Part shown: in pieces, positions 1 through 64,000 of the stretch
How positions within the stretch are numbered: position 1 is the first letter of the stretch
Layout of the letters: every line of letters begins with the position of its first letter
DNA from: Tubulanus polymorphus
Taxonomy: Eukaryota; Animalia; Nemertea
Length of the DNA stretch: 64,000 nucleotides
Reading direction: 5' to 3'
Assembly: GCF_964204645.1 (NCBI RefSeq)
Contig: NC_134027.1
Location: 13,548,485-13,612,484 of the forward strand
The notes under the pieces: generated by a model
What the model saw: the letters and a program-made list of their open reading frames with translations, nothing else
The model's database searches: none
What the model was told of the DNA's origin: nothing
Translations under genes and position numbers: made by a program

Positions 1-253
1 TTGGAACTGTTAGTTATTCAATGGTATTTAAAAAAGTATTTAAAATGGGAGGTGTTAATGTTGATAGATTTGATATAAATGATATTTTAAAATTAACATT
101 AGCAGTTACTTTATCTAATTTAAGTATTGATTATTTAGAAAAACAAAAATATATTCCTCCCATATAAATGCGTAATTATTTTACTAAATAAATGGCTTCT
201 GCAATTATAACTATTATAGGATCAGCAATTGTTAACGCTTTAGCATTTACTGG
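1..253 (+). mobile_element. Polinton family A fragment (A0): end of the 73-aa gene and start of the 140-aa gene, truncated at 253
   Basis: Near-identical to 5470-5721; identity stops abruptly after ...gcatttactgg. Confidence 0.9.
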
Positions 254-1003
254 ACAGCGTCGTACAACGGTGCCCGTGGCGGCGTTTCTTGCTGGTGTAG
301 TTTTTTTACTATTCTGCCCGTGCGGCAGATAGCGAACCGGAAACCGACGAAAACGCAAACAAACAGGCAATTCCGGAGAAGTCTGTATTTATTGATACGC
401 CGTCGATTCGAGACGGTAAAAAACTGAAATAACAGAGATAATTTTAATTATTAACTGAAACGACTAAATAAACTAAATCTCAGGACAATGAATAAAGGAT
501 AAATGCTTACACTGTACGTGGGCAAGTTCCAAGGTAGATACGCGAAGAGATACAGATACGCGGATGTATGGAAGATTTTCCTAGTTACAGCAAGTATTAG
601 CAGACAATAAAAATAGACACGTATACGGAAGTAAACAAACTCCGGGGAACTAAAAAATACGTATATAGACTCTGGAGCTAAACCGCGGTTACAGACTCAC
701 TAAACTGACTGTATAAAAAAGTGTAGATCTCACTACAGACAAGCACTAAATCTAAATGCATGCATAACGATGTAACCATGTTACAGCACAATTACCTTAT
801 GGTTATTAAAACATAAAATCAATATCATCGAACTCGAAATCACTATTGGCTTCTTCATTTTCATTTAATTGTTTAGGTTCTTCTTCCATTTCATTTTTCT
901 CATTTAAATAAAGTTCTATCTTGTTCCACATTTCATCTCGCTCTCTTTGTTTCTTTTTTGATGGGTTTCGTCGTCAGACGAACCCATCTATGGCATCGTC
1001 GTC

Positions 1004-1004
1004 A

Positions 1005-1041
<37 letters not shown>
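1004..1041 (+). repeat. (TGTC)n microsatellite
   Basis: About 9 tgtc units. Confidence 0.9.
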
Positions 1042-1044
<3 letters not shown>

Positions 1045-2975
1045 GATGTTTCTTTATGACACGATTTAAGCTGTTTGTGTGGACCGACAATTCTGTAATT
1101 TCACACAGGTATTCTCTACTTGATGTAGATGGTGCAGCTTGGTTTATATTTGATTCCGATGGTTATAAGTGCTCTAATTTGGTTAAAAGATAATTAACGT
1201 TACTCGCTAGTTCAAGCCGCTGTATAGCGCGTTGCTACGACGACGCTCGATCAACATACTGGTACTCGCTGTGTAATACTGAACACGTGATCGTACTAGC
1301 ACCGGTTTTAGATAGCGCGCGCGCTGATCGGTCTTAACACTTCTCGGAACTGCTGTGCTAAATGCTGAGAGGCCGAATCTATGCGCAATCATTTATTGGG
1401 CTCGTCACATTTGATAGTGAATGGATAAATAACCGGTGTCAATGACGGTCGCTACTCCCCATCAGTATAACTCATCAGTATAAGAAATAATTCTTTCGAG
1501 TTTTTTTTTTCAATCCCGAAGTTGTTGTTACTATGTTGACCTCGCCGTTTTATAAGCTTACCGATGATTCTTCTAGTATTTTCAGGGTCACAAGACATGA
1601 CGAAGTCGCAAAGTTTTGTACAAATTTCACGAAACAAACAATTATTTAGGCGGCACCTGATCTATTGATTAATTATGATAAATAATGTTTATTTCATTAA
1701 AAATTTGTTTTATTCAAACACTACTTTCATCGCACATAGCGTGATCGGTAGGCCCTACTATTCTACGGTAGGCCATGGACTCTTTCATGTGGTAGGCCTA
1801 TTACAAATGATACAATCCGCGTGTCCGTGAATAAGTGACACGTGGTGGGGCGGGTTGTGAGGAGCATCGAAACTAATCCGTCACAAATAATAGATAGAAA
1901 ACAATACCTTAAGTGGTTAACTTTTATTAACATCATTACCAAATCAAAACCTGCACATCCTATCATAAATAGAAATTCTAAGAATTCATTTCAAAGAATA
2001 ATAAATTACGTCTAAATTTTGGGATTCGAACTCGTAGCATCGATTCAGGTGCCTTTCCCAAAGCGGGTATCCCGCGGGGAAAACCCATTACTATTTATAT
2101 CGAGAATCGCCTTTTTGCGACAGCGCCACGGCGCTGGAGCATATTAAGTTGATCGAACCACCTGGTGTCTTCCAATACCACCACCTAGTGGGCTCAAATT
2201 CAAGTTCAAATATACTTTATTGATACTCATCAAATATACTTAATTGTTACTTTATCAATACTTTATTGTTCCCAGTACGGCAAATACATCGGATTTCCGC
2301 AATTAAGTAGACAGAACACAAATAAAATCAAGAATCTTTTAGTATTCAGAAAACAACGTACATGTTATTTTTCAACTTTAATTAGCAATGAGATAATTTT
2401 TTGCGACACTCACGGATGATGCGCATTCCCTTTCTGGAAGGCTGATCGGCTCTTCCCTGAAAAATTAATTTCTGAATCGACGTCCCGTAATGATGAATAC
2501 TATTTTTAGATCCCCTGATTTCAAAATTCAAAAATATAGATTTATATGAACCTTAGGGGTACCCTTGTAATTAACAAATTATTCGAAAGCAAAGATCTTG
2601 CATTTTAAGCATTTTCTTTATTTCAAGCCGCCGAATTGATTGTCTAAATCTCTTTGCTCTTCTCGGAACTTGTATTCAATTAAATTTTCTATTCTCATTC
2701 TACAATTTGTACATGAATACTATCAACGGTAGCATTTGTTTCTTTTCATTTCGTTTTTCATAATGATTTTGTAATATTTAAATCTTCATTTTATCGCGAC
2801 GGGTGCTTCCGCTTTTAAACTGTTCGTTTGTTACTTCCGATTTTGTAATCTTCTTTAATTTATTCATTCTTTATGACTTCTCTCTCTCCAAAATCGGAAT
2901 AATTGTATCCTTAGATACAATAGGATCTTGATTTTTAATGACTTTGCAAAACCACCTGTCGCAGTATATTTCCTT

Positions 2976-3782
2976 TTAGAAATATACCTTGTTGACAGCG
3001 AGTTCGGTGAATGAAACAGAAACAATTACACAGAAACCCATCATGGAAAGTTTCTTTCTGGTGTTTGTTAATTCATCAAATGGAATTATAATATCTAGGT
3101 TTAAATAATTTACAATCTTATTTAAAAAGAATTCATAATTTATTGAATCTGTTATTCTATTTTCCAAATAATACATTAATATTTGTTTGAATATTTTTTT
3201 TATATTTTTCATATCTTCTTCTGTTAATTTAGGTTTTTCATAATAATCGTTAAATAATAAATATAAATACATTTTCTTTTGTTTTGTGTTAAATGTTGAC
3301 GGAATAATTGTTTTTATAATATCTTTTTTTGTTATTTCACCATTTTTATTTTCTATCATTTTCATTTTTTCAAGCCATTGCATATATTCTGGTGTATGAT
3401 CTTCTATAGAAAATATTTTAAAAATTTCATCAAGATAATTTAATTTTGGATCTATGAGAAAATTTCTAGTTTTTTCTTCACCCAATAAATTCTTTTGCCA
3501 TCCACATTCATTACAAAATAACACAGTACCTTCTTGCCCTAAGGTCGCATAACTACATTGTGGACATTTTCGTTTATAATTTATTGGTAATAGATCTTCA
3601 TTAAGCTCTTGGTATTTTCTTACGTTTTCTTTATGTTTTATTGTTCTATTATGTAGATTTGAATTACTTGTTGTAATAATCAATTTACAATATTTACAAT
3701 AATATGTTTTTCTTGTTAATTCATTATATTGTTTTTCTAACTTTTCAACTGTTTCCTTATTATCTGGTAACGTTTTCTCATA
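2976..3782 (-). pseudogene. Poxvirus VLTF3-like late transcription factor, 5' frameshifted and 3' truncated
   Basis: CPQC..CNECG zinc ribbon, then a helical region with IKKIFKQI and SINYEFFLNKIV resembling the VLTF3 C-terminal motif; the last ~25 aa run into unrelated DNA. Confidence 0.55.
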
Positions 3783-3793
3783 TTTTATTTTTT

Positions 3794-4225
3794 CTAATAA
3801 ATTATTTTTTCTTTCATTGAATTCAGTTTCAATTTATTAGAAATTTTATCTATATGTGCTTTACGAAATTGATGATTCTCCCAATCTTCTATATTTTCAG
3901 GGTTATATTTTATTCGACAAGGCTTACAGAAATGATCTTTTATATTATCCTTGTCATAGAATAAGAAAGGTCTTTTCCAAATAATTTCAGGTTCAACTTC
4001 AACAGAATTACTATTACTTTCATTACTATCAACATTAGCCGTTGCACCATTAATTTTACATTTCTCTGAATGTTTTTTAACATAATTACTTGAGAATAGT
4101 TTATTACATTTTGGGCAGTTTAGTTTAGGGGGTTTATAATTTTCTTCATGTTTTTTCATATGTCGAGCCATATTACTTTTTCTTAGAAGTTCACCACAAA
4201 TTTCGCATGCTATCTTCTCATCCAT
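3794..4225 (-). CDS. C2H2 zinc-finger protein (Polinton accessory)
   Basis: CEIC..HMKKH, CPKC..HSEKC, CKPC..H..H; TAAATG start. Confidence 0.8.
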   Translation of the reverse strand: MDEKIACEICGELLRKSNMARHMKKHEENYKPPKLNCPKCNKLFSSNYVKKHSEKCKINGATANVDSNESNSNSVEVEPEIIWKRPFLFYDKDNIKDHFCKPCRIKYNPENIEDWENHQFRKAHIDKISNKLKLNSMKEKIIY

Positions 4226-4293
4226 TTATTTAGGAAAAATTTTATTAAAATTAATTTTTAGTGATGAGCGGTAATTTTTTTATGTTATAAATA

Positions 4294-5055
4294 ATGGTAG
4301 AATTAAAAGAATACAGAATATTTGTTGATTCTAGAAAACTTACAAATTATAAATCACATAATTTACTAGTACAATTAGATAGAGAATTTAAGAATTGTGT
4401 AGATTTAAAATTAGTTAATATAAGTTTATGTAATTCTTTTTATAATATATCGAATAAAACTATTGAACATAGAGCCTTTTTAATTTTTGATAAAGGTAAA
4501 AATGAATGGTCCTATATATATTTAAAACCGGGGTTATATAATTTAGATACATTAGCACAAGAAATTAATAGAAAAGCCTGGCACAAGTTAGGTAGTAGTT
4601 CTGGGTTTAGTATTAGATTTTTAAAAAGTGAGAGTTCTGATAGAATAAAGATAAGGTTGTCTAATAGTGAAAAACATAAATTTATGGTAAAAAAACCTAT
4701 AGCTAAACTGTTAGGAATTCTTCCAGATAGATCTTTTAAAAATATTGACGCTACTACACCAAACTTAATACCTTACACACATTTCTATATTTATTGCAAT
4801 TTAATCGATCCTACAAAAACATTCGAAGCAACTAAAGATATAACTTGTAATTCTGGTTTACTAAACATTTTACCATTGAAGAATGTTAAAGAATTTGGAA
4901 CGCAAATAAATTATAATTTAACAGAATGTGATTTCAAACCTTGTATTCCACATTTCAATAATTTTAAATTAGAAATAAGAAATCATAATGGTTATTTAAT
5001 TGATTTGAATAACTTTCCTGTAATTTATGAATTAGTTATAAGATGTAAAGAGTAA
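4294..5055 (+). CDS. Putative minor capsid (penton) protein
   Basis: IFVDSR N-terminus, LKPGLYN, FYIYCNLI and IRNHNGYLIDLNN C-terminus typical of Polinton/PLV pentons; 253 aa. Confidence 0.75.
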   Translation: MVELKEYRIFVDSRKLTNYKSHNLLVQLDREFKNCVDLKLVNISLCNSFYNISNKTIEHRAFLIFDKGKNEWSYIYLKPGLYNLDTLAQEINRKAWHKLGSSSGFSIRFLKSESSDRIKIRLSNSEKHKFMVKKPIAKLLGILPDRSFKNIDATTPNLIPYTHFYIYCNLIDPTKTFEATKDITCNSGLLNILPLKNVKEFGTQINYNLTECDFKPCIPHFNNFKLEIRNHNGYLIDLNNFPVIYELVIRCKE

Positions 5056-5071
5056 TTTTTTCACTATATAA

Positions 5072-5413
5072 ATGAATATAACTGTTGGACCGAGTATATG
5101 TTTTGGATTTGATTTTAAACGTGAGAAAGAAATAAGAATTAAACTAAATGATGTAATTACTGATATAAAAAGTAAATCATTTAACAATGCATTAATGATT
5201 AATAAAGAAAATTATAATATAGAAAAAGTAATTGATTTAATTAAATCACCTTTAAAATATTATGAATTAAATGAAGATGGAATTATTGATGATATTAAAA
5301 ACATATTAACCGAAATATATGATAATCATAAAAGTAATAATGAAATAAATGTTGATTTAATCATAAATAAGTTAACTAAATATTTTGATGATAGTAATTT
5401 TTTTGATAAATAA
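5072..5413 (+). CDS. Polinton hypothetical protein (113 aa)
   Basis: Open ORF with TAAATG start in a compact gene array. Confidence 0.65.
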   Translation: MNITVGPSICFGFDFKREKEIRIKLNDVITDIKSKSFNNALMINKENYNIEKVIDLIKSPLKYYELNEDGIIDDIKNILTEIYDNHKSNNEINVDLIINKLTKYFDDSNFFDK

Positions 5414-5635
5414 ATGAGTGATAAAAAGTGGATAATAACTGGATTATATAATGGAGCATTACTATCAGTTGGAACTGTTGGTTACTCAATGGTATTAAAA
5501 AAAGTATTTAAAATGGGAAGTGTTAATGTTGATAGATTTGATATAAATGATATTTTAAAATTAACATTAGCAGTTACTTTATCTAATTTAACTATTGATT
5601 ATTTAGAAAAACAAAAATATATTCCTCCCATATAA
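5414..5635 (+). CDS. Small hydrophobic protein (73 aa)
   Basis: Two hydrophobic segments; homologues at 1-167 and 37976-38196. Confidence 0.7.
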   Translation: MSDKKWIITGLYNGALLSVGTVGYSMVLKKVFKMGSVNVDRFDINDILKLTLAVTLSNLTIDYLEKQKYIPPI

Positions 5636-5659
5636 ATGCGTAATTATTTTACTAAATAA

Positions 5660-6082
5660 ATGGCTTCTGCAATTATAACTATTATAGGATCGGCAATTGT
5701 TAACGCTTTAGCATTTACTGGTGGCGGTTATTTATTTAAGCATATTGATAAAAATAGTTCATTAGGAGAACAAAGAAGACATAATTTAGCATTAGAGAAA
5801 TATAATAAAGCAGCAGAAGAATACAGAGAAAAGAGACAAAACTATATGGATTACATCAATAAAGAATTATATGATCAGAAGATTTCACATAGAGATTTTC
5901 AATCAGTTGATGATGCAATGAGTTTATATAACGCGGTAACCAATAAAGAAAAATTACATCTATACAAACCTAAATTATCAGATTATGATACCCCAAGTAA
6001 AGAACAACAGAAATATGAAATAATATGGATTTTAGGTGGAACAGTTATTGTTATATTTGTTGCTTATAAGTTTACTAAGTAG
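5660..6082 (+). CDS. Putative membrane protein (140 aa)
   Basis: N- and C-terminal hydrophobic helices around a coiled coil; homologue at 38221. Confidence 0.75.
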   Translation: MASAIITIIGSAIVNALAFTGGGYLFKHIDKNSSLGEQRRHNLALEKYNKAAEEYREKRQNYMDYINKELYDQKISHRDFQSVDDAMSLYNAVTNKEKLHLYKPKLSDYDTPSKEQQKYEIIWILGGTVIVIFVAYKFTK

Positions 6083-6101
6083 TAATTTTTTTTCTAAATA
6101 A

Positions 6102-6536
6102 ATGGAAGATAAAGTTGATAATATTGATATTATTCCTCATGATATAAATAAAACTAAATTAAAAATATATTTAGAAAAACAAATATTAGAATTTGAAAGT
6201 GACTTAAAGATAAAAAAGAAAAAATGTTTAAAAAGTAAAATTATATATTATTTGATTATAAGTGGTTCAGTTACAATTAGTTCTGTAATAACATTTTTAG
6301 CAATATTCAGTCCATTAACACCTTTAGCTATATCAATTGGTGTATTAGGATTAAGTTCAAGTGTTTTAACTGGTATAAGTTCAAAATTAAATATAAAAAG
6401 TAATAAAGAAAAAATTAAAACTAATATAAAAGAAATTAATAAATTAAAGAACACACTAGATTATATAATAAGTTTAAATGGTCATAAAACAGTTGAAGAA
6501 CAAGATAAATTATTAGAAGAATTAATAAATTATTAA
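6102..6536 (+). CDS. Putative two-TM membrane protein (144 aa)
   Basis: Central hydrophobic hairpin flanked by coiled coils. Confidence 0.7.
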   Translation: MEDKVDNIDIIPHDINKTKLKIYLEKQILEFESDLKIKKKKCLKSKIIYYLIISGSVTISSVITFLAIFSPLTPLAISIGVLGLSSSVLTGISSKLNIKSNKEKIKTNIKEINKLKNTLDYIISLNGHKTVEEQDKLLEELINY

Positions 6537-6552
6537 TTTTTTAATTATATAA

Positions 6553-7875
6553 ATGGCAGATAGTTTTCCAAAAGCTTTCCAAAATAATAAATGAATTAAA
6601 TATAATATTCCTGCAATAGATTTTAATAAAGATATAACATATAGAAATGAAGTTTTAAATTCATTAATTGATTTATATATTTATGTTACTGAAAGTAATA
6701 ATTTTCATGTAAAGATGGAAAATATATTTCATGTGTATACAATTAATTTCAAAAATTTCAATGAGGCAAAACAATGGTTATTAACATCTAATATGAAGTA
6801 TTGGCAGAACCAATTAAATTTTGCGGTTTATTGTGCAACAACAGGTTGTGGAATTAGTTGGAATGATCATTTAAACAAACCAAGTTTACCATTGATGTTA
6901 TCACTTTTTGGATTTCATACATATTTTCAAATAAAATTAATATTAGATGAATTAGAATGTCCTTTACCAGGTTCAAAATATTTTAAAGAATTGAATAATA
7001 ATATTAATTTTTCTAAGTTTTATAAAATATGTAATGAATTTAATATTAATTCAAATAAAGATTTTAGAGCAAAAATTGGAACAATGGGTGGATTAGGAAT
7101 ATTGTATACTAAAGAATTTGGAAAAATAATGACAAATTCAGATATAAGAACACTAAATTGGAATGAATTACCAAAATATTATGAAAATATACAACAACAA
7201 AATAATAATGGTTGGGTTTATTTCATTTTAGAAAATAGTGAAGGTTTTACTAAAGCTGGTATACAAAGAATAAATCAATCTATTAGAACTTATTTGATAT
7301 GTATTTTAGGTGCACAAGTTAAAACAAGATCACCAATAGTTGGAAATGATAACACTTCATTCGATGCACAGAAACAATTCAAAGTATTATTTGAAGATTC
7401 CATTCATAATGATAAAAATAGATCGATTCCAGAAAACATTGTAAGATATCAAAATTATTTAGATAAATCACATATTAGATTAAATTATTGTATAGGCCCT
7501 AATCTATTAATTATTTCTAATGATTTAGTATTAAAGATGGGAAATATAATTGGTTACAATAATCCAATTAAAACTGCAACAATTAATAATTCATTTGGAT
7601 TAAATGATATAAATAAAAAGATTATTACTGCTCCAAAATTAATGGAAGGTGAAAAAAATAAAAAAAATATTCAATCAACAGAAACTAAAACTAAGAATAT
7701 TGAATTAAATAGTGATTCTAAACCGGATTATAATACATCAGAAAATATTAAAACTGATAATATTCAACATGATATAATTAAAACTGATAATGATAATAAA
7801 TACCATGAAAATACTAAATTAGCTTTAACTTGTATAGGAATTGTTATAGGAGGAATATTATATTTTAAATTTTAA
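6553..7875 (+). pseudogene. Polinton hypothetical protein with C-terminal TM anchor; likely start at 6553 with an early lesion
   Basis: TAAATG at 6550-6555; ORF 6715-7875 contains WQNQLNFAVYCATTGCG and ends LTCIGIVIGGILYFKF. Confidence 0.65.
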
Positions 7876-7891
7876 TTTTTTTATTATATAA

Positions 7892-9355
7892 ATGGATGTA
7901 GAAGGTGGAGAAGATATTGGAATAGATCCTTTTGATGAACCTGGTATAACTGATGAACAACAACCTGATTTTAGTGAAACAAGTTTAAATGATGGTAATG
8001 AGCCAGAATATAATAATAATTTAAATATGCCTGATTACATTAAAAATGCAGAATCACAATTAAATCCTGAAAATTTAGACCCAGATTTAGTAAAACAAGA
8101 TTTAGATAATTTAAACAAAATACCTAAATTAAAACATATAATTGAAAATTCTGAATTTAACATAAATGATGAAGACGTTGGACCTTTAGCATATAAATTA
8201 AAATTTTTAGATAATGGTAAATGTTATTATCGCTTGAAAGGTGATTATTATATTGATATCACTTATAAAAATAATAAAAAGAAAATATTAGCAGAATCAA
8301 CTTTAAAAAAATTAGAACCAGATAAAATCAAAATAATAAGTAATAGTAATGAAATAACTGATGTTACGCAAAAAGAAAGAGATGATAATATAGACGTATT
8401 TGAACAAAGAATTAATGAATTATTTGAAATAATCAAAAAGAAATCAGAAACAGAAAAAACTTCTGAACAGAATATAACTTCCAAAACTAGTAAACTTAAA
8501 TCAAATAAAGTTTCAATTGAAAAACTTTTACCGAATGGATTAATTGATGCAACAGATCAACAATTAGAAGATTTAAATAATATATTTTCTGTTGAAGCAA
8601 TTAGAGAAATTAAAAGTATAAGACTTGCATCTGATAAAATTGCACATGATAAAAGTATAAGAGATTTTAAAATTAGAACTTTAGAAAAAGAATTAACTGA
8701 TAAAAATAAAGAAATAGAACAATTAAACTCTGATTTAGATCATCAAGTAATTGATGAAATGGAATATAGGCAAAAAGAATTACGTTTAGAAAAAGAAAAA
8801 GATGATTAAGAATATAACATAGAATTACAAAAAGAAGAAATTAAATTATTGTTAAAATCATATGATTATAATATTAATAGATTAAAAGTTATTTCTAAAG
8901 ATTTGTTGATAAAACCAAATTCTGAAATATCATTAAAAGATAGAATAAAGTTATTATTTAAATTAGAAGGAATAACAATTCTTTCAATTCTAACAGCTGT
9001 AACTCTGTTATTTACAACAATAGGTTTAGCAATATCAAATGCTTTGAAATCTACTCCTACTCCCAATAAACCAGATAAACCCCCGAATGATAATAATTCT
9101 ATACAAGATAAAGTTAAAGATGGTTTGAAGAAATTAGCAAAATATTTATGGGAACGATCTAAAAAATCTGCTGCAGCATTACCAGGAATTATTGCATCAA
9201 TTGTTGGCTTTATATTGAAATCTGCAGGAAACATTATTAACTTTGCTGCTGAACATATTATTTTATTTTTAATTACAGTTGTAAGTGCTATTATTTTTGG
9301 GTTAGTGAATATGATATCAAAAAGATATCAAGAAAAAATAATAAAAAATAAATAA
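7892..9355 (+). pseudogene. ~487-aa acidic/coiled-coil protein with C-terminal hydrophobic helices, split by a nonsense codon
   Basis: TAA at 8807-8809 corresponds to TTA in A2, joining the 305-aa and 168-aa ORFs in frame. Confidence 0.8.
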
Positions 9356-9375
9356 TTAATTTTTTTGTTTAATAA

Positions 9376-10611
9376 ATGAGTGGGAGTTATATAAGTCCTT
9401 CTAAGATTTCTAGAATATCTAATGCTATTAAAGCAGAAAGATCACATCATATAATTACTCATAATCCTTCAAATATTAATCCCGATGAAACTTTATATGT
9501 TAGAATTCCTAGATTAACACAAAATACTTTTTATGTTCCAAATAGTATTTATTTATCAGCTGATATAAAAGTTATTGGTCATGATAATAATTATGTTGTT
9601 GATAATGTTGGGAGATATTTGATTAAAAAATTAACTCTAAAGATTGGTCCAGAAACAGTTTTCTCATTAGATGATTATAATTTATTTATGCATTATAAAG
9701 ATGTATGGTTAACTAAAGAAAATAGAAATAATATGATATTTCAGGGTATTCAATCGGAAAACCATAATAAATTAAGATCAGGAGCTAATGACGCAATAGT
9801 AACTCGTGCCACAGATAATTTGATAAAAAAGATTTATGGAAGCAAATATAGAATTCCATTAGACTTTGAATTGATAAATAATAATGCACCTTTATATAAA
9901 TATGTAATTCAAGAAGATATTATATTTGCTCCTGTAAATGAAATTGTATTATCTAGCGTTGTTAAAGATATGGGATATAAATTATCGAATATATGTTTAG
10001 AATATGACACAGTAACTAATGAAAATATTGCTAGCACAATTCAAACTCAATACAATCAAGGATTTTCATTATTATATGATTATATTGATAAATTTAAAAC
10101 TGTAACTATTAATGCAAATGATGAAATAATTAATGAGAATATTAACTTCCCAAGAAGATCTATTAAAGGTATATTAATATTTTTTACCATTGCAACATAT
10201 TCTAATGGTGCAATAAAGGTTGATAATTATTATAATCCTGAAATAACAAAAGTAGAAATAACTATCGAAGGTATAGCAAATAAAATATTTTGCCAGGGAA
10301 TGAGAATGATAGATCAGTGGCCAGAAATTAGAAAACATTTTATGAATGAAAAAGTAAAATCATTTGAAAATTGTAATATTAATCAAATTGATTATTATAC
10401 CGGCAATAAATACGCACTATGGTTAGATTTTAGAACAACAGAGGATAATTCATTACATGGTTCTGGGAAAAAACTACAAAATACTAAAGATGGAATACAA
10501 TTATTCATGGCAAAGAAAAGAGGAGACAAAAATTTCAAAATGCACATTTATATTATATCTGAGGCTCAATTAAATATTGTAAATTCACAATTAGATAGTA
10601 TTCAATATTAG
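9376..10611 (+). CDS. Putative double jelly-roll major capsid protein
   Basis: 411-aa beta-rich ORF next to integrase and ATPase; lacks a short in-frame segment present in A2 (QITF). Confidence 0.7.
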   Translation: MSGSYISPSKISRISNAIKAERSHHIITHNPSNINPDETLYVRIPRLTQNTFYVPNSIYLSADIKVIGHDNNYVVDNVGRYLIKKLTLKIGPETVFSLDDYNLFMHYKDVWLTKENRNNMIFQGIQSENHNKLRSGANDAIVTRATDNLIKKIYGSKYRIPLDFELINNNAPLYKYVIQEDIIFAPVNEIVLSSVVKDMGYKLSNICLEYDTVTNENIASTIQTQYNQGFSLLYDYIDKFKTVTINANDEIINENINFPRRSIKGILIFFTIATYSNGAIKVDNYYNPEITKVEITIEGIANKIFCQGMRMIDQWPEIRKHFMNEKVKSFENCNINQIDYYTGNKYALWLDFRTTEDNSLHGSGKKLQNTKDGIQLFMAKKRGDKNFKMHIYIISEAQLNIVNSQLDSIQY

Positions 10612-10641
10612 AAATATAAAGTTAAAATTAACGATATATAA

Positions 10642-11770
10642 ATGGGTGGTAAAAAAACTCCTAATACTAAAGAACAATATTTAAGAAATTTATATTACAA
10701 CCCTGAGAGTTCGGTTGCTTATTCTTCTACCAAAAATATATGGCGTCAAGTAAAACAAGATAAATTAGATAAGATAATCCCACAAAATGTAGTTAAATAT
10801 AAAGATATAAATGAATTTATGTTAGAACAACCAACATATACAACACATAAAAAAATTGTTAGAAAATATAAAACTCGTAAAACTATGGTAAGTTATGTAG
10901 ATCAACAGTGGCAAGGAGATTTAATTGATATGAAAAATGTTAAGAAAGATAATGATGATTATTGGCGGATATTGAATATAATTGATATTTTTAGTCGTTA
11001 CGTATGGAGTTTCCCACTTTATAGAAAAGATGCTGTACAAACATCAAATGTTTTAAGAAAATTTCTTTCGGATGATAAACTAAAACCAGAAAAAATACAA
11101 TTTGATGATGGAAAAGAGTTTGATAATTCACTTGTTCATGAACTCTTAGATAATCATAATATTGAATATTTTTCAACAAAATCGGATAAAAAAGCAGCAG
11201 TTGTTGAACGATTTAATAGAACATTAAGAACAAGAATGTGGAAATATTTCACAGCAAATAATACTTTTAAATGGATTGATGTTTTACCAAAATTGATAGA
11301 AGGATATAATAATTCTTATCATTCTTCTATTGGAATGAAACCTATTGATGCTAGAAAACCTGAAAATGCTGAAATTGTTTGGAATAATTTATATGGAGCA
11401 TTTCTTTTAGATGATTTTGGTGAACCTAAATTTAAAGTTGGTCAAAATGTTAGAATTTCTAAGTATAAAAAGATATTTGATGAAGGATACGATCGAAATT
11501 TTACTAGGGAAATATATAAAATAAAAAAGGTAATAACAACAAAACCATATGTCTATAAATTAGAAGATTTAGATGGTGAAGAAGTTGATGGCTACTTTTA
11601 CGAAGAAGAATTAAGTTTAACTACAGAAAATCTAGAACAAGAATATAAAATTGAAAAAGTATTAAAAACCAAAACTATTAAAAGAAAAAATATTCTTTAG
11701 TAAAATGGGTTGGATGGCCAGATAAATTCAATGAATGGATATTATCAAGTAAAATTAAAAATATATAAAT
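10642..11770 (+). pseudogene. Retroviral-like (rve) integrase with chromo-like C-terminus, frameshifted near 11690
   Basis: QWQGDLID, IDIFSRY, QFDDGKEF, VERFNRTL (DDE); YKIEKVL..LVKWVGWPDKFNEW after the shift. Confidence 0.93.
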
Positions 11771-12377
11771 TAATAAGGAATTATTTATATTTGAGCCTCA
11801 TAATATGTTAATTTCTGGTGTAACAAATTGTGGAAAAACTTATTTTATATTAAATTTATTAGAAACTGTTCATGAAAACTATTTTGATAATATAGTATTA
11901 TTTTGTCCAACATATGAATTTAATCAAACTTATGATAGAAATATTACTAGAAATAATAAATTTATTATATTAGATCCTAAAACAGTAAAAGAAAATTTAG
12001 ATAATTGAATCAAAATAGCAATTGATATTTATAAAGGATCAAATACATTATTCATCATAGATGATTGTGCTAATCTACATGATTCAAAAGTTAGAGAAAG
12101 TGAGTTATGCTATTTAGCTTTTTCTGGCAGACATTTTGGGATAACAACTTGGGTTTTAAATCAAAAATATAATTCAATTGTTAAAGACTTTAGAGAAAAC
12201 ATTGGATTTCTAGTTTTATTCTACAATAAAGATAGAAAATCGATGAAAAATGCACTTGAGGAAAATGATATTATTCCACATGATTTACATAATGAATATA
12301 TGGATAAGTTGAAAAATATTAAAAGATCAAAATTACTATTTAGATTACAACACCCATTTAAATATGAATTTATTTAA
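11769..12377 (+). pseudogene. A32/FtsK-HerA-like packaging ATPase; start mutated, internal stop
   Basis: Walker A GVTNCGKT, Walker B FIIDD, SGRHFGI; TGA at 12006 is TGT in A2. Confidence 0.9.
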
Positions 12378-12650
12378 ATTCAACTGGTTCGTTAATCTAG
12401 TATATTTTTAGTTACATTCTAGTTGAATTCTAGTTATTAGTAGTTGGAACAAAAATCAACTAGATTTAACAATATTCTAACTAGCTTGTTAATCTAGTAT
12501 ATTTTTAGTTACATTCTAGTTGAATTCTAGTTATTAGTAGTTGAAACAAAAATCAACTAGATTTAACAAGAAATAAATAAAAACAACAATATTTCAACTA
12601 GCTTGTTAATCTAGTTGAATTCTAGTTACATGCTAGTTGAATTCTAGTTG
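12378..12650. repeat. Intergenic CTAG-core repeat array
   Basis: Repeated ttctagtt/aatctagt/aactag units in 2-3 ~110-bp blocks; same array at 43537-43812. Confidence 0.85.
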
Positions 12651-12681
12651 CAACAACACAAATAATTTATTTGTTATATAA

Positions 12682-13287
12682 ATGAGAGGTGAAAAGAAAA
12701 TAAAATCCAAAAATGGTGATGTTCCAATTGAAAAAACTTTAGATGATTTAGGAATAACAGAAAACAAATTAATTCCAGATGATGGTGCTTTAAATAATGT
12801 TACAACAAATAATAATTATGAATATTATCTTTATTGTAAACATCAATTAGAAATATTAATAGCATCTGGAAAATGTAAAAATTTTGTCGGTAAAAATTTA
12901 ACTTATAATGAATTAGATACAATGAAATCAGATGAAATTATTAGATTATTTAAGATTTATGAAGCCGCGAGAACAGCTAGAATTAATGACGCGATATCAG
13001 AAAATGTAGTAAAAGGTTATAGTAAATTATGTAATTATATACTTCCAATTGAAGATGAAAATAGATTATATTCCGATTTAAAAAATGATTATTTAGTTAT
13101 GACTAAATTAAATAAATGGATTGGATATTTATCATTTCAATTGGGCGGATTTATGACATTATTATCAACTGGAGTTATAACATTTTCAAATATTGAGAGT
13201 AAAAATATTTCTATAATAAATGAGCGAGGTGGAAGAAGTGAAGGAATTAACTGTGAAGAAAAAACCGAGAACTCAGAAACAAATTGA
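12682..13287 (+). CDS. Polinton hypothetical protein (201 aa)
   Basis: Homologues at 43842 and in family B (~29140-30830). Confidence 0.75.
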   Translation: MRGEKKIKSKNGDVPIEKTLDDLGITENKLIPDDGALNNVTTNNNYEYYLYCKHQLEILIASGKCKNFVGKNLTYNELDTMKSDEIIRLFKIYEAARTARINDAISENVVKGYSKLCNYILPIEDENRLYSDLKNDYLVMTKLNKWIGYLSFQLGGFMTLLSTGVITFSNIESKNISIINERGGRSEGINCEEKTENSETN

Positions 13288-13615
13288 ATGGTCTCGGCAA
13301 TAAGGAATTAAATCACAAGAATATAAAAAAGCTGTAAAAGAAAAAATAAGTAATAAAAATGTTAATAAAAATGGTGAAAATATTGTTATTTCTACTCCTT
13401 CTAATGATAGAATATTTGATAAATGTCTATATTTTACAGTTGGATTTGTAATTGTATTCATTTTGATTGGGTGTAATTGGTATAAGAAATCAAATAAAAT
13501 TCATGATATTAATAATTCTGAAACAACTGCTATCAAAAATCAAAATACTTCTGAAATTCCAAAATTGATAATAAAAAAGTGGATTAATATTTTAGAAAAA
13601 AAACAAAAAAAATAA
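13220..13615 (+). pseudogene. Homologue of the 126-aa single-TM protein
   Basis: Matches 44379-44759; internal TAA. Confidence 0.75.
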
Positions 13616-13617
13616 TT

Positions 13618-13694
13618 GAATATCTCACTACTTTTGTCTATCTATGCGGAGCAATTAAATTGTCCAGATAAGTCATTTCGGATTCTAGATATTT
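13618..13694 (+). other. Conserved structured non-coding motif
   Basis: AATATCT/AGATATT closing stem, TATCT/AGATA inner stem and apical hairpin; also at 44762, 27311 and inverted near 28720-28797. Confidence 0.55.
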
Positions 13695-14220
13695 ATTATT
13701 TTTATTAATTTATCTTGTTTTTTTAATTTGAAGTTTTTCTTGAATATTGTATTACAGTCGTTTCTTATTATTAGTTTTTTCTTAAATTGAAAGATGGCAG
13801 CACTGGGTGTGATGCTAAAATGAATATTTGAATTTGAATTTGAATTTGTTAATCAATTAACATGGTAATTGATTACTAATTTGATTTAAAATTATATCAT
13901 AATTAAGTTAAAAATCCATATTTCATTTATCAGTTTTCATTCCTATATTCTTTTCATTCGGAATAATTTATAATTTCAAATTTCACATATTTCTTTAGTA
14001 AACACCAACAACATTTACTTTAGCTAAGGTGTTTTAGCTAAGTATATAAGGCAATTCATTCCAACGCTGGAGTAGCTCTGACCAGCAGAGGCATTTTGGC
14101 ACAGGGGTGCTCACCGTGATCTGGAGATAGCATCAACCGCAACGTATTTCTGAAGATAAAATCAACCGCAACATTTACCGTGATCTGGAAGGCTGGGCTA
14201 GCGCAGAAGCTACCCGCGAT

Positions 14221-15349
14221 ATGGATTTAACTAGAGCCAAGTCGTGGTCGAACGACATGGAATACGCTAGATCGATAGAACTTTTTCTTGTTGTCAGGAA
14301 AATCGGACTTAATGTGAAAGATGTTCAGGAATTTTTTGGAAGAAGCCTTGAAAGATAGAACCTTTAAGGCTTGCGTTAGGAAAGCTGAAGACTTCACTCC
14401 GTTCAATTATGGAATTCATTGCAAAGATCAAAACGCTTTTGACCTCCTTAAGAACCACGATTTGCAGATCAAAGATAAAACGGTTACACTTCGTGCGCCG
14501 AAGGAAACGCCGACAATTATACGGATAGAGGGAGTACCATCCAACTGCCCTCACAGTGTAATCGATGAAATTCTGAGTGGATACGGTACTATATTAAACA
14601 GAACATACCACCCGACTTTTGCGAAGACAGACATCGAAAATGCCGCAAAAAGAATTACCGAGATGTCGATATCTAAAGCTATCCCTAGGAATATAGCAAT
14701 GAAATCAGCTAACGGACTTGTGCTAATTCGAGTTTACTATAGCGGTCAGCCGGAACATTGTTTATTGTGTAATAACTTCAACCACACGTGGGTCGAATGT
14801 AAGGAAGCAAGTTGTACGCATCCTACCCATCCACCGCATAAATGCCGCCAATTGTTTCACCGAAATGCTCAACAGAATCGACAGTACGAACTACAGTACC
14901 CGACGATCGAACAAACTTCAACGAAACCGACAGTGGAAGATTGCGAAAAACGTAAAAGGGCTTCGCTTTCTTCATCCGACGAATCTGCGCCACAAACACC
15001 AAGGAAAAAATCGATACAGGACAAAAATACCGTCAATTGCGATAGCGGACCATTGAACGAATTACAGAATAAGTTACATTCTGTAATCAACCAAAGTTCG
15101 AACACTTCTCTTAATGGAACAGACCGCGAAAGTGACTTTCTCCGCAGCGCAAGTTTTGAAGGGCTAACGACCAACCAACTCAACAGAGAACAAGACACTG
15201 ACAATAAACGGTTAAAGGAAATGTACAAAGTAAGGGGAAAATTAACGTCGAACCCCTCGTCAGAAGACATTAAAACGCTGAAACATCGTATCTCAGCGAG
15301 AGAAGAGGAAATAACCCGCCGTAAAGCCAAAATCAACAAGAAGAAATGA
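14221..15349 (+). pseudogene. Tx1 ORF1 (gag-like, zinc knuckle); probable 1-nt frameshift in the T-run near 14335
   Basis: IRIEGVP, YSGQPEHCLLCNNFNHTWVEC (CCHC); upstream ATG at 14221 is out of frame by one base. Confidence 0.8.
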
Positions 15350-15545
15350 CTAAGCGGTAAGAGAATTGTACCAAAGCGCACTGATTTTGCCATTGAATAC
15401 TTGAACATTAGACCTTTTAGGTATATTTGGGAAACTGAAATGCTAAACAGATTAATTGAACAGGCTTCGAAAACTCTCTCGGTTTGTGATATTAGGAAAA
15501 TTGTTACAAAGTATGAAATGATTAATTCTTGTAAACCTCTGTAAG

Positions 15546-18500
15546 ATGGCTACTGATGGTATGAAAATAGCGAGTCTCAATTGCAATGGACTCGTAGCCT
15601 CCAAAATCAAAAGACTCAATATTTTTGATCGGCTAAAGCATTTTGATATATTTCTCCTCCAGGAGACGCATATAAGGAATGAGGACGAGGCAAAAACCCT
15701 CTTTAAAAGTATAAGTAAAGAATACGAAATTTTCACCAATAATAATATTAATCGTATTAATGGGGTAGCAATCGGGATAAGTAGAAAATCTCATTTCGAC
15801 CTGGGGCATTGTACCAGAGATACACAAGGTCGCGGAATATGCTTAAAATTATTGATCGGTAATGAGAGATATAAAATAATCAATATATACGCTCCAAGTA
15901 AAGATAGGCAAAAGAAAGAGTATTTTCAATCAATTCCTGATCTTATTGGTAACGCTGAAAACACGAAGTTAATTATCGGTGGAGACTTTAACTGTATAGA
16001 AAATTATTCCCTAGATAGACAATCAGCTCATTCCAACCCTAAGGCAACATATGGCGCTGAACAATTAGCCCAATTGTGTAGTTCATATTGTTTAGAGGAC
16101 CCATTCAGGGCCTTAAACCCTGCAAAGAAGGTTTTTACTAGATTAACTAATGTCAATAATACAATTACTATGACTAGAATCGATAGATTCTATGTCTCTC
16201 AATGTGTCACTAGCGATATAGAAACAATAGCGCACTTAAATTCAATCCATTCAGATCACAAACTAGTGTCAATGACTATTCGCACAAACCAACCACCAAA
16301 AGGCAAAGGATTTTGGCATCTAAACAATGACCTTTTGAATAACGAAGAATATATCGAGCTAATAACCAACACTTGGAGCAAGTGGCAAAAACACAAAGTT
16401 TTGTATGATAACATCCTTCAGTGGTGGGATGACGGTAAAAAGTTAATCAAATCTAAGTCTACCCAATTCTCTAAAAAACTTGCCAAATCTAGAAACGAAC
16501 TGAAACGCAGACTCGAAAATGAACTTTATGTTTTGGAGAGCCGAGCAAGTGAAGGTCTGAATTATAATCGTAATAGACTAAAAGATATTATAACAATAAT
16601 CAAACAAATTGATGATAATAAAACGAAAGGTAACATGATAAGAGCCAAAATAGAATGGAGAGAGGAAGGCGAAAAAACATCCAAATTTTTTGCAAATTTA
16701 GAAAAACGAAGAGGAAAAATTAATCGTATAAACGGCCTTTATAACGATTTCGAGGAACTTAAAACTGACCAAAATGATATAATGGATATTGAGGTTAGCT
16801 TTTATAAAAAACTATACACTAGAGAAGTAACCAATCCCGTTACTCAAGAACGATTCTTACACAATTTACCACAAGTCCAAAACCCAGAGATAATCGATGG
16901 ACCGATCACGCTTGAAGAATTAACAAATTCGGTTAAATCGTTTAAGCTAGACAAGTCGCCGGGTATTGATGGATTGTCTAGCAATTTTTATGTTCAATTT
17001 TGGCCAATTCTGAAATACGATTTCCACGAAGTCGTGTGTGAATGTATTCGTTTAAATACAATTACAGAATCTATGAAAATTGGCGTAATCACTCTCATAC
17101 ACAAAAGGGGGGAAAGAACACGCTTAGGAAATTGGAGACCGATTACTTTACTTTGTACAGACTATAAGATTATAACTAAAACTATTTCAAATAGGTTAAT
17201 TACTGTTTTGACAGATATTATTGATCCTGATCAAACATGTAATGTTAAAGGTAGACGGATCCATGACAATTGTCACATAATCCGTGACCTAATCCAGTAT
17301 ACCAACGATGAAAATATTGAGGCCTTTCTATTAGCGATCGATCAGATGAAGGCATTTGATCGAGTAGATTGGTCATATATGTTCAAATCCCTGAAATCGT
17401 TTGGCTTCGGCGAAAATATAATCAAATACATCGAAATGTGTTATTCTGATCCCAAGTCTTTGATTAAAAGTAATGGTTTCCTTACAAATCCATTCTCTCT
17501 TGAACGAGGAGTAAGACAAGGATGCCCAATGAGTGCGCTTCTCTATATTATTGTAGCTGAAACCTTAGCAATTAGAATAAGGCGCGATCCAGAAATTGAG
17601 GGTATCACCTTGCCAAACGGGGAAGTGTGTAAAATGAAACAATATGCTGACGATACAACCCTAACCGTAACAAGTATTGAATCAATCAAGAAACTTTTCC
17701 ATGTTTTAACGGAATTTGAGCAATCTTCTGGAGCCAAAATAAATAAAGAAAAGACGGAAGGTTTATGGATTGGTGCCTCCAAGAATAGAACGGATAAACC
17801 CCTAAACCTAAATTGGTCAAACAGACACATAAAAATATATGGCATGTATTTTGGTCTTGGTGACATCGATAAACTTAATTGGGAACGAAAGATTAACACA
17901 ATTACAAACATAATAAATCAATGGCGACAGACTAAACTGTCGTACAAAGGCAAACGGGTAGTTATTAATTCGTTCATTTTACCTGTCTTATGGTATGTCT
18001 CAGAAATTTATCCTATACCCAATATTTACGTCGAACGTATTCAGAAAAAAATTAACGATTTTCTTTGGTCTTATGGTAAACATTATGTAAGAGCGGAGAT
18101 AATCTATCAACCCTTAAGCAGTGGTGGATTAGCAATTAATAACATTAGTTGTAGAGTAATGGCCCAAAGGGCACGAACTATCCTAGTAGAAATGAATCGA
18201 GGATCTAAATGGAGAACATTACTGAATTATTATCTTAATCAAGTGCTAGGACAGGGCTGGTCGATAGATTCCCTTATAAATGAAAATTTCATAAATAGAG
18301 AAACTCGGAATTCATACTACAAAAGCCTTTTAACCGCGTGGAAGTATGTTATGGCTCTCGTTGAACCGAAATGGTCGAAGCACGATATTAAGAATAACTT
18401 AGTGTTTAATAACCCCTCAATAACTGTCAATGGTAGGACCTTGAATTATCCAGAATATACTGACATAGGTTTAACAAATATCAAGCATTTCTTCGATGAA

Positions 18501-19361
18501 TATGGTAATTTCAAAGATATTGATAATTTTACGCCGATATTAGTAGACGAAGGAAAACACAGCCGAATTTACGCTGCTATACCTCGCGAATGGCGGGTCA
18601 CCCTGGGTGACGAAACCATTGATGATAATAAAAAATCAGCTTACACAATTAAAATACAGAACTATAGAAAACCATTAGCTGATACTTCGATGCGCGAAAT
18701 ATATAATGCCATAGTCCATGCAAAATTCGGCCACATAAAACCAATTAGTCAAAATAAAATCCAAACAATTCTAAACGAACATAACATAAATTGGGCTCAA
18801 ATATGGGGAGACATTTATCATCCAATAACTGAGAATAAATTAGGGGATATGCAATGGAGGTTTCTACACGATACCCTAGCTACAGCAACTAAACTCGTGA
18901 CATGGCAAGTTTCTAACGACCCTACCTGTAAAATATGCGGCCGTGCAGCCACTAATACGCATGTCATAATTGAATGTCCGGCAGCTGTAAGACTTTTTAC
19001 TAGATTTCAAACGATAATAGCTCAGGTAGCAGAACAACCAGCCCTCTTAACTAAACGTACAATTTGTTTTGGTTTTTCTAAACAAGCGATCATAAATCCA
19101 CACAGTAGGCGTATATGTAACTATTTGATAACGGTCTTGAAATGGACACTGTATAAGAATCATCGCAAGGCATGCGCAGGAGAAACTGAACTAGATATGA
19201 AAAATTATGCTCGTAATTTTATAGCCAAACGATTGAAACAGGAGATTACGGCCAGGAAAAATATTAATGTTTGGACTCAAAATGAAACACTGATCAGATG
19301 CAACGGAAATAATTACTTTATAAATGAAATAGCACTCAGTACGATTAATGATATTTTGTAA
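15546..19361 (+). CDS. Tx1 ORF2: AP endonuclease + reverse transcriptase + C-terminal Zn finger
   Basis: SLNCNGL, LLQETH, GGDFN, SDH; KSPGIDG, WRPITLL, GVRQGCP, QYADD; CKIC..H....C; intact 1271 aa. Confidence 0.97.
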   Translation: MATDGMKIASLNCNGLVASKIKRLNIFDRLKHFDIFLLQETHIRNEDEAKTLFKSISKEYEIFTNNNINRINGVAIGISRKSHFDLGHCTRDTQGRGICLKLLIGNERYKIINIYAPSKDRQKKEYFQSIPDLIGNAENTKLIIGGDFNCIENYSLDRQSAHSNPKATYGAEQLAQLCSSYCLEDPFRALNPAKKVFTRLTNVNNTITMTRIDRFYVSQCVTSDIETIAHLNSIHSDHKLVSMTIRTNQPPKGKGFWHLNNDLLNNEEYIELITNTWSKWQKHKVLYDNILQWWDDGKKLIKSKSTQFSKKLAKSRNELKRRLENELYVLESRASEGLNYNRNRLKDIITIIKQIDDNKTKGNMIRAKIEWREEGEKTSKFFANLEKRRGKINRINGLYNDFEELKTDQNDIMDIEVSFYKKLYTREVTNPVTQERFLHNLPQVQNPEIIDGPITLEELTNSVKSFKLDKSPGIDGLSSNFYVQFWPILKYDFHEVVCECIRLNTITESMKIGVITLIHKRGERTRLGNWRPITLLCTDYKIITKTISNRLITVLTDIIDPDQTCNVKGRRIHDNCHIIRDLIQYTNDENIEAFLLAIDQMKAFDRVDWSYMFKSLKSFGFGENIIKYIEMCYSDPKSLIKSNGFLTNPFSLERGVRQGCPMSALLYIIVAETLAIRIRRDPEIEGITLPNGEVCKMKQYADDTTLTVTSIESIKKLFHVLTEFEQSSGAKINKEKTEGLWIGASKNRTDKPLNLNWSNRHIKIYGMYFGLGDIDKLNWERKINTITNIINQWRQTKLSYKGKRVVINSFILPVLWYVSEIYPIPNIYVERIQKKINDFLWSYGKHYVRAEIIYQPLSSGGLAINNISCRVMAQRARTILVEMNRGSKWRTLLNYYLNQVLGQGWSIDSLINENFINRETRNSYYKSLLTAWKYVMALVEPKWSKHDIKNNLVFNNPSITVNGRTLNYPEYTDIGLTNIKHFFDEYGNFKDIDNFTPILVDEGKHSRIYAAIPREWRVTLGDETIDDNKKSAYTIKIQNYRKPLADTSMREIYNAIVHAKFGHIKPISQNKIQTILNEHNINWAQIWGDIYHPITENKLGDMQWRFLHDTLATATKLVTWQVSNDPTCKICGRAATNTHVIIECPAAVRLFTRFQTIIAQVAEQPALLTKRTICFGFSKQAIINPHSRRICNYLITVLKWTLYKNHRKACAGETELDMKNYARNFIAKRLKQEITARKNINVWTQNETLIRCNGNNYFINEIALSTINDIL

Positions 19362-19812
19362 GGCCAGAAAAGAGCGTTTAGGTTTCTGTAAATAGCAATT
19401 AAATCGTTTTATACATACTATACATGTGACTGTGAATGATGACTTGATATCTCTATACTAGACAAAAGTATTCCTATTTTGTAAATATAAAGAATAATTT
19501 GTGTCATTACGGATAATGTGTAAATATTGGAAAGAATTAAACGATGTATGTATGATGTGTAGTGAAATGTTCCAGTTAACGCAGTTTGAATTGTCTTCTT
19601 AATATACATATACGACTGTTACTAACCAGTGTTAATGAATAACGTTTAAATCGAATTGAAAAGAATTAAATATACATTTATGATTGCTTGGAATATGATG
19701 TAAATACCTCCAGTCCCCCACCTGACTCCAGTGGGTGTGATGTAGTTGTTATGGAGCCTTCCTTTTGTTAAATAAAGTTAAAAAAAAAAAAAGAAAAAAA
19801 AAATTTTGAAAA

Positions 19813-20012
19813 TGCACCTTCGTCACTCTCCGGGTTTCTCCTTCGGTTTCGAATTTCGAGATTGGTAGAAATTACATTAGGCGCCTTTAATATAATGTGA
19901 TTTCTGCCAATCATTGAAGGAGATCCCGGTTGACGTGGGTCGCGGGGGTGTAAGTAGAAATGACGGGGGATAAGCGTCCAGCAGCGCCTTTCAATAATGG
20001 GATGCTTATCCC
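19813..20012 (+). ncRNA. Candidate structured RNA, A1 copy
   Basis: Same stems as 45237-45437. Confidence 0.4.
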
Positions 20013-20262
20013 CTGAAAACTCTGTAGGTCGAGGATAGGGCAATTTTGCTAAAACTAACCGTAAAAACATTGAAATATTCCTTTTAATCACGAGAGAGAA
20101 TGACTATCCTCCTGTCCTGTGTGTGTTGTATGTACTGCGTTATAACTGCTATAACAACAACGTTGAATTGCAACACCTGATGTTTGACTGTATGATTGTA
20201 GTTGTTTGTAAAACGACTAAGGTTATTTTGGATTCTAGATATTCATTATTTTTATTTTTTAT

Positions 20263-20589
20263 TTAATCAACAATTTCTAAATCATGATGACCGTCTTCAT
20301 TTTTCCCATGATAGATTATTTTAAATCCTTCTAAATCTTTTAATTCCTCTGTACTCAATGAAACCCATTTATCAGGTAAAAACACTTTAAATTCTCGCGA
20401 TGTACTAACATTACAGTAGCTTAAATTCGCTGATACTTTCTCTCCATATTTAGTTTTTATCTTTTCTAATTTCAATATTTTATGTTCAATTTCTTTTGTA
20501 ACATCAATTAACTTTTTTATTTCAAATTGTTTTTTTGCTGGTTTTATTCTGTTATTTATTGTTGCTAAGAATGCTTTTCTATCTCCCAT
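20263..20589 (-). CDS. Polinton terminal 108-aa protein
   Basis: Almost identical ORF at 45741-46067; start codon lies within the TIR. Confidence 0.8.
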   Translation of the reverse strand: MGDRKAFLATINNRIKPAKKQFEIKKLIDVTKEIEHKILKLEKIKTKYGEKVSANLSYCNVSTSREFKVFLPDKWVSLSTEELKDLEGFKIIYHGKNEDGHHDLEIVD

Positions 20590-20674
20590 TTATTAGGAAA
20601 AAAAATTACTTGTGGTGATGAGTGGTGTCTCGTCCTCTCGTCCTCCGATCTGAAACCCACATCTTCCAATTACT
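20584..20674 (-). repeat. Right TIR of A1
   Basis: Reverse complement of 33060-33148 with few mismatches. Confidence 0.9.
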
Positions 20675-21205
20675 TAACAATTTATAATTTTAACAGTCGA
20701 ACAATTTAACATTTTAACGGTCTAACAATTTAACATTTTAACAGTCTAACAATTTAACATTTCAACAGTCTAACAATTTAACATTTCAACAGTCCATCAA
20801 TTTATCATTTCAACTGTCAAACAATTTATCATTTTAACAGTCTAACAATTTAACATTTCAACTGTCAAACAACTTATCATTTTAACAGTCTTAACAATTT
20901 AACATTTTAACAGTCAAACAATTTATCATTTCAACAGTCTAACAATTTAACATTTTAACAGTCCATTAATTTAAAATTTCAACAGTCAAACAATTTAACA
21001 TTTCAACAGTCAAACAATTTATCATTTTAACAGTCTAACAATTTAACATTTCAACTGTCTAACAATTTGATATTTTAACAGTCTAACAATTTAACATTTC
21101 AACAGTCAAACAATTTAACATTTTAACGTTCTAACAATTTATCATTTAAACAGTCTAACAATTTATTATTTAACAGTCTGACAATTTATCATTTTAACAG
21201 TCTAT
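20675..21205. repeat. Minisatellite, ~24-bp unit (aacaatttaacattttaacagtct), roughly 22 copies
   Basis: Direct inspection. Confidence 0.92.
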
Positions 21206-21209
21206 TAGA

Positions 21210-22404
21210 TATTTAAATCATTTAACTTAATTCAATAATTATTTGACTATTTAATTTATTTTTAATGTAGAATTGTTACTCTTTACTCCAGTTTTTATGT
21301 TTAATTGTTTGGTAATGCTTTGATTTATGTGAATTTGAATATTTACCTCCGCAATAACAATGAATTTTTTCATTAGGATTAAATCTTTTGAATTCATTTT
21401 CTAAATCACATTGAATTGTAATATCTTTAAAAGATTTACTATTTCCTAAATCACGCTGAATTGCAATATCTTTAAAAGAATTATCTTTTTCTAAATCACA
21501 TTGAATTGCAATATCTTTAAAAGAATTATTGTTTTCTATATCACATTAAATTTCAATATTTGATGTATTTTCATTATAAATAATTTGTTTATCATCAAAA
21601 TTACAATAATATAATTGTCGTTTTTCAATTCTTAAGTCTATCCTATCATTACCTCTTGAAAGTATTATATCACTTTCTCTTTCATTAAAAGGAAATTTAA
21701 GAATATTTATTATGTTTTCATCTAAATTACCTTTATAATTTAAAAACTGTATTAAATATTTTTGGATTTTTGGCACCATTATCTAAAGTATCTATTAGTT
21801 CAGTAATTAAATATGTTTCATTTAATAATATTTGATTAATTACAGTAATATCATAAATTTTATATTGTCTTCCATACACTAAATATTTTGCTGAGATACA
21901 ATTTTTAATGTTAAATAGTGAAAATAATTCATTAAATTCTTTTATTTCAATTTTAAATTCCATTTCTTCTTTCATTTATATAGCAAAATTATTACTCACG
22001 CTTTACTCACACTTTTAATATTGAAAATCTAACTTATTTTACTCACACTTTACTCACACTTTTAACATTGAAAATCTAACTTATTTTACTCACACTTTAC
22101 TCACACTTTTAATATTGAAAATCTAACTTGTTTTACTCACACTTTTAATATTGAACAATTTTATCATTTTATTAGTGCTTTTATATTAAAAAGTTTCTTT
22201 ATTTTTGGAAAAGAGCAAAAAAAAATTTGATTTTTTCTAAACTTATTTTTATTTCTTAATTTGCTGATACTTTCTCTCCATATTTAGTTTTTATCTTTCC
22301 TAATTTCATTTATTCTGTTATTTATTTTTGCTAAGAATGCTTTTCTATCTGCCATTTATAAGGGGAACAAATTATTTGTGGTGATGAGGGCTGTCTCGAC
22401 CTCA
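21210..22404 (-). mobile_element. Remnant right end of a further Polinton (C): degraded minus-strand ORF, deleted 108-aa homologue and partial TIR
   Basis: 22255-22354 resembles the 108-aa gene; 22352-22404 resembles the TIR; TAAATG starts at 21975 and 22355. Confidence 0.65.
21990..22155. repeat. Tandem repeat, ~47-bp unit containing tttactcacac, about 3.5 copies
   Basis: Direct inspection. Confidence 0.85.
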
Positions 22405-22419
22405 CGACCTCTGGTATGA

Positions 22420-22770
22420 AAGCCTACTTTTCCTATTACTTCTTTTAACGACTATTATTTGCAAGTCTTTGAATGTATATATCACAAAATAGCAGACTTC
22501 AGCCTGGGTGCACATCAGCTGTCCTTGTACTTGATAGTAGTAATCATTGTTTTTTTTTTTAAGTTGGAGTTCTCCATTGACAAGCGCAAGGTAAGGCACA
22601 GTGACCTCCGAGATAAACTTATCACGCGCGGTATATGGACATTTTACTTCGACTATTGTTTTGGAGTCAATAATGCCATCTGGAGATGCAGCTAACCAAG
22701 GTCGTTCCTTGTAAATAAAGAGGCCGCACTCTTTAGCTTCCTGAATGCCTGGATAATCTGAGCGAAATTT
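22420..22770 (-). pseudogene. YqaJ/lambda-exonuclease-like nuclease fragment
   Basis: Minus strand reads ECGLFIYKERPWLAASPDGIID..IVEVKCPY then YYYQVQGQL..CYFVIY. Confidence 0.85.
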
Positions 22771-22771
22771 C

Positions 22772-24398
22772 AGATATTTGGCTCGGATGTACTGGCATAC
22801 CTGTACTGGGATACCCCTCCTTTCTAAAGGTTTGATTATTTCAAAAAGTTAGGTTGGGTACGTGGGGCGAAAACCACTTCAATGCGTAGCTAAGATGCTG
22901 GCCTATGAGCCATAAGCAGGATTTCCCCTGAATGTACGCGCTTATATATGAACTAAACTCTCGAATTTCCGGTTTTTACTATAGGATAGAAGATTTTGGA
23001 ATAGTGGTCTGAGCTCTGACAGCCAATACAGCCAAAATAACAAATTTTGAAGTTTTGATGAAATTTCACAAATAATTTTTATCTTATACATCTTTTGCAC
23101 ATATAAGTCGTCTTGAGGCATTCATTGAGACCTAATTCGCTGATTTTAATCAGTTTCATGGTAGGATTTGGTAATGTTTTTGTTTGTAGAAGGCTAGAAT
23201 CGCAGATTTCGGTCAATTTTTAGGCATGAACCGTAAGATATTTTCTCGTAGGAGGCTCGGTTTAGGCTCATAAATCTATTTCATAAAGGCCATCCTTGCC
23301 CATGCAGAATAATCACATTAATTCAGCTTTCTTTGATTAAGTTATCTAGTTTGGCTGACTTTTTGGTGCCAGATACTGTCAGGAATTTAAGGGGTAGGGG
23401 AAATGCATATTTTCGTTGAAACCATGGCAACCGAAAGGACATTGTCAGAGGCCAGTTGTGATATTTTTCCTAACTAGTACTGGTGACAACTACGCTTGGT
23501 ATATAAAATTCGTCCCGGCCGAAGGCCTGTGGACGTAGTAGGGTGCATTCGAATTAGGCCTTCAGCGCAAGAAAACTCCAAATCTAAAGCTTTCAGCCAA
23601 TTCGATGATGAAAATGGCATTTTTTTCAAAAAATGCTTAAAGATTGTGTTTCTGATTTTTATCCATAGCCATATATTTATATCCATCAGTGAAAAAAATC
23701 TATCAAGTATTCAGAAAATGTTGTATAATTGTTTTATTCATATTTTGAAATGAATGTTTGACTTAGATGATATTGATAGAAAACTTGGATTTTGTCGCAT
23801 ACGCACGATTTGTGCATTAGCATGTATTTCCATGTGTAATTGGTCTCCACTCTTTCTAAAACTGTACAAAGACTAATGCTATTCTTAAGTTTGGGTACTA
23901 GTCAGGCATCAGACCACAATTAGGTTAGTAGCTCGAAGATGCGAAGGGCCGGACCCCAAAAATAGTACCTAGAGTGAAGAAGAGGTCCCCCATAAATGTT
24001 GCCATAATTTCTGCAAATGGGATAGGTAACGAATTTCGGTTATATGTATGAAATCCATTGATCCTGAGAGACAGATTGATGATGAAATAAGGGATTCCCT
24101 GGGCTTTTTTTGCTTGGAGTAAGGGTACCAAACACGGTGGGGGATTCCCTTAGATATTTGGCTCGGATGTACTGGCATACCTGTACTGGGATACCCCTCC
24201 TTTCTAAAGGTTTGATTATTTCAAAAGTTAGGTTGGGTACGTGGGGCGAAAACCACTTCAATGCGTAGCTAAGATGCTGGCCTATGAGCCTTAAGCAGGA
24301 TTTCCCCTGAATTTACGCGCTTATATATAAACTAAACTCTCGAATTTCTTGTTTTTACTATAGGATATAGAAGATTTTGGAATAGTGGTCTGAGCTCT
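22772..24398. repeat. ~245-bp direct repeat (about 22772-23017 and 24152-24398)
   Basis: agatatttggctcggatg...ggtctgagctct occurs twice, nearly identical. Confidence 0.9.
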
Positions 24399-24667
24399 AT
24401 AAACCGGACGTAATCTGACGTCATTTTTTTCCTGACTTGTTAGTAAGTCAGAATCGGTTAAGAAGACACATTCTAGAATCCACATACACGCGTTTATCAA
24501 AGGGACGTCCACCCGGCGTCCGTCTATTAACTGTATTTTGTCAAATGAATTTATTTAGACATAAGAATTTGTTTACTTGTCACTGCTCAATGACCTTGAG
24601 ATAATTAACATTTAAACTTTGTTTGTAACCAAACTCGTGACCGGTTAGTTCGAACCCCAATAAAATG

Positions 24668-24727
24668 AAAAGAACGACACCCGCACGAACAGTTCTTAAG
24701 AACCGTTCGGGCGGGTGTCGTTCTTTT
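24668..24727. repeat. 60-bp near-perfect palindrome centred on CTTAAG
   Basis: aaaagaacgacacccgcacgaacagttctt|aagaaccgttcgggcgggtgtcgttctttt, two mismatches. Confidence 0.9.
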
Positions 24728-25101
24728 TTATAAACCAAGAACGGAACTAATTTTCAGCCGCCCGGTTGGCAGGTTTTTATTTTACTGGCCGGAAATTAGA
24801 AAGAAGTAGCCTATTTTTTGACTGCGTGTAAAAAACCGAATTACATTTTTCAAAAGTTAAGTGGGCTAGGCCTAAAATATACTGTCTTGCCAGGGTTTTG
24901 ATTGCCTCCTGCCCGATTGCCTCTGGAAATCATGCATTTTCAAATGCCGCTACGTAGGCCTATAGGCTAAACAAACCTGGACAAGACTGAGAGGATTATG
25001 CCTAGGCCTAGGCCTAACGGTGTAGTAGATTTCTTTTTTTTCAACAGGGACCTTTTTTCAATAACGAATAAGGGCTGTTTTCAAACACAGATTGACAATT
25101 A

Positions 25102-25597
25102 GGCCTACGGAATTAAGGTATCAGTTTACCGTTACCTCAAATAGCAAAAGTTTATGAGGGTTTTTTCATTATTGATTATTCATTATTTTGAGTCACAAAA
25201 TAGGCCTATGCAAAACCAAAAAGCTTGAAGTCCAATGATATTGGCTCTATAAGCTGAATAAAGCTTAAATTTATGTTCGATAGATGGCGATAGTAGTAGC
25301 TCAGCTGTCAAAATAACTTCACTGACAATGCAGTCACATTCCGAAAATTATCCCTAAATATCAACACACAAACATTGCCATCTAAACTTCTAATGGCAAT
25401 CTACATCTTAGATATTGATTTGTAAAACATTTTGTCAATGATTTATGTATGTCTTTAGCATTATGTTCATTTTCTGGATCATAACAAACAAATTAGAACA
25501 TAAAAATGAAAAATAATGAAATAATGAAAATTTTCATGAGGGACCTGACGATCCATGCGGCCGGGTGACGGTAATCTGATACCTCAATTCCATAGGC
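25102..25597. mobile_element. MITE-like element with GGCC-terminated TIRs (PIF/Harbinger-like)
   Basis: ggcctacggaattaaggtatcagtttaccgttacc pairs imperfectly with ggtgacggtaatctgatacctcaattccataggcc; no clear TSD. Confidence 0.55.
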
Positions 25598-25599
25598 CA

Positions 25600-27210
25600 A
25601 TCATTCGAAACTCACTCTCAAAAATAGCTCTCTCTAGCATAATACCTAGGAAAGCTGTCACTGCTTCCGCTGCAGATTTCAATGCTGCATCTGAAACGGT
25701 GAATACATATATGGACAAATTCTGTTCTAAACAGAACATCGTGTATATAAACAATGATATCGTTTTCAAACCGTTGGGAGCGATATGAGAGCGTTTCTAT
25801 AATATCAGTGACAACACTGGTATACATCTAAACGACCTTGGGAAATCTGTACTCTCCAAAAACTTCATAGATGCATGGAAGTCTGAATCGGATGCAGATG
25901 TTTTCGTTACTCCAAAGAAGCGAAGAGGCCGGTCATCAACCGAGACCCCACCTAGCGCTGAGAAACAAGCCAAAAAAAACAAAATGTGGACGACAGTTAA
26001 ACGTCTTATGAATTCGCATAGGGCAAGACTAGCGCCCTATTATATAACTGTATCTTGTGACAAATCGTTATTATCCTGGGACATCCGCTCATCCCTATAG
26101 ATCGTGTCTTATGGAAACCGAAATTAAACACCGTAAATACTATTCGTCTACCGAATTTAACGCAAATTCGGAAATACATACATGTAGTAATAATGTTCCT
26201 CTGACTGTTTTTCACGCAAATGTGCGTAGCGCTAGTAAAAACTTTGATAGTCTAACGGATTATTTAAATTTATTAAATTATACATTTTTTATTATTGGAT
26301 TAACAGAAACATGGACCGACGGCAATGTTCCTAAAGAGTCTCTGTACCACCTTCCTAATTACGCTAGTATTTTCTGAAGCAGATCTAATAAAGGAGGGGG
26401 GGAGTTGGTCTTTTGATCAACGACTCAATTCCCTTCAAAATTAGGGAAGATCTATCTATAGCTGAAAACTTATTCATAGAGATCAGTGGTCAAAATTCTA
26501 GAAAGATATTAATAGGTGTGATCAACCGACCACCAGAATCAGATCTTAGTACATTTTTAAGTGAGTTTGAATCCTTAATGGTAAAAATTTCCAATGAGAA
26601 ACTCAATGTTATTTTGATGGGTGATTTCAATATAGACTTTGGTAATTATGGAAATAGTGCTATATGTGACTCTTTTATAAACGAAGCAATTTCTAATTCT
26701 TTTGCTCCGCTTGTTAATCTACCTACTCGGGTCACTGACCACTCAGCGGCCATTATTGATAACATTTTAGTAAATTTCCATGAAGAATTCCAGATATCTA
26801 GCGGTGTATTTTTGGTTGATATCACGGATCACTACCCCGTTTTTGCTATTATCACTGGAATTTTACATGAGGCTAATTCATCGACGCCTAAAATTCAGAT
26901 CCGTAATATAAACCCTAGATCGATCGACCATTTTTCACGCTGTCTTTTAACTAGTAACTGGCAGTGTGTTTACAATAGTAACGACCCCGAAATCTCATAC
27001 AATGAGTTCTATAATATTGTAGATAGTTATTATGAAGCTTGTTTTCCTTATAAGTATATTTCTCCAAAATCCGGTAGCATTAGTAAACCTTGTATCACGT
27101 TTGGAATTAAATGTTCTATAAAACGTAAGGAAAAATTATACAGAAAGTATACAAAGTCCAGGTCTTTACAAAGCATAGAAAATTACTGTAAATATCGTAA
27201 TATTTTAAAT
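25600..27210 (+). mobile_element. Degraded CR1-like LINE: ORF1 esterase C-terminus and ORF2 AP endonuclease, truncated before RT
   Basis: LSSIIPR and GIHLN (SGNH-like); FHANVRS, IGLTETW, GGGVG, NRPP, MGDFNID, TDHYPV. Confidence 0.85.
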
Positions 27211-27413
27211 TCAATTAGAATTGCAAAAGAAAATATTGAAAATATAATAGAATTCACTATATAGTTGAAGGAATTGTTTTTTTTAATACTTTTTATTTAA
27301 ATTAGGATTCAATATCTCACTACTATTGTCTATCTATAGGAGCGGTAACTATAACTGTCCAGATAAGTCATTTCGGATCCTTGATATCAAATCCTCAACT
27401 GAAAATCAATCAA

Positions 27414-27608
27414 TTCGGAAACGCTATGGCCTATTGAATTGAGGTATATTAGTTTACTGTCACCAACCTAGATATTAAATATCGACTTAAAAAACGTTAT
27501 CGATGACATTTATATCTTTTTTTGAAAAACAATGAAATAAATGACCATTTTCAAGCGGGTGACAGTAAACTAATATACCTCAATTCAATAGCCATAGCGT
27601 TTCCGAAA
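27414..27608. mobile_element. Small MITE-like inverted repeat with ~55-bp arms, related to the 25102 element
   Basis: ttcggaaacgctatggcctattgaattgaggtatattagtttactgtcacc and its reverse complement. Confidence 0.7.
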
Positions 27609-27653
27609 TGATGCCGCATCGGTAAATATCCACTTCCCCTTAGAGAAAATAGA

Positions 27654-27830
27654 TTACGAACCTGATGTAGTTGCCTCAACATAATCACTCATCGTAGAAT
27701 GGCTTTTACAAATAACGCTGTGTTTTGATGGTTGCCAGTTCGCCTCTCCCCTTCGAACAGCGGTGATCCAAATCTTGCGTCTCTTCTCATCTCTCGGAAA
27801 GGCATGCCCCCAAGCGTTCCACAAAGTGGA
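27654..27830 (-). pseudogene. THAP domain fragment
   Basis: HAFPRDEKRRKIWITAVRR..WQPSKHSVICKSH. Confidence 0.8.
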
Positions 27831-28339
27831 ACACAACACTCCGTGGGCATTGTTAGATATAATACAACGCTTTAAAGCGTTCAGTAAAAGTGGCGATGCG
27901 CGGTGGTGAATGGCGCCATTGTTCCGGTTCAAAATAACCGAGTTGACGATCAACGCCGCCTGGGAGCAGGTGCGCGAAGGCGGGAGCCCCATTCATTTTC
28001 ACAACAACGCTGGGTTATTTGTATTTATATATATTTAACAACAGCTATGTGACTTTGGAATACTCCGAGCTGTAATAATGTGAAATTCAAGCCACTTCCC
28101 AAACTCACAAGCTATGTTTTGACTTGTGTTAAATTTTAAGCGTAAACCTGGTTCAACTTCAAGTTAATTATGTTCTACGCTAGATATCTTTTAGATAACA
28201 AAATGAAGACGATTGAATCAAGAAGGTGAAGATGGATTCTGAATCAGAAATTATGGATATTTCATCACAAGAGACTGAAGCTGTTTCATCATGCTGTATT
28301 ATATATGCCGGAATTGCGCAGTTGCGCGTACATTAGTCC

Positions 28340-28635
28340 TTCGGCCGTTATTAATGGTGACGGCTGTTCTGTATTGATTGGTTACTGTTAACTGGTATTG
28401 ACGCATGCGCACTGAGCAAAAGCGGTCGTCTAGGACCGGATTTCTATTGTTCTCCATTGTTCTATCTTCGATCGTTGTTGATAGAAACGGCTGTTCTGTA
28501 TTGATTTGTTACAGTTCTATGTTTGAATGTTGTAGCTTACAGAATAAATTATATAATTGACGCATGCGCACTGAGCAAATGCCGTCTTCTTGGACCGGGT
28601 TTCTATTGTTCTCCATTGTTCTATCTTCGATCGCT
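28340..28635. repeat. Imperfect tandem duplication
   Basis: acggctgttctgtattgatt and ttgacgcatgcgcactgagcaaa...ttctatcttcgatcg each occur twice. Confidence 0.75.
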
Positions 28636-29139
28636 ACAATTTGCATTATAAATATATGTGTTTATGAAATAGTAATTCCACCAGGCGTTTCGTTGAATTG
28701 ATTTTCAGTTGAGGATTTGATATCAAGGATCCGAAATGACTTATCTGGACAGTTATAGTTACCGCTCCTATAGATAGACAATAGTAGTGAGATATTGAAT
28801 CCTAATTTAAGTAAAAAGTATTAAAAAAACAATTCCTTCAACTATATAGTGAATTCTATTATATTTTCAATATTTTCTTTTGCAATTCTAATTGACGATA
28901 GATTAAATAGATTTTGATAAGATTTGAATAAAAATTACATATCTTTAAATAGATAGTGAATTCTTCTATTATATTTTTATTTAAAATCTATTATTTCTTT
29001 TCAAAAGGAGAATACTTTATATTTTGAATAGATTTGAATAAAAAACTATAACTTCAACTAGCTAGTATTTAAAATTCTTTAACTTTTTAACTAGCTAGAA
29101 TACTTATAATATTTTTTTCGCTTTTCTCTAATATAAATT

Positions 29140-30830
29140 AATGTAAAAATAATACCGATATTGAAAAGACAATTGAGGATTTAGGTATTACAGATAATAA
29201 AGATACAGTTGTTTCTAATTGTGCTCAAAATAATAATAATATTGATTTTGAATATAATTTAACATGTAAGCACCATCTTGAATTACTAATTGCTGGTGGA
29301 AAATCTAAGGATTTCTTGGGGAAAATTAAAACTTTTCAAGAATTAGATAACATGAAACCAGATAAAGTAATAAAACATTTCAAAATATATGAAGAAGCTA
29401 GATTAGCCAGAATAAACTATTCTATAAGTGATGGAATAGTAAAATGTTACTCTAAATTATGTAACCGGATTATACCATTTGATGATGAAAATAAATTATA
29501 TAGTGATTTAAAAAATGACTACTTGGTTATGACAGAATTACAAAAATGGGTTGGATACGCTTCATTCCAATTAGGAGGAATAATGACGGTGTTGTCATAT
29601 CGCGGAAAGACGGAATCGCGGAATTTTCCAAAAACGCGGAATTTCTTCATTTTAACTATAAATAGTAAACGGGTTTTCCCACGGGGATACCCACTGTCGG
29701 ACAGGGCATCGGACCCAGGTTTTCAACCACGGGAATTAGTATTTGATAATTTATTATATCGCCAGTCAACAACTTAACGATACTGTTCCAAATAATGTAG
29801 AACCTAGGCAATACGTGCTTTGCGAATTCAGTGATACAGAGTATCGCTGCATTAACTGAAGGAATACAAATCGATGGTACGTAAACGTAGGATTTTCGAC
29901 GACACCATGGGTCATTCTCCAGGACTCAGTTCCGAGTTAAGATTTGACTCTGGTCTCTGGATTTAAAACATTGGAAATGAATTGATTCTAAGTAACTCAG
30001 AGTTAACTCACAACTGTGGAACTGGATCGATGTCAGACGAAAATAAATAGACATTATGTACATTTCATTCTGGCTTAGGATTGTTCATGCGTGTTGTGTG
30101 TCTACATTGTTGTTATGAGCGAATGTGGTTTATCTTTTAGAATTAAATGATATGAAAGATTATAAAATGGTTTCGTTTTTTTTAATGTTTTCTTTGTGAC
30201 TGCTATAACATATATGTTCCTATGCTGATTATTTGGATCAAAAGAATCTCATTGGTACCGGTACTGGACGAATTTGACGAAGGAATTTGAACCGCTTCTT
30301 GTTTGGTCGTAGGATTTCATGTTTGCAACCATCTACAACTACGGTCCGACACCGCGAACGTGCTCAATATTTATCTGATAATATTCGTTTCTGAAGTTCT
30401 CAAAAAGTCGATGAACTTCGATAACCGAAGTTTGCCCAGTAGAAATAGACATTAGGTGCCTGGTCTCTTTCACCCCACTTGATTCTGACTTCTTCTACAG
30501 GTGGCAGCCAGTCAACGGTATCGTAATATAATAATTCCATATAAAATTGCCTGCAAATAATGGGACTCGAACCTAACTCGTTGCATCGATCGGTCCGGTG
30601 CCCTGTCCGACAGTTGGTATCCCCGTGGGAAAACCCGTTTTCTATTTAAAGTAAAAATGAAGAAATTCCGCGTTTTTTGAAAATTCGTCTTTCCGCGATA
30701 TGACAACACCGGAATAATGACATTGATTTCTACTGGAGTTATAACATTTTCTAATATCAAACCTATAGTATGTAAAGATAATAAATCAGAAGATATTGAA
30801 TCAGAACAAAAATTAACTAAAATAAATGAG
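29140..30830 (+). pseudogene. Family B homologue of the 201-aa gene, interrupted by an insertion
   Basis: KIYEEARLARIN, LYSDLKNDYLVMT; reading resumes after 30721 (LISTGVITFSNI). Confidence 0.8.
29588..30710. mobile_element. Non-autonomous DNA transposon, Mutator-like, ~125-bp TIRs
   Basis: ggtgttgtcatatcgcggaaagacg at both ends inverted; TSD ggaataatgac (11 bp, or 9 bp if the terminal C/G belong to the TIR). Confidence 0.88.
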
Positions 30831-31190
30831 TGATGATGTTAAGAAGAAGCCTAGATCTGAGAAACAAATTAAATGGACAAGGGTATTGGGTAAAAGATCT
30901 GCAGAATTAAAAATAGCTTAGAAAAAGAAATTAACTGATATAAATGAATCACAGAAATTATCTGTTATTGATTCGAATGATAATCCATCGGATTCTTCTA
31001 ATGCTGGAAGTAATAATAAATTAAATATTAAAATTGGATTAGTAACAGTTATTATATTTTCCGGTGTAATATATAAATATAAGTATAAATCTGATGAAAA
31101 TGATAATGATGATTATGAACCTATTATACCAGGAAATAAATCAAATGATGAAGTCATTGAAACTAAATCTAAATTATTATTAATGGATTA
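30826..31190 (+). pseudogene. Family B homologue of the 126-aa single-TM gene
   Basis: MSDDVKKKPRSEKQIKW similar to VKKKPRSQKQIEW. Confidence 0.7.
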
Positions 31191-32282
31191 AAATAAGATA
31201 AAAAAAGGACAATATTTAAGAGATTTATATTATAACCCAGAGAGTGAAGTATCATATTCTAGCGTTACAGAATTATGGGATAAAATTAAATCTGATAATG
31301 AAAATATAAAATATAGTGAATTAAAATTATGGTTACAAAATCAACCAACATATCAAATCCACAAGAAAATGGATAAAAACAATTTAACGAGAAAAGTTAT
31401 GGTTTCATATATTGACCAACAATGGCAAGCGGATTTAATTAACAGGAAAAACTTAGATGACACAACAAAGGATATTTCTGGATATTAAATGTTATAGATA
31501 TATTCAGTAGATACGCATGGATTATTCCAATTAAAAATAAAACAGGTATAGAAGTTACTAATGCTTTTAAATCAATATTTAAAGAAGCTATTCCAGGTAA
31601 GATACAATTCGATGAAGGTAAGGAATTTTATAATAAACATTTTTAAAAATTATTATCTGATAACGATGTAGATTATTTTTCAACACATTCAGATAAAAAA
31701 GCATCTATTATAGAACGGTTTAATAAAACATTGAAAACTAGAATGTGGAAATATTTTACTGCAAATGAAACATATAAATATACAGATGTATTAGATGATT
31801 TAGTGAAAGGTTATAATAATTCCAAACATAGTTCTATAAATATGAAACCTATACAAGCTAGAAAAGAAGATAATTTAGAAATAGTTTGGAATAATTTATA
31901 TGGAGCATTTGTAACACATGATTTTGGAGAACCTAAATTTAAAATAGGACAAAATTTTAGAATATCTAAATATATAAAAACATTTTATAAAGGTTATACT
32001 CCAAATTTTACTGAAGAAATATTTAAGATTAAAAAGATAATACTTACTAATCCTTTTGTTTATAAATTTGAAGATTTAAAAGATGAAGAAATATTAGGTT
32101 ACTTTTATGAACAAGAATTATCATTTGTACCAAATCCAGATGAAATAGAATACAAAATAGAAAATGTATTGAAAACAAAAAATCTTAAAGGAAAAAAGTA
32201 TTCTCTGGTAAAATATAAAGGGTATGATGATAAATTTAATGAATGGATTTTATCTAGTAAAATTAAAAGAATAAATGAATAA
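31183..32282 (+). pseudogene. Family B rve integrase with chromo-like tail
   Basis: QQWQADL, IDIFSRY, QFDEGKEF, IERFNKTL, LVKYKGYDDKFNEW; several lesions. Confidence 0.9.
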
Positions 32283-32897
32283 AGATTTATTTGTATTTGA
32301 ACCGCATAATATGTTAGTAAGTGGAGTAACAAATTGTGGTAAAACACATTTCATATTAGACTTATTGAAACCATTTATAAGAATCATTTTGATAATATAA
32401 TATTATTTTGCACTACTTATGAAATGAATAAAACATATAATAGAGATATAGTTAAGATAAAAAAGTTCATTATATCAAATCCTAAAATAGTAAAAGAAAA
32501 TTTAGATAATTGTTTTAAAATAGCAATTGATATTTATAAAGGTAAAAAACAAAAAACAAATACATTATTCATTATAGATGATTGTGCTAATCTACATGAT
32601 TCAAAAGTTAGAGAAAGTGAGTTATGCTATTTAGCTTTCTCTGGGAGACATTTTGGGATAACAACATGGGTTTTAAATCAAAAATATAATTCAATTGTTA
32701 AAGATTTTAGGGAGAATATTAGATTTTTAGTTTTATTGTACAATAAAGATAGAAAATCAATGCAACAATCATTGGAAGAAAATCAAATTATACCTACTGA
32801 ATTACATGATGAATATATGAATAAATTAAAAAGTAATAAAGGTTCCAAATTACTTCTGAGGCTTCAATTTCCTTATGAATATAAATTTATAAAATAA
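32275..32897 (+). pseudogene. Family B packaging ATPase
   Basis: GVTNCGKT, FIIDD, SGRHFGI; frameshifted. Confidence 0.88.
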
Positions 32898-32969
32898 GGT
32901 ATTTTAAATAATTATGTATTAGGTACCTTAATTACTTAAAATTTGAAATATTATTGAATTTTGAAGTAT

Positions 32970-33030
32970 GGATGGTACGAGTGTACGAATTGTACGAGTT
33001 GTACGAAAGGTACGAATGGTACGAGTAAAC
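32970..33030. repeat. GTACGA-core ~9-bp repeats; inverted counterpart at 46290-46404
   Basis: ggtacgagtgtacgaattgtacga... versus tcgtacactcgtaccattcgtac... Confidence 0.8.
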
Positions 33031-33059
33031 GAGGGCAACATATATAATTTACATATGTT

Positions 33060-33148
33060 AGTAATAGGAAGATGTGGGTTTCAGATCAGAGGGCGAGAGG
33101 CGAGACACCACTCATCACCACAAGTAATTTTTTCCCCTAATAAATGGG
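33060..33148 (+). repeat. Left TIR of A2
   Basis: Reverse complement of 46063-46152; AG...CT termini. Confidence 0.95.
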
Positions 33149-36100
33149 GGAGAATGAACACCAGCCAGAAAATAATAATGTTAATAAAAATCAATATTAT
33201 TGCACATATTGTAAAAAATACGTCGATACATCTCATAAAACACGACACGAAAAAACTGCAAATCATATAAAAAATGTTATAGATTTTGAAACTCCAGAAA
33301 ATTCCAATGAAAGAAAAGAAAGATTAGAAAATATGAATGTGGATGAAATAAAATGTGAAGTTTGTAATGAATGTATAGTAAAAAGGAATTATAATAGACA
33401 TCTCGAATCACAAAAACACCATCAAAATTTGAGTAATAATGTTTTAGGAAAAGATTATTTTGACGATAAACCTCAAAAAGTAAAAAAACCAACTTCAAAA
33501 ACTAAATCCATTTCAAATAAACCTTACATGGAAAATGTTAGAAATTATATTGATTCACTAGAAATAAAAGATACAATTGAAATTTTAGAAACATTACATA
33601 GTAAAATTGGTCCTGCAGCTATTATATTTAGATTTTTTAAAGGTACAACAATAGAAGATTATAGTACATTTAATGAAATAATAGAAAAAATACTAGATTT
33701 GATAACAGATGTTGAATATCCAAAAATTAGTATCTCTGGGAAAGTAAGTTTTATAAAGTCAGAAGAAAAAATGAATTATAATATTCAAACACACTCTGAA
33801 GAAATAATTTCAAAAACACAAATAAAAGAGAAGTTAGAAAAAATATTTAATGAATTTAAACGTCATATTGAAGAAAGATATTTTGAGGGTTCTGGCTTAA
33901 CATTGAATGAAATTATATATTTAGATTTAAATGTTTATAATACAAAAAAGAAATAAAACATCAAAAAGTAATAAAATGTTTAAAAATGATTCAAACTTAC
34001 AACAGAAAAGGATATTAAAGCATCATCTTATATTAAATTAACATTTACAACAAAAGCAGTAATAAATATTCAAAATGAAGATAATAAATGTTTTCTATGG
34101 TCAATTATTAGTTGCTTACATCCAACACAGGAAAATGTTTGTAGAATAACAGATTATCGGAAATATGAAACATTATATAAAATTGATCAATATCCAGTAA
34201 CTATAAAAATGATTCCTAAAATAGAAAAAGTTAATAATTTAAAAATAAATGTATTTGAATTAATGCAATTACCAAAGACAAAAGGTGAAAATATTAAAGA
34301 TTATACATTGGAAGCTTTATATTTAACAGAATATTATGATGATGAAAATGCTATAGATTTGTTATATTATAAAAAAGATGAAAATGAACATTATATGTGG
34401 TTAAAACAAATTGATTTATTCTTTAGAACAGAAAGTGATCATCATCGTAAAATTTATCTATGTAGAAAATGTTTATCTAAATTTATGACTGAGAATACAT
34501 TATTAAAACATAAAGAATTATGTGATAATAAAGATTTTTGTAAATTAATAATGCCAACAGAAAAAGATTATAAATTGAAATTTACTAATCATATATTTAA
34601 GAATATTGTTCCATTTGTAATTTATGGGGATTTTGAATCGTTGAATAAAGAATTAACTGATAAAATAAAAGAATAGTTATGACAAAAGAAGATGAAATTG
34701 ATTTTAATTATGCAACTCACTGTTGTTATTGTGAAAAACGTTTTTATTCATTTGATAAAAAAGTTAGAGATCATGATCATTTAAATTCAAAATATCGTGG
34801 AGCTGCTCATGAAGATTGTAATTTACAAGCTAAAAAAGTAAATTTCGTACCAATATTATTTCATAATTTATCAGGCTATGATACCCATCTATTTATAAAA
34901 CAATTATCGGGAAAATTGGGCGCAATTAATCAAGAAATAGAAGAATATAATGCTATGAATGGTGTAAATGCAAGAAAATATGATTTTAAACTATTAGCTA
35001 AAACATCTGAAAATTATATTTCATTTCAATTTGGTTGCATTAGATTTTTAGATTCTTATAGATTTCTAGCAAGTTCATTAGATAATTTATCAAAAAGTTT
35101 AGTTGATAATGATTTTGTTATAACTCCATATTATTATCCAAATGAACAAGATTTTAAATTATTGAGATATAAAGGCGCAATTCCTTATTCATTTTATAAA
35201 ACACACAATGATTTTAATGTAACAGAATTATTAAAAGATCAATTTTATGATCAATTAAAAGAGGAGTATGTGACGAAGTGTTTAATAGAACATTAAATAT
35301 TTGGAACCATTTTAAGATGAAAAATCATGGTGAATTAGTTGATTTATATTTAAAATCAGATGTTATGATATTGGCTGACATATTTGAAAAATTTGGAGAA
35401 GTTAATTTGAATCATTTTAATGTTGATCCTTGTTATTGTTATTCAAGTCCTGGTTTAACCTGGCAATGTGGTTTAAAATATACAAATGTAGAATTAGATT
35501 TATTAAAAGAACCAGATATGGTTTTATTATTTGAAAAATCAATTAGAGGTGGAATTAGTGGTGTTATGGGAGATGTTATGGGGTATTTTAAAGCAAATGA
35601 TGAATATAAATTATTATATATTGACGCCAATAATTTATATAGCTGGGCAATGATGCAACCTCAACCGTATAAAAATTTTATATTAACAGAAGTTGAAAAT
35701 GATGATAAAACTAATTGGGAAAGCGCAACTATGAGTTTAGAAGATGAAGCACCAATTGGTTATTTCTTTGTAGTTGTTTTAGAATATCCTGAAAATATAA
35801 AGTTTAAAACAAGAAACTTACCTTATTGTCCAGAACATTTAACTGTAGATGATAGTTATTTAAGTGAATACCAGAAGAAAATAAAACCGAAAGATCATGT
35901 TTTTACAGAAAAATTAATACTTACTCAAAATAATAAATACAATTATATTGTTCATTATAGAATGTTAAAATTTTATCTAAAACAAGGAATGAAATTAAAG
36001 AAAGTACATAGATATATTGAATTTAATCAATCGAAGTGGTTAGAAAAATATATAGATTTCAATACTCAACAGAGAACAATATCAAAAACAGATTTTGAAA

Positions 36101-37905
36101 AAGATTTCTTCAAATTAATGAATAATAGTTTTTATGGTAAAACATGTGAAAATATTAGAAATAGAAATGATATTGAATTAGTAGATAATTCTGAAAGATT
36201 AAGACACCTACAATCAAGTCCTAGACATTTAGGAAATAAAAAATTTGAAGATTATTTAACAGCAGTTAAATTGAAAAGAACGTCAAAGAAATGTAATAAA
36301 CCTATATTCATTGGTTCAACTGTTTTAGAAGTATCAAAATTATTAATGTATGATTTTTATTATAATGTTTTACAACCACTTTTTGGGGAAAAGCATATTG
36401 AAATATTATATTTTGATTCTGTAACAGCTGACACCCCAATATTATTAAAATGTAATGATAAAATATTAATAAGAAGAATTTCAGAAATAATTCCAAAACA
36501 AAATGAACGTTATATTTCATATGGTGAAAAAGAATTGATACAAATAAATGGATTAATGGATGTTTGGACAAGAAATGGATGGAAAAAATTAAAGAATATT
36601 ATTAGACATAAAACAAATAAGAAAATCTATAGAGTTAGAACTAAATTAGGGTTAGTAGATGTTACAGAAGATCATAGTTTAATTAAACGAAATGGCGATG
36701 AAATAAAACCAACTGATATAAAAATTGGAGATGAATTATTACATAAAAGATTTTTCCAAAGAATGAATCATATGTCATTTGATGAAATAATTGATAATAT
36801 TTATAATATAGAACCCGAAACATTAGAAGAAAAAGAATATTTTATCATAGGATTTTTTATGGGTGATGGTTCAGCAGGTGTGTATAATTATGTTAATCGC
36901 ACTCAATATTGCTGGTATTTATGCAATCAAGATTTGAAATTATTAGAAAGAATAAAGAAATTCTGTGAAGAAGTTTATTCACATAAAACATTCAAAATCA
37001 TAGATGTTATGAAATCATCGCAATGTTATAGAATACATGTGAATAATCCTAAAGATTTTGCTATAAAATATAATGACGAAATCTATATTCATGCAATAGT
37101 GAAAAGTAATACTTCAACTAAAGAAAAGATAGTTCCAGATTATGTATTAAATGTAAAAAATAATTTAAGAAAATGGTTCTTCATTGGATTCTACGCAGCA
37201 GATGGTACTAAAAGTTTCAAAAACCGCAAAACAATATCTTTAGCTCAAAAAGGAAAAGTTGCTATATCAGGATTAAATATATTATGCAATTCATTAGGTT
37301 TTAATATGAATATTGGATTGATTAAATCTAAACCAAATTGCTTTAATTTAAGCCATGTAGAAAATGAGTTAACAGAAGAAGTTAAAGATTTATTTGAAAT
37401 ATATAACCCAACAGATTATGTTTATGATTTATCAACTGAAGATTGTACATTTAACCGTGGATTTCCATTAATAGCAGTCAATACTGACGCGTACATACTA
37501 AAAATCAAGACAAATGACATAACAAAAGACTTAAAAACATTAAAACATCATTTTGATTTTAGCAATTATCCCAAAGATCATGAACTATTTAGCAATGATA
37601 ATAAAAAGATTCCTGGTAAATTTAAAGATGAATTAGGGGGTGATGAAATGATTGAATTTGTTGGGATAAGAAGTAAAATGTATAGTTATAGAACAAAAGA
37701 TCATGAAGCTAAAAAGTTAAAAGGAATAACAAAACATGTGGTTGATAAACATATAGAATTTCAAGATTATATAAAGTGTTTATATAAATCAATTGTAATG
37801 AAACATAAAATGAATTGTTTAAGATCAGAAGATCACGAGATGTACATTAATGAAGTTGAAAAAACTAGTTTAAATCCATTTGATGATAAAAGGCACAAAA
37901 ATTAA
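33144..37905 (+). pseudogene. polB: Protein-primed family B DNA polymerase (pPolB), disrupted, intein-containing
   Basis: Zn fingers, FEGSG, NKCFLWS..HYMW, ExoI YGDFES, RDHDH..AAHEDCN, ExoII FHNLSGYD, FLDSYRF, YIDANNLY, KLMNNSFYGK, YFD|TDA, PGKFKDE, SKMY, KLKGI, FDDKR; split over four ORFs. Confidence 0.95.
36418..37482 (+). mobile_element. Intein (355 aa) with LAGLIDADG homing endonuclease, in PolB motif C
   Basis: Block A SVTADTPILL, block B VTEDHSL, motifs IIGFFMGDGS and FIGFYAADGT, block F YVYDLSTE, terminal Asn followed by Thr; removal restores YFDTD. Confidence 0.95.
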
Positions 37906-37975
37906 ATTAATTGTTAAATTAATCATAAATAAGTTGACTAAATATTTTGAAGATAGTAATTTTTTTGATTAATAA

Positions 37976-38968
37976 ATGAGTGATAATAAGTGGATAATAA
38001 CTGGATTATATAATGGCGCCTTACTATCAGTTGGAACTGTTGGTTATTCAATGGTATTAAAAAAAGTATTTGAAAGGGAAGTGTTAATGTTGATAGATTT
38101 GATATAAATGATATTTTAAAATTAACATTAGCAATTACTTTATCTAATTTAACTATTGATTATTTGGAAAAACAAAAATATATTCCTCCCATATAAATGC
38201 GTAATTATTTTACTAAATAAATGGCTTCTGCAATTATAACTATTATAGGATCGGCAATTCTTAACGCTTTAGCATTTACTGGTGGCGGTTATTTATTTAA
38301 GCATATTGATAAAGATAGTTCATTAGGAGAACAAAGAAGACATAATTTAGCATTAGAGAAATATAATAAAGCAGCAGAAGAATATAGAGAAAAGAGGCAA
38401 AACTATATGGATTATATTAACAAGGAATTATATGATCAGAAGATTTCACATAGAGATTTTCAGTCAGTCGATGATGCAATGAGTTTATGTAACGCGGTAA
38501 CCAATAAAGAAAAATTACATCTATACAAACCTAAATTATCAGATTATTATACCCCGAGTAAAGAACAACAGAAATATGAAATAATATGGATTTTAGGTGA
38601 AACAGTTATTGTCATATAGATTTACTAAGTAGTAATTTTTTTTCTAAATAAATCGAAGTTAAAGTTGATAGTATTGATATTATTCCTCATGATATAAATA
38701 AAACTAAATTAAAAATATATTTAGAAAAACAAATATTAGAATTTGAAAATGATTTAAAAGTTAAAAAGAAAAAATATTTAAAAAGTAAAATTATATATTA
38801 TCTTATTATTAGTGGTTCGGTTACAATTAGTTCTGTAATAACATTTCTAGCAATATTCAGTCCATTAACACCTTTAGCTATATCAATTGGTGTGTTAGGA
38901 TTAAGTTCAAGTGTTTTAACTGGTATAAGTTCAAAATTAAATATAAAAAGTAATAAAGAAAAAATTAA
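37976..38968 (+). pseudogene. A2 copies of the 73-, 140- and 144-aa membrane genes, followed by a ~1.4-kb deletion
   Basis: Colinear with 5414-6418, then jumps to the equivalent of ~7820. Confidence 0.85.
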
Positions 38969-39049
38969 TTAATTGATTAGCTTTAACTTGTATAGGAATT
39001 GTTATAGGAGGAATATTATATTTCAAATTTTAATTTTTTTATTATATAA

Positions 39050-40510
39050 ATGGATGTAGAAGGTGGAGAAGATATTGGAATGGATCCTTTAGATGAACCT
39101 GGTATAACTGATGAACAACAACCTGATTTTAGTGAAACAAGTTTTAATGACGGTAATGAGCCACAATATAATAATAATTTAAATATGCCTGATTATATTA
39201 AAAACGCAGAATCACAATTAAATCCTGAAAATTGAGACTCAGATTTAGTAAAACAAGATTTAGATAATTTAAACAAAATACGTAAATTAGAACATTTAAT
39301 TGAAAATTCTAAACTTAATATAAATGATGAAGACGTTGGGCCTTTAGTAGTTCAATTAAAATTTTTAGATAATGGTAAATGGTATTATCATTTGAAAGGT
39401 GATTATTATATTGATATCACTTATAAAAATAATAAAAATAAAATATTATCAAAATCAACTTTGAGTAATTTAGATCCAGATAGAATTAAGAGAATAAGTA
39501 ATAGTAATGAAATAACTGATGTTACGCAAAAAGAAAGAGATGATAATATAGACGTATTTAAACAAAGAATTAATGAATTATTTGAAACAATCAAAAATAA
39601 ATCAGAAACAGAAACAACTTCTGAAAAGAATATAACTTCCAAAACTAGTAAACTTAAATCAAATAAAGTTCCAATTGAAAAACTTTTACCGAATGGATTA
39701 ATTGATGCAACAGATCAAGAATTAGAAGATTTAAATAATATATTTTCTGTTGAAGCAATTAGAGAAATTAAAAGTATAAGACTTGCATCTGATTAAATTG
39801 CGCATGATAAAAGTATAAGAGATTTTAAAATTAGAACTTTAGAAAAAGAATTAACTGATAAAAATAAAGAAATAGAACAATTAAAGTCTGATTTAGATCA
39901 TCAAGTAATTGACGAAATAGAATATAGGCAAAAAGAATTACGTTTAGAAAAAGAAAAAGATGATTTAGAATATAACATAGAATTACAAAAAGAAAAAATT
40001 AAATTATTGTTAAAATCATATGATGATAATATTAATAGATTAAAAGTTATTTTTAAAGATTTGTTGATAAAACCAAATTCTGAAATATCATTAAAAGATA
40101 GAATAAAGTTATTATTTAAATTAGAAGGAATAACAATTCTTTCAATTCTAACAGCTGTAACTCTGTTATTTACAACTATTGGTTTAGCAATATCAAATGC
40201 TTTAAAATCTACTCCTACTCCAAATAAACCAGATAAACCCCCAGGTAATAATTCTATACAAGATAAAGTTAAAGATGGTTTAAAGAAATTAGCAAAATAT
40301 TTATGGAAACTATCTAAAAAATCTGCTGCAGCTTTACCAGGAATTATTGCATCAATTGTTGGTTTTATATTAAAATCTGCTGGAAATATTCTTAACTTTG
40401 CTGCTGAACATATTACTTTATTTTTAATTACAGTTGTAAGTGCTAGTATTTTTGGGTTAGTGAATATGATATCAAAAAGATATCAAGAAAAAATAATAAA
40501 AAATAAATAA
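39050..40510 (+). pseudogene. A2 copy of the ~487-aa coiled-coil/TM protein
   Basis: Homologous to 7892-9355 with different stop codons. Confidence 0.85.
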
Positions 40511-40529
40511 TTAATTTTTTGTTAAATAA

Positions 40530-41777
40530 ATGAGTGGGTGTTATATAAGGCCTTCTAAGATTTCTAGAATATCTAATGCTATTAAAGCAGAAAGATCACA
40601 TCATATAATTACACATAATCCTTCAAATATTAATCCCGATAAAACTTTATATGTTAGAATTCCTAGATTAACACAAAATACTTTTTATGTTCCAAATAGT
40701 ATTTATTTATCGACTGATATAAAAGTAATTGGTCATGATAATAATTATGTTGTTGATAATGTTGGGAGATATTTGATTAAAAAATTAACTATAAAGATTG
40801 GTCCAGAAACAGTTTTCTCATTAGATGATTATAATTTATTTATGCATTATAAAGATTTATGGTTAACTAAAGAAAATAGAAATAATATGATATTTCAGGG
40901 TATTCAATCGGAAAACCATAATAAATTAAGATCTGAAGCCAATAATGCAGTAGTAACTAATGCTGTAGATAATTCGATAAAAAAGATTTATGGAAGCAAA
41001 TATAAAATTCCATTAGACTTTGAAATTATAAATAATAATGCACCTTTATATAAATATGTAATTCAAGAAGATATTATATTTCAGATAACATTTGCTCCTG
41101 TAAATGAAATTGTATTATCTAGCGTTGTTGAAGATATGGGATATAAATTATCGAATATATGCTTAGAATATGATACAGTAACTAATGAAAATATTGCTTA
41201 CACAATTCAAACTCAATACAATCAAGGATTTTCATTATTATATGATTATATTGATAAATTTAAAACTGTAACTATTAATGCAAATGATGAAATAATTAAT
41301 GAGAATATTAACTTCCCAAGAAGACCTATTAAAGGTATATTAATATTTTTTACTATTGCAACATATTCTAATGGCGCAATAAATGTTGATAGTTAATATA
41401 ATCCTGAAATAACAAAAGTAGAAATAACTATCGAAGGAATAGCAAATAAAATATTTTGTCAAGGAATGAGAATGATAGATCAGTGGCCAGAAATTAGAAA
41501 ACATTTTATGAATGAAAAAGTAAAATAATTTGAAAATTGTAATATTAATCAAATTGATTATTATACCGGTAATAAATATGCATTATGGTTAGATTTTAGA
41601 ACAACAGAGGATAATTCATTACATGGTTCTGGAAAAAAACTACAGAACACTAAAGATGGAATACAATTATTCATGACAAAGAAAAGAGGAGACAGAAATT
41701 TCAAAATGCACATTTATATTATATCTGACGCACAATTAAATATTGTAAATTCACAATTAGATAGTATTCAATATTAG
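40530..41777 (+). pseudogene. A2 putative major capsid protein
   Basis: Homologous to 9376-10611; disrupted near 41396. Confidence 0.75.
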
Positions 41778-41807
41778 AAATATAAAGTTAAAATTAAGGA
41801 TATATAA

Positions 41808-42940
41808 ATGGGTGGTAAAAAAACTCCTAATACTAAAGAACAATATTTAAGAAATTTATATTACAACCCTGAGAGTTCGGTTGCTTATTCTTCTACCAAA
41901 AATATATGGCGTCAAGTAAAACAAGATAAATTAGATAAGATAATCCCACAAAATTTAGTTGAATATAAAGATATAAATGAATTTATGTTAGAACAACTAA
42001 CATATACAACACATAAACAAATTGTTAGAAAATGTAAAACTCGTAAAACTATGGTAAGTTATGTAGATCAACAGTGGCAAGGAGATTTAAATGATATGAA
42101 AAATGTTAAGAAAGATAATGATGATTATTGGTGGTTATTGAATATAATTGATATTTTTAGTCGTTATGTATGGAGTTTCCCACTTTATAGAAAAGATGCT
42201 GTGCAAACATCAAATGTTTTAAGAAAATATCATTCGGATGATAAACTAAAACCAGAAAAAATACAATTTGATGATGGAAAAGAATTTGATAATTCACTTG
42301 TTCATGAACTCTTAGATAATCATAATATTAAATATTTTTCAACAAAATCGGATAAAAAAGCAGCAGTTGTTGAACGATTTAATAGAACATTAAGAACAAG
42401 AATGCGGAAATATTTTACAGCAAATAATACTTTTAAATGGATTGATGTTCTACCAAAATTGATAGAAGGATATAATAATTCTTATCATTCTTCTATTGGA
42501 ATGAAACCTATTGATGCTAGAAAACCTGAAAATGCTGAAATTGTTTGGAATAATTTATATGGAGCATTTCTTGTAGATGATTTTGGTGAACCTAAATTTA
42601 AAGTTGGTCAAAATGTTAGAATTTCTAAGTATAAAAAGATATTTGACAAAGGATACGATCGATAAATTTTACTAGGGAAATATATGAAATAAAAAAGGTA
42701 ATAACAACAAAACCATATGTCTATAAATTAGAAGATTTAGATGGTGAAGAAGTTGATGGCTACTTTTACGAAGAAGAATTAAGTTTAACTACTGAAAATC
42801 TAGAACAAGAATATAAAATTGAAAAAGTATTAAAAGCAAAAACTATTAAAAGAAAAAAATATTCTTTAGTAAACTGGGTTGGATGGCCAGATAAATTCAA
42901 TGAATGGATATTATCAAGTAACATTAAAAATATATAAATG
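41808..42940 (+). pseudogene. A2 integrase
   Basis: Homologous to 10642; frameshift near 42663. Confidence 0.92.
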
Positions 42941-43536
42941 AATAAGGAATTATTTATATTTGAGCCTCATAATATGTTAACTTCTGGTGTAACAAATTGT
43001 GGAAAAACTTATTTTATATTAAATTTATTAGAAACTTTATAAAAACTATTTTGATAATATAGTATTATTTTGTCCAACATATGAATTTAATCAAACTTAT
43101 GATAGAAATAATACTAGAAATAATAAATCTATTATATTAGATCCTAAAACAGTAAAAGAAAATTTAGATAATTGTATTAAAATAGCAATAGATATTTATA
43201 AAGGATCAAATACATTATTCATTATAGATGATTGTGCACATTTACATGATTCAAAAATTAGAGAGAGTGAGTTATGCTATTTAGCTTTTTCTGGCAGACA
43301 TTTTGGGATAACAACATGGGTTTTAAATCAAAAATATAATTCAATTGTTAAAGACTTTAGGGAGAATTCTAGTTTTATTCTACAATAAAGATAGAAAATC
43401 GATGAAAAATGCACTTGAGGAAAATGATATTATTCCACATGATTTACATAATGAATATATGGATAAATTGAAAAATATTAAAAGATCAAAATTACTATTT
43501 AGATTACAACGCCCATTTAAATATGAATTTGTTTAA
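42938..43536 (+). pseudogene. A2 packaging ATPase
   Basis: TAAATG start, GVTNCGKT, FIIDD; small deletions. Confidence 0.88.
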
Positions 43537-43812
43537 ATTCAACTAGCTTGTTAATCTAGTATATTTTTTAGTTATATTCTAGTTTAATTCTAGTTATTGG
43601 TATTTGGAACAAAAATCAACTAGATTTAACAATATTTTAACTAGCTTGTTAATCTAGTTTAATTCTAGTTACATTCTAGTTGAATTCTAGTTGTTAGTAG
43701 TTGGAACAAAAATCAACTAGATTTAACAAGAAATAAATAAAAACAACAATATTTCAACTAGCTTGTTAATCTAGTTGAATTCTAGTTACGTTCTAGTTGA
43801 ATTCTAGTTGCA
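43537..43812. repeat. CTAG-core repeat array (A2)
   Basis: Matches 12378-12650. Confidence 0.85.
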
Positions 43813-43841
43813 ACATCACAACTAATGTTTTTGTTATATAA

Positions 43842-44400
43842 ATGGTAGGTGAAGAGAAAATAAAATCTAAAAATGGTGATGTTCCAATTGAAAAAACTTT
43901 AGATGATTTAGGAATAACAGAAAACAAATTAATTCCAGATGATGGTGCTTTAAATAATGTTACAACAAATAATAATTATGAATATTATCTTTATTGTAAA
44001 CATCAATTAGAAATATTAATAGCATCTGGAAAATGTAAAAATTTTATCGGTAAAAATTCAACTTATAATGAATTAGATACAATGAAATCAGATGAAATTT
44101 TTAGATTATTTAAGATTTATGAAACCGCGAGAACAGCTAGAATTAATGACGCGATATCAGAAAATGTAGTAAAAGGTTATAGTAAATTATGTAATTATAT
44201 ACTACCAATTGAAGATGAAAATAGATTATATTCCGATTAAAAAATGGTTATTTAGTTATGACTGAATTAAATAAATGGATTGGATATTTATCATTTCAAT
44301 TAGGTGGATTTATGACATTATTATCAACTGGAGTTATAACATTTTCAAATATTGAAAGTAAAAATATTTCTATAATAAATGAACGAGGTGGAAGAAGTGA
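43842..44400 (+). pseudogene. A2 copy of the 201-aa gene
   Basis: Homology; premature stop at 44240. Confidence 0.8.
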
Positions 44401-44759
44401 AGAAAAAACCGAGATCACAGAAACAAATTGAATGGTCTCGGCAATTAGGAATTAAATCACAAGAATATAAAAAAGCTGTAAAAGAAAAAATAAGTAATAA
44501 AAATGTTAATGAAAATGGTGAAAATATTGTTATTTCTACTCCTTCTAATGATAGAATATTTGATAAATGTCTATATTTTACAGTTGGATTTGTAATTGTA
44601 TTCATTTTGATTGGGTGTAATTGGTATAAGAAATCAAATAAAATTCATGATATTAATAATTCTGGAACAACTGCTATCAAAAATGAAAATACTTCTGAAA
44701 TTCCAAAATTGATAATAAAAAAATGGATTAATATTCTAGAAAAAAAACAAAAAAAATAA
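44379..44759 (+). CDS. 126-aa single-TM protein
   Basis: Basic N-terminus, CLYFTVGFVIVFILIGC segment, TAAATG start. Confidence 0.7.
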   Translation: MNEVEEVKKKPRSQKQIEWSRQLGIKSQEYKKAVKEKISNKNVNENGENIVISTPSNDRIFDKCLYFTVGFVIVFILIGCNWYKKSNKIHDINNSGTTAIKNENTSEIPKLIIKKWINILEKKQKK

Positions 44760-45236
44760 TTGAATATCTGACTACTTTTGTCTATCTATGCGGAGCAATT
44801 AAATTGTCCAGATATGTCATTTCGGATTCTAGATATTCATTATTTTTATTAATTTATCTTGTTTTTTTAATTTGAAGTTTTTACTTGAATATTGTATTAC
44901 AGTCGTTTCTTATTATTAGTTTTTTCTTAAATTGAAAGATGGCAGCACTGGGTGTGATGCTAAAATGAATATTTGAATTTGAATTTGTTAATCAGTTAAC
45001 ATGGTAATTGATTACTAATTTGATTAAAAATTATATCATAATTAAGTTAAAAATCCATAATTCATTTATCAGTTTTCATTCCTATATTCTTTTCATTCAG
45101 AATAATTTATAATTTCAAATTTCACATATTTCTTTAGTAAACACCAGCAACATTTACATAGGTGTTTTAGCTAAGTATATAAGGCAATTCATTCCAACGC
45201 TGGAGTAGCATTGGCCAGCAGAGGCATTTTGAAAAT

Positions 45237-45437
45237 GCACCTTCGTCCACTCTCCGGGTTTCTCTTTCGGTTTCGAATTTCGAGATTGGTAGAAATTACA
45301 TTAGGCGCCTTTAATATAATGTGATTTCTGCCAATCATTGAAGGAGATCCCGGTTCACGTGGGTCGCGGGGGTGTAAGTAGAAATGACGGGGGATAAGCG
45401 TCCCGTGGCGCCTTTCAATAACGGGATGCTTATCCCC
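45237..45437 (+). ncRNA. Candidate structured RNA with two long hairpins
   Basis: 20-bp and 17-bp stems whose only mismatches are G-U on the + strand; shared loop GGCGCCTTT(C)AATA. Confidence 0.45.
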
Positions 45438-45740
45438 TGAAAACTCTGTAGGTCGAGGATAGGGCAATTTTGCTAAAACTTACCGTAAAAACATTGAAAT
45501 ATTCCTTTTAATCACGAGAGAGAATGACTATCCTCCTGTCCTGTGTGTGTTGTATGTACTGCGTTATTTAACTGCTATAACAACAACGTTGAATTGCAAC
45601 ACCTGTTTGATCGATCAATATTCAAATGAAGCACTCTCTTATAATAACATGTAACAGATGTTTGACTGTATGATTGTAGTTGTTTGTAAAACGACTAAGG
45701 TCATTTTGGATTCTAGATATTCATTATTTATATTTTTTAT

Positions 45741-46067
45741 TTAATCAACAATTTCTAAATCATGATGACCGTCTTCATTTTTCCCATGATAGATTATTTT
45801 AAATCCTTCTAAATCTTTTAATTCTTCTGTACTCAATGAAACCCATTTATCAGGTAAAAACACTTTAAATTGTCGCGATGTACTAACATTACAGTAGCTT
45901 AAATTCGCTGATACTTTCTCTCCATATTTAGTTTTTATCTTTTCTAATTTCAATATTTTATGTTCAATTTCTTTTGTAACATCAACTAACTTTTTTATTT
46001 CAAATTGTTTTTTTGCTGGTTTAATTCTGTTATTTATTGTTGCTAAGAATGCTTTTCTATCTCCCAT
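45741..46067 (-). CDS. Polinton terminal 108-aa protein (A2)
   Basis: Near-identical to 20263-20589. Confidence 0.8.
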   Translation of the reverse strand: MGDRKAFLATINNRIKPAKKQFEIKKLVDVTKEIEHKILKLEKIKTKYGEKVSANLSYCNVSTSRQFKVFLPDKWVSLSTEELKDLEGFKIIYHGKNEDGHHDLEIVD

Positions 46068-46152
46068 TTATTAGGAAAAAAAATTACTTGTGGTGATGAG
46101 TGGTGTCTCGCCCTCTCGCCCTCTGATCTGAAACCCACATCTTCCTATTACT
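46063..46152 (-). repeat. Right TIR of A2
   Basis: Reverse complement of the left TIR; followed by the TSD. Confidence 0.95.
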
Positions 46153-46421
46153 TATGTTTTTTATTTAAAAAACAGTACGAGTTTTATTTTATCAATTTTA
46201 TTAATTTTATACTATATTTAGATATTATCTTAATAAAATATATATATTATGTTAAATTTAATATAGAATACAAATATTATATATTTATATTCGTATCATT
46301 CGTACCATTCGCATGTTTAAAAGTGAAATATATATATTATTAAATCGTACACTCGTACACTAGTACAGTTCGTACCATTCGTACCATTCGTACACTCGTA
46401 CATCAATATGTAAATAAAAAA

Positions 46422-47070
46422 TTAATCTTTTTCAATTTCATATTTTTCTTTAAGCTTATTATATTCTAACAATATACTCCTTTTCATTGATATTGGTATA
46501 GTTCCTAAATGATTCCCGAGTTTATATTTATCGAATGTTGCTCTTGAAAATATTTTTGGAATATAATTTTCGATTTCAGTTTTAGATGGATGTTTATTTA
46601 AAAATTCTCTAAAATCATGATATTTAAGTTCAAATAAGTTCATTGCATAAGTTACATTTGGTTTAAAGTTATCTAACTTTTTCAATACGGTAACTATATC
46701 ATTACTCGAGAAATAATCTATAAATGTTTTTCTGTACCACCGATAATCTGATATATTCATTTTATTAAATTTCGGGTAAATAACTTTTGGATTTTCTATT
46801 ACATTATCTGTACCAATATGTTTAATTGAGTATCTATGATTCAATTGTTTATCATATATTACATATTCTTTACATTTTTCACACCAAGATTTAAATACCT
46901 GTATTGCATGGGCTGAATCATTTCCACCTTTGGTTTTTAATTTATAATGTTTTGACCAATTAGTCTTTGCTATACATTCATTACAGAAGGCACAATAATT
47001 TTGGTCTTCTTTGCATTTATCTTTTTATATATTAGCATATGTTTTTACTAATTGTAAAATATGTTCATTG
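46422..47070 (-). pseudogene. Hypothetical gene, probably family B
   Basis: AT-rich Lys/Asn/Ile-biased ORF 46422-46844 with coding-like sequence upstream. Confidence 0.45.
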
Positions 47071-48049
47071 TTTCTGATGTACAATAAATAAACCCCCACA
47101 ACAATGGAATGAAGAAATCATCCCGTAATCCAATCAAAATACTCTCCAAAAATGCGCGAACACATTTCATTGGTTTACCCTCACCACGTGATGAGATCCC
47201 ACCGATTCTTGAAACGTGATCGATGTTATCCCTTCCCTCCGTTACGGGGGCAGAAGAATTTCCCAACCTCAGTTTTATTACAGGGACTATCATCAAAGCT
47301 TTTGTCATACCCACCACAATTCAGCTGATCGTCGCATTATCCAGAAACATACAATGCGCCCTGTATCATAATTTTGAAAATAAAATTCAGGTGACCACCA
47401 ATCGTACTCTCCGAACCGAAGGTGAACAATACGATAATGAGACCATAATAATCAATTACGGATACAAATAAAAGATAGTAGAAATACGCATCTCATATCA
47501 ATACCATCGAAGGAGACACCTGTAGGCCTACTTAAAAAGATGCTATACCGTGAGAAAATACAGTTTCTCATCACGATATCAATTTATCAAAGTAATTCAT
47601 TCCAATCATTATATTCAAATCATTACCCTCTCAAATTACCACCGGACGCACCTTACTCAGCACAATTACAATTCATACATTCAGATAATTATATTCAACC
47701 CGTTAACCTTTAACTTCATTACACACAAATCACCGCTATGCTACCATATTTCATAGATAACCCTCATTATACATCTTTTTCCCCCTCCTTAAATTCACAC
47801 TCTCAATAACTAATCAATTATTATTATTACTTTTTATACATTGTTTTATCAACACTTCCATTACAATCCCTTACCCCTATCATTATGATGATAATGATAA
47901 AGACAGCTCCCCAATACACCCTGAAATTACGTCACATCTGACTCCAGAACAAACATTTCTACCCCAGTCTAAAGAAATTTTGCCACGAAAACACTAAAAA
48001 GCAATACAAATTTTGTCACCTCACATAACCAACCGTTTCTTGTCCGAGT

Positions 48050-48260
48050 TTCCCGGAAAGTTTGCCGACATCACCCAATGTTTGCCGAAATCACATGTCA
48101 CCTTGCCTAAACGTTTGCCAGATTTGTCGAAAACTTTGCCGGATTCACCTAAATGTTTGCCAAAAACTTTGCCGGATTTGCATAAAAAGTTTGCACAATT
48201 TGCATAAATGTTTGCCAAGTTTGCCTAAAAGTTTGTCAATTTGGCTAAAAGTTTGCCTGT
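48050..48260. repeat. Degenerate tandem repeat with tttgcc core
   Basis: Recurring agtttgcc/tgtttgcc units. Confidence 0.75.
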
Positions 48261-49421
48261 GCCAGAACCCCCTTATAGCTATACTACTACTATGTATTTT
48301 ATTGATACACACAATAAATTGCTGTCCGCGTTTAATACAGGTCAGCAGAATTTTAGGGCTTTCACCGTTGAGTAGTAGCCTATCTGTCACGAGGCCTGAT
48401 CATGCACATGTGTAATATTAGAAAAACAATATGACTTCAATTTTTTAGGCGAAACGTTTCTTTACATATATTCCCCGCGTCTACTACTGAAATTAACTTT
48501 CGATGAATTTCTTGAGGGATTTCTCTTGATTGTTAAAACAATATCAAATCATCTCAAAAAGTATGAAATCTAGGCTGAAATACGTAGCCAATTTGGAATT
48601 GGATGAAATGTTCATGTTACATGGTACATACATATTTAACTAATACTTTTAAAGAAGATTTCTTCAAAATAAAAAATACGTCTGATAATATCATTTTTTA
48701 TGCATGTTGCTTGCTAAAAGTCACAGAATTATGTCATCTTATATGTACGCAACTTAGTAAAAGTCACAGATTATTCAAGATGAATATTGGGAAAAACAAC
48801 ACGGAAAATTTGAAATTTTTGAAACGATTAAAGTTTTTCAAAATCAGAATTTGTTGTGTTTTATTTTGTTAAATTTTGCTGTTATCAAATTTGGGGGATA
48901 TTTACCTAGAGGGGATTTTTACCGGGTGTTCGAACTTCGCTGAATCACTGAATCGCTGAACCGCTGAACCGCTGATTATTATATTAATTTCGCTGAATCA
49001 TTGAATTTATTCTTAAATACGCTGAATCTATGTAAATCTTACATATTCTAAAGACAATTGATTATTTGATCGATTTAATGAGAAATTTCGTTACGTATTC
49101 GTAAAAAAATCTAGTTAGACGGACTACGGTAACGGACGTAGTATTTAGCGGACTGCGGTAACGGCCTTCGGCGATGATCACCGGTACTACTTATACCATA
49201 GAATAGAAACTTATTTAGGTACATGTACAACCGTGGCGTTCGAGCGGTGACAACCATTTTCTCTGTGAAGAAAGGGCAATATTTAAGCAAAAGTCGTATC
49301 GCCGATCGGTAGTGTTACATGTGATAAATTCAACAGAGGAATTCCCATTAAAACAACAACTGTTTAAACGAAAATGATCACATATGATTCTGCGTGAGTT
49401 TTAACCTTACAGCTTTGTAGA

Positions 49422-50043
49422 TGTACGGACAATTTATGTACTGTTGGCTATTATTTGTATGTGAGATATCTGACTTTTTCATTGTGAATTTCTATTCATA
49501 TATTTGCCATAAGCTTTGTATTTCAATATATTCTATCTGGTTTTTGTGTGTATTTGAACAGCTTTTAGGCCTTTAGAATTTGTTTCATTCATGGTATTAT
49601 GTAAATTCTGGTCATATGACCATTTCTGCATTTCTGCATTTATTTGTCACTTGAATACTGGTGCTTGTACTGACAAGTTATAACTGGAAATGGCTCATAG
49701 ACCTTTAAGAATTTCGGAGTCTAATATAGAATGTATACATTCTATATAGGGATTTTATTGAGCCAAATATCACGGTATGTTTGTATTTTTATTCTTGTTA
49801 TATTATGTACTTCAAAAGTGGTCTAAAATAGATTGCTGTTATTTAAGTGTAATTTAATTATTAGTTTGATGTGTTATGTAATTATATCATTGTTTACTGA
49901 AAGTTGGTATGATTTCTGTATTTTTCAGTAATCTTATGTCATCGAACAAACGAAACGGATATTAGAATATATACTGATTGATGATATACGAATTTACGTC
50001 TTGGCGTTAAATGATTGAAGTGATCCCTTTTTTGCAAGGAACA
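49422..50043 (+). repeat. 5' LTR
   Basis: tgtacggac...ggaaca. Confidence 0.95.
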
Positions 50044-50063
50044 TCATTACGTGATACGGTACT

Positions 50064-53000
50064 ATGGCGTCGAGCGACAATATTACTACCAAACCCAGAC
50101 GAGATAGAAAGCTGACTGAGAGAGGGTTAGGATTCCAGAAAGATCTGAAGCTGAAAGAAAGAGATCGATTACAGAAGATTCTACAGAAAAGGTCGAGTGT
50201 TTTAAAGAAGGTTTTAGAAGATACTGACGCTGATTTCGGGAAACTGCAAACTGCCTACCAATTATGAGTCAATGATTATGATGCTTATTTGAACGCTAAC
50301 GATGTGTATGTTAGTTTGCTGTCTGAAGAAGAAAAAAGAAATCATGCGTTGGTTACACACGTAGAAGATGATTTCTTCCGAAATACTAAGAGTCAAACAG
50401 AGAAACGACTGTTAGAGCTGTCATCCAAGTTATCATCTGTAAAACGAAGTGATAGGGAATCTCGAAGTTCGAGAAAATCCCGCTCATCTCACAGTTCCAT
50501 ATCAGCAGCCCGGTTGAAAGAAGAACAGAAGAAAGCTGAACTTAATGTGCAACTTCTCATGGTGAAAAAGAAACAGGCACTGGAACTGCGACGACTGCAA
50601 TTGAAGCAGGAAGAAGAAGCTCTTGAATTGCAGACTCAAATTGATGTCACCTATGCTAGAAGTGAGGCTATTAATCTCCTTGAACATGGGTCATGTGATA
50701 TACTCAACACTACCAGGCCTGCGGTGTCTCTGAATCCTTGTGCTGCCGTTTTTAATCCGCATCCTAAAGGTGCTAATGATGCACCACGGCATGATGATGT
50801 AGAATTCAGATTATCAGCTGATCTGGATTCCATCGTAAAGCACATGAAGAAGCCGACCATTGATATAAAGAAGTTCGATGGTAACCCGTTGGAATTTAGG
50901 CGTTTTCTGCGCCAATTCAAGTCCCGTATCGTGGCGAATACTGATACTGATGATGAACGGCTTAATTTTTTGGAGCAGTATACAACGGGAACACCAAACA
51001 AGATTGTTGGGGGTTACAGTTACCTCGACTCTACAAGGGCTTATGAGGCAGCTTTAAAAGATTTAGATGAGAGATATGGTGATCCAGAAATAATAGCGAA
51101 TGCATTCATCAAGAAAGCTGTTAATTGGCCGACGATAAAATCTGACAACTGCAGAAGTTTGGATGATTTCTCAGTGTTTCTTATGGAGGTAGAAAACGCG
51201 GTCAGAGAAGTGAATGCATTGCAATTATTAGAGTATCCTGACAATATACGGAAGCTTGTGAGTAAACTGCCATATAATATGCAAGAAAGATGGAGATCAG
51301 TAGTCCAGTCCACAAAGGCAACTGGAAATCTCGTTTCACTCAACACATTGGTCAGCTTTGTGAAGAAAGAATCTAGAAAAGCCAATGATCCGACCTATGG
51401 AAAAGAAATGATGATGATTCCTGTATCCAGTGGTATCAAGCAACAGAAACCAGCGATGAAGAGACCAGAAACTGTATCAGCCATCACTGTAAATGACAGA
51501 TCTGCATTCTTTAATACCAATACTGATGAAAACCGCAGACAAACACATCTAGCACTGATGAAACCTTGTTTATATTGCAAGAGTGATCATATCTTGGCGG
51601 ACTGCCAGGTGGTGGTGAAGATTCCTTATAAGGAAAGAATCTCCTTTTTGATGAAGAACGGTTTATGTTGGGGATGTCTGAGGAATGGTCACCAAAGAAG
51701 GTTCTGCCGGGTGAAGCTAATCTGTGATAAATGCAGGAAGTTTCATCCTACAGTACTACATGATGATGATTAAAGAAGGGAACCAGCACCATATAACAAA
51801 GATGACCATTCATCAAACACACAAGAGACCAGAGAAATTGAAAGGAAGCTGTGTGGTGTTACTTTAGAAGATGATGGTTTCTGCACTATGTCGATCATAC
51901 CTGTCAAAGTGAATTTGTCCGGTAGAACGAAAGAGGTCATCACTTATGCATTTCTAGACACTGGTAGCAGCGTCAACCTTTGTACCGAATCATTGAGGAA
52001 GAAATTGGCTGGATCTGGGAAAAAAGTTGACTTAAATCTGGATACAGTGACTTCAACTAGAAGATCAAACTCACAGTTACTGAATAACCTTGAAGTGACG
52101 CAGCTGTATGGTGGGGATATTGTAACACTACCAGTGATATACTCTATGGAGAAACTACCAGTAACCAGACACAGAATACCAACTGAGGAAGATATAAGAA
52201 AATGGCCTCATCTGATTGATGTCAAAATTCCTACAGTTGATGCGGATATTGGTCTACTAATTGGAGGAAATATTGCAGATGCGTATACTCCGTTTGAGTT
52301 TAGATCGGGCCCACCTGGGTCTCCACATGCCACAAGAACTAGGCTAGGTTGGATTCCGTGGAATTTGACGCGGCATGAAGGTGATATGGTAAACAAGATT
52401 AGCTCTGCTGTAGATAGGCTGGAAAAGATGGTTCAAGAAAGTATAAACTTAGATTTTCCAGAACGCTGTATAGACGAAAGACAGAACTGGTCAATTGAGG
52501 ATCGAAAGTTTATGAAGATCATGGAAGAAGGAGTAACTATGGAGAAAGGCCATTATCAATTACCTCTTCCATGGCGGAACAAGAATATACAGTTACCGAA
52601 TAATTTTGAGCAGGCAAGCCGGCAACTAGGAAGTCTGAAAAGTAAACTTCTGAAGAATGATAAACTGAGGAAAGATTACAATGTCTTCATGGATAATCTA
52701 ACAGATAAAGATTATGCAATGAAAGTTCCTGATGACCAGTTACACGCCAATCAAGGCAGGACATGGTATATTCCTCATCATGGGGTTTATTATCCGAAAA
52801 AGCCGGAAAAAGTCAGAGTCGTCTTCAATTGTCCTGCAACGTATTTTGGCTATTCGTTGAACGGTTTATTGTTGCAAGGACCCGATCTGACGAATAACTT
52901 GATCGGGGTTCTGATAAGATTTTGTCAGGACAAAGTGGCTTTGATGGCTGACATAGAGGCCATGTTTTACCAAGTAAGGATGAACCCTGATGATATTGAC

Positions 53001-55793
53001 TGTCTGAGATATTTGTGGTGGCCCAATGGTGATGTCACGCAGGAACCAGTAGCGTATAGAATGTTAGTGCACCTGTTTGGTGCAGTATCGTCGCCTAGCT
53101 GCTCTAATTGGGCATTACGCCAAACAGCTGAAGATAATCGGAATTTGTACAACGGAGAAGTTGTGGAAACGATACTCAATAACTTTTATGTTGATGATTG
53201 CCTAAAGTCGAGAAAAGACGATGGCAAGACATTGGATTTTGTCAAGAGTTTGAAGTCATTATGCGCGGAAGGAGGCTTTAACCTTACCAGATTCGTCAGT
53301 AATGATCGTGCAGTATTAGAAGGTTTGCTGGAACATGCTGTTGCAAAATCCTGTCAAAAGGTAGATTTAGATTTGGGCCAGCTACCCACTGAACGAGTCC
53401 TTGGAGTAAACTGGAACGTTGAGGATGACACATTTGGTTATAGGATTGTGGAGAGGAGGTCATCCGATACACGCAGGGGCATCCTGTCTACGATCAGTAC
53501 TGTATATGATCCTCTTGGAATTGCAGTTCCATTCATCCTATCAGCGAAGGTAATGTTACAAGATCTCTGCAGAGATAAGCTCGGTTGGGATGATGTGATA
53601 TCAGAAAAGTATCAGAGATTATGGGCTGAATGGCAAAAGAACCTACCATTGCTAGAAAAGTTGAAAGTATCCAGATGTTTCAAACCAGAAGGGTTTGTTG
53701 GTAAGGAAGTATCCTGTCAGCTACACCATTTTAGAGACGCTAGTGAAATTGGGTATGGCACAGTATCTTACCTGAGGTTGGAAGATGAAAATGGTAACAT
53801 CAACAGTAGTTTGGTTTTCGGTAAAAGTCGTGTCGCACCACTGAAGCAAATCACTATTCCTAGACTGGAACTGACTGCAGCTGCTTTGGCGGTGAAGATG
53901 AATAATATGATTCTGAAAGAACTGGAGTATGATGTAACGGATGTCTGTTTCTGGACTGACAGTACTGCAGTTTTGAGATATATAGCTAATGACACTGCAA
54001 GATACTTTTGTAGCAAATCGGGTGAATCAGATCCGAGAATGTACTCAAGTAGAACAGTGGAGACACATTGAGGGCAAAATGAATCCTGCAGATATAGCCA
54101 GTCGTGGACTATCATTTAAAGATGTTAGTTCTGGAAGAAGTGACCTTTGGTTAAATGGTCCATCGTTCCTCAACAAACCAGAATCTGAATGGCCAGAATT
54201 GATTAATTTGTCACCACATTTCCTGATGATGAAGAAGAGCTGAAAACTGTGGCATCGATTCTTTCCAATGATGAAGATTCAGTTTTGAAGATATACGATT
54301 ATCATTCGAGTTGGTCAAGACTGAACAAATGTATCGCTTGGCTTCTACGAGTCAAAGATTACTTGAGGTCACGTATCGGTCATGGCTCAATGAACCACAC
54401 ATCACAACGAATTACGAAAGAAGAGATGGATCGTGCTGAAATGGCGATAGTGAAGCATCTTCAGAACTCACACTTTCGACGTGAACTAGAAGCATTGAAT
54501 GCAGGAAAATGTGTACCAGGAAACAGTTCCATTTCTAAATTAGATCCCATACTAGATGTTAATGGAATGATACGTGTCGGAGGTCGACTCAGAAGAGCGA
54601 ATTTGGATTATGATGTAAGACATCCTTTATTGATACCAAAAGAAACAAGAATTGGGAAATTGATGATCATTCATAGTCATATCGCTGTTGGACATTTGGG
54701 AAAGAATGCTGTCTTGGTTAACTTGAGAAAACGGTTTTGGGTTCTTGGAGCAACTCAGAAAATTAAAAATGTAACCCGTCCATGCGTTTTGTGTCGGAGG
54801 TACCGTGGTAAAGTTTGCGAACAGAAGATGGCAGATTTACCTAGTGAGAGGTTAACACCAGATCAACCTGCCTTTACAAATACTGGAGTTGACTATTTTG
54901 GCCCTATAGAGGTGAAAAGAGGAAGAGGTACAATCAAAAGGTATGGAGTTGTATTTACATGTTTGAATAGTCGGGCAGTTCATCTCGAGATGTCATATTC
55001 CCTTGATACTGACTCGTGCATTAATGCACTGAGAAGGTTTAAAGCAAGAAGAGGATCAGTGAAGTACATTCGATCGGACAATGGGACCAATTTTGTAGGG
55101 GCCAAACGTGAGCTTCAAGTCTGCATCAAGAAATGGAACACTGATAAAATCCATGAGACGATGCTGCAACAAGATGTAAACTGGGAGATGAATCCGCCTG
55201 CTGCCAGTCATTTTGGAGGTGTGTGGGAGCGGATTATTCGCTCTGTAAGGAAAATTATGTACTCATTGATTAAGGAGCAAGGGCTTCAACTCAACGATGA
55301 AAGTCTGTGTACACTGTTTTGCGAGGTAGAATCTATCCTGAATGGACGTCCGATTTCTACTATAAATAATGATGTCAATGATTTGGAACCATTAACACCA
55401 AATCATCTCTTATTGCTAGAACGTGGATCAACTTTTCCGCCTGGTGTTTTCGATTGGAATGAAGTTTACTCAAAACGACGTTGGAGGCAAGTACAGTACA
55501 TTGCCGACTTATTTTGGAAACGATGGGTTTCCGAATATCTACCGACCCTTCAAGAACGTAGTAAATGGGTAAAAAACCGAAGGAATGTTATGGTAGAAGA
55601 TATAGTGCTAGTAGTGGACAGCTGCGTTCGAAATTCATGGAAATTAGGACGTGTGATTGGTAGATGGGAGGTTAAAAATGGTTATGTACGTTCTGTCACT
55701 GTGAAGACGAATGCGGGTACTATACGTCGATCTGTTGATAAATTGTCTATGATTTTGGAATCAGATATTGAAAAAGAAAAAAAATGTGAATAA
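50064..55793 (+). pseudogene. BEL/Pao gag-pol polyprotein with stops and frameshifts
   Basis: FDGNPLEF, Cys/His knuckles, LDTGS, YIPHHGV, DIEAMF, FYVDD, DAS..GYG, IPRLEL, WTDS, NPAD, GVDYFGP, SDNGTNF, GGVWER, LTPNHLL. Confidence 0.95.
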
Positions 55794-55822
55794 TTGAGTT
55801 CCCTCAATTATGGGGGTGGGTA

Positions 55823-56432
55823 TGTACGGACAATTTATGTACTGTTGGCTATTATTTGTATGTGAGATATCTGACTTTTTCATTGTGAATTTCTATTCAT
55901 ATATTTGCCATAAGCTTAGTATTTCAATATATTCTATCTGGTTTTTGTGTGTATTTGAACAGCTTTTATGCCTTTAGAATTTGTTTCATTCAAGGTATTA
56001 TGTAAATTCTGGTCATATGACCATTTCTGCATTTCTGCATTTATTTGTCACTTGAATACTGGTGCTTGTACTGACAAGTTATAACTGGAAATGGCTCATA
56101 GACCTTTAAGAATTTCGGAGTCTAATATAGAATGTAGGGATTTTTATGGAGCCAAATATCACGGTATGTTTGTATTTTTATTCTTGTTATATTATGTACT
56201 TCAAAAGTGGTCTAAAATAGATTGCTGTTATTTAAGTGTAATTTAATTATTAGTTTGATGTGTTATGTAATTATATCATTGTTTACTGAAAGTTGGTATG
56301 ATTTCTGTATTTTTCAGTAATCTTATGTCATCGAACAAACGAAACGGATATTAGAATATATACTGATTGATGATATACGAATTTACGTCTTGGCGTGAAA
56401 TGATTGAAGTGATCCCTTTTTTGCAAAGAACA
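55823..56432 (+). repeat. 3' LTR
   Basis: Near-identical to the 5' LTR with a ~12-bp indel and a few substitutions. Confidence 0.95.
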
Positions 56433-59400
56433 GTAGGGATTCGCTCTGTGGACCCCCATTCGGCTTATTCACCTGAGAATATTACCACGCATAGATATAA
56501 TAACCCATACGTGTAGTACCAAGGCCGAACCAAATTTCCTAAACCTTCCAGCAAAAAAGACAGAAATACTAAAAAACCTATGAATACAGGTACTTTATTT
56601 TAATAACATAAAATTTTATTAGACGAACCAGCAGAAATAAAATTGTTGAATGCTGGATGTAAGAAAAATAAACTTAAATTTTGGTGCAGGCCCGCGTACG
56701 CAAAGCGTTTTTATCTTGCTCTAAAAGCGTACTATCGTCAAATATGGCACCACTTATATGATTTATTATTCATTATACATTGCTCGTTTTACAACTGCTT
56801 GAAAAATTCAGTAGAATTAAGAAATGATGATTAACATAAAATTCAGCGTTTCAGTAATTCAGCAAAGTTCGAACACCCATTTTTACCGGGGGGGAAATAT
56901 TTACTGGGGGATTTTTCCAGAGATAAACCGTTTTAATGACGAAATTTCAGTCCGAATCTATGATTGCGCTTCTAATTCAAGAACAATCTTAATCAAAAAT
57001 AATGTTGACCTATACTTGAAAAAGCTGCATTGCTTCCAATTGAGTTTTCCATTAACTTATTGCATTAAACAAACGGATTTAGCTCGATGGTTATAGGTTA
57101 GAGTTTTATCGCTCATATATTTCATATCCTCGAAGAGCATATTCAGAATCTTTAGATTTTAACTGCCCTGAAAACTATATAGCGTTTGCATACAGTTTTG
57201 CACTACTGTTTATACGCTGTTTATATTGTCACGTATCACTGCAAATCTGAAGCATATGTCGCTATTTATAACAGGGAATCTGGCAAGCGAACCCAAACTG
57301 AAAAGAAGACGCTTTGTAGAGCGGCATGAAGAGGGGGGGGCAGACTTGAAATAAATGCCATTGAGTAATTTAGAAATATGTTCGAGAATTTAGCTTTTGG
57401 AGAAAGGGTCGCAGGTGCATAAGGCACAAAAAGGGGTCTGTTCTTTGAAGAATGATATGCGTTTAGGTGCATTCTGAGCACTTTCTCAGTTGAAATTAGG
57501 AATGGTATATGCTCACAGTTTCACTATTTCCACCACTTGGTACCTATGCACTTACTCAAGACATGTTTTACGTAAAAAGGATAATAACGATTACAATACA
57601 TTCAAGGAGGCTAAGAATATTTAATGTATGAAATGAAGGTTAAAATCTATCTAAGCCCACGAACTGTTGAAGAATCTCAGAATGAAACGCTATGAAGAAA
57701 TACGACAATAACGGTTTTACACTGGTATCCTTTAACAGCAGGCGATGAAAAAAAATCATGTTCAAGCGTCAGAAAAGTGGATGAGGGCCTGGCACCATGT
57801 CTCTGTATTGTTCTCTGAATCCAAGAACATGTCTATCGCACATTTGAGCCCAAACGTCTATTTTTACTTAGTAACCACTTAAGATTTGCGGTGATACGTG
57901 ACAACATGAACACACTGAGAAACTAGTGGAAAATTCTATACTCACGCTATAAGTTGGGGTACAGTTGTATTTTGAGTGACTCAGTTAAGTTCTGAAGATA
58001 CTCTGACCAATAAAAATCGAGATTGGAGTAAATTAGTTTACAAATTGTCATTGGTTATGCAGTTTTACGATGAATTGAAATTTCCTTCTTTTTATGGCGA
58101 TATTAGTTTAATGAAGAATTCGATTTTAACAAATGCAGCTATTTTCGAGCATGCCTGCATTCATTTTTGATTTGATTTCTTAAATTAAAAGCGTAATCAT
58201 AAATTCAGGCTAACCTCTCATTATTGAAATGGTCGTTTATTTTCAAAGGGGGTCTGGATGTCTTTGCATCATAAGTTAAGATGTGCATTTTGGAGTGTTC
58301 GAACCTCCCATGATTTTATATTAATTTCGCTGAATCGTTGATTCAAAAAATAAAATATGCTGTATCTCTAATGGATTGATGTGGATCTATCAATGCATTC
58401 TAAAGAAATCTTCCGAACTGAGGCCGAATTTAATAGAAATAAGAAATTTCGTATAGTATTCAAGATTTTATTTGGATTACGGTAACGGCCTTTGGTGATC
58501 TTCACCGTGGGGTCATGAATGAAGAAATACCGTAATAAAACTCTTCATATGATAACATGTGTTAAGACGAAGCCGCAACGTTTTGACTGTTGACTAACAG
58601 CCATCATCAGGTAGAATGTAGACATTCCAGTGATTTGAGCTTTAAGTCAGATGGCAGTCACTGAAAATCCGAACGTTGTTGTGGTTTAACTTTGATAATT
58701 AAATGTCATCGTATAAAATTTTATTGCGGAATTTCTTCATTTATCGGATTAGTGTTCTATTCGACTACTTCGGGTCATGTAGTCGTTTAGATAGAAAATT
58801 ATTTACTTGTCGGCACGGAAGGTATATACAACCGTGTCAGTCGCTTTGGGAGAGATTCTCTGTATATCGGCATCTTAAATCAGCACCTTTGTTGGTCCTA
58901 GCCTGCATTCACTTCCAAATTAACGCATTGGTAACGTTATTCCTACTCTGAATGCACTTCTGTCGTAGAATATGGTGCCACTGATATAAAAGTAGTTTTT
59001 ATTTTACGATAATTTGAGAAAATGAGTTATATTGGAAAAATACTGATGAAGTACCTTAAAATCCAGCGATTCATTGGCATTCTATTTCATTGGCATCTTT
59101 AAATAGAGTTTTGAGGTGCTAAGTCTATTACTATTAAGAGGTCGCAATTTTGGTTCGTGGTCAGTGCAGTTTGTTTATTTGTTCATCAATCACTGTCTAG
59201 TTAGCCAGTGTAATTCACCTGTTGACCGGGCTTTTGATAACCTATACAAACAATTCACTGAACAAAGTAGGAAAGCATGAGAAACTGAAATTTCAGCCTT
59301 GCATTCTTTTAGTTAGACCAGAAGAGGTTTTTTTTATCAAGTTGGAATAACTGATTTCAAAATTACGTGAACATCTCAACTGAATTTATTTCAGTATTTC

Positions 59401-59624
59401 AATCAATAATGATAATTGTTAGGCTTATTCTCACTGGCATACGCTCAGTGAGTAATAGGTATTAGATTATAATATAATGCACTATTATTTTAATCTTATA
59501 TTAGAAGTTGTAATATCATTTCAACCAAACTGTATAACTATGAGTAATTAGAAAAGTGGGGTTTCAGATCACAGGGCGATAGGGCGACACACCACTCATC
59601 ACAAGTAATTTTTTTTTCTAATAA

Positions 59625-62600
59625 ATGGGAGAGAGTGAACAACATACAGAGAAAATTGATGTTAATGAAAATCAATGTTATTGTACATACTGTAAAAAAT
59701 ACATAGATAAATCTCATAAAGCACGACATGAAAAAACTGCAAATCATATAAAAAATGTTATAGATTTTGAAACTCCAGATAATTCCAATGAAAGAAAAGA
59801 ACGATTTGAAAATATGAATGTGGATGAAATAAAATGTGAAGTTTGTAATGAATTTATAGCAAAAAGGAATTATAAAAGACATCTCGAATCACAAAAACAC
59901 AAACAAAATTTAAGTAATAATGTTTTAGGAACAGATTATTTTGATGATAAACCTCAACAAGTAAAAAAACAGTTTCAAAAACTAAATCTATTTCAAACAA
60001 CCTTTATATGGAAAATGTTAGAGATTATATTGATTCACTAGAAATAAAAGATACAATTGAAATTTTAGAAACATTACGCAGTAAAATTGGTCCTGCAGCT
60101 ATTATATTTAGATTTTTTTAAAGGAGCAACAATAGAAGATTATAGTAAATTTATTGAAATCATGGAAAAAATACTAGATTTTGTAACAGATGTTGAATAT
60201 CCAAAAATTAGTATTTCTGGAAAAGTTAGTTTTATAAAATCAGAAGTAAAAATGGATTATAATATTCAAACATATTCTGAAGAAATAATTTCAAAAACAA
60301 AAAGAAAAGAAAAATTAGAAAAAATATTTAATGAATTTAAACGTCATATTGAAGAAAGATGTTTTGAGGGTTCTGGTTTAACATATAATGAAATTATATT
60401 TTTAGATTTAAATATTTATAATACAAAAAGGAATAAAGCATCAAAAAGTAATACAATGTTTACAAATAATTCAAACTTTACAACAGAAAAGGATATTAAA
60501 GCATCAAGTTATATCAAATTATCATTTACAACAAAAGCAGTAATAAATGTTCAAAATGAAGATAATAAATGTTTTCTATGGTCAATTATAAGTTGCTTAC
60601 ACCCAACTCAGGAAAATGTTTGTAGAATAACAGATTACCGGAAATATGAAACATTATATAAAATTGATCAATATCCAGTAACTATAAAGATGATTCCTAA
60701 AATAGAAAAAGTTAATAATTTAAAAATAAATGTATTCGAATTAATGCAATTAACAGAGACAAAAGGTGAAAATATCAAAGATTATACATTGGAAGCTTTA
60801 TATTTAACAGAATATTATGATGATGAAAATGTTATAGATTTGTTATATTACAAAAAAGATGAAAATGAACATTATATGTGGTTAAAAAAAATAGATTTAT
60901 TCTTTTGAACAACAGAAAGTGATCACCATCGTAAAATTTATCTATGTAGAAAATGTTTATCTAAATTTATGACTGAGAATGCGTTACTAAAACATAAAGA
61001 ATTATGTGATAATAAAGATTTTTGTAAATAAATAATGCCAACAAAAAAAGATTGTAAGTTGAAATTTAATAATCATAAATTTAAAAATATTGTTCCATTT
61101 GTAATTTATGGGGATTTTGAATCGTTGAATAAAGAATTAACTGATCAAGATAGAAAAGAAATATATAACAAAAAGCAATTATTAAAATCAATGGACAAAG
61201 GAAATGAATTAAATGAAGACATAATTCAAGACCCACCAATCATAAATACAATTTAAAAAGTTCATCAAAGAGCTGCTGCTTATGGAATTTATATGAAATC
61301 AAATTACCCTGAATTACATCAAAGTCAATATATTTCTTTTATAGGTGAAGATGTAGAAAATGAATTTTGTAATAAAATAATTGAATTAGAAAGTGATTTT
61401 GCACAATTATTAAAGAAAAATAAAAGAATAGTTATGACAAAAGAATATGAAATTGATTTTAATTATGCAACTCATTGTTGTTACTGTGAAAAACGTTTTT
61501 ATTCATTTGATAAAAAAGTTAGGGATCATGATCATTTAAATTCAAAATATCGTAGAGCTGCTCATGAAGACTGTAATTTACAAAGTAAAAAAAAAGTAAA
61601 TTTCGTACCAATATTATTTCATAATTTATCAGGCTATGATACCCATCTATTTATAAAACAATTATCAGGAAAATTAGGTGCAATTAATCAAGAAATAGAA
61701 GAATATAATGCTATGAGTGGTAGAAATGTAAGAAAATATGATTTTCAACTATTAGCTAAGACATCTGAAAATTATATTTCATTTCAATTTGGTTGCATTA
61801 GATTTTTAGATTCTTATAGATTTCTAGCAAGTTCATTAGATAATTTAGCAAAAAGTTTAGTTGATAATGATTTTGTAATAACTCGACATTATTATCCAAA
61901 TGAACAAGATATTAAATTATTGAGATTCAAAGATGCGATTCCTTATTCACATGATGATTTTTATGTGACAGAATTATTAAAAGAACAATTTTATGATCAA
62001 TTAAAAGAGGAGTATGTGAAAGATGAAGTTTTTAATAGAACATTAAATATTTGGAATCACTTTAAGATAGAAAATCATGGAGAATTAGTAGATTTATACT
62101 TAAAATCAGATGTTATGATATTGGCTGATATATTTGAACAATTTAGAGAAGTTAATTTAAATCATTTTAATGTTGATCCTTGTTATTGCTACTCTAGTCT
62201 TGGTTTAACCTGGCAATGTGGTTTAAAATATACAAATGTAGAATTAGATTTATTAAAAGAACCAGACATGGTTTTATTATTTGAAAAATCAATTAGAGGT
62301 GGAATTAGTGGTGTTATGGGAGATAGACATTTTAAAGCAAATGATGAATATAAATTATTGTATATTGATGCAAATAATCTATATGGTTGGGCAATGATGC
62401 AACCTCAACCATACAAAAATTCTATATTAACAGAAGTTGAAAATGATGATAAAACTGATTGGGAATGTGCAATTATGGGTTTAAAAGATGAAGCACCAAT
62501 TGGTTATTTCTTTGTAGTTGATTTAGACTATCCTGATAACATAAAGTTTAAAACAAGAAACTTACCATATTGCCCAGAACATTTAGCCGTAGATGATAGT

Positions 62601-64000
62601 TATTTAAGTGAATACCAGAAGAAAATAAAACCGAAAGATCATGTTTTTACAGAAAAATTAATACTTACTCAAAATAATAAATACAATTATATTGTTTATT
62701 ATAGAATGTTAAAATTGTATCTAAAACAAGGAATGAAATTAACGAAAGTACATAGATATATTGAATTTAATCAATCGAAGTGGTTAGAAAATATATAGAT
62801 TGATAGATTAATACTCAACAGAGAACCAAATCAAAAACAGATTTTTAAAAAGATTTCTTCAAATTAATGAAAAACAGTTTTTATGGAAAAACATGTGAAA
62901 ATATTAGAACTAGAAATGATATTGAATAAGTAAATAATTCTGAACGATTAAGACATTTACAATCAAGTCCTAGACATTTAGGAAATAAAAGATTTGAAGA
63001 TTATTTAACAGCAGTAAAATTAAAAAGAACGTCAATGGAATTTAATAAACCTTTATTCATTGGTTCAACTTTGTTAGAAGTATCAAAATGTACGATTTTT
63101 ATTATAATGTTTTACAACCTCTTTTTAGGGAAAAGCATATTGAAATATTATATTTTGATTCTGTTACAGCTGACACCCCAATATTATTAAAATGTAATGA
63201 TAAAATATTGATAAGAAGAATTTCAGAAATAATTCCAAAGCAAAAGGAACGTTATATTTCATATGGTGAAAAAGAATCAATACAAATATATGGATTAATG
63301 GATGTTTGGACAAGAAATGGATGGAAAAAATTAAAGAATATTATTAGGCATAAAACAAATAAGAAAATCTATAGAGTTAGAACTAAATTAGGGTTAGTAG
63401 ATGTTACAGAAGATCATAGTTTAATTAAACGAAATGGTGATGAAATAAAACCAACTGATATAATAATTGGAGATGAATTATTACATAAAAGATTTTTCCA
63501 AAGAATGAATCATATGTCATTTGTTGAAATAATTGATAATATTTATAATATAGAACCCGAAACATTAGAAGAAAAAGAATATTTTATCAAAGGATTTTTT
63601 TATGGGAGATGGTTCAGCAGGTGTATATTATTATGTTTGGGGTAATAAATATTGTTGGTATGTATGCAATCAAGATTTGAAATTATTAGAAAGAATAAAG
63701 AAATATTGTGAAGAAGTTTATTCGCACAAAGTTTTCAAAATCATAGATGTTATGAAATCATCGCAATGTTATAGAATACATGTGAATAATCCTAACGAAT
63801 TCTATATTCATGCAATAGTGATAAGTAATACTTCAACCAAAGAAAAGATAGTTCCAGATTATGTATTAAATGCAAAATATAATTCAAGAAAATGGTTCTT
63901 CATTGGATTTTATGCAGCAGATGGTTCAAAAACCGCAAAACAATATCTTTAGCTCAGAAAGGAAAATGTGCAATAAGTGGGTTAAATGTGTTATGTAGTT
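59625..64000 (+). pseudogene. polB: pPolB of A3 with multiple frameshifts and stops
   Basis: Same motifs as A2; retains ~280 bp that A2 lacks near 34665. Confidence 0.93.
63160..64000 (+). mobile_element. Second copy of the PolB intein (5' part, frameshifted)
   Basis: YFD|SVTADTPILL, VTEDHSL, GFFMGDGS, FIGFYAADGS. Confidence 0.93.

Follow-up and report, generated by a model that had tools for sequence, protein, structure and literature searches.

How Polintons are expressed in animals, and why their particles have never been seen, are long-standing questions, and they are raised in a specific form by a locus of Tubulanus polymorphus in which nearly all of the genes of a Polinton open at the same hexamer, TAAATG. 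The window, i.e. the whole stretch that was analyzed, is 64,000 nt of a single strand (GCF_964204645.1 NC_134027.1:13548485-13612484). It carries decayed copies of one Polinton lineage, 91-96% identical by self-BLAST, with genes broken in every copy (Table 1); tens of element copies are present in the species. An initial annotation had proposed that these starts are poxvirus-late-like promoters and that a helper nucleocytovirus transcribes the element. What, then, is the signal, and which polymerase would read it?

Gene content of the element

The element encodes a DNA polymerase B of the protein-primed type (pPolB; DNA_pol_B_2, E 3.9e-5 on a fragment in the window, where the gene is in pieces, and E 2e-9 in a relative, L077), an rve integrase (PF00665, E 1.5e-9), an A32-like ATPase (Pox_A32, E 6e-6) and a double-jelly-roll major capsid protein (MCP), the predicted fold of which (pLDDT 86.5) matches the SGIV and PBCV-1 capsids by Foldseek with E 6e-16. 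Together with the terminal inverted repeats and the 6-bp target duplication, these are Polinton/Maverick traits. The mavirus capsid ranks 45th-48th among the fold matches of the MCP, and with no virophage-type capsid by fold and no match to a maturation protease, the element was not placed in the Lavidaviridae / Virophaviricetes. The adenain cysteine protease, a trait of Polinton group 1 and adintoviruses, had no match in the frames scanned, all of the elements seen being partial. Nor did RNA polymerase, TBP or TFIIB have a Pfam match in the scanned frames of the window and its relatives, which are partial elements in which divergent factors could escape; a Rap94 match in L018 (E 0.019) was taken as noise, and a poxvirus RNA polymerase subunit was not found in the elements.

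We tentatively label the frame at 2976..3800 VLTF3-like. Pox_VLTF3 was matched by positions 2976-3383 (E 0.0087), a match that was not repeated for the longer frame, and the Atlas result (0.80, with VLTF3 in 10 of 10 family matches) is treated as a lead only. The gene is patchy, being present in copy A and L016 and absent from the ORFs of L001, and the frame of copy A had no homologue among 643 candidates or in the relatives' loci examined. The dNK of L001, with four close homologues and weak matches to two iridovirus-like loci, pointed to no donor.

Table 1. Features of the window, in window coordinates.
Positions	Strand	Feature	Basis
2976..20674		Polinton copy A; left part missing, split by L1/Tx1 retrotransposon, ends in terminal inverted repeat	self-BLAST, sequence, Pfam
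2976..3800	-	Broken gene: zinc fingers and a region like VLTF3 (late transcription factor 3) in one open frame	Pfam, Atlas
3794..4228	-	C2H2 zinc-finger ORF, TAAATG start (4225), divergent from putative minor capsid gene	
4294..5055	+	Putative minor capsid protein, variant start TAAATA-ATG	family kept in 16 loci; weak DUF5901 match, E 0.003
5053..5074	+	Promoter-like TAATTTTTT-N7-TAAATG ahead of 113-aa ORF	
5395..5416	+	Promoter-like element ahead of 73-aa hydrophobic ORF; in copy A, the only site at which TAA doubles as the upstream stop	
5641..5662	+	Promoter-like element ahead of conserved 140-aa ORF	
6083..6104	+	Promoter-like element ahead of 144-aa two-helix membrane ORF	SLATT-like in L001, E 0.0013
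6534..6555	+	Promoter-like element ahead of conserved gene, broken in copy A	
7873..7894	+	Promoter-like element ahead of conserved coiled-coil/membrane gene (broken)	
9357..10611	+	Promoter-like element and double-jelly-roll MCP, 411 aa	predicted fold, Foldseek
10639..11700	+	rve integrase, TAAATG start without T-run	Pfam
11766..12380	+	A32-like packaging ATPase, broken in copy A; scored as a miss for TAA-ATG start	Pfam
12679..13287	+	Conserved 201-aa ORF, TAAATG start	
13217..13222	+	TAAATG start; small membrane gene, conserved but broken here (126-aa paralogue at 44379)	
14098..19824	+	L1/Tx1 non-LTR retrotransposon within copy A, outside the promoter system	
20263..20674	-	Terminal inverted repeat with inward-facing TAATTTTTT-N7-TAAATG promoter and 108-aa ORF	
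21733..21994	-	80-aa ORF with spaced promoter; lies in another element fragment, which ends at repeat near 22441	
30720..32900	+	Diverged relative (~74% DNA identity), fragment: TAAATG at positions 30826 and 32275, remnants of integrase and ATPase	
33060..46152		Polinton copy B: terminal inverted repeats from AGTAAT, 6-bp target duplication TATGTT, promoter in each repeat (33144 +, 46067 -)	
33144..37905	+	pPolB, fragmented	Pfam DNA_pol_B_2, E 3.9e-5
36418..37482	+	355-aa LAGLIDADG intein at polymerase YxD|TD motif	
59543..64000	+	Polinton copy C, extending past window end: left repeat holds promoter (59606-59627), polymerase is broken	

A two-part signal at the start codons

TAAATG was found at all 19 positions named by the initial annotation (plus strand: 5072, 5414, 5660, 6102, 6553, 7892, 9376, 10642, 12682, 13220, 30826, 32275, 33144, 42938 and 59625; minus strand: 4225, 20589, 21975 and 46067), in each case at a gene start of a decayed Polinton copy. 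These sites are not independent. Positions 20589, 33144, 46067 and 59625 are copies of the terminal-repeat promoter, 32275 and 42938 belong to ATPase orthologues and 13220 and 30826 to paralogues; at 6553, 13220, 30826, 32275 and 42938 the frames that follow are short, the genes being broken. The further claim that most sites have an upstream word holds as a slim majority for the exact word, since TAATTTTTT is present at 10 of the 19, beginning exactly 19 nt before the ATG in every one of them. A run of at least four T precedes the ATG at 13 of the 19.

In copy A, TAA directly precedes ATG (TAA|ATG) at 12 of 14 homology-defined starts, as expected from the proposal that nearly every gene has the signal. 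The equivalent proportion for short-ORF starts in the same AT-rich DNA, which served as background, is 75/864 (8.7%), and the enrichment over an AT-rich background that the annotation had put forward as a check is therefore present (binomial P 1.4e-11). When ORFs of at least 70 aa were collected blind to the motif, TAA|ATG was present at 19 of 40 in element DNA, a figure that includes fragments of broken genes, and at 2 of 21 outside it (Fisher P 0.004); none of five retrotransposon ORF starts that were checked has TAA. The spaced form TAATWWTTT-N7-TAAATG occurs 16 times in the window, with 0.06 expected; the 33,864 nt of element DNA hold 15 occurrences, with 0.04 expected by local resampling. 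The T at -3, against the animal Kozak preference, is real at the element starts.

The signal is retained among relatives with 50-74% capsid identity, the GC-richer members included, in which TAA|ATG is found at 43/51 starts and at 29/31 full-length starts. L001, which looks intact (15/15 long ORFs open), has it at 14/15 starts and L002 at 7/7. Members with 36-44% GC keep it at 7 of 9 ORFs, compared with 17 of 383 of all their ATGs. Sister clades have TAA|ATG at 3 of 297 starts and are enriched for TATA adjoining the ATG (23/56 versus 320/8658), which the available part of PMC5294985 gives as a form of the asfarvirus late initiator. A quick tree was made from 40 capsid ORFs of at least 330 aa, out of 117, plus the window's second copy; it holds element capsids alone, with no mavpol group 1 or 2 references. 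Capsid searches of IMG/VR returned no relative.

A profile of 68-71 promoters, drawn from 16 of 83 capsid loci because TAAATG starts occur in those alone (L003 and L017 were dropped as near-duplicates), shows A at -18/-17 and a T peak at -12 (0.90) and -13 (0.74), i.e. at the 9th and 10th nucleotides before TAAAT. G follows the start codon at +4 in 50/71. The T-run ends 3-9 nt before TAAAT in 43/71 promoters, compared with 8/97 TAAATG that are not at starts, and 5-8 nt before it in 38/71. The rigid two-part spacing, the clade-wide occurrence, the independence from AT content and the lack of stop-start overlap support the view that this signal behaves like a promoter, as judged from sequence. 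Coding strands hold fewer poxvirus early terminators (TTTTTNT) than expected, 15 against 43.5, but this apparent avoidance was not accepted as evidence because T6 and A-runs are also depleted, in giant-virus controls as well, and copy A alone gave no significant result.

Which polymerase would read the signal

The likeness to poxvirus late promoters that had been claimed is borne out in shape. In the vaccinia late consensus, TAAAT(G) overlaps the start codon and the 10th nucleotide upstream is a conserved T (PMC11980589), and poxvirus late promoters have a T core and a 5-7-bp spacer (PMC5294985), as far as the available text of these sources goes. Set against published descriptions of vaccinia, mpox and salmon gill poxvirus, the element has the same TAAAT(G), T peak about 10 nt upstream and matching spacer. 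It differs in an extra TAA at -19 to -17, which recalls the intermediate class, and in applying the signal to every gene and not to one temporal class. However, TAAATG is not exclusive to poxviruses: TAA|ATG is present at 95/219 (43%) starts in invertebrate-iridovirus-like loci, and TAAATG at 8/32 and 6/17 starts in two iridovirus-like giant-virus bins. The former loci are distinguishable from the element, with AATAA|ATG in 89/95 versus 33/68, A at -9, G at +4 in 31/95, and the T peak mostly absent (T at -12 in 40/95 versus 61/68, P 2e-10). In one bin, G001, eight promoters are T-rich from -15 to -9, with A at -16, and at -12 the bin is not distinguishable from the element (P 0.07). A literature search on iridovirus and TAAATG returned poxvirus papers only, and the available part of PMC6831550 records poxviruses from vertebrates and arthropods only.

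The intein in the polymerase bears on past contacts. Among its 27 best homologues scanned, 23 are RNA-primed PolB, and only 1 of 150 homologues has a pPolB-type flank; its relatives lie in 37 IMG/VR loci, of which 15 are labelled giant-virus bins. Because the match is old (~30-42% identity) and the carriers lack TAAATG usage (TAA|ATG at only 56/450 starts in AT-rich contigs with a related intein), the intein shows contact with some giant virus in the past and not with the helper. One carrier, P0136, was T4-like by PDB matches and gave no locus.

Since no RNA polymerase was found in the element's scanned frames and its intein is of the type seen in giant-virus polymerases, we favor a helper nucleocytovirus. 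We consider it likely that the RNA polymerase of such a co-infecting virus uses the signal as a late promoter, and the element would then be a provirophage-like hyperparasite. This part of the initial proposal stands with some qualification, and TAAATG, given the iridovirus-like starts, is not diagnostic of poxviruses. Within this reading a poxvirus-like helper is slightly favored, an iridovirus-like one is a substantial alternative, and some other virus has a small share. A scan of IMG/VR for the element promoter gave 77 loci, of which 13 were read by their ORFs; none of these looked like a poxvirus, and the other 64 were only counted. No co-occurring helper virus was identified. Gezel-14T, Sputnik and mavirus rely on helper promoters, according to the available part of 10.1101/2022.07.28.501842, and Polinton-like viruses are present in entomopoxvirus occlusion bodies (PMC11296320).

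Mechanistically, the TAA, T-run, 5-8-nt spacer and TAAATG would act together as a late promoter. The helper polymerase would start in the AAA of TAAAT, slip and add a 5' poly(A) leader, and such a leader would place A at -3 and so explain the T in the DNA. All of the genes, even those for integrase and polymerase, would then be expressed only once the late phase of the helper runs, and the product of the VLTF3-like gene may adjust the late apparatus of that virus. The element might also protect its host. Against this reading, the element is integrated in nuclear DNA and the helper polymerase would be cytoplasmic; mavirus has the same gap.

Several other explanations must be weighed. The element might possess a self-contained late switch, in which its VLTF3-like or zinc-finger proteins, with host TBP and RNA polymerase II, direct leader-poor starts at TAAAT without a helper. 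The presence of the VLTF3-like gene in copy A and L016, the frequent view of animal Polintons as autonomous and the TATAAA that some promoters have across the initiator would fit. We nevertheless regard this as unlikely, because TBP and TFIIB had no match in the scanned frames, the VLTF3-like gene is patchy, and the polymerase and other early genes share the signal, which leaves no early class. Moreover, the TATA box of Pol II sits 25-30 nt before the start site (PMC5294985, in its available part), so that transcription would start inside the coding sequence, and in L002 and L009-L011 only 13-24 nt separate the two TAAATG of divergent genes, with start codons as close as 19 nt, leaving little room for host 5' UTRs. 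It is far less probable that the motif is a translation or 3'-end signal, which would couple stop to start, shield the start with an in-frame stop, or serve the upstream gene as its AATAAA, although genes are packed head to tail and AATAAA overlaps the initiator in 35/71 promoters and follows stops in 14/45 element genes (250/2118 windows), where a host polyadenylation signal would give the same. TAA doubles as the upstream stop in just 2/69 promoters, AATAAA is absent in 36/71, and the motif also precedes genes that have none upstream of them, namely the first genes inside the terminal repeats and both members of divergent pairs; the T-run is upstream at a fixed distance, and cleavage elements would be downstream.

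The polymerase might instead be supplied by a linear element that is cytoplasmic and non-lytic, in the way that pGKL1 of yeast is served by pGKL2, or by an endogenous giant virus, with no hyperparasitism in the usual sense. This appears quite improbable; we know of no such linear element from animals, and none was present in the window or the loci. By the accessible text of PMC6831550, the yeast elements are pPolB replicons whose RNA polymerase is related to that of poxviruses, with TAAAAT as initiator and 5' poly(A) leaders; that of PMC11071308 has them descend from polintons. The Polinton, however, retains capsid, ATPase and integrase, and its core is T-rich as in pox late promoters, while the yeast elements resemble pox early promoters (PMC6831550, same part). 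Finally, the lineage may be a relic, once helper-dependent and now decaying in this host as a transposon-like fossil that is never reactivated. All copies in the window have broken genes and are 91-96% identical, and only 3,933 of 51,498 reads are at least 99% alike. We think this improbable too, given the intact-looking L001 and the tens of copies in the species, and for the origin of the motif a relic is compatible with helper dependence.

Implications and relation to known systems

If animal Polintons depend on co-infection by a large DNA virus, they should be silent in healthy tissue. The promoter would then indicate which virus to seek, predicting undiscovered poxvirus- or iridovirus-type viruses in these hosts, the provirophage life style would have been carried from protists into animals, and start-codon context would offer a cheap helper assignment across thousands of endogenous Polintons. 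A broader proposal, which we hold to be doubtful, is that this protease-less animal lineage comprises nucleocytovirus provirophages that record their helper in the initiator, with TAAATG clades on undiscovered poxvirus-type and TATA clades on asfarvirus-type viruses, at least one switch between them, and integrated copies as an inducible antiviral reserve.

The element resembles Mavericks/Polintons (Polintoviricetes; "adintoviruses", PMC8502044) in its pPolB, integrase, MCP, ATPase, repeats, 6-bp duplication and multiple copies in the host. It differs in the absence of an adenain match in the scanned frames of partial elements, the intein in pPolB, the VLTF3-like gene and a uniform nucleocytovirus-type promoter at all genes; the word "promoter" is absent from PMC8502044, PMC11131425, PMC11296320 (main text) and 10.64898/2026.10.13.758929. 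With mavirus/CroV, Sputnik/mimivirus and Gezel-14T/PgV it shares the format of a small, integrating or free dsDNA element and, in the frames scanned, the lack of RNA polymerase. By the available part of 10.1101/2022.07.28.501842, the genes of those virophages are under their helper's promoter; the motif of our element fits poxvirus late starts and, in part, iridovirus ones, and would belong to a helper. Those virophages have protist hosts, Imitervirales helpers, TCTA or AAAATTGA motifs and a dependence shown by experiment, whereas our element, with a probable animal host and TAAATG as its motif, has a capsid that by its best fold matches is not of mavirus type, and its dependence is inferred. 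The entomopoxvirus-associated AHEV_PLV1/2 and CBEV_PLV1 (PMC11296320) encode adenain and either lack the rve integrase (AHEV_PLV1) or have a tyrosine recombinase, but by description they are, like our element, Polinton-like and are proposed hyperparasites of a poxvirus in animals.

The start signal and the element that carries it

Several decayed copies of one Polinton lineage, AT-rich (20-26% GC) and lying amid retrotransposons, were delineated by ORF listing, Pfam and self-comparison. This setting suggests that the host is an animal. Every copy in the window is broken.

Features of the window bearing on the Polinton lineage.
Feature	Position	Strand	Content
Polinton copy A	2976-20674		VLTF3-like and zinc-finger region, putative minor capsid, small membrane genes, major capsid, integrase, ATPase
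L1/Tx1 retrotransposon	14098-19824		
Polinton copy B	33060-46152		terminal inverted repeats, 6-bp target duplication, polymerase in pieces with intein
LAGLIDADG intein in Polinton polymerase	36418-37482	+	355 aa; nearest relatives occupy the corresponding motif in RNA-primed family B polymerases, many of them from giant-virus bins
BEL/Pao LTR retrotransposon	49421-56432		LTRs 49421-50043 and 55822-56432, 97% identical
Polinton copy C	start at 59543		

The capsid is a double jelly roll in its predicted structure (pLDDT 86.5; Foldseek E 6e-16). Reads from a single DNA run of this species reached a depth of 158-1041 over copy A versus 13-29 over the L1 insertion, and there are therefore at least tens of copies of the element. 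The flanks of copy B are AT-rich and resemble a diverged relative, with integrase and ATPase pieces left and similar short repeats on both sides; copy B is possibly a nested insertion. Tandem arrays of short AT-rich units adjoin or lie within the element (20676-21217 and 12378-12650).

The initial annotation had described TAAATG on the start codons of this element, with a T-run upstream of most of them. TAAATG is present at 19/19 of the sites that it named, and the upstream word TAATTTTTT at 10/19, a slim majority, always beginning at -19 relative to the ATG. Because these sites include repeats and paralogues, the independent ones number about 14 rather than 19. When starts in copy A were defined by homology, TAA lay directly before the ATG (hereafter TAA-ATG) at 12 of 14, compared with 75 of 864 for the background in the same DNA (p 1.4e-11); the two misses are a TAAATA-ATG variant and the start of the broken ATPase. 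Enrichment over the AT-rich background, which the annotation had set as a check, was evident, since element DNA contains the spaced pattern 15 times, compared with 0.04 expected under local resampling. The start signal is real, well beyond chance and clade-wide.

A profile of 68-71 promoters has T at -19, A at -18/-17 and a T-rich stretch from -15 to -10 (T 0.90 at -12), followed by a looser spacer, A at -4, TAA, the ATG and then G at +4 in 50/71. A T-run stops 3-9 nt short of TAAAT in 43/71 promoters versus 8/97 TAAATG outside gene starts, and in divergent gene pairs 13, 22, 22, 24, 45 and 66 nt separate the two TAAATG. One promoter-shaped signal stands at nearly all genes. AATAAA overlaps 35 of the 71 sites and is enriched near stops (14/45 vs 250/2118), as a host polyadenylation signal would also produce. 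Neither stop-start coupling nor polyadenylation explains the motif, however, because the TAA terminates an upstream ORF in 2/69 cases and because the motif also lies inside the terminal repeats, where it faces inward.

Distribution of the signal among relatives

The element capsid has 533 homologues, and an alignment query led to 80 metagenome loci (the best 80 of 288) and 3 genome loci. Among family-assigned starts, fragments included, TAA-ATG was found at 43/51 in clade A (loci of 50-74% identity) and at 5/5 in a distant pair, L032 and L042; the other groups gave 0/11, 0/19, 0/4 and 3/263. With full-length starts only, these values became 29/31, 4/4, and 0/4, 0/6, 0/3 and 1/56, respectively. 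Base composition does not explain the motif, since relatives with 36-44% GC retain it and AT-rich contigs (19-36% GC) reached via the intein have it at 56/450 starts.

On a quick tree clade A forms a single branch (support 99), with the motif at 15/16 capsid starts, and the distant pair clusters with a TATA clade (support 96). This arrangement takes three motif changes, which could be a single gain together with losses, or else two gains. In the clades that do not use TAAATG, a TATA no more than 12 nt from the ATG is commoner than chance; clade F has 23/56 vs 320/8658, a count in which many rows are near-copies and the ATPase genes mostly lack TATA. The signal was kept across the clade and switched to TATA in sister clades.

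Several further features of these loci were recorded. An A/T block and TATA stand directly before the ATG in sister clades L015-L018, L024-L025 and L026-L081, and one clade F gene family carries, about 30 nt upstream, AAAAAAATGAAAG, which looks like a poxvirus or mimivirus early core. L081, a TATA-clade Polinton, lies on a contig that was assigned to a bacterial metagenome-assembled genome and is probably mis-binned eukaryotic DNA. Accessory genes of L016 (2448-2861 and 6543-7052) encode a Bcl-2 homologue (E 2e-18) and a VLTF3-like protein (E 6e-4), and L001 (10340-10981) and L007 (2898-3380) possess a deoxynucleoside kinase gene.

Candidate helpers

A scan for the element's promoter matched 77 IMG/VR loci. 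The highest TAA-ATG shares belonged to a small virophage-like contig (7/9) and to an isolate with MSV199, RNase III and NIF genes (6/12), which from its gene content we take to be an invertebrate iridovirus; bins with capsids nearest grouper iridovirus were also top-ranked. L158, an 11,960-bp IMG/VR contig that looks virophage- or PLV-like by eye, has TAATAAATG at 7/9 long ORFs and no Pfam match. In loci fetched blind to the motif, TAA-ATG occurred at 95/219 starts in invertebrate-iridovirus-like DNA and at 8/32, 6/17 and 4/19 starts in three bins. The invertebrate-iridovirus-like genomes (L198-L216, L136, L139) have AATAAATG at 43% of gene starts, with A at -9 too, a pattern for which we found no published description.

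According to reviews, TAAAT(G) in the vaccinia late promoter overlaps the start codon and the 10th nucleotide upstream is a conserved T (PMC11980589), and the same promoter has a T core with a spacer of 5-7 bp (PMC5294985); the ASFV late promoter combines TATTT with TATATA, the latter located at the start site (PMC5294985). Judged against such published descriptions of the poxvirus side, the full geometry of the element's signal favours a poxvirus-type polymerase, since iridovirus-like TAAATG starts are mostly AATAA-ATG without a T peak: T at -12 is present in 40/95 of the invertebrate-iridovirus-like TAA-ATG starts, compared with 61/68 in the element (p 2e-10). An iridovirus-type helper is nevertheless a real alternative, because one iridovirus-like giant-virus bin (G001), with T at -12 in 5/8, is indistinguishable from the element (p 0.07). 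Iridoviruses are thought to rely on their own polymerase late (PMC5294985).

The intein suggests contact with large viruses. It has 2,072 homologues, and among the best 27 scanned, RNA-primed family B polymerases account for 23 (24 have DNA_pol_B, counting fragments), one (P0138) is a topoisomerase, and P0122 and P0141 have no family match. Only 1 of the best 150 is flanked by sequence resembling the polymerase of the element itself, and of the 37 loci that an IMG/VR search returned, 15 are labelled as giant-virus bins. Full-length identity to homologues is only about 30-42%, and the transfer must therefore be old. Protease, RNA polymerase, TBP and TFIIB gave no match in the frames scanned.

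Transcription by a helper nucleocytovirus, as originally proposed, is upheld in part: the promoter-shaped signal, the giant-virus-type intein and the lack of a polymerase match in the scanned frames argue for it, but TAAATG is not specific to poxviruses, as iridovirus-like loci share it. We consider it rather probable that the element is a nucleocytovirus-dependent Polinton, with a helper that is poxvirus-like or iridovirus-like. With such a helper, the viral polymerase and late factors would bind the core of the signal, and the polymerase would start in the AAA and slip, leaving a 5' poly(A) leader, a mechanism described for poxviruses and yeast linear elements (PMC6831550). The element would be silent until helper infection, whereupon polymerase, integrase and capsids would be made. 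It may also burden the helper and so protect the host, the defence role that the annotation had raised as a possibility.

Comparison with known systems

Reactivation of mavirus has reportedly been observed. We found no published report of a TAAATG promoter in an animal Polinton, in a search largely confined to literature other than subscription journals. Several components are already known: homing-endonuclease insertions in Polinton polymerases (PMC11071308) and VLTF3 genes in coral polintoviruses (PMC11131425). Polinton-like viruses occur in entomopoxvirus occlusion bodies, in a paper whose main text has no promoter analysis and whose supplements may bear on promoters (PMC11296320). The sharing of a helper's promoter is itself established for protist virophages, for Gezel-14T (10.1101/2022.07.28.501842) and for a pacmanvirus transpoviron (PMC11788076).

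Follow-up and report, generated by a model that had tools for sequence, protein, structure and literature searches.

The locus described here raises the question of what a 1065-nt insert that splits motif C of a Polinton DNA polymerase is, and how it came to lie there. An earlier note on the 64-kb window (the whole stretch of DNA that was analyzed) had read the insert as a homing-endonuclease intein that crossed from a large DNA virus into a protein-primed polymerase during co-infection and was carried into a germline. The host gene was confirmed as such a polymerase, and it is part of a 13.1-kb element with inverted ends, a target duplication, an integrase and an ATPase. The features of this element, together with a second copy of the intein in the window, are as follows.

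33060–46152, no strand assigned: host Polinton, 13,093 bp, delimited by its inverted ends, the target duplication and reads leaving at 33060
33054–33059, plus strand: left copy of the 6-bp target-site duplication, with an identical copy at 46153–46158
33060–33151, plus strand: left terminal inverted repeat, 95.7% identical to the right end over 93 columns
46060–46152, minus strand: right terminal inverted repeat, from comparison of the ends
33144–37905, plus strand: protein-primed DNA polymerase B gene, broken into pieces at 33144–33956, 33990–34676, 34664–35296 and 35251–37905
40530–41777, plus strand: probable major capsid protein gene in two pieces (weak Capsid_N match)
41808–42937, plus strand: integrase with chromodomain in two pieces (rve E 1.5e-8; Chromo)
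43032–43536, plus strand: A32-type packaging ATPase, in pieces (Pox_A32 E 1.5e-4)
63160–64000, plus strand: second intein copy, identified by alignment in another Polinton copy (starting at 59543), frameshifted and running off the window end

The size, ends and genes of the element agree with the account of Polintons in the accessible text of PMC10748475 (13–25 kb, inverted repeats of 100–1,500 bp and a 5–8-bp target duplication), its 93-bp repeats falling slightly below the range given there. A total of 325 reads exit the element at 33060 into unlike flanks. The rve integrase match was above its cut-off, and PF03175 was matched weakly by a piece of the window polymerase (E 1.4e-4) and above cut-off by intact relatives. 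A sister copy of the capsid gene at 9376–10611 resembles double jelly-roll capsid clusters, with a low recognition score, and there was no Pfam match to an adenovirus-like protease on the ORFs scanned in the decayed element or its sister copy, a scan that took in only part of the short ORFs. The polymerase gene is in four pieces and ends before its closest relative does, indicating that this copy is a fossil.

The intein-bearing Polinton sits within another Polinton-like stretch (window 29142–32897 and 46422–47024), whose integrase and ATPase are ~74% identical to those of the inserted element, and three or more copies of this Polinton family are nested in the window. A Tx1-like LINE with an open 1271-aa ORF2 (14098–19803) is inserted in the first Polinton copy, and at 27211–28895 a 200-bp inverted pair (99%), which partly matches Polinton sequence at 13615 and 44759, flanks a THAP-domain ORF. 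The window also contains a BEL/Pao element and other LINE remains, and no host gene lies within it. BEL/Pao elements are described in the accessible part of PMC3118150 as a metazoan subclass, and their presence along with the THAP ORF and the LINEs makes an animal host genome likely. The earlier reading of a germline host is upheld to that extent; the intein sits in a mobile element and not in a host gene.

The insert itself is stop-free and in frame within the ORF at 35317–37905, with ILYFD upstream and TDAYIL downstream, so that motif C is cut at D/TD. Its parts are as follows.

36418–37482, plus strand: intein coding sequence, 355 aa, open (HMMs and structure model; borders from empty alleles)
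36418–36750, plus strand: N-terminal part of the Hint domain, blocks A and B with Ser1, Thr83 and His86 (TIGR01445 over residues 2–88, PI-PkoII match over 20–111, conservation)
36823–37356, plus strand: LAGLIDADG endonuclease domain, ~residues 136–313, with Asp150 and Asp262 in its two motifs (HMM, conservation, model, I-DmoI matches)
37378–37482, plus strand: C-terminal part of the Hint domain, with block F Asp337 and block G Val354-Asn355 (conservation, model)

We identify the insert as a class 1 intein that interrupts motif C of a protein-primed polymerase and carries a LAGLIDADG domain with two motifs. The residues, HMMs and structure model agree with the intein-endonuclease identification made previously from the intein blocks and the paired LAGLIDADG motifs. 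Ser1, Thr83 and His86 of block B, Asp337 of block F, Asn355 and Thr+1 are all in place, as are the acidic residues Asp150 and Asp262 of the nuclease, and the residue list agrees with that for class 1 inteins in the accessible part of PMC7765530. In the HMM search that the earlier note had proposed, the insert scored above cut-off with TIGR01445 (intein N-terminus; 33.4 bits, cut-off 24.5) and LAGLIDADG_3 (30.6, cut-off 22.5), and its match to Intein_splicing (E 1.8e-7, 31.5 bits) was below the cut-off of 35.8. The top sequence match among solved structures was PI-PkoII (PDB 2cw7, E 1.1e-7). An AlphaFold2 model of the intein, made from an 81-row alignment, had a mean pLDDT of 94.7, and its top PDB matches were the endonuclease-bearing inteins TliVMA (E 1.3e-17), PI-PkoII, PI-PfuI and PI-SceI, plus I-DmoI. 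Its top viral matches were polymerases of a phycodnavirus, pandoraviruses, a marseillevirus and a megavirus. The two LAGLIDADG helices in the model span residues 136–150 and 248–262, with an acidic residue at the end of each. The insertion site, YxD/TD of motif C, and the kinship to inteins at that same site place the insert in the pol-c allele group; TDS follows 147 of the 156 inteins extracted from RNA-primed PolBs. The window polymerase also has an endonuclease VII-like (HNH) stretch, which is separate from the intact intein.

Other identities for the insert were considered and rejected: a Hog-type Hint, as an endonuclease is present and empty alleles exist; a class 3 intein, as position 4 of block F is Asp; and an assembly chimera, as raw reads span both intein junctions and the intein occurs twice in the window. 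The two copies are identical at 789 of 840 aligned bases, with indels of 1, 24 and 10 bases.

Natural empty alleles fix the borders of the intein exactly. The intein-less alleles whose search had been advised turned up in ~12% of the raw reads of run X6, from the same species, which were the portion examined: 46 reads, from 28 starts, join 36417 to 37492 and so skip the intein. The same nine letters lie within this joint in 20 of the 46 reads, four of the nine differing from the three post-intein codons of the window. Mean read depth over five intein bins was 0.55 of that over six flank bins, and by eye was nearer 0.3 on a short stretch, which suggests that roughly a quarter to a half of the related copies are filled, a proportion that without a single-copy control does not convert to a copy number. 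Empty alleles also exist in two other Polinton families, in each of which filled and empty proteins share one 90% cluster and are separated by an exact gap (346 aa and 339 aa). In the first cluster (15 of 136 members listed, 11 long ones compared), all five empty proteins differ from the filled representative at 9–11 of 30 site-adjacent residues and at 13–55 of ~1,100 elsewhere (p 2e-5 to 1e-10), and all six filled proteins differ from it at 1–2 of the 30. This pattern is the expected trace of co-conversion or of target escape, without telling which. The flanks in the second cluster are identical, as would be expected from either exact loss of the intein or clean homing.

The polymerases nearest to that of the window (84–53% identical) are empty. 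Of 119 newly found polymerase relatives, 109 are empty, three are filled and seven are without the region, in a search whose 1509 aa ceiling excludes most full-length filled proteins. Motif C, the presumed homing target, is normally near-invariant but appeared highly variable in the 107 empty polymerases among P0167–P0285 in which it was readable, with YMDCDSF in 39, YMDTDSF in 33 and other variants in the rest.

No fewer than seven other clusters of Polinton polymerases, including one from the other polymerase class, have related inteins at this site. The best full-length kin, in protein-primed polymerases, are 62% (P0003), 49% (P0004), 47% (P0005), 46% (P0006 and P0008) and 40% (P0011 and P0012) identical to the window intein, and Polinton intein fragments reach 74%; inteins of giant-virus-type PolBs follow at ~30–41%. 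From the stored proteins 218 full-length inteins were excised by rule, and removal of 16 near-duplicates left 202, among which the nine Polinton rows form one branch (support 1.0). A quick tree (68 rows of 213) gave the Polinton clade support of 100 and placed it beside a group with three giant-virus MAG loci (95). In a careful 37-row tree the clade had support of 100/100, its sister was unsettled and the outgroup did not fall on one side of a branch. The phylogeny, also advised earlier, recovered the Polinton inteins as one clade among giant-virus PolB inteins, and an AU test did not reject placement of P0006 outside the other eight (p 0.36).

Comparison of the inteins with their flanks gave two kinds of result. 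The intein is 45% identical to that of one giant-virus PolB whose flanks are 21–22% identical, and P0006, in the other class of Polinton polymerase, has an intein that is 42–49% identical and flanks that are 17–31% identical (in one contrast, 47% against 28–31%). Taken together, intein identities of 42–49% were seen between proteins with flank identities of 15–31%. These contrasts show movement between polymerase types. Among polymerases of the main class, by comparison, the identity of the intein rises and falls with that of its flanks (for example, 60/62/57 and 81/77/86 percent), which argues for an old association. The intein and polymerase trees agree on three deep groups, and the GC of the window intein is 0.25, compared with 0.24 and 0.25 in its flanks. 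Because similarity to the query decided which sequences entered the sets, too few archaeal and phage alleles are represented in them, and the direction of transfer, as well as co-infection as its route, is something we infer from trees whose root is not fixed.

Searches of metagenomic data identified additional carriers. IMG/VR yielded 37 intein loci, the best 41% identical over full length, with no Polinton-type carrier among the 37. A degenerate junction pattern recovered four metagenome loci (one Polinton-type polymerase with an intein, two giant-virus-type and one unassigned) plus one viral locus identical to one of them. A locus in a public assembly (L040, 104–1129, minus strand) is a Polinton-type polymerase with an intein (46% identical) that has a stop within it. 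Kin of these inteins that start with Ser were also seen at TDQD and TEGD sites of type II topoisomerases (P0007, P0072, P0077 and others), some of which hold several inteins, which may be read as non-allelic spread from Asp-flanked sites. In the P0428 cluster (55 members on long contigs; the representative and 14 members examined at the protein level only), several ORFs consist of an intein with ~11 residues before it and 4–7 after it, followed by a stop. These ORFs may be inteins that were stranded or inserted ectopically and then multiplied independently of the polymerase.

Intein presence is patchy among Polinton polymerases. In a polymerase phylogeny built from the 330 residues that precede the site (56 rows, of which 12 are filled; three rows omitted as the motif was missing), presence changes 10 times, at least seven of which are forced by well-supported branches, and this total is no lower than in shuffles. 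Together, the patchy presence and the clustering of differences at the insertion site point to homing. Asp150 and Asp262 are both kept in all eight aligned Polinton inteins, and among the relatives are found in 178 and 187 of 202, respectively. The 16 full-length Polinton inteins extracted (337–354 aa) included no endonuclease-free mini-intein. Filled, uninterrupted polymerases of 1476–1693 aa are present in several lineages, including seven of the 15 listed members of one cluster, and retention of the intein in frame at the active site across lineages that are ~45% alike makes splicing likely for the family.

Whether the window copy itself splices is a separate matter. His86, Asp337 and Asn355 are found in all 202 extracted inteins, a set chosen partly by those motifs. 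The penultimate residue of the window intein is Val354 rather than His, as had been pointed out from the letters, and the lack of His is ordinary in this allele group (His in 119 of the 202, Lys in 65, Ser in 10, Val in three; 83 without His). Inteins without a penultimate His can still splice, a premise that is least secure for the Val type. The Polinton clade, the window copy included, also lacks the block F His, and with both His residues missing Asn cyclization is in doubt for that copy. Val is carried by ~63% of 101 reads, the remainder having another codon, and a private mutation of the window copy was rejected on that ground. Among the 26 best-supported of many more variable places, 16 of 22 intein variants common to the species' copies are at third codon positions (p 1.8e-4), whereas the four private to the window copy all affect a first or second position, and two of these lie in the splicing region at the C-terminus. 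The third-position bias of the shared variants suggests that the family intein is under purifying selection while the window copy is drifting; the intein of the window copy is decaying and may not splice.

We consider it quite probable that the family intein splices by the class 1 route, that its nuclease homes into empty Polinton copies, and that the family goes back to one old entry from giant viruses followed by one crossing between polymerase classes, with splicing, cutting and direction deduced from sequence comparison. Splicing would begin with an N–O shift at Ser1 aided by Thr83, His86 and Asp337, proceed by transfer to Thr+1 and end with cyclization of Asn355, leaving the polymerase with its catalytic YxDTD motif rejoined. 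In homing, the target of the nuclease would be an empty motif C site, either in another copy or in element DNA undergoing replication, and repair off a filled copy would bring in the intein and nearby flank. The presumed origin is a single old transfer from the pol-c pool of giant-virus PolBs, which would have required Polinton and giant-virus DNA to meet in one cell, after which the intein would have descended for a long time together with one polymerase class, been gained or lost repeatedly near the tips of the tree and jumped at least once from one Polinton class to the other. A stronger version is that the intein is a homing gene drive of animal Polintons, giant-virus-derived and able to jump between classes, that converts dispersed germline copies, with changes in motif C sparing the empties; we hold this tentatively, at somewhat less than an even chance.

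The patchy distribution could also have arisen if a true intein, acquired once, had only been inherited since then, with homing lost and the empties due to repeated precise loss or to recombination with intein-free relatives. The joint rise and fall of intein and flank identities in the main class, the deep groups shared by the intein and polymerase trees and the identical flanks of one filled/empty pair are all as this explanation would have it. It leaves unaccounted for the nuclease residues kept in eight of eight aligned Polinton inteins, the lack of a mini version among the 16 full-length ones, the concentration of differences at the site and the presence of an intein in the other polymerase class, and we regard it as unlikely. 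An intein that does not splice, a dead or parasitic allele whose filled copies have no working polymerase and are moved in trans by empties, would suit the window copy, which is broken and lacks both His helpers of the last step, as well as the frequency of Val at the penultimate codon and the abundance of empty copies in the species. However, the third-position bias among the species' variants and the uninterrupted filled polymerases of several lineages are against it, and a penultimate His is also absent from 83 of the 202 relatives, so that this explanation appears very improbable.

Least credible, and largely refuted, is a recent single transfer from a co-infecting giant virus to this element, then fixed in the germline, the history closest to that first put forward. 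One part of the earlier proposal that stands is that the nearest kin outside Polintons are in the RNA-primed PolBs of giant viruses, and the emptiness of the closest polymerase relatives would likewise suit a recent arrival. The nearest inteins of all, however, are in other Polinton polymerases (62–74% identical, the giant-virus ones only ~40–45%), the intein equals its flanks in GC, and the Polinton inteins are one old clade spread over many lineages and both polymerase classes, which does not fit a single recent crossing. Our preferred reading thus remains a splicing and homing family of old giant-virus derivation.

A clade of inteins borne by Polintons represents a route by which a full intein can persist in what are likely animal chromosomes, and widens the range of the pol-c allele from RNA-primed to also protein-primed polymerases. 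It records gene flow between giant viruses and Polintons, which bears on the open question of whether Polintons depend on, or come into contact with, large DNA viruses. The occurrence of filled and empty alleles in one species makes homing and resistance to it testable in a multi-copy family. There is also a consequence for annotation, as an unrecognized 350-aa insert can distort the lengths and trees of Polinton polymerases. If the gene-drive reading is true, no lineage of splicing and homing inteins would have been known before this one to reside in animal chromosomes, and the lineage would preserve a trace of an encounter between Polinton and giant-virus DNA within one cell.

According to surveys, the nuclear inteins of eukaryotes are found mainly in fungi, algae and protists (PMC5784728 and PMC10710043, in their accessible parts). 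Green et al. (PMC5784728) list fungi and some protists as carriers of nuclear inteins and four families of giant viruses as carriers of viral ones, and the word polinton does not occur in the text available. In the accessible portions of PMC12220804, PMC3671162, PMC5718144, PMC13768754 and PMC7765530 inteins are mentioned in general terms only, and intein is not found in those of Starrett 2021, Barreat and Katzourakis 2021 and Kazlauskas 2020. The earlier note did not treat an intein as a standard Polinton feature, and in the open literature (subscription papers, Repbase entries and supplements aside) we likewise found no report that a Polinton polymerase, or an animal chromosome, carries an intein with a Hint domain.

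The Hint domain of Hedgehog/Hog proteins is likewise a Hint fold in an animal genome, but it lacks an endonuclease and does not interrupt a reading frame of which empty alleles exist, whereas the best fold matches of the window insert are intein-endonucleases. Closer in setting are the HNH and VSR nuclease insertions in Polinton protein-primed polymerases described in the accessible texts of Jeong et al. 2023 (PMC10748475) and Krupovic et al. 2024 (PMC11161782), which resemble the window case in having a nuclease domain inside a Polinton polymerase. Those are fused nuclease domains for which these texts report no Hint (intein and hint do not occur in that of Jeong et al.), whereas the window polymerase has its HNH stretch plus a separate, complete intein. 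A single sentence in Krupovic et al. raises the idea that the nuclease insertions of Polinton polymerases stem from intein invasions, and our results provide direct support for the suggestion that inteins invade these polymerases.

The accessible text of Gallot-Lavallee et al. 2023 (PMC10710043) describes viral-like DNA polymerases that carry inteins and are encoded on nuclear scaffolds of Klebsormidium, Tetrabaena and a labyrinthulomycete, as well as inteins in Pol delta/zeta of Chloropicon, whose Pol delta intein (P0086) is a relative of the window intein at 32% identity. These cases are alike in that virus-borne polymerase inteins are lodged in eukaryotic chromosomes, but they concern viral-like or cellular polymerases of algal and protist genomes (animal and metazoa do not occur in that text, its supplement aside), whereas the intein described here belongs to a transposon family of many copies, with both filled and empty alleles, in a genome that is likely that of an animal. 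Mimivirus and archaea already provide examples of the pol-c site and of this type of allele (PMC549080, accessible part), and the pol-c PolB inteins of Mimivirus, phycodnavirus, pandoravirus and marseillevirus, together with the archaeal PI-PkoII (PDB 2cw7), share with the window intein the YxD/TD site, Ser1, the terminal Asn, Thr+1 and two LAGLIDADG motifs and are its best sequence and fold matches. Unlike them, the window intein is hosted by the protein-primed polymerase of an integrating 13-kb element, with flanks only 21–22% identical to the RNA-primed hosts, lacks both the block F His and the penultimate His, and belongs with the other Polinton inteins to a clade of their own.
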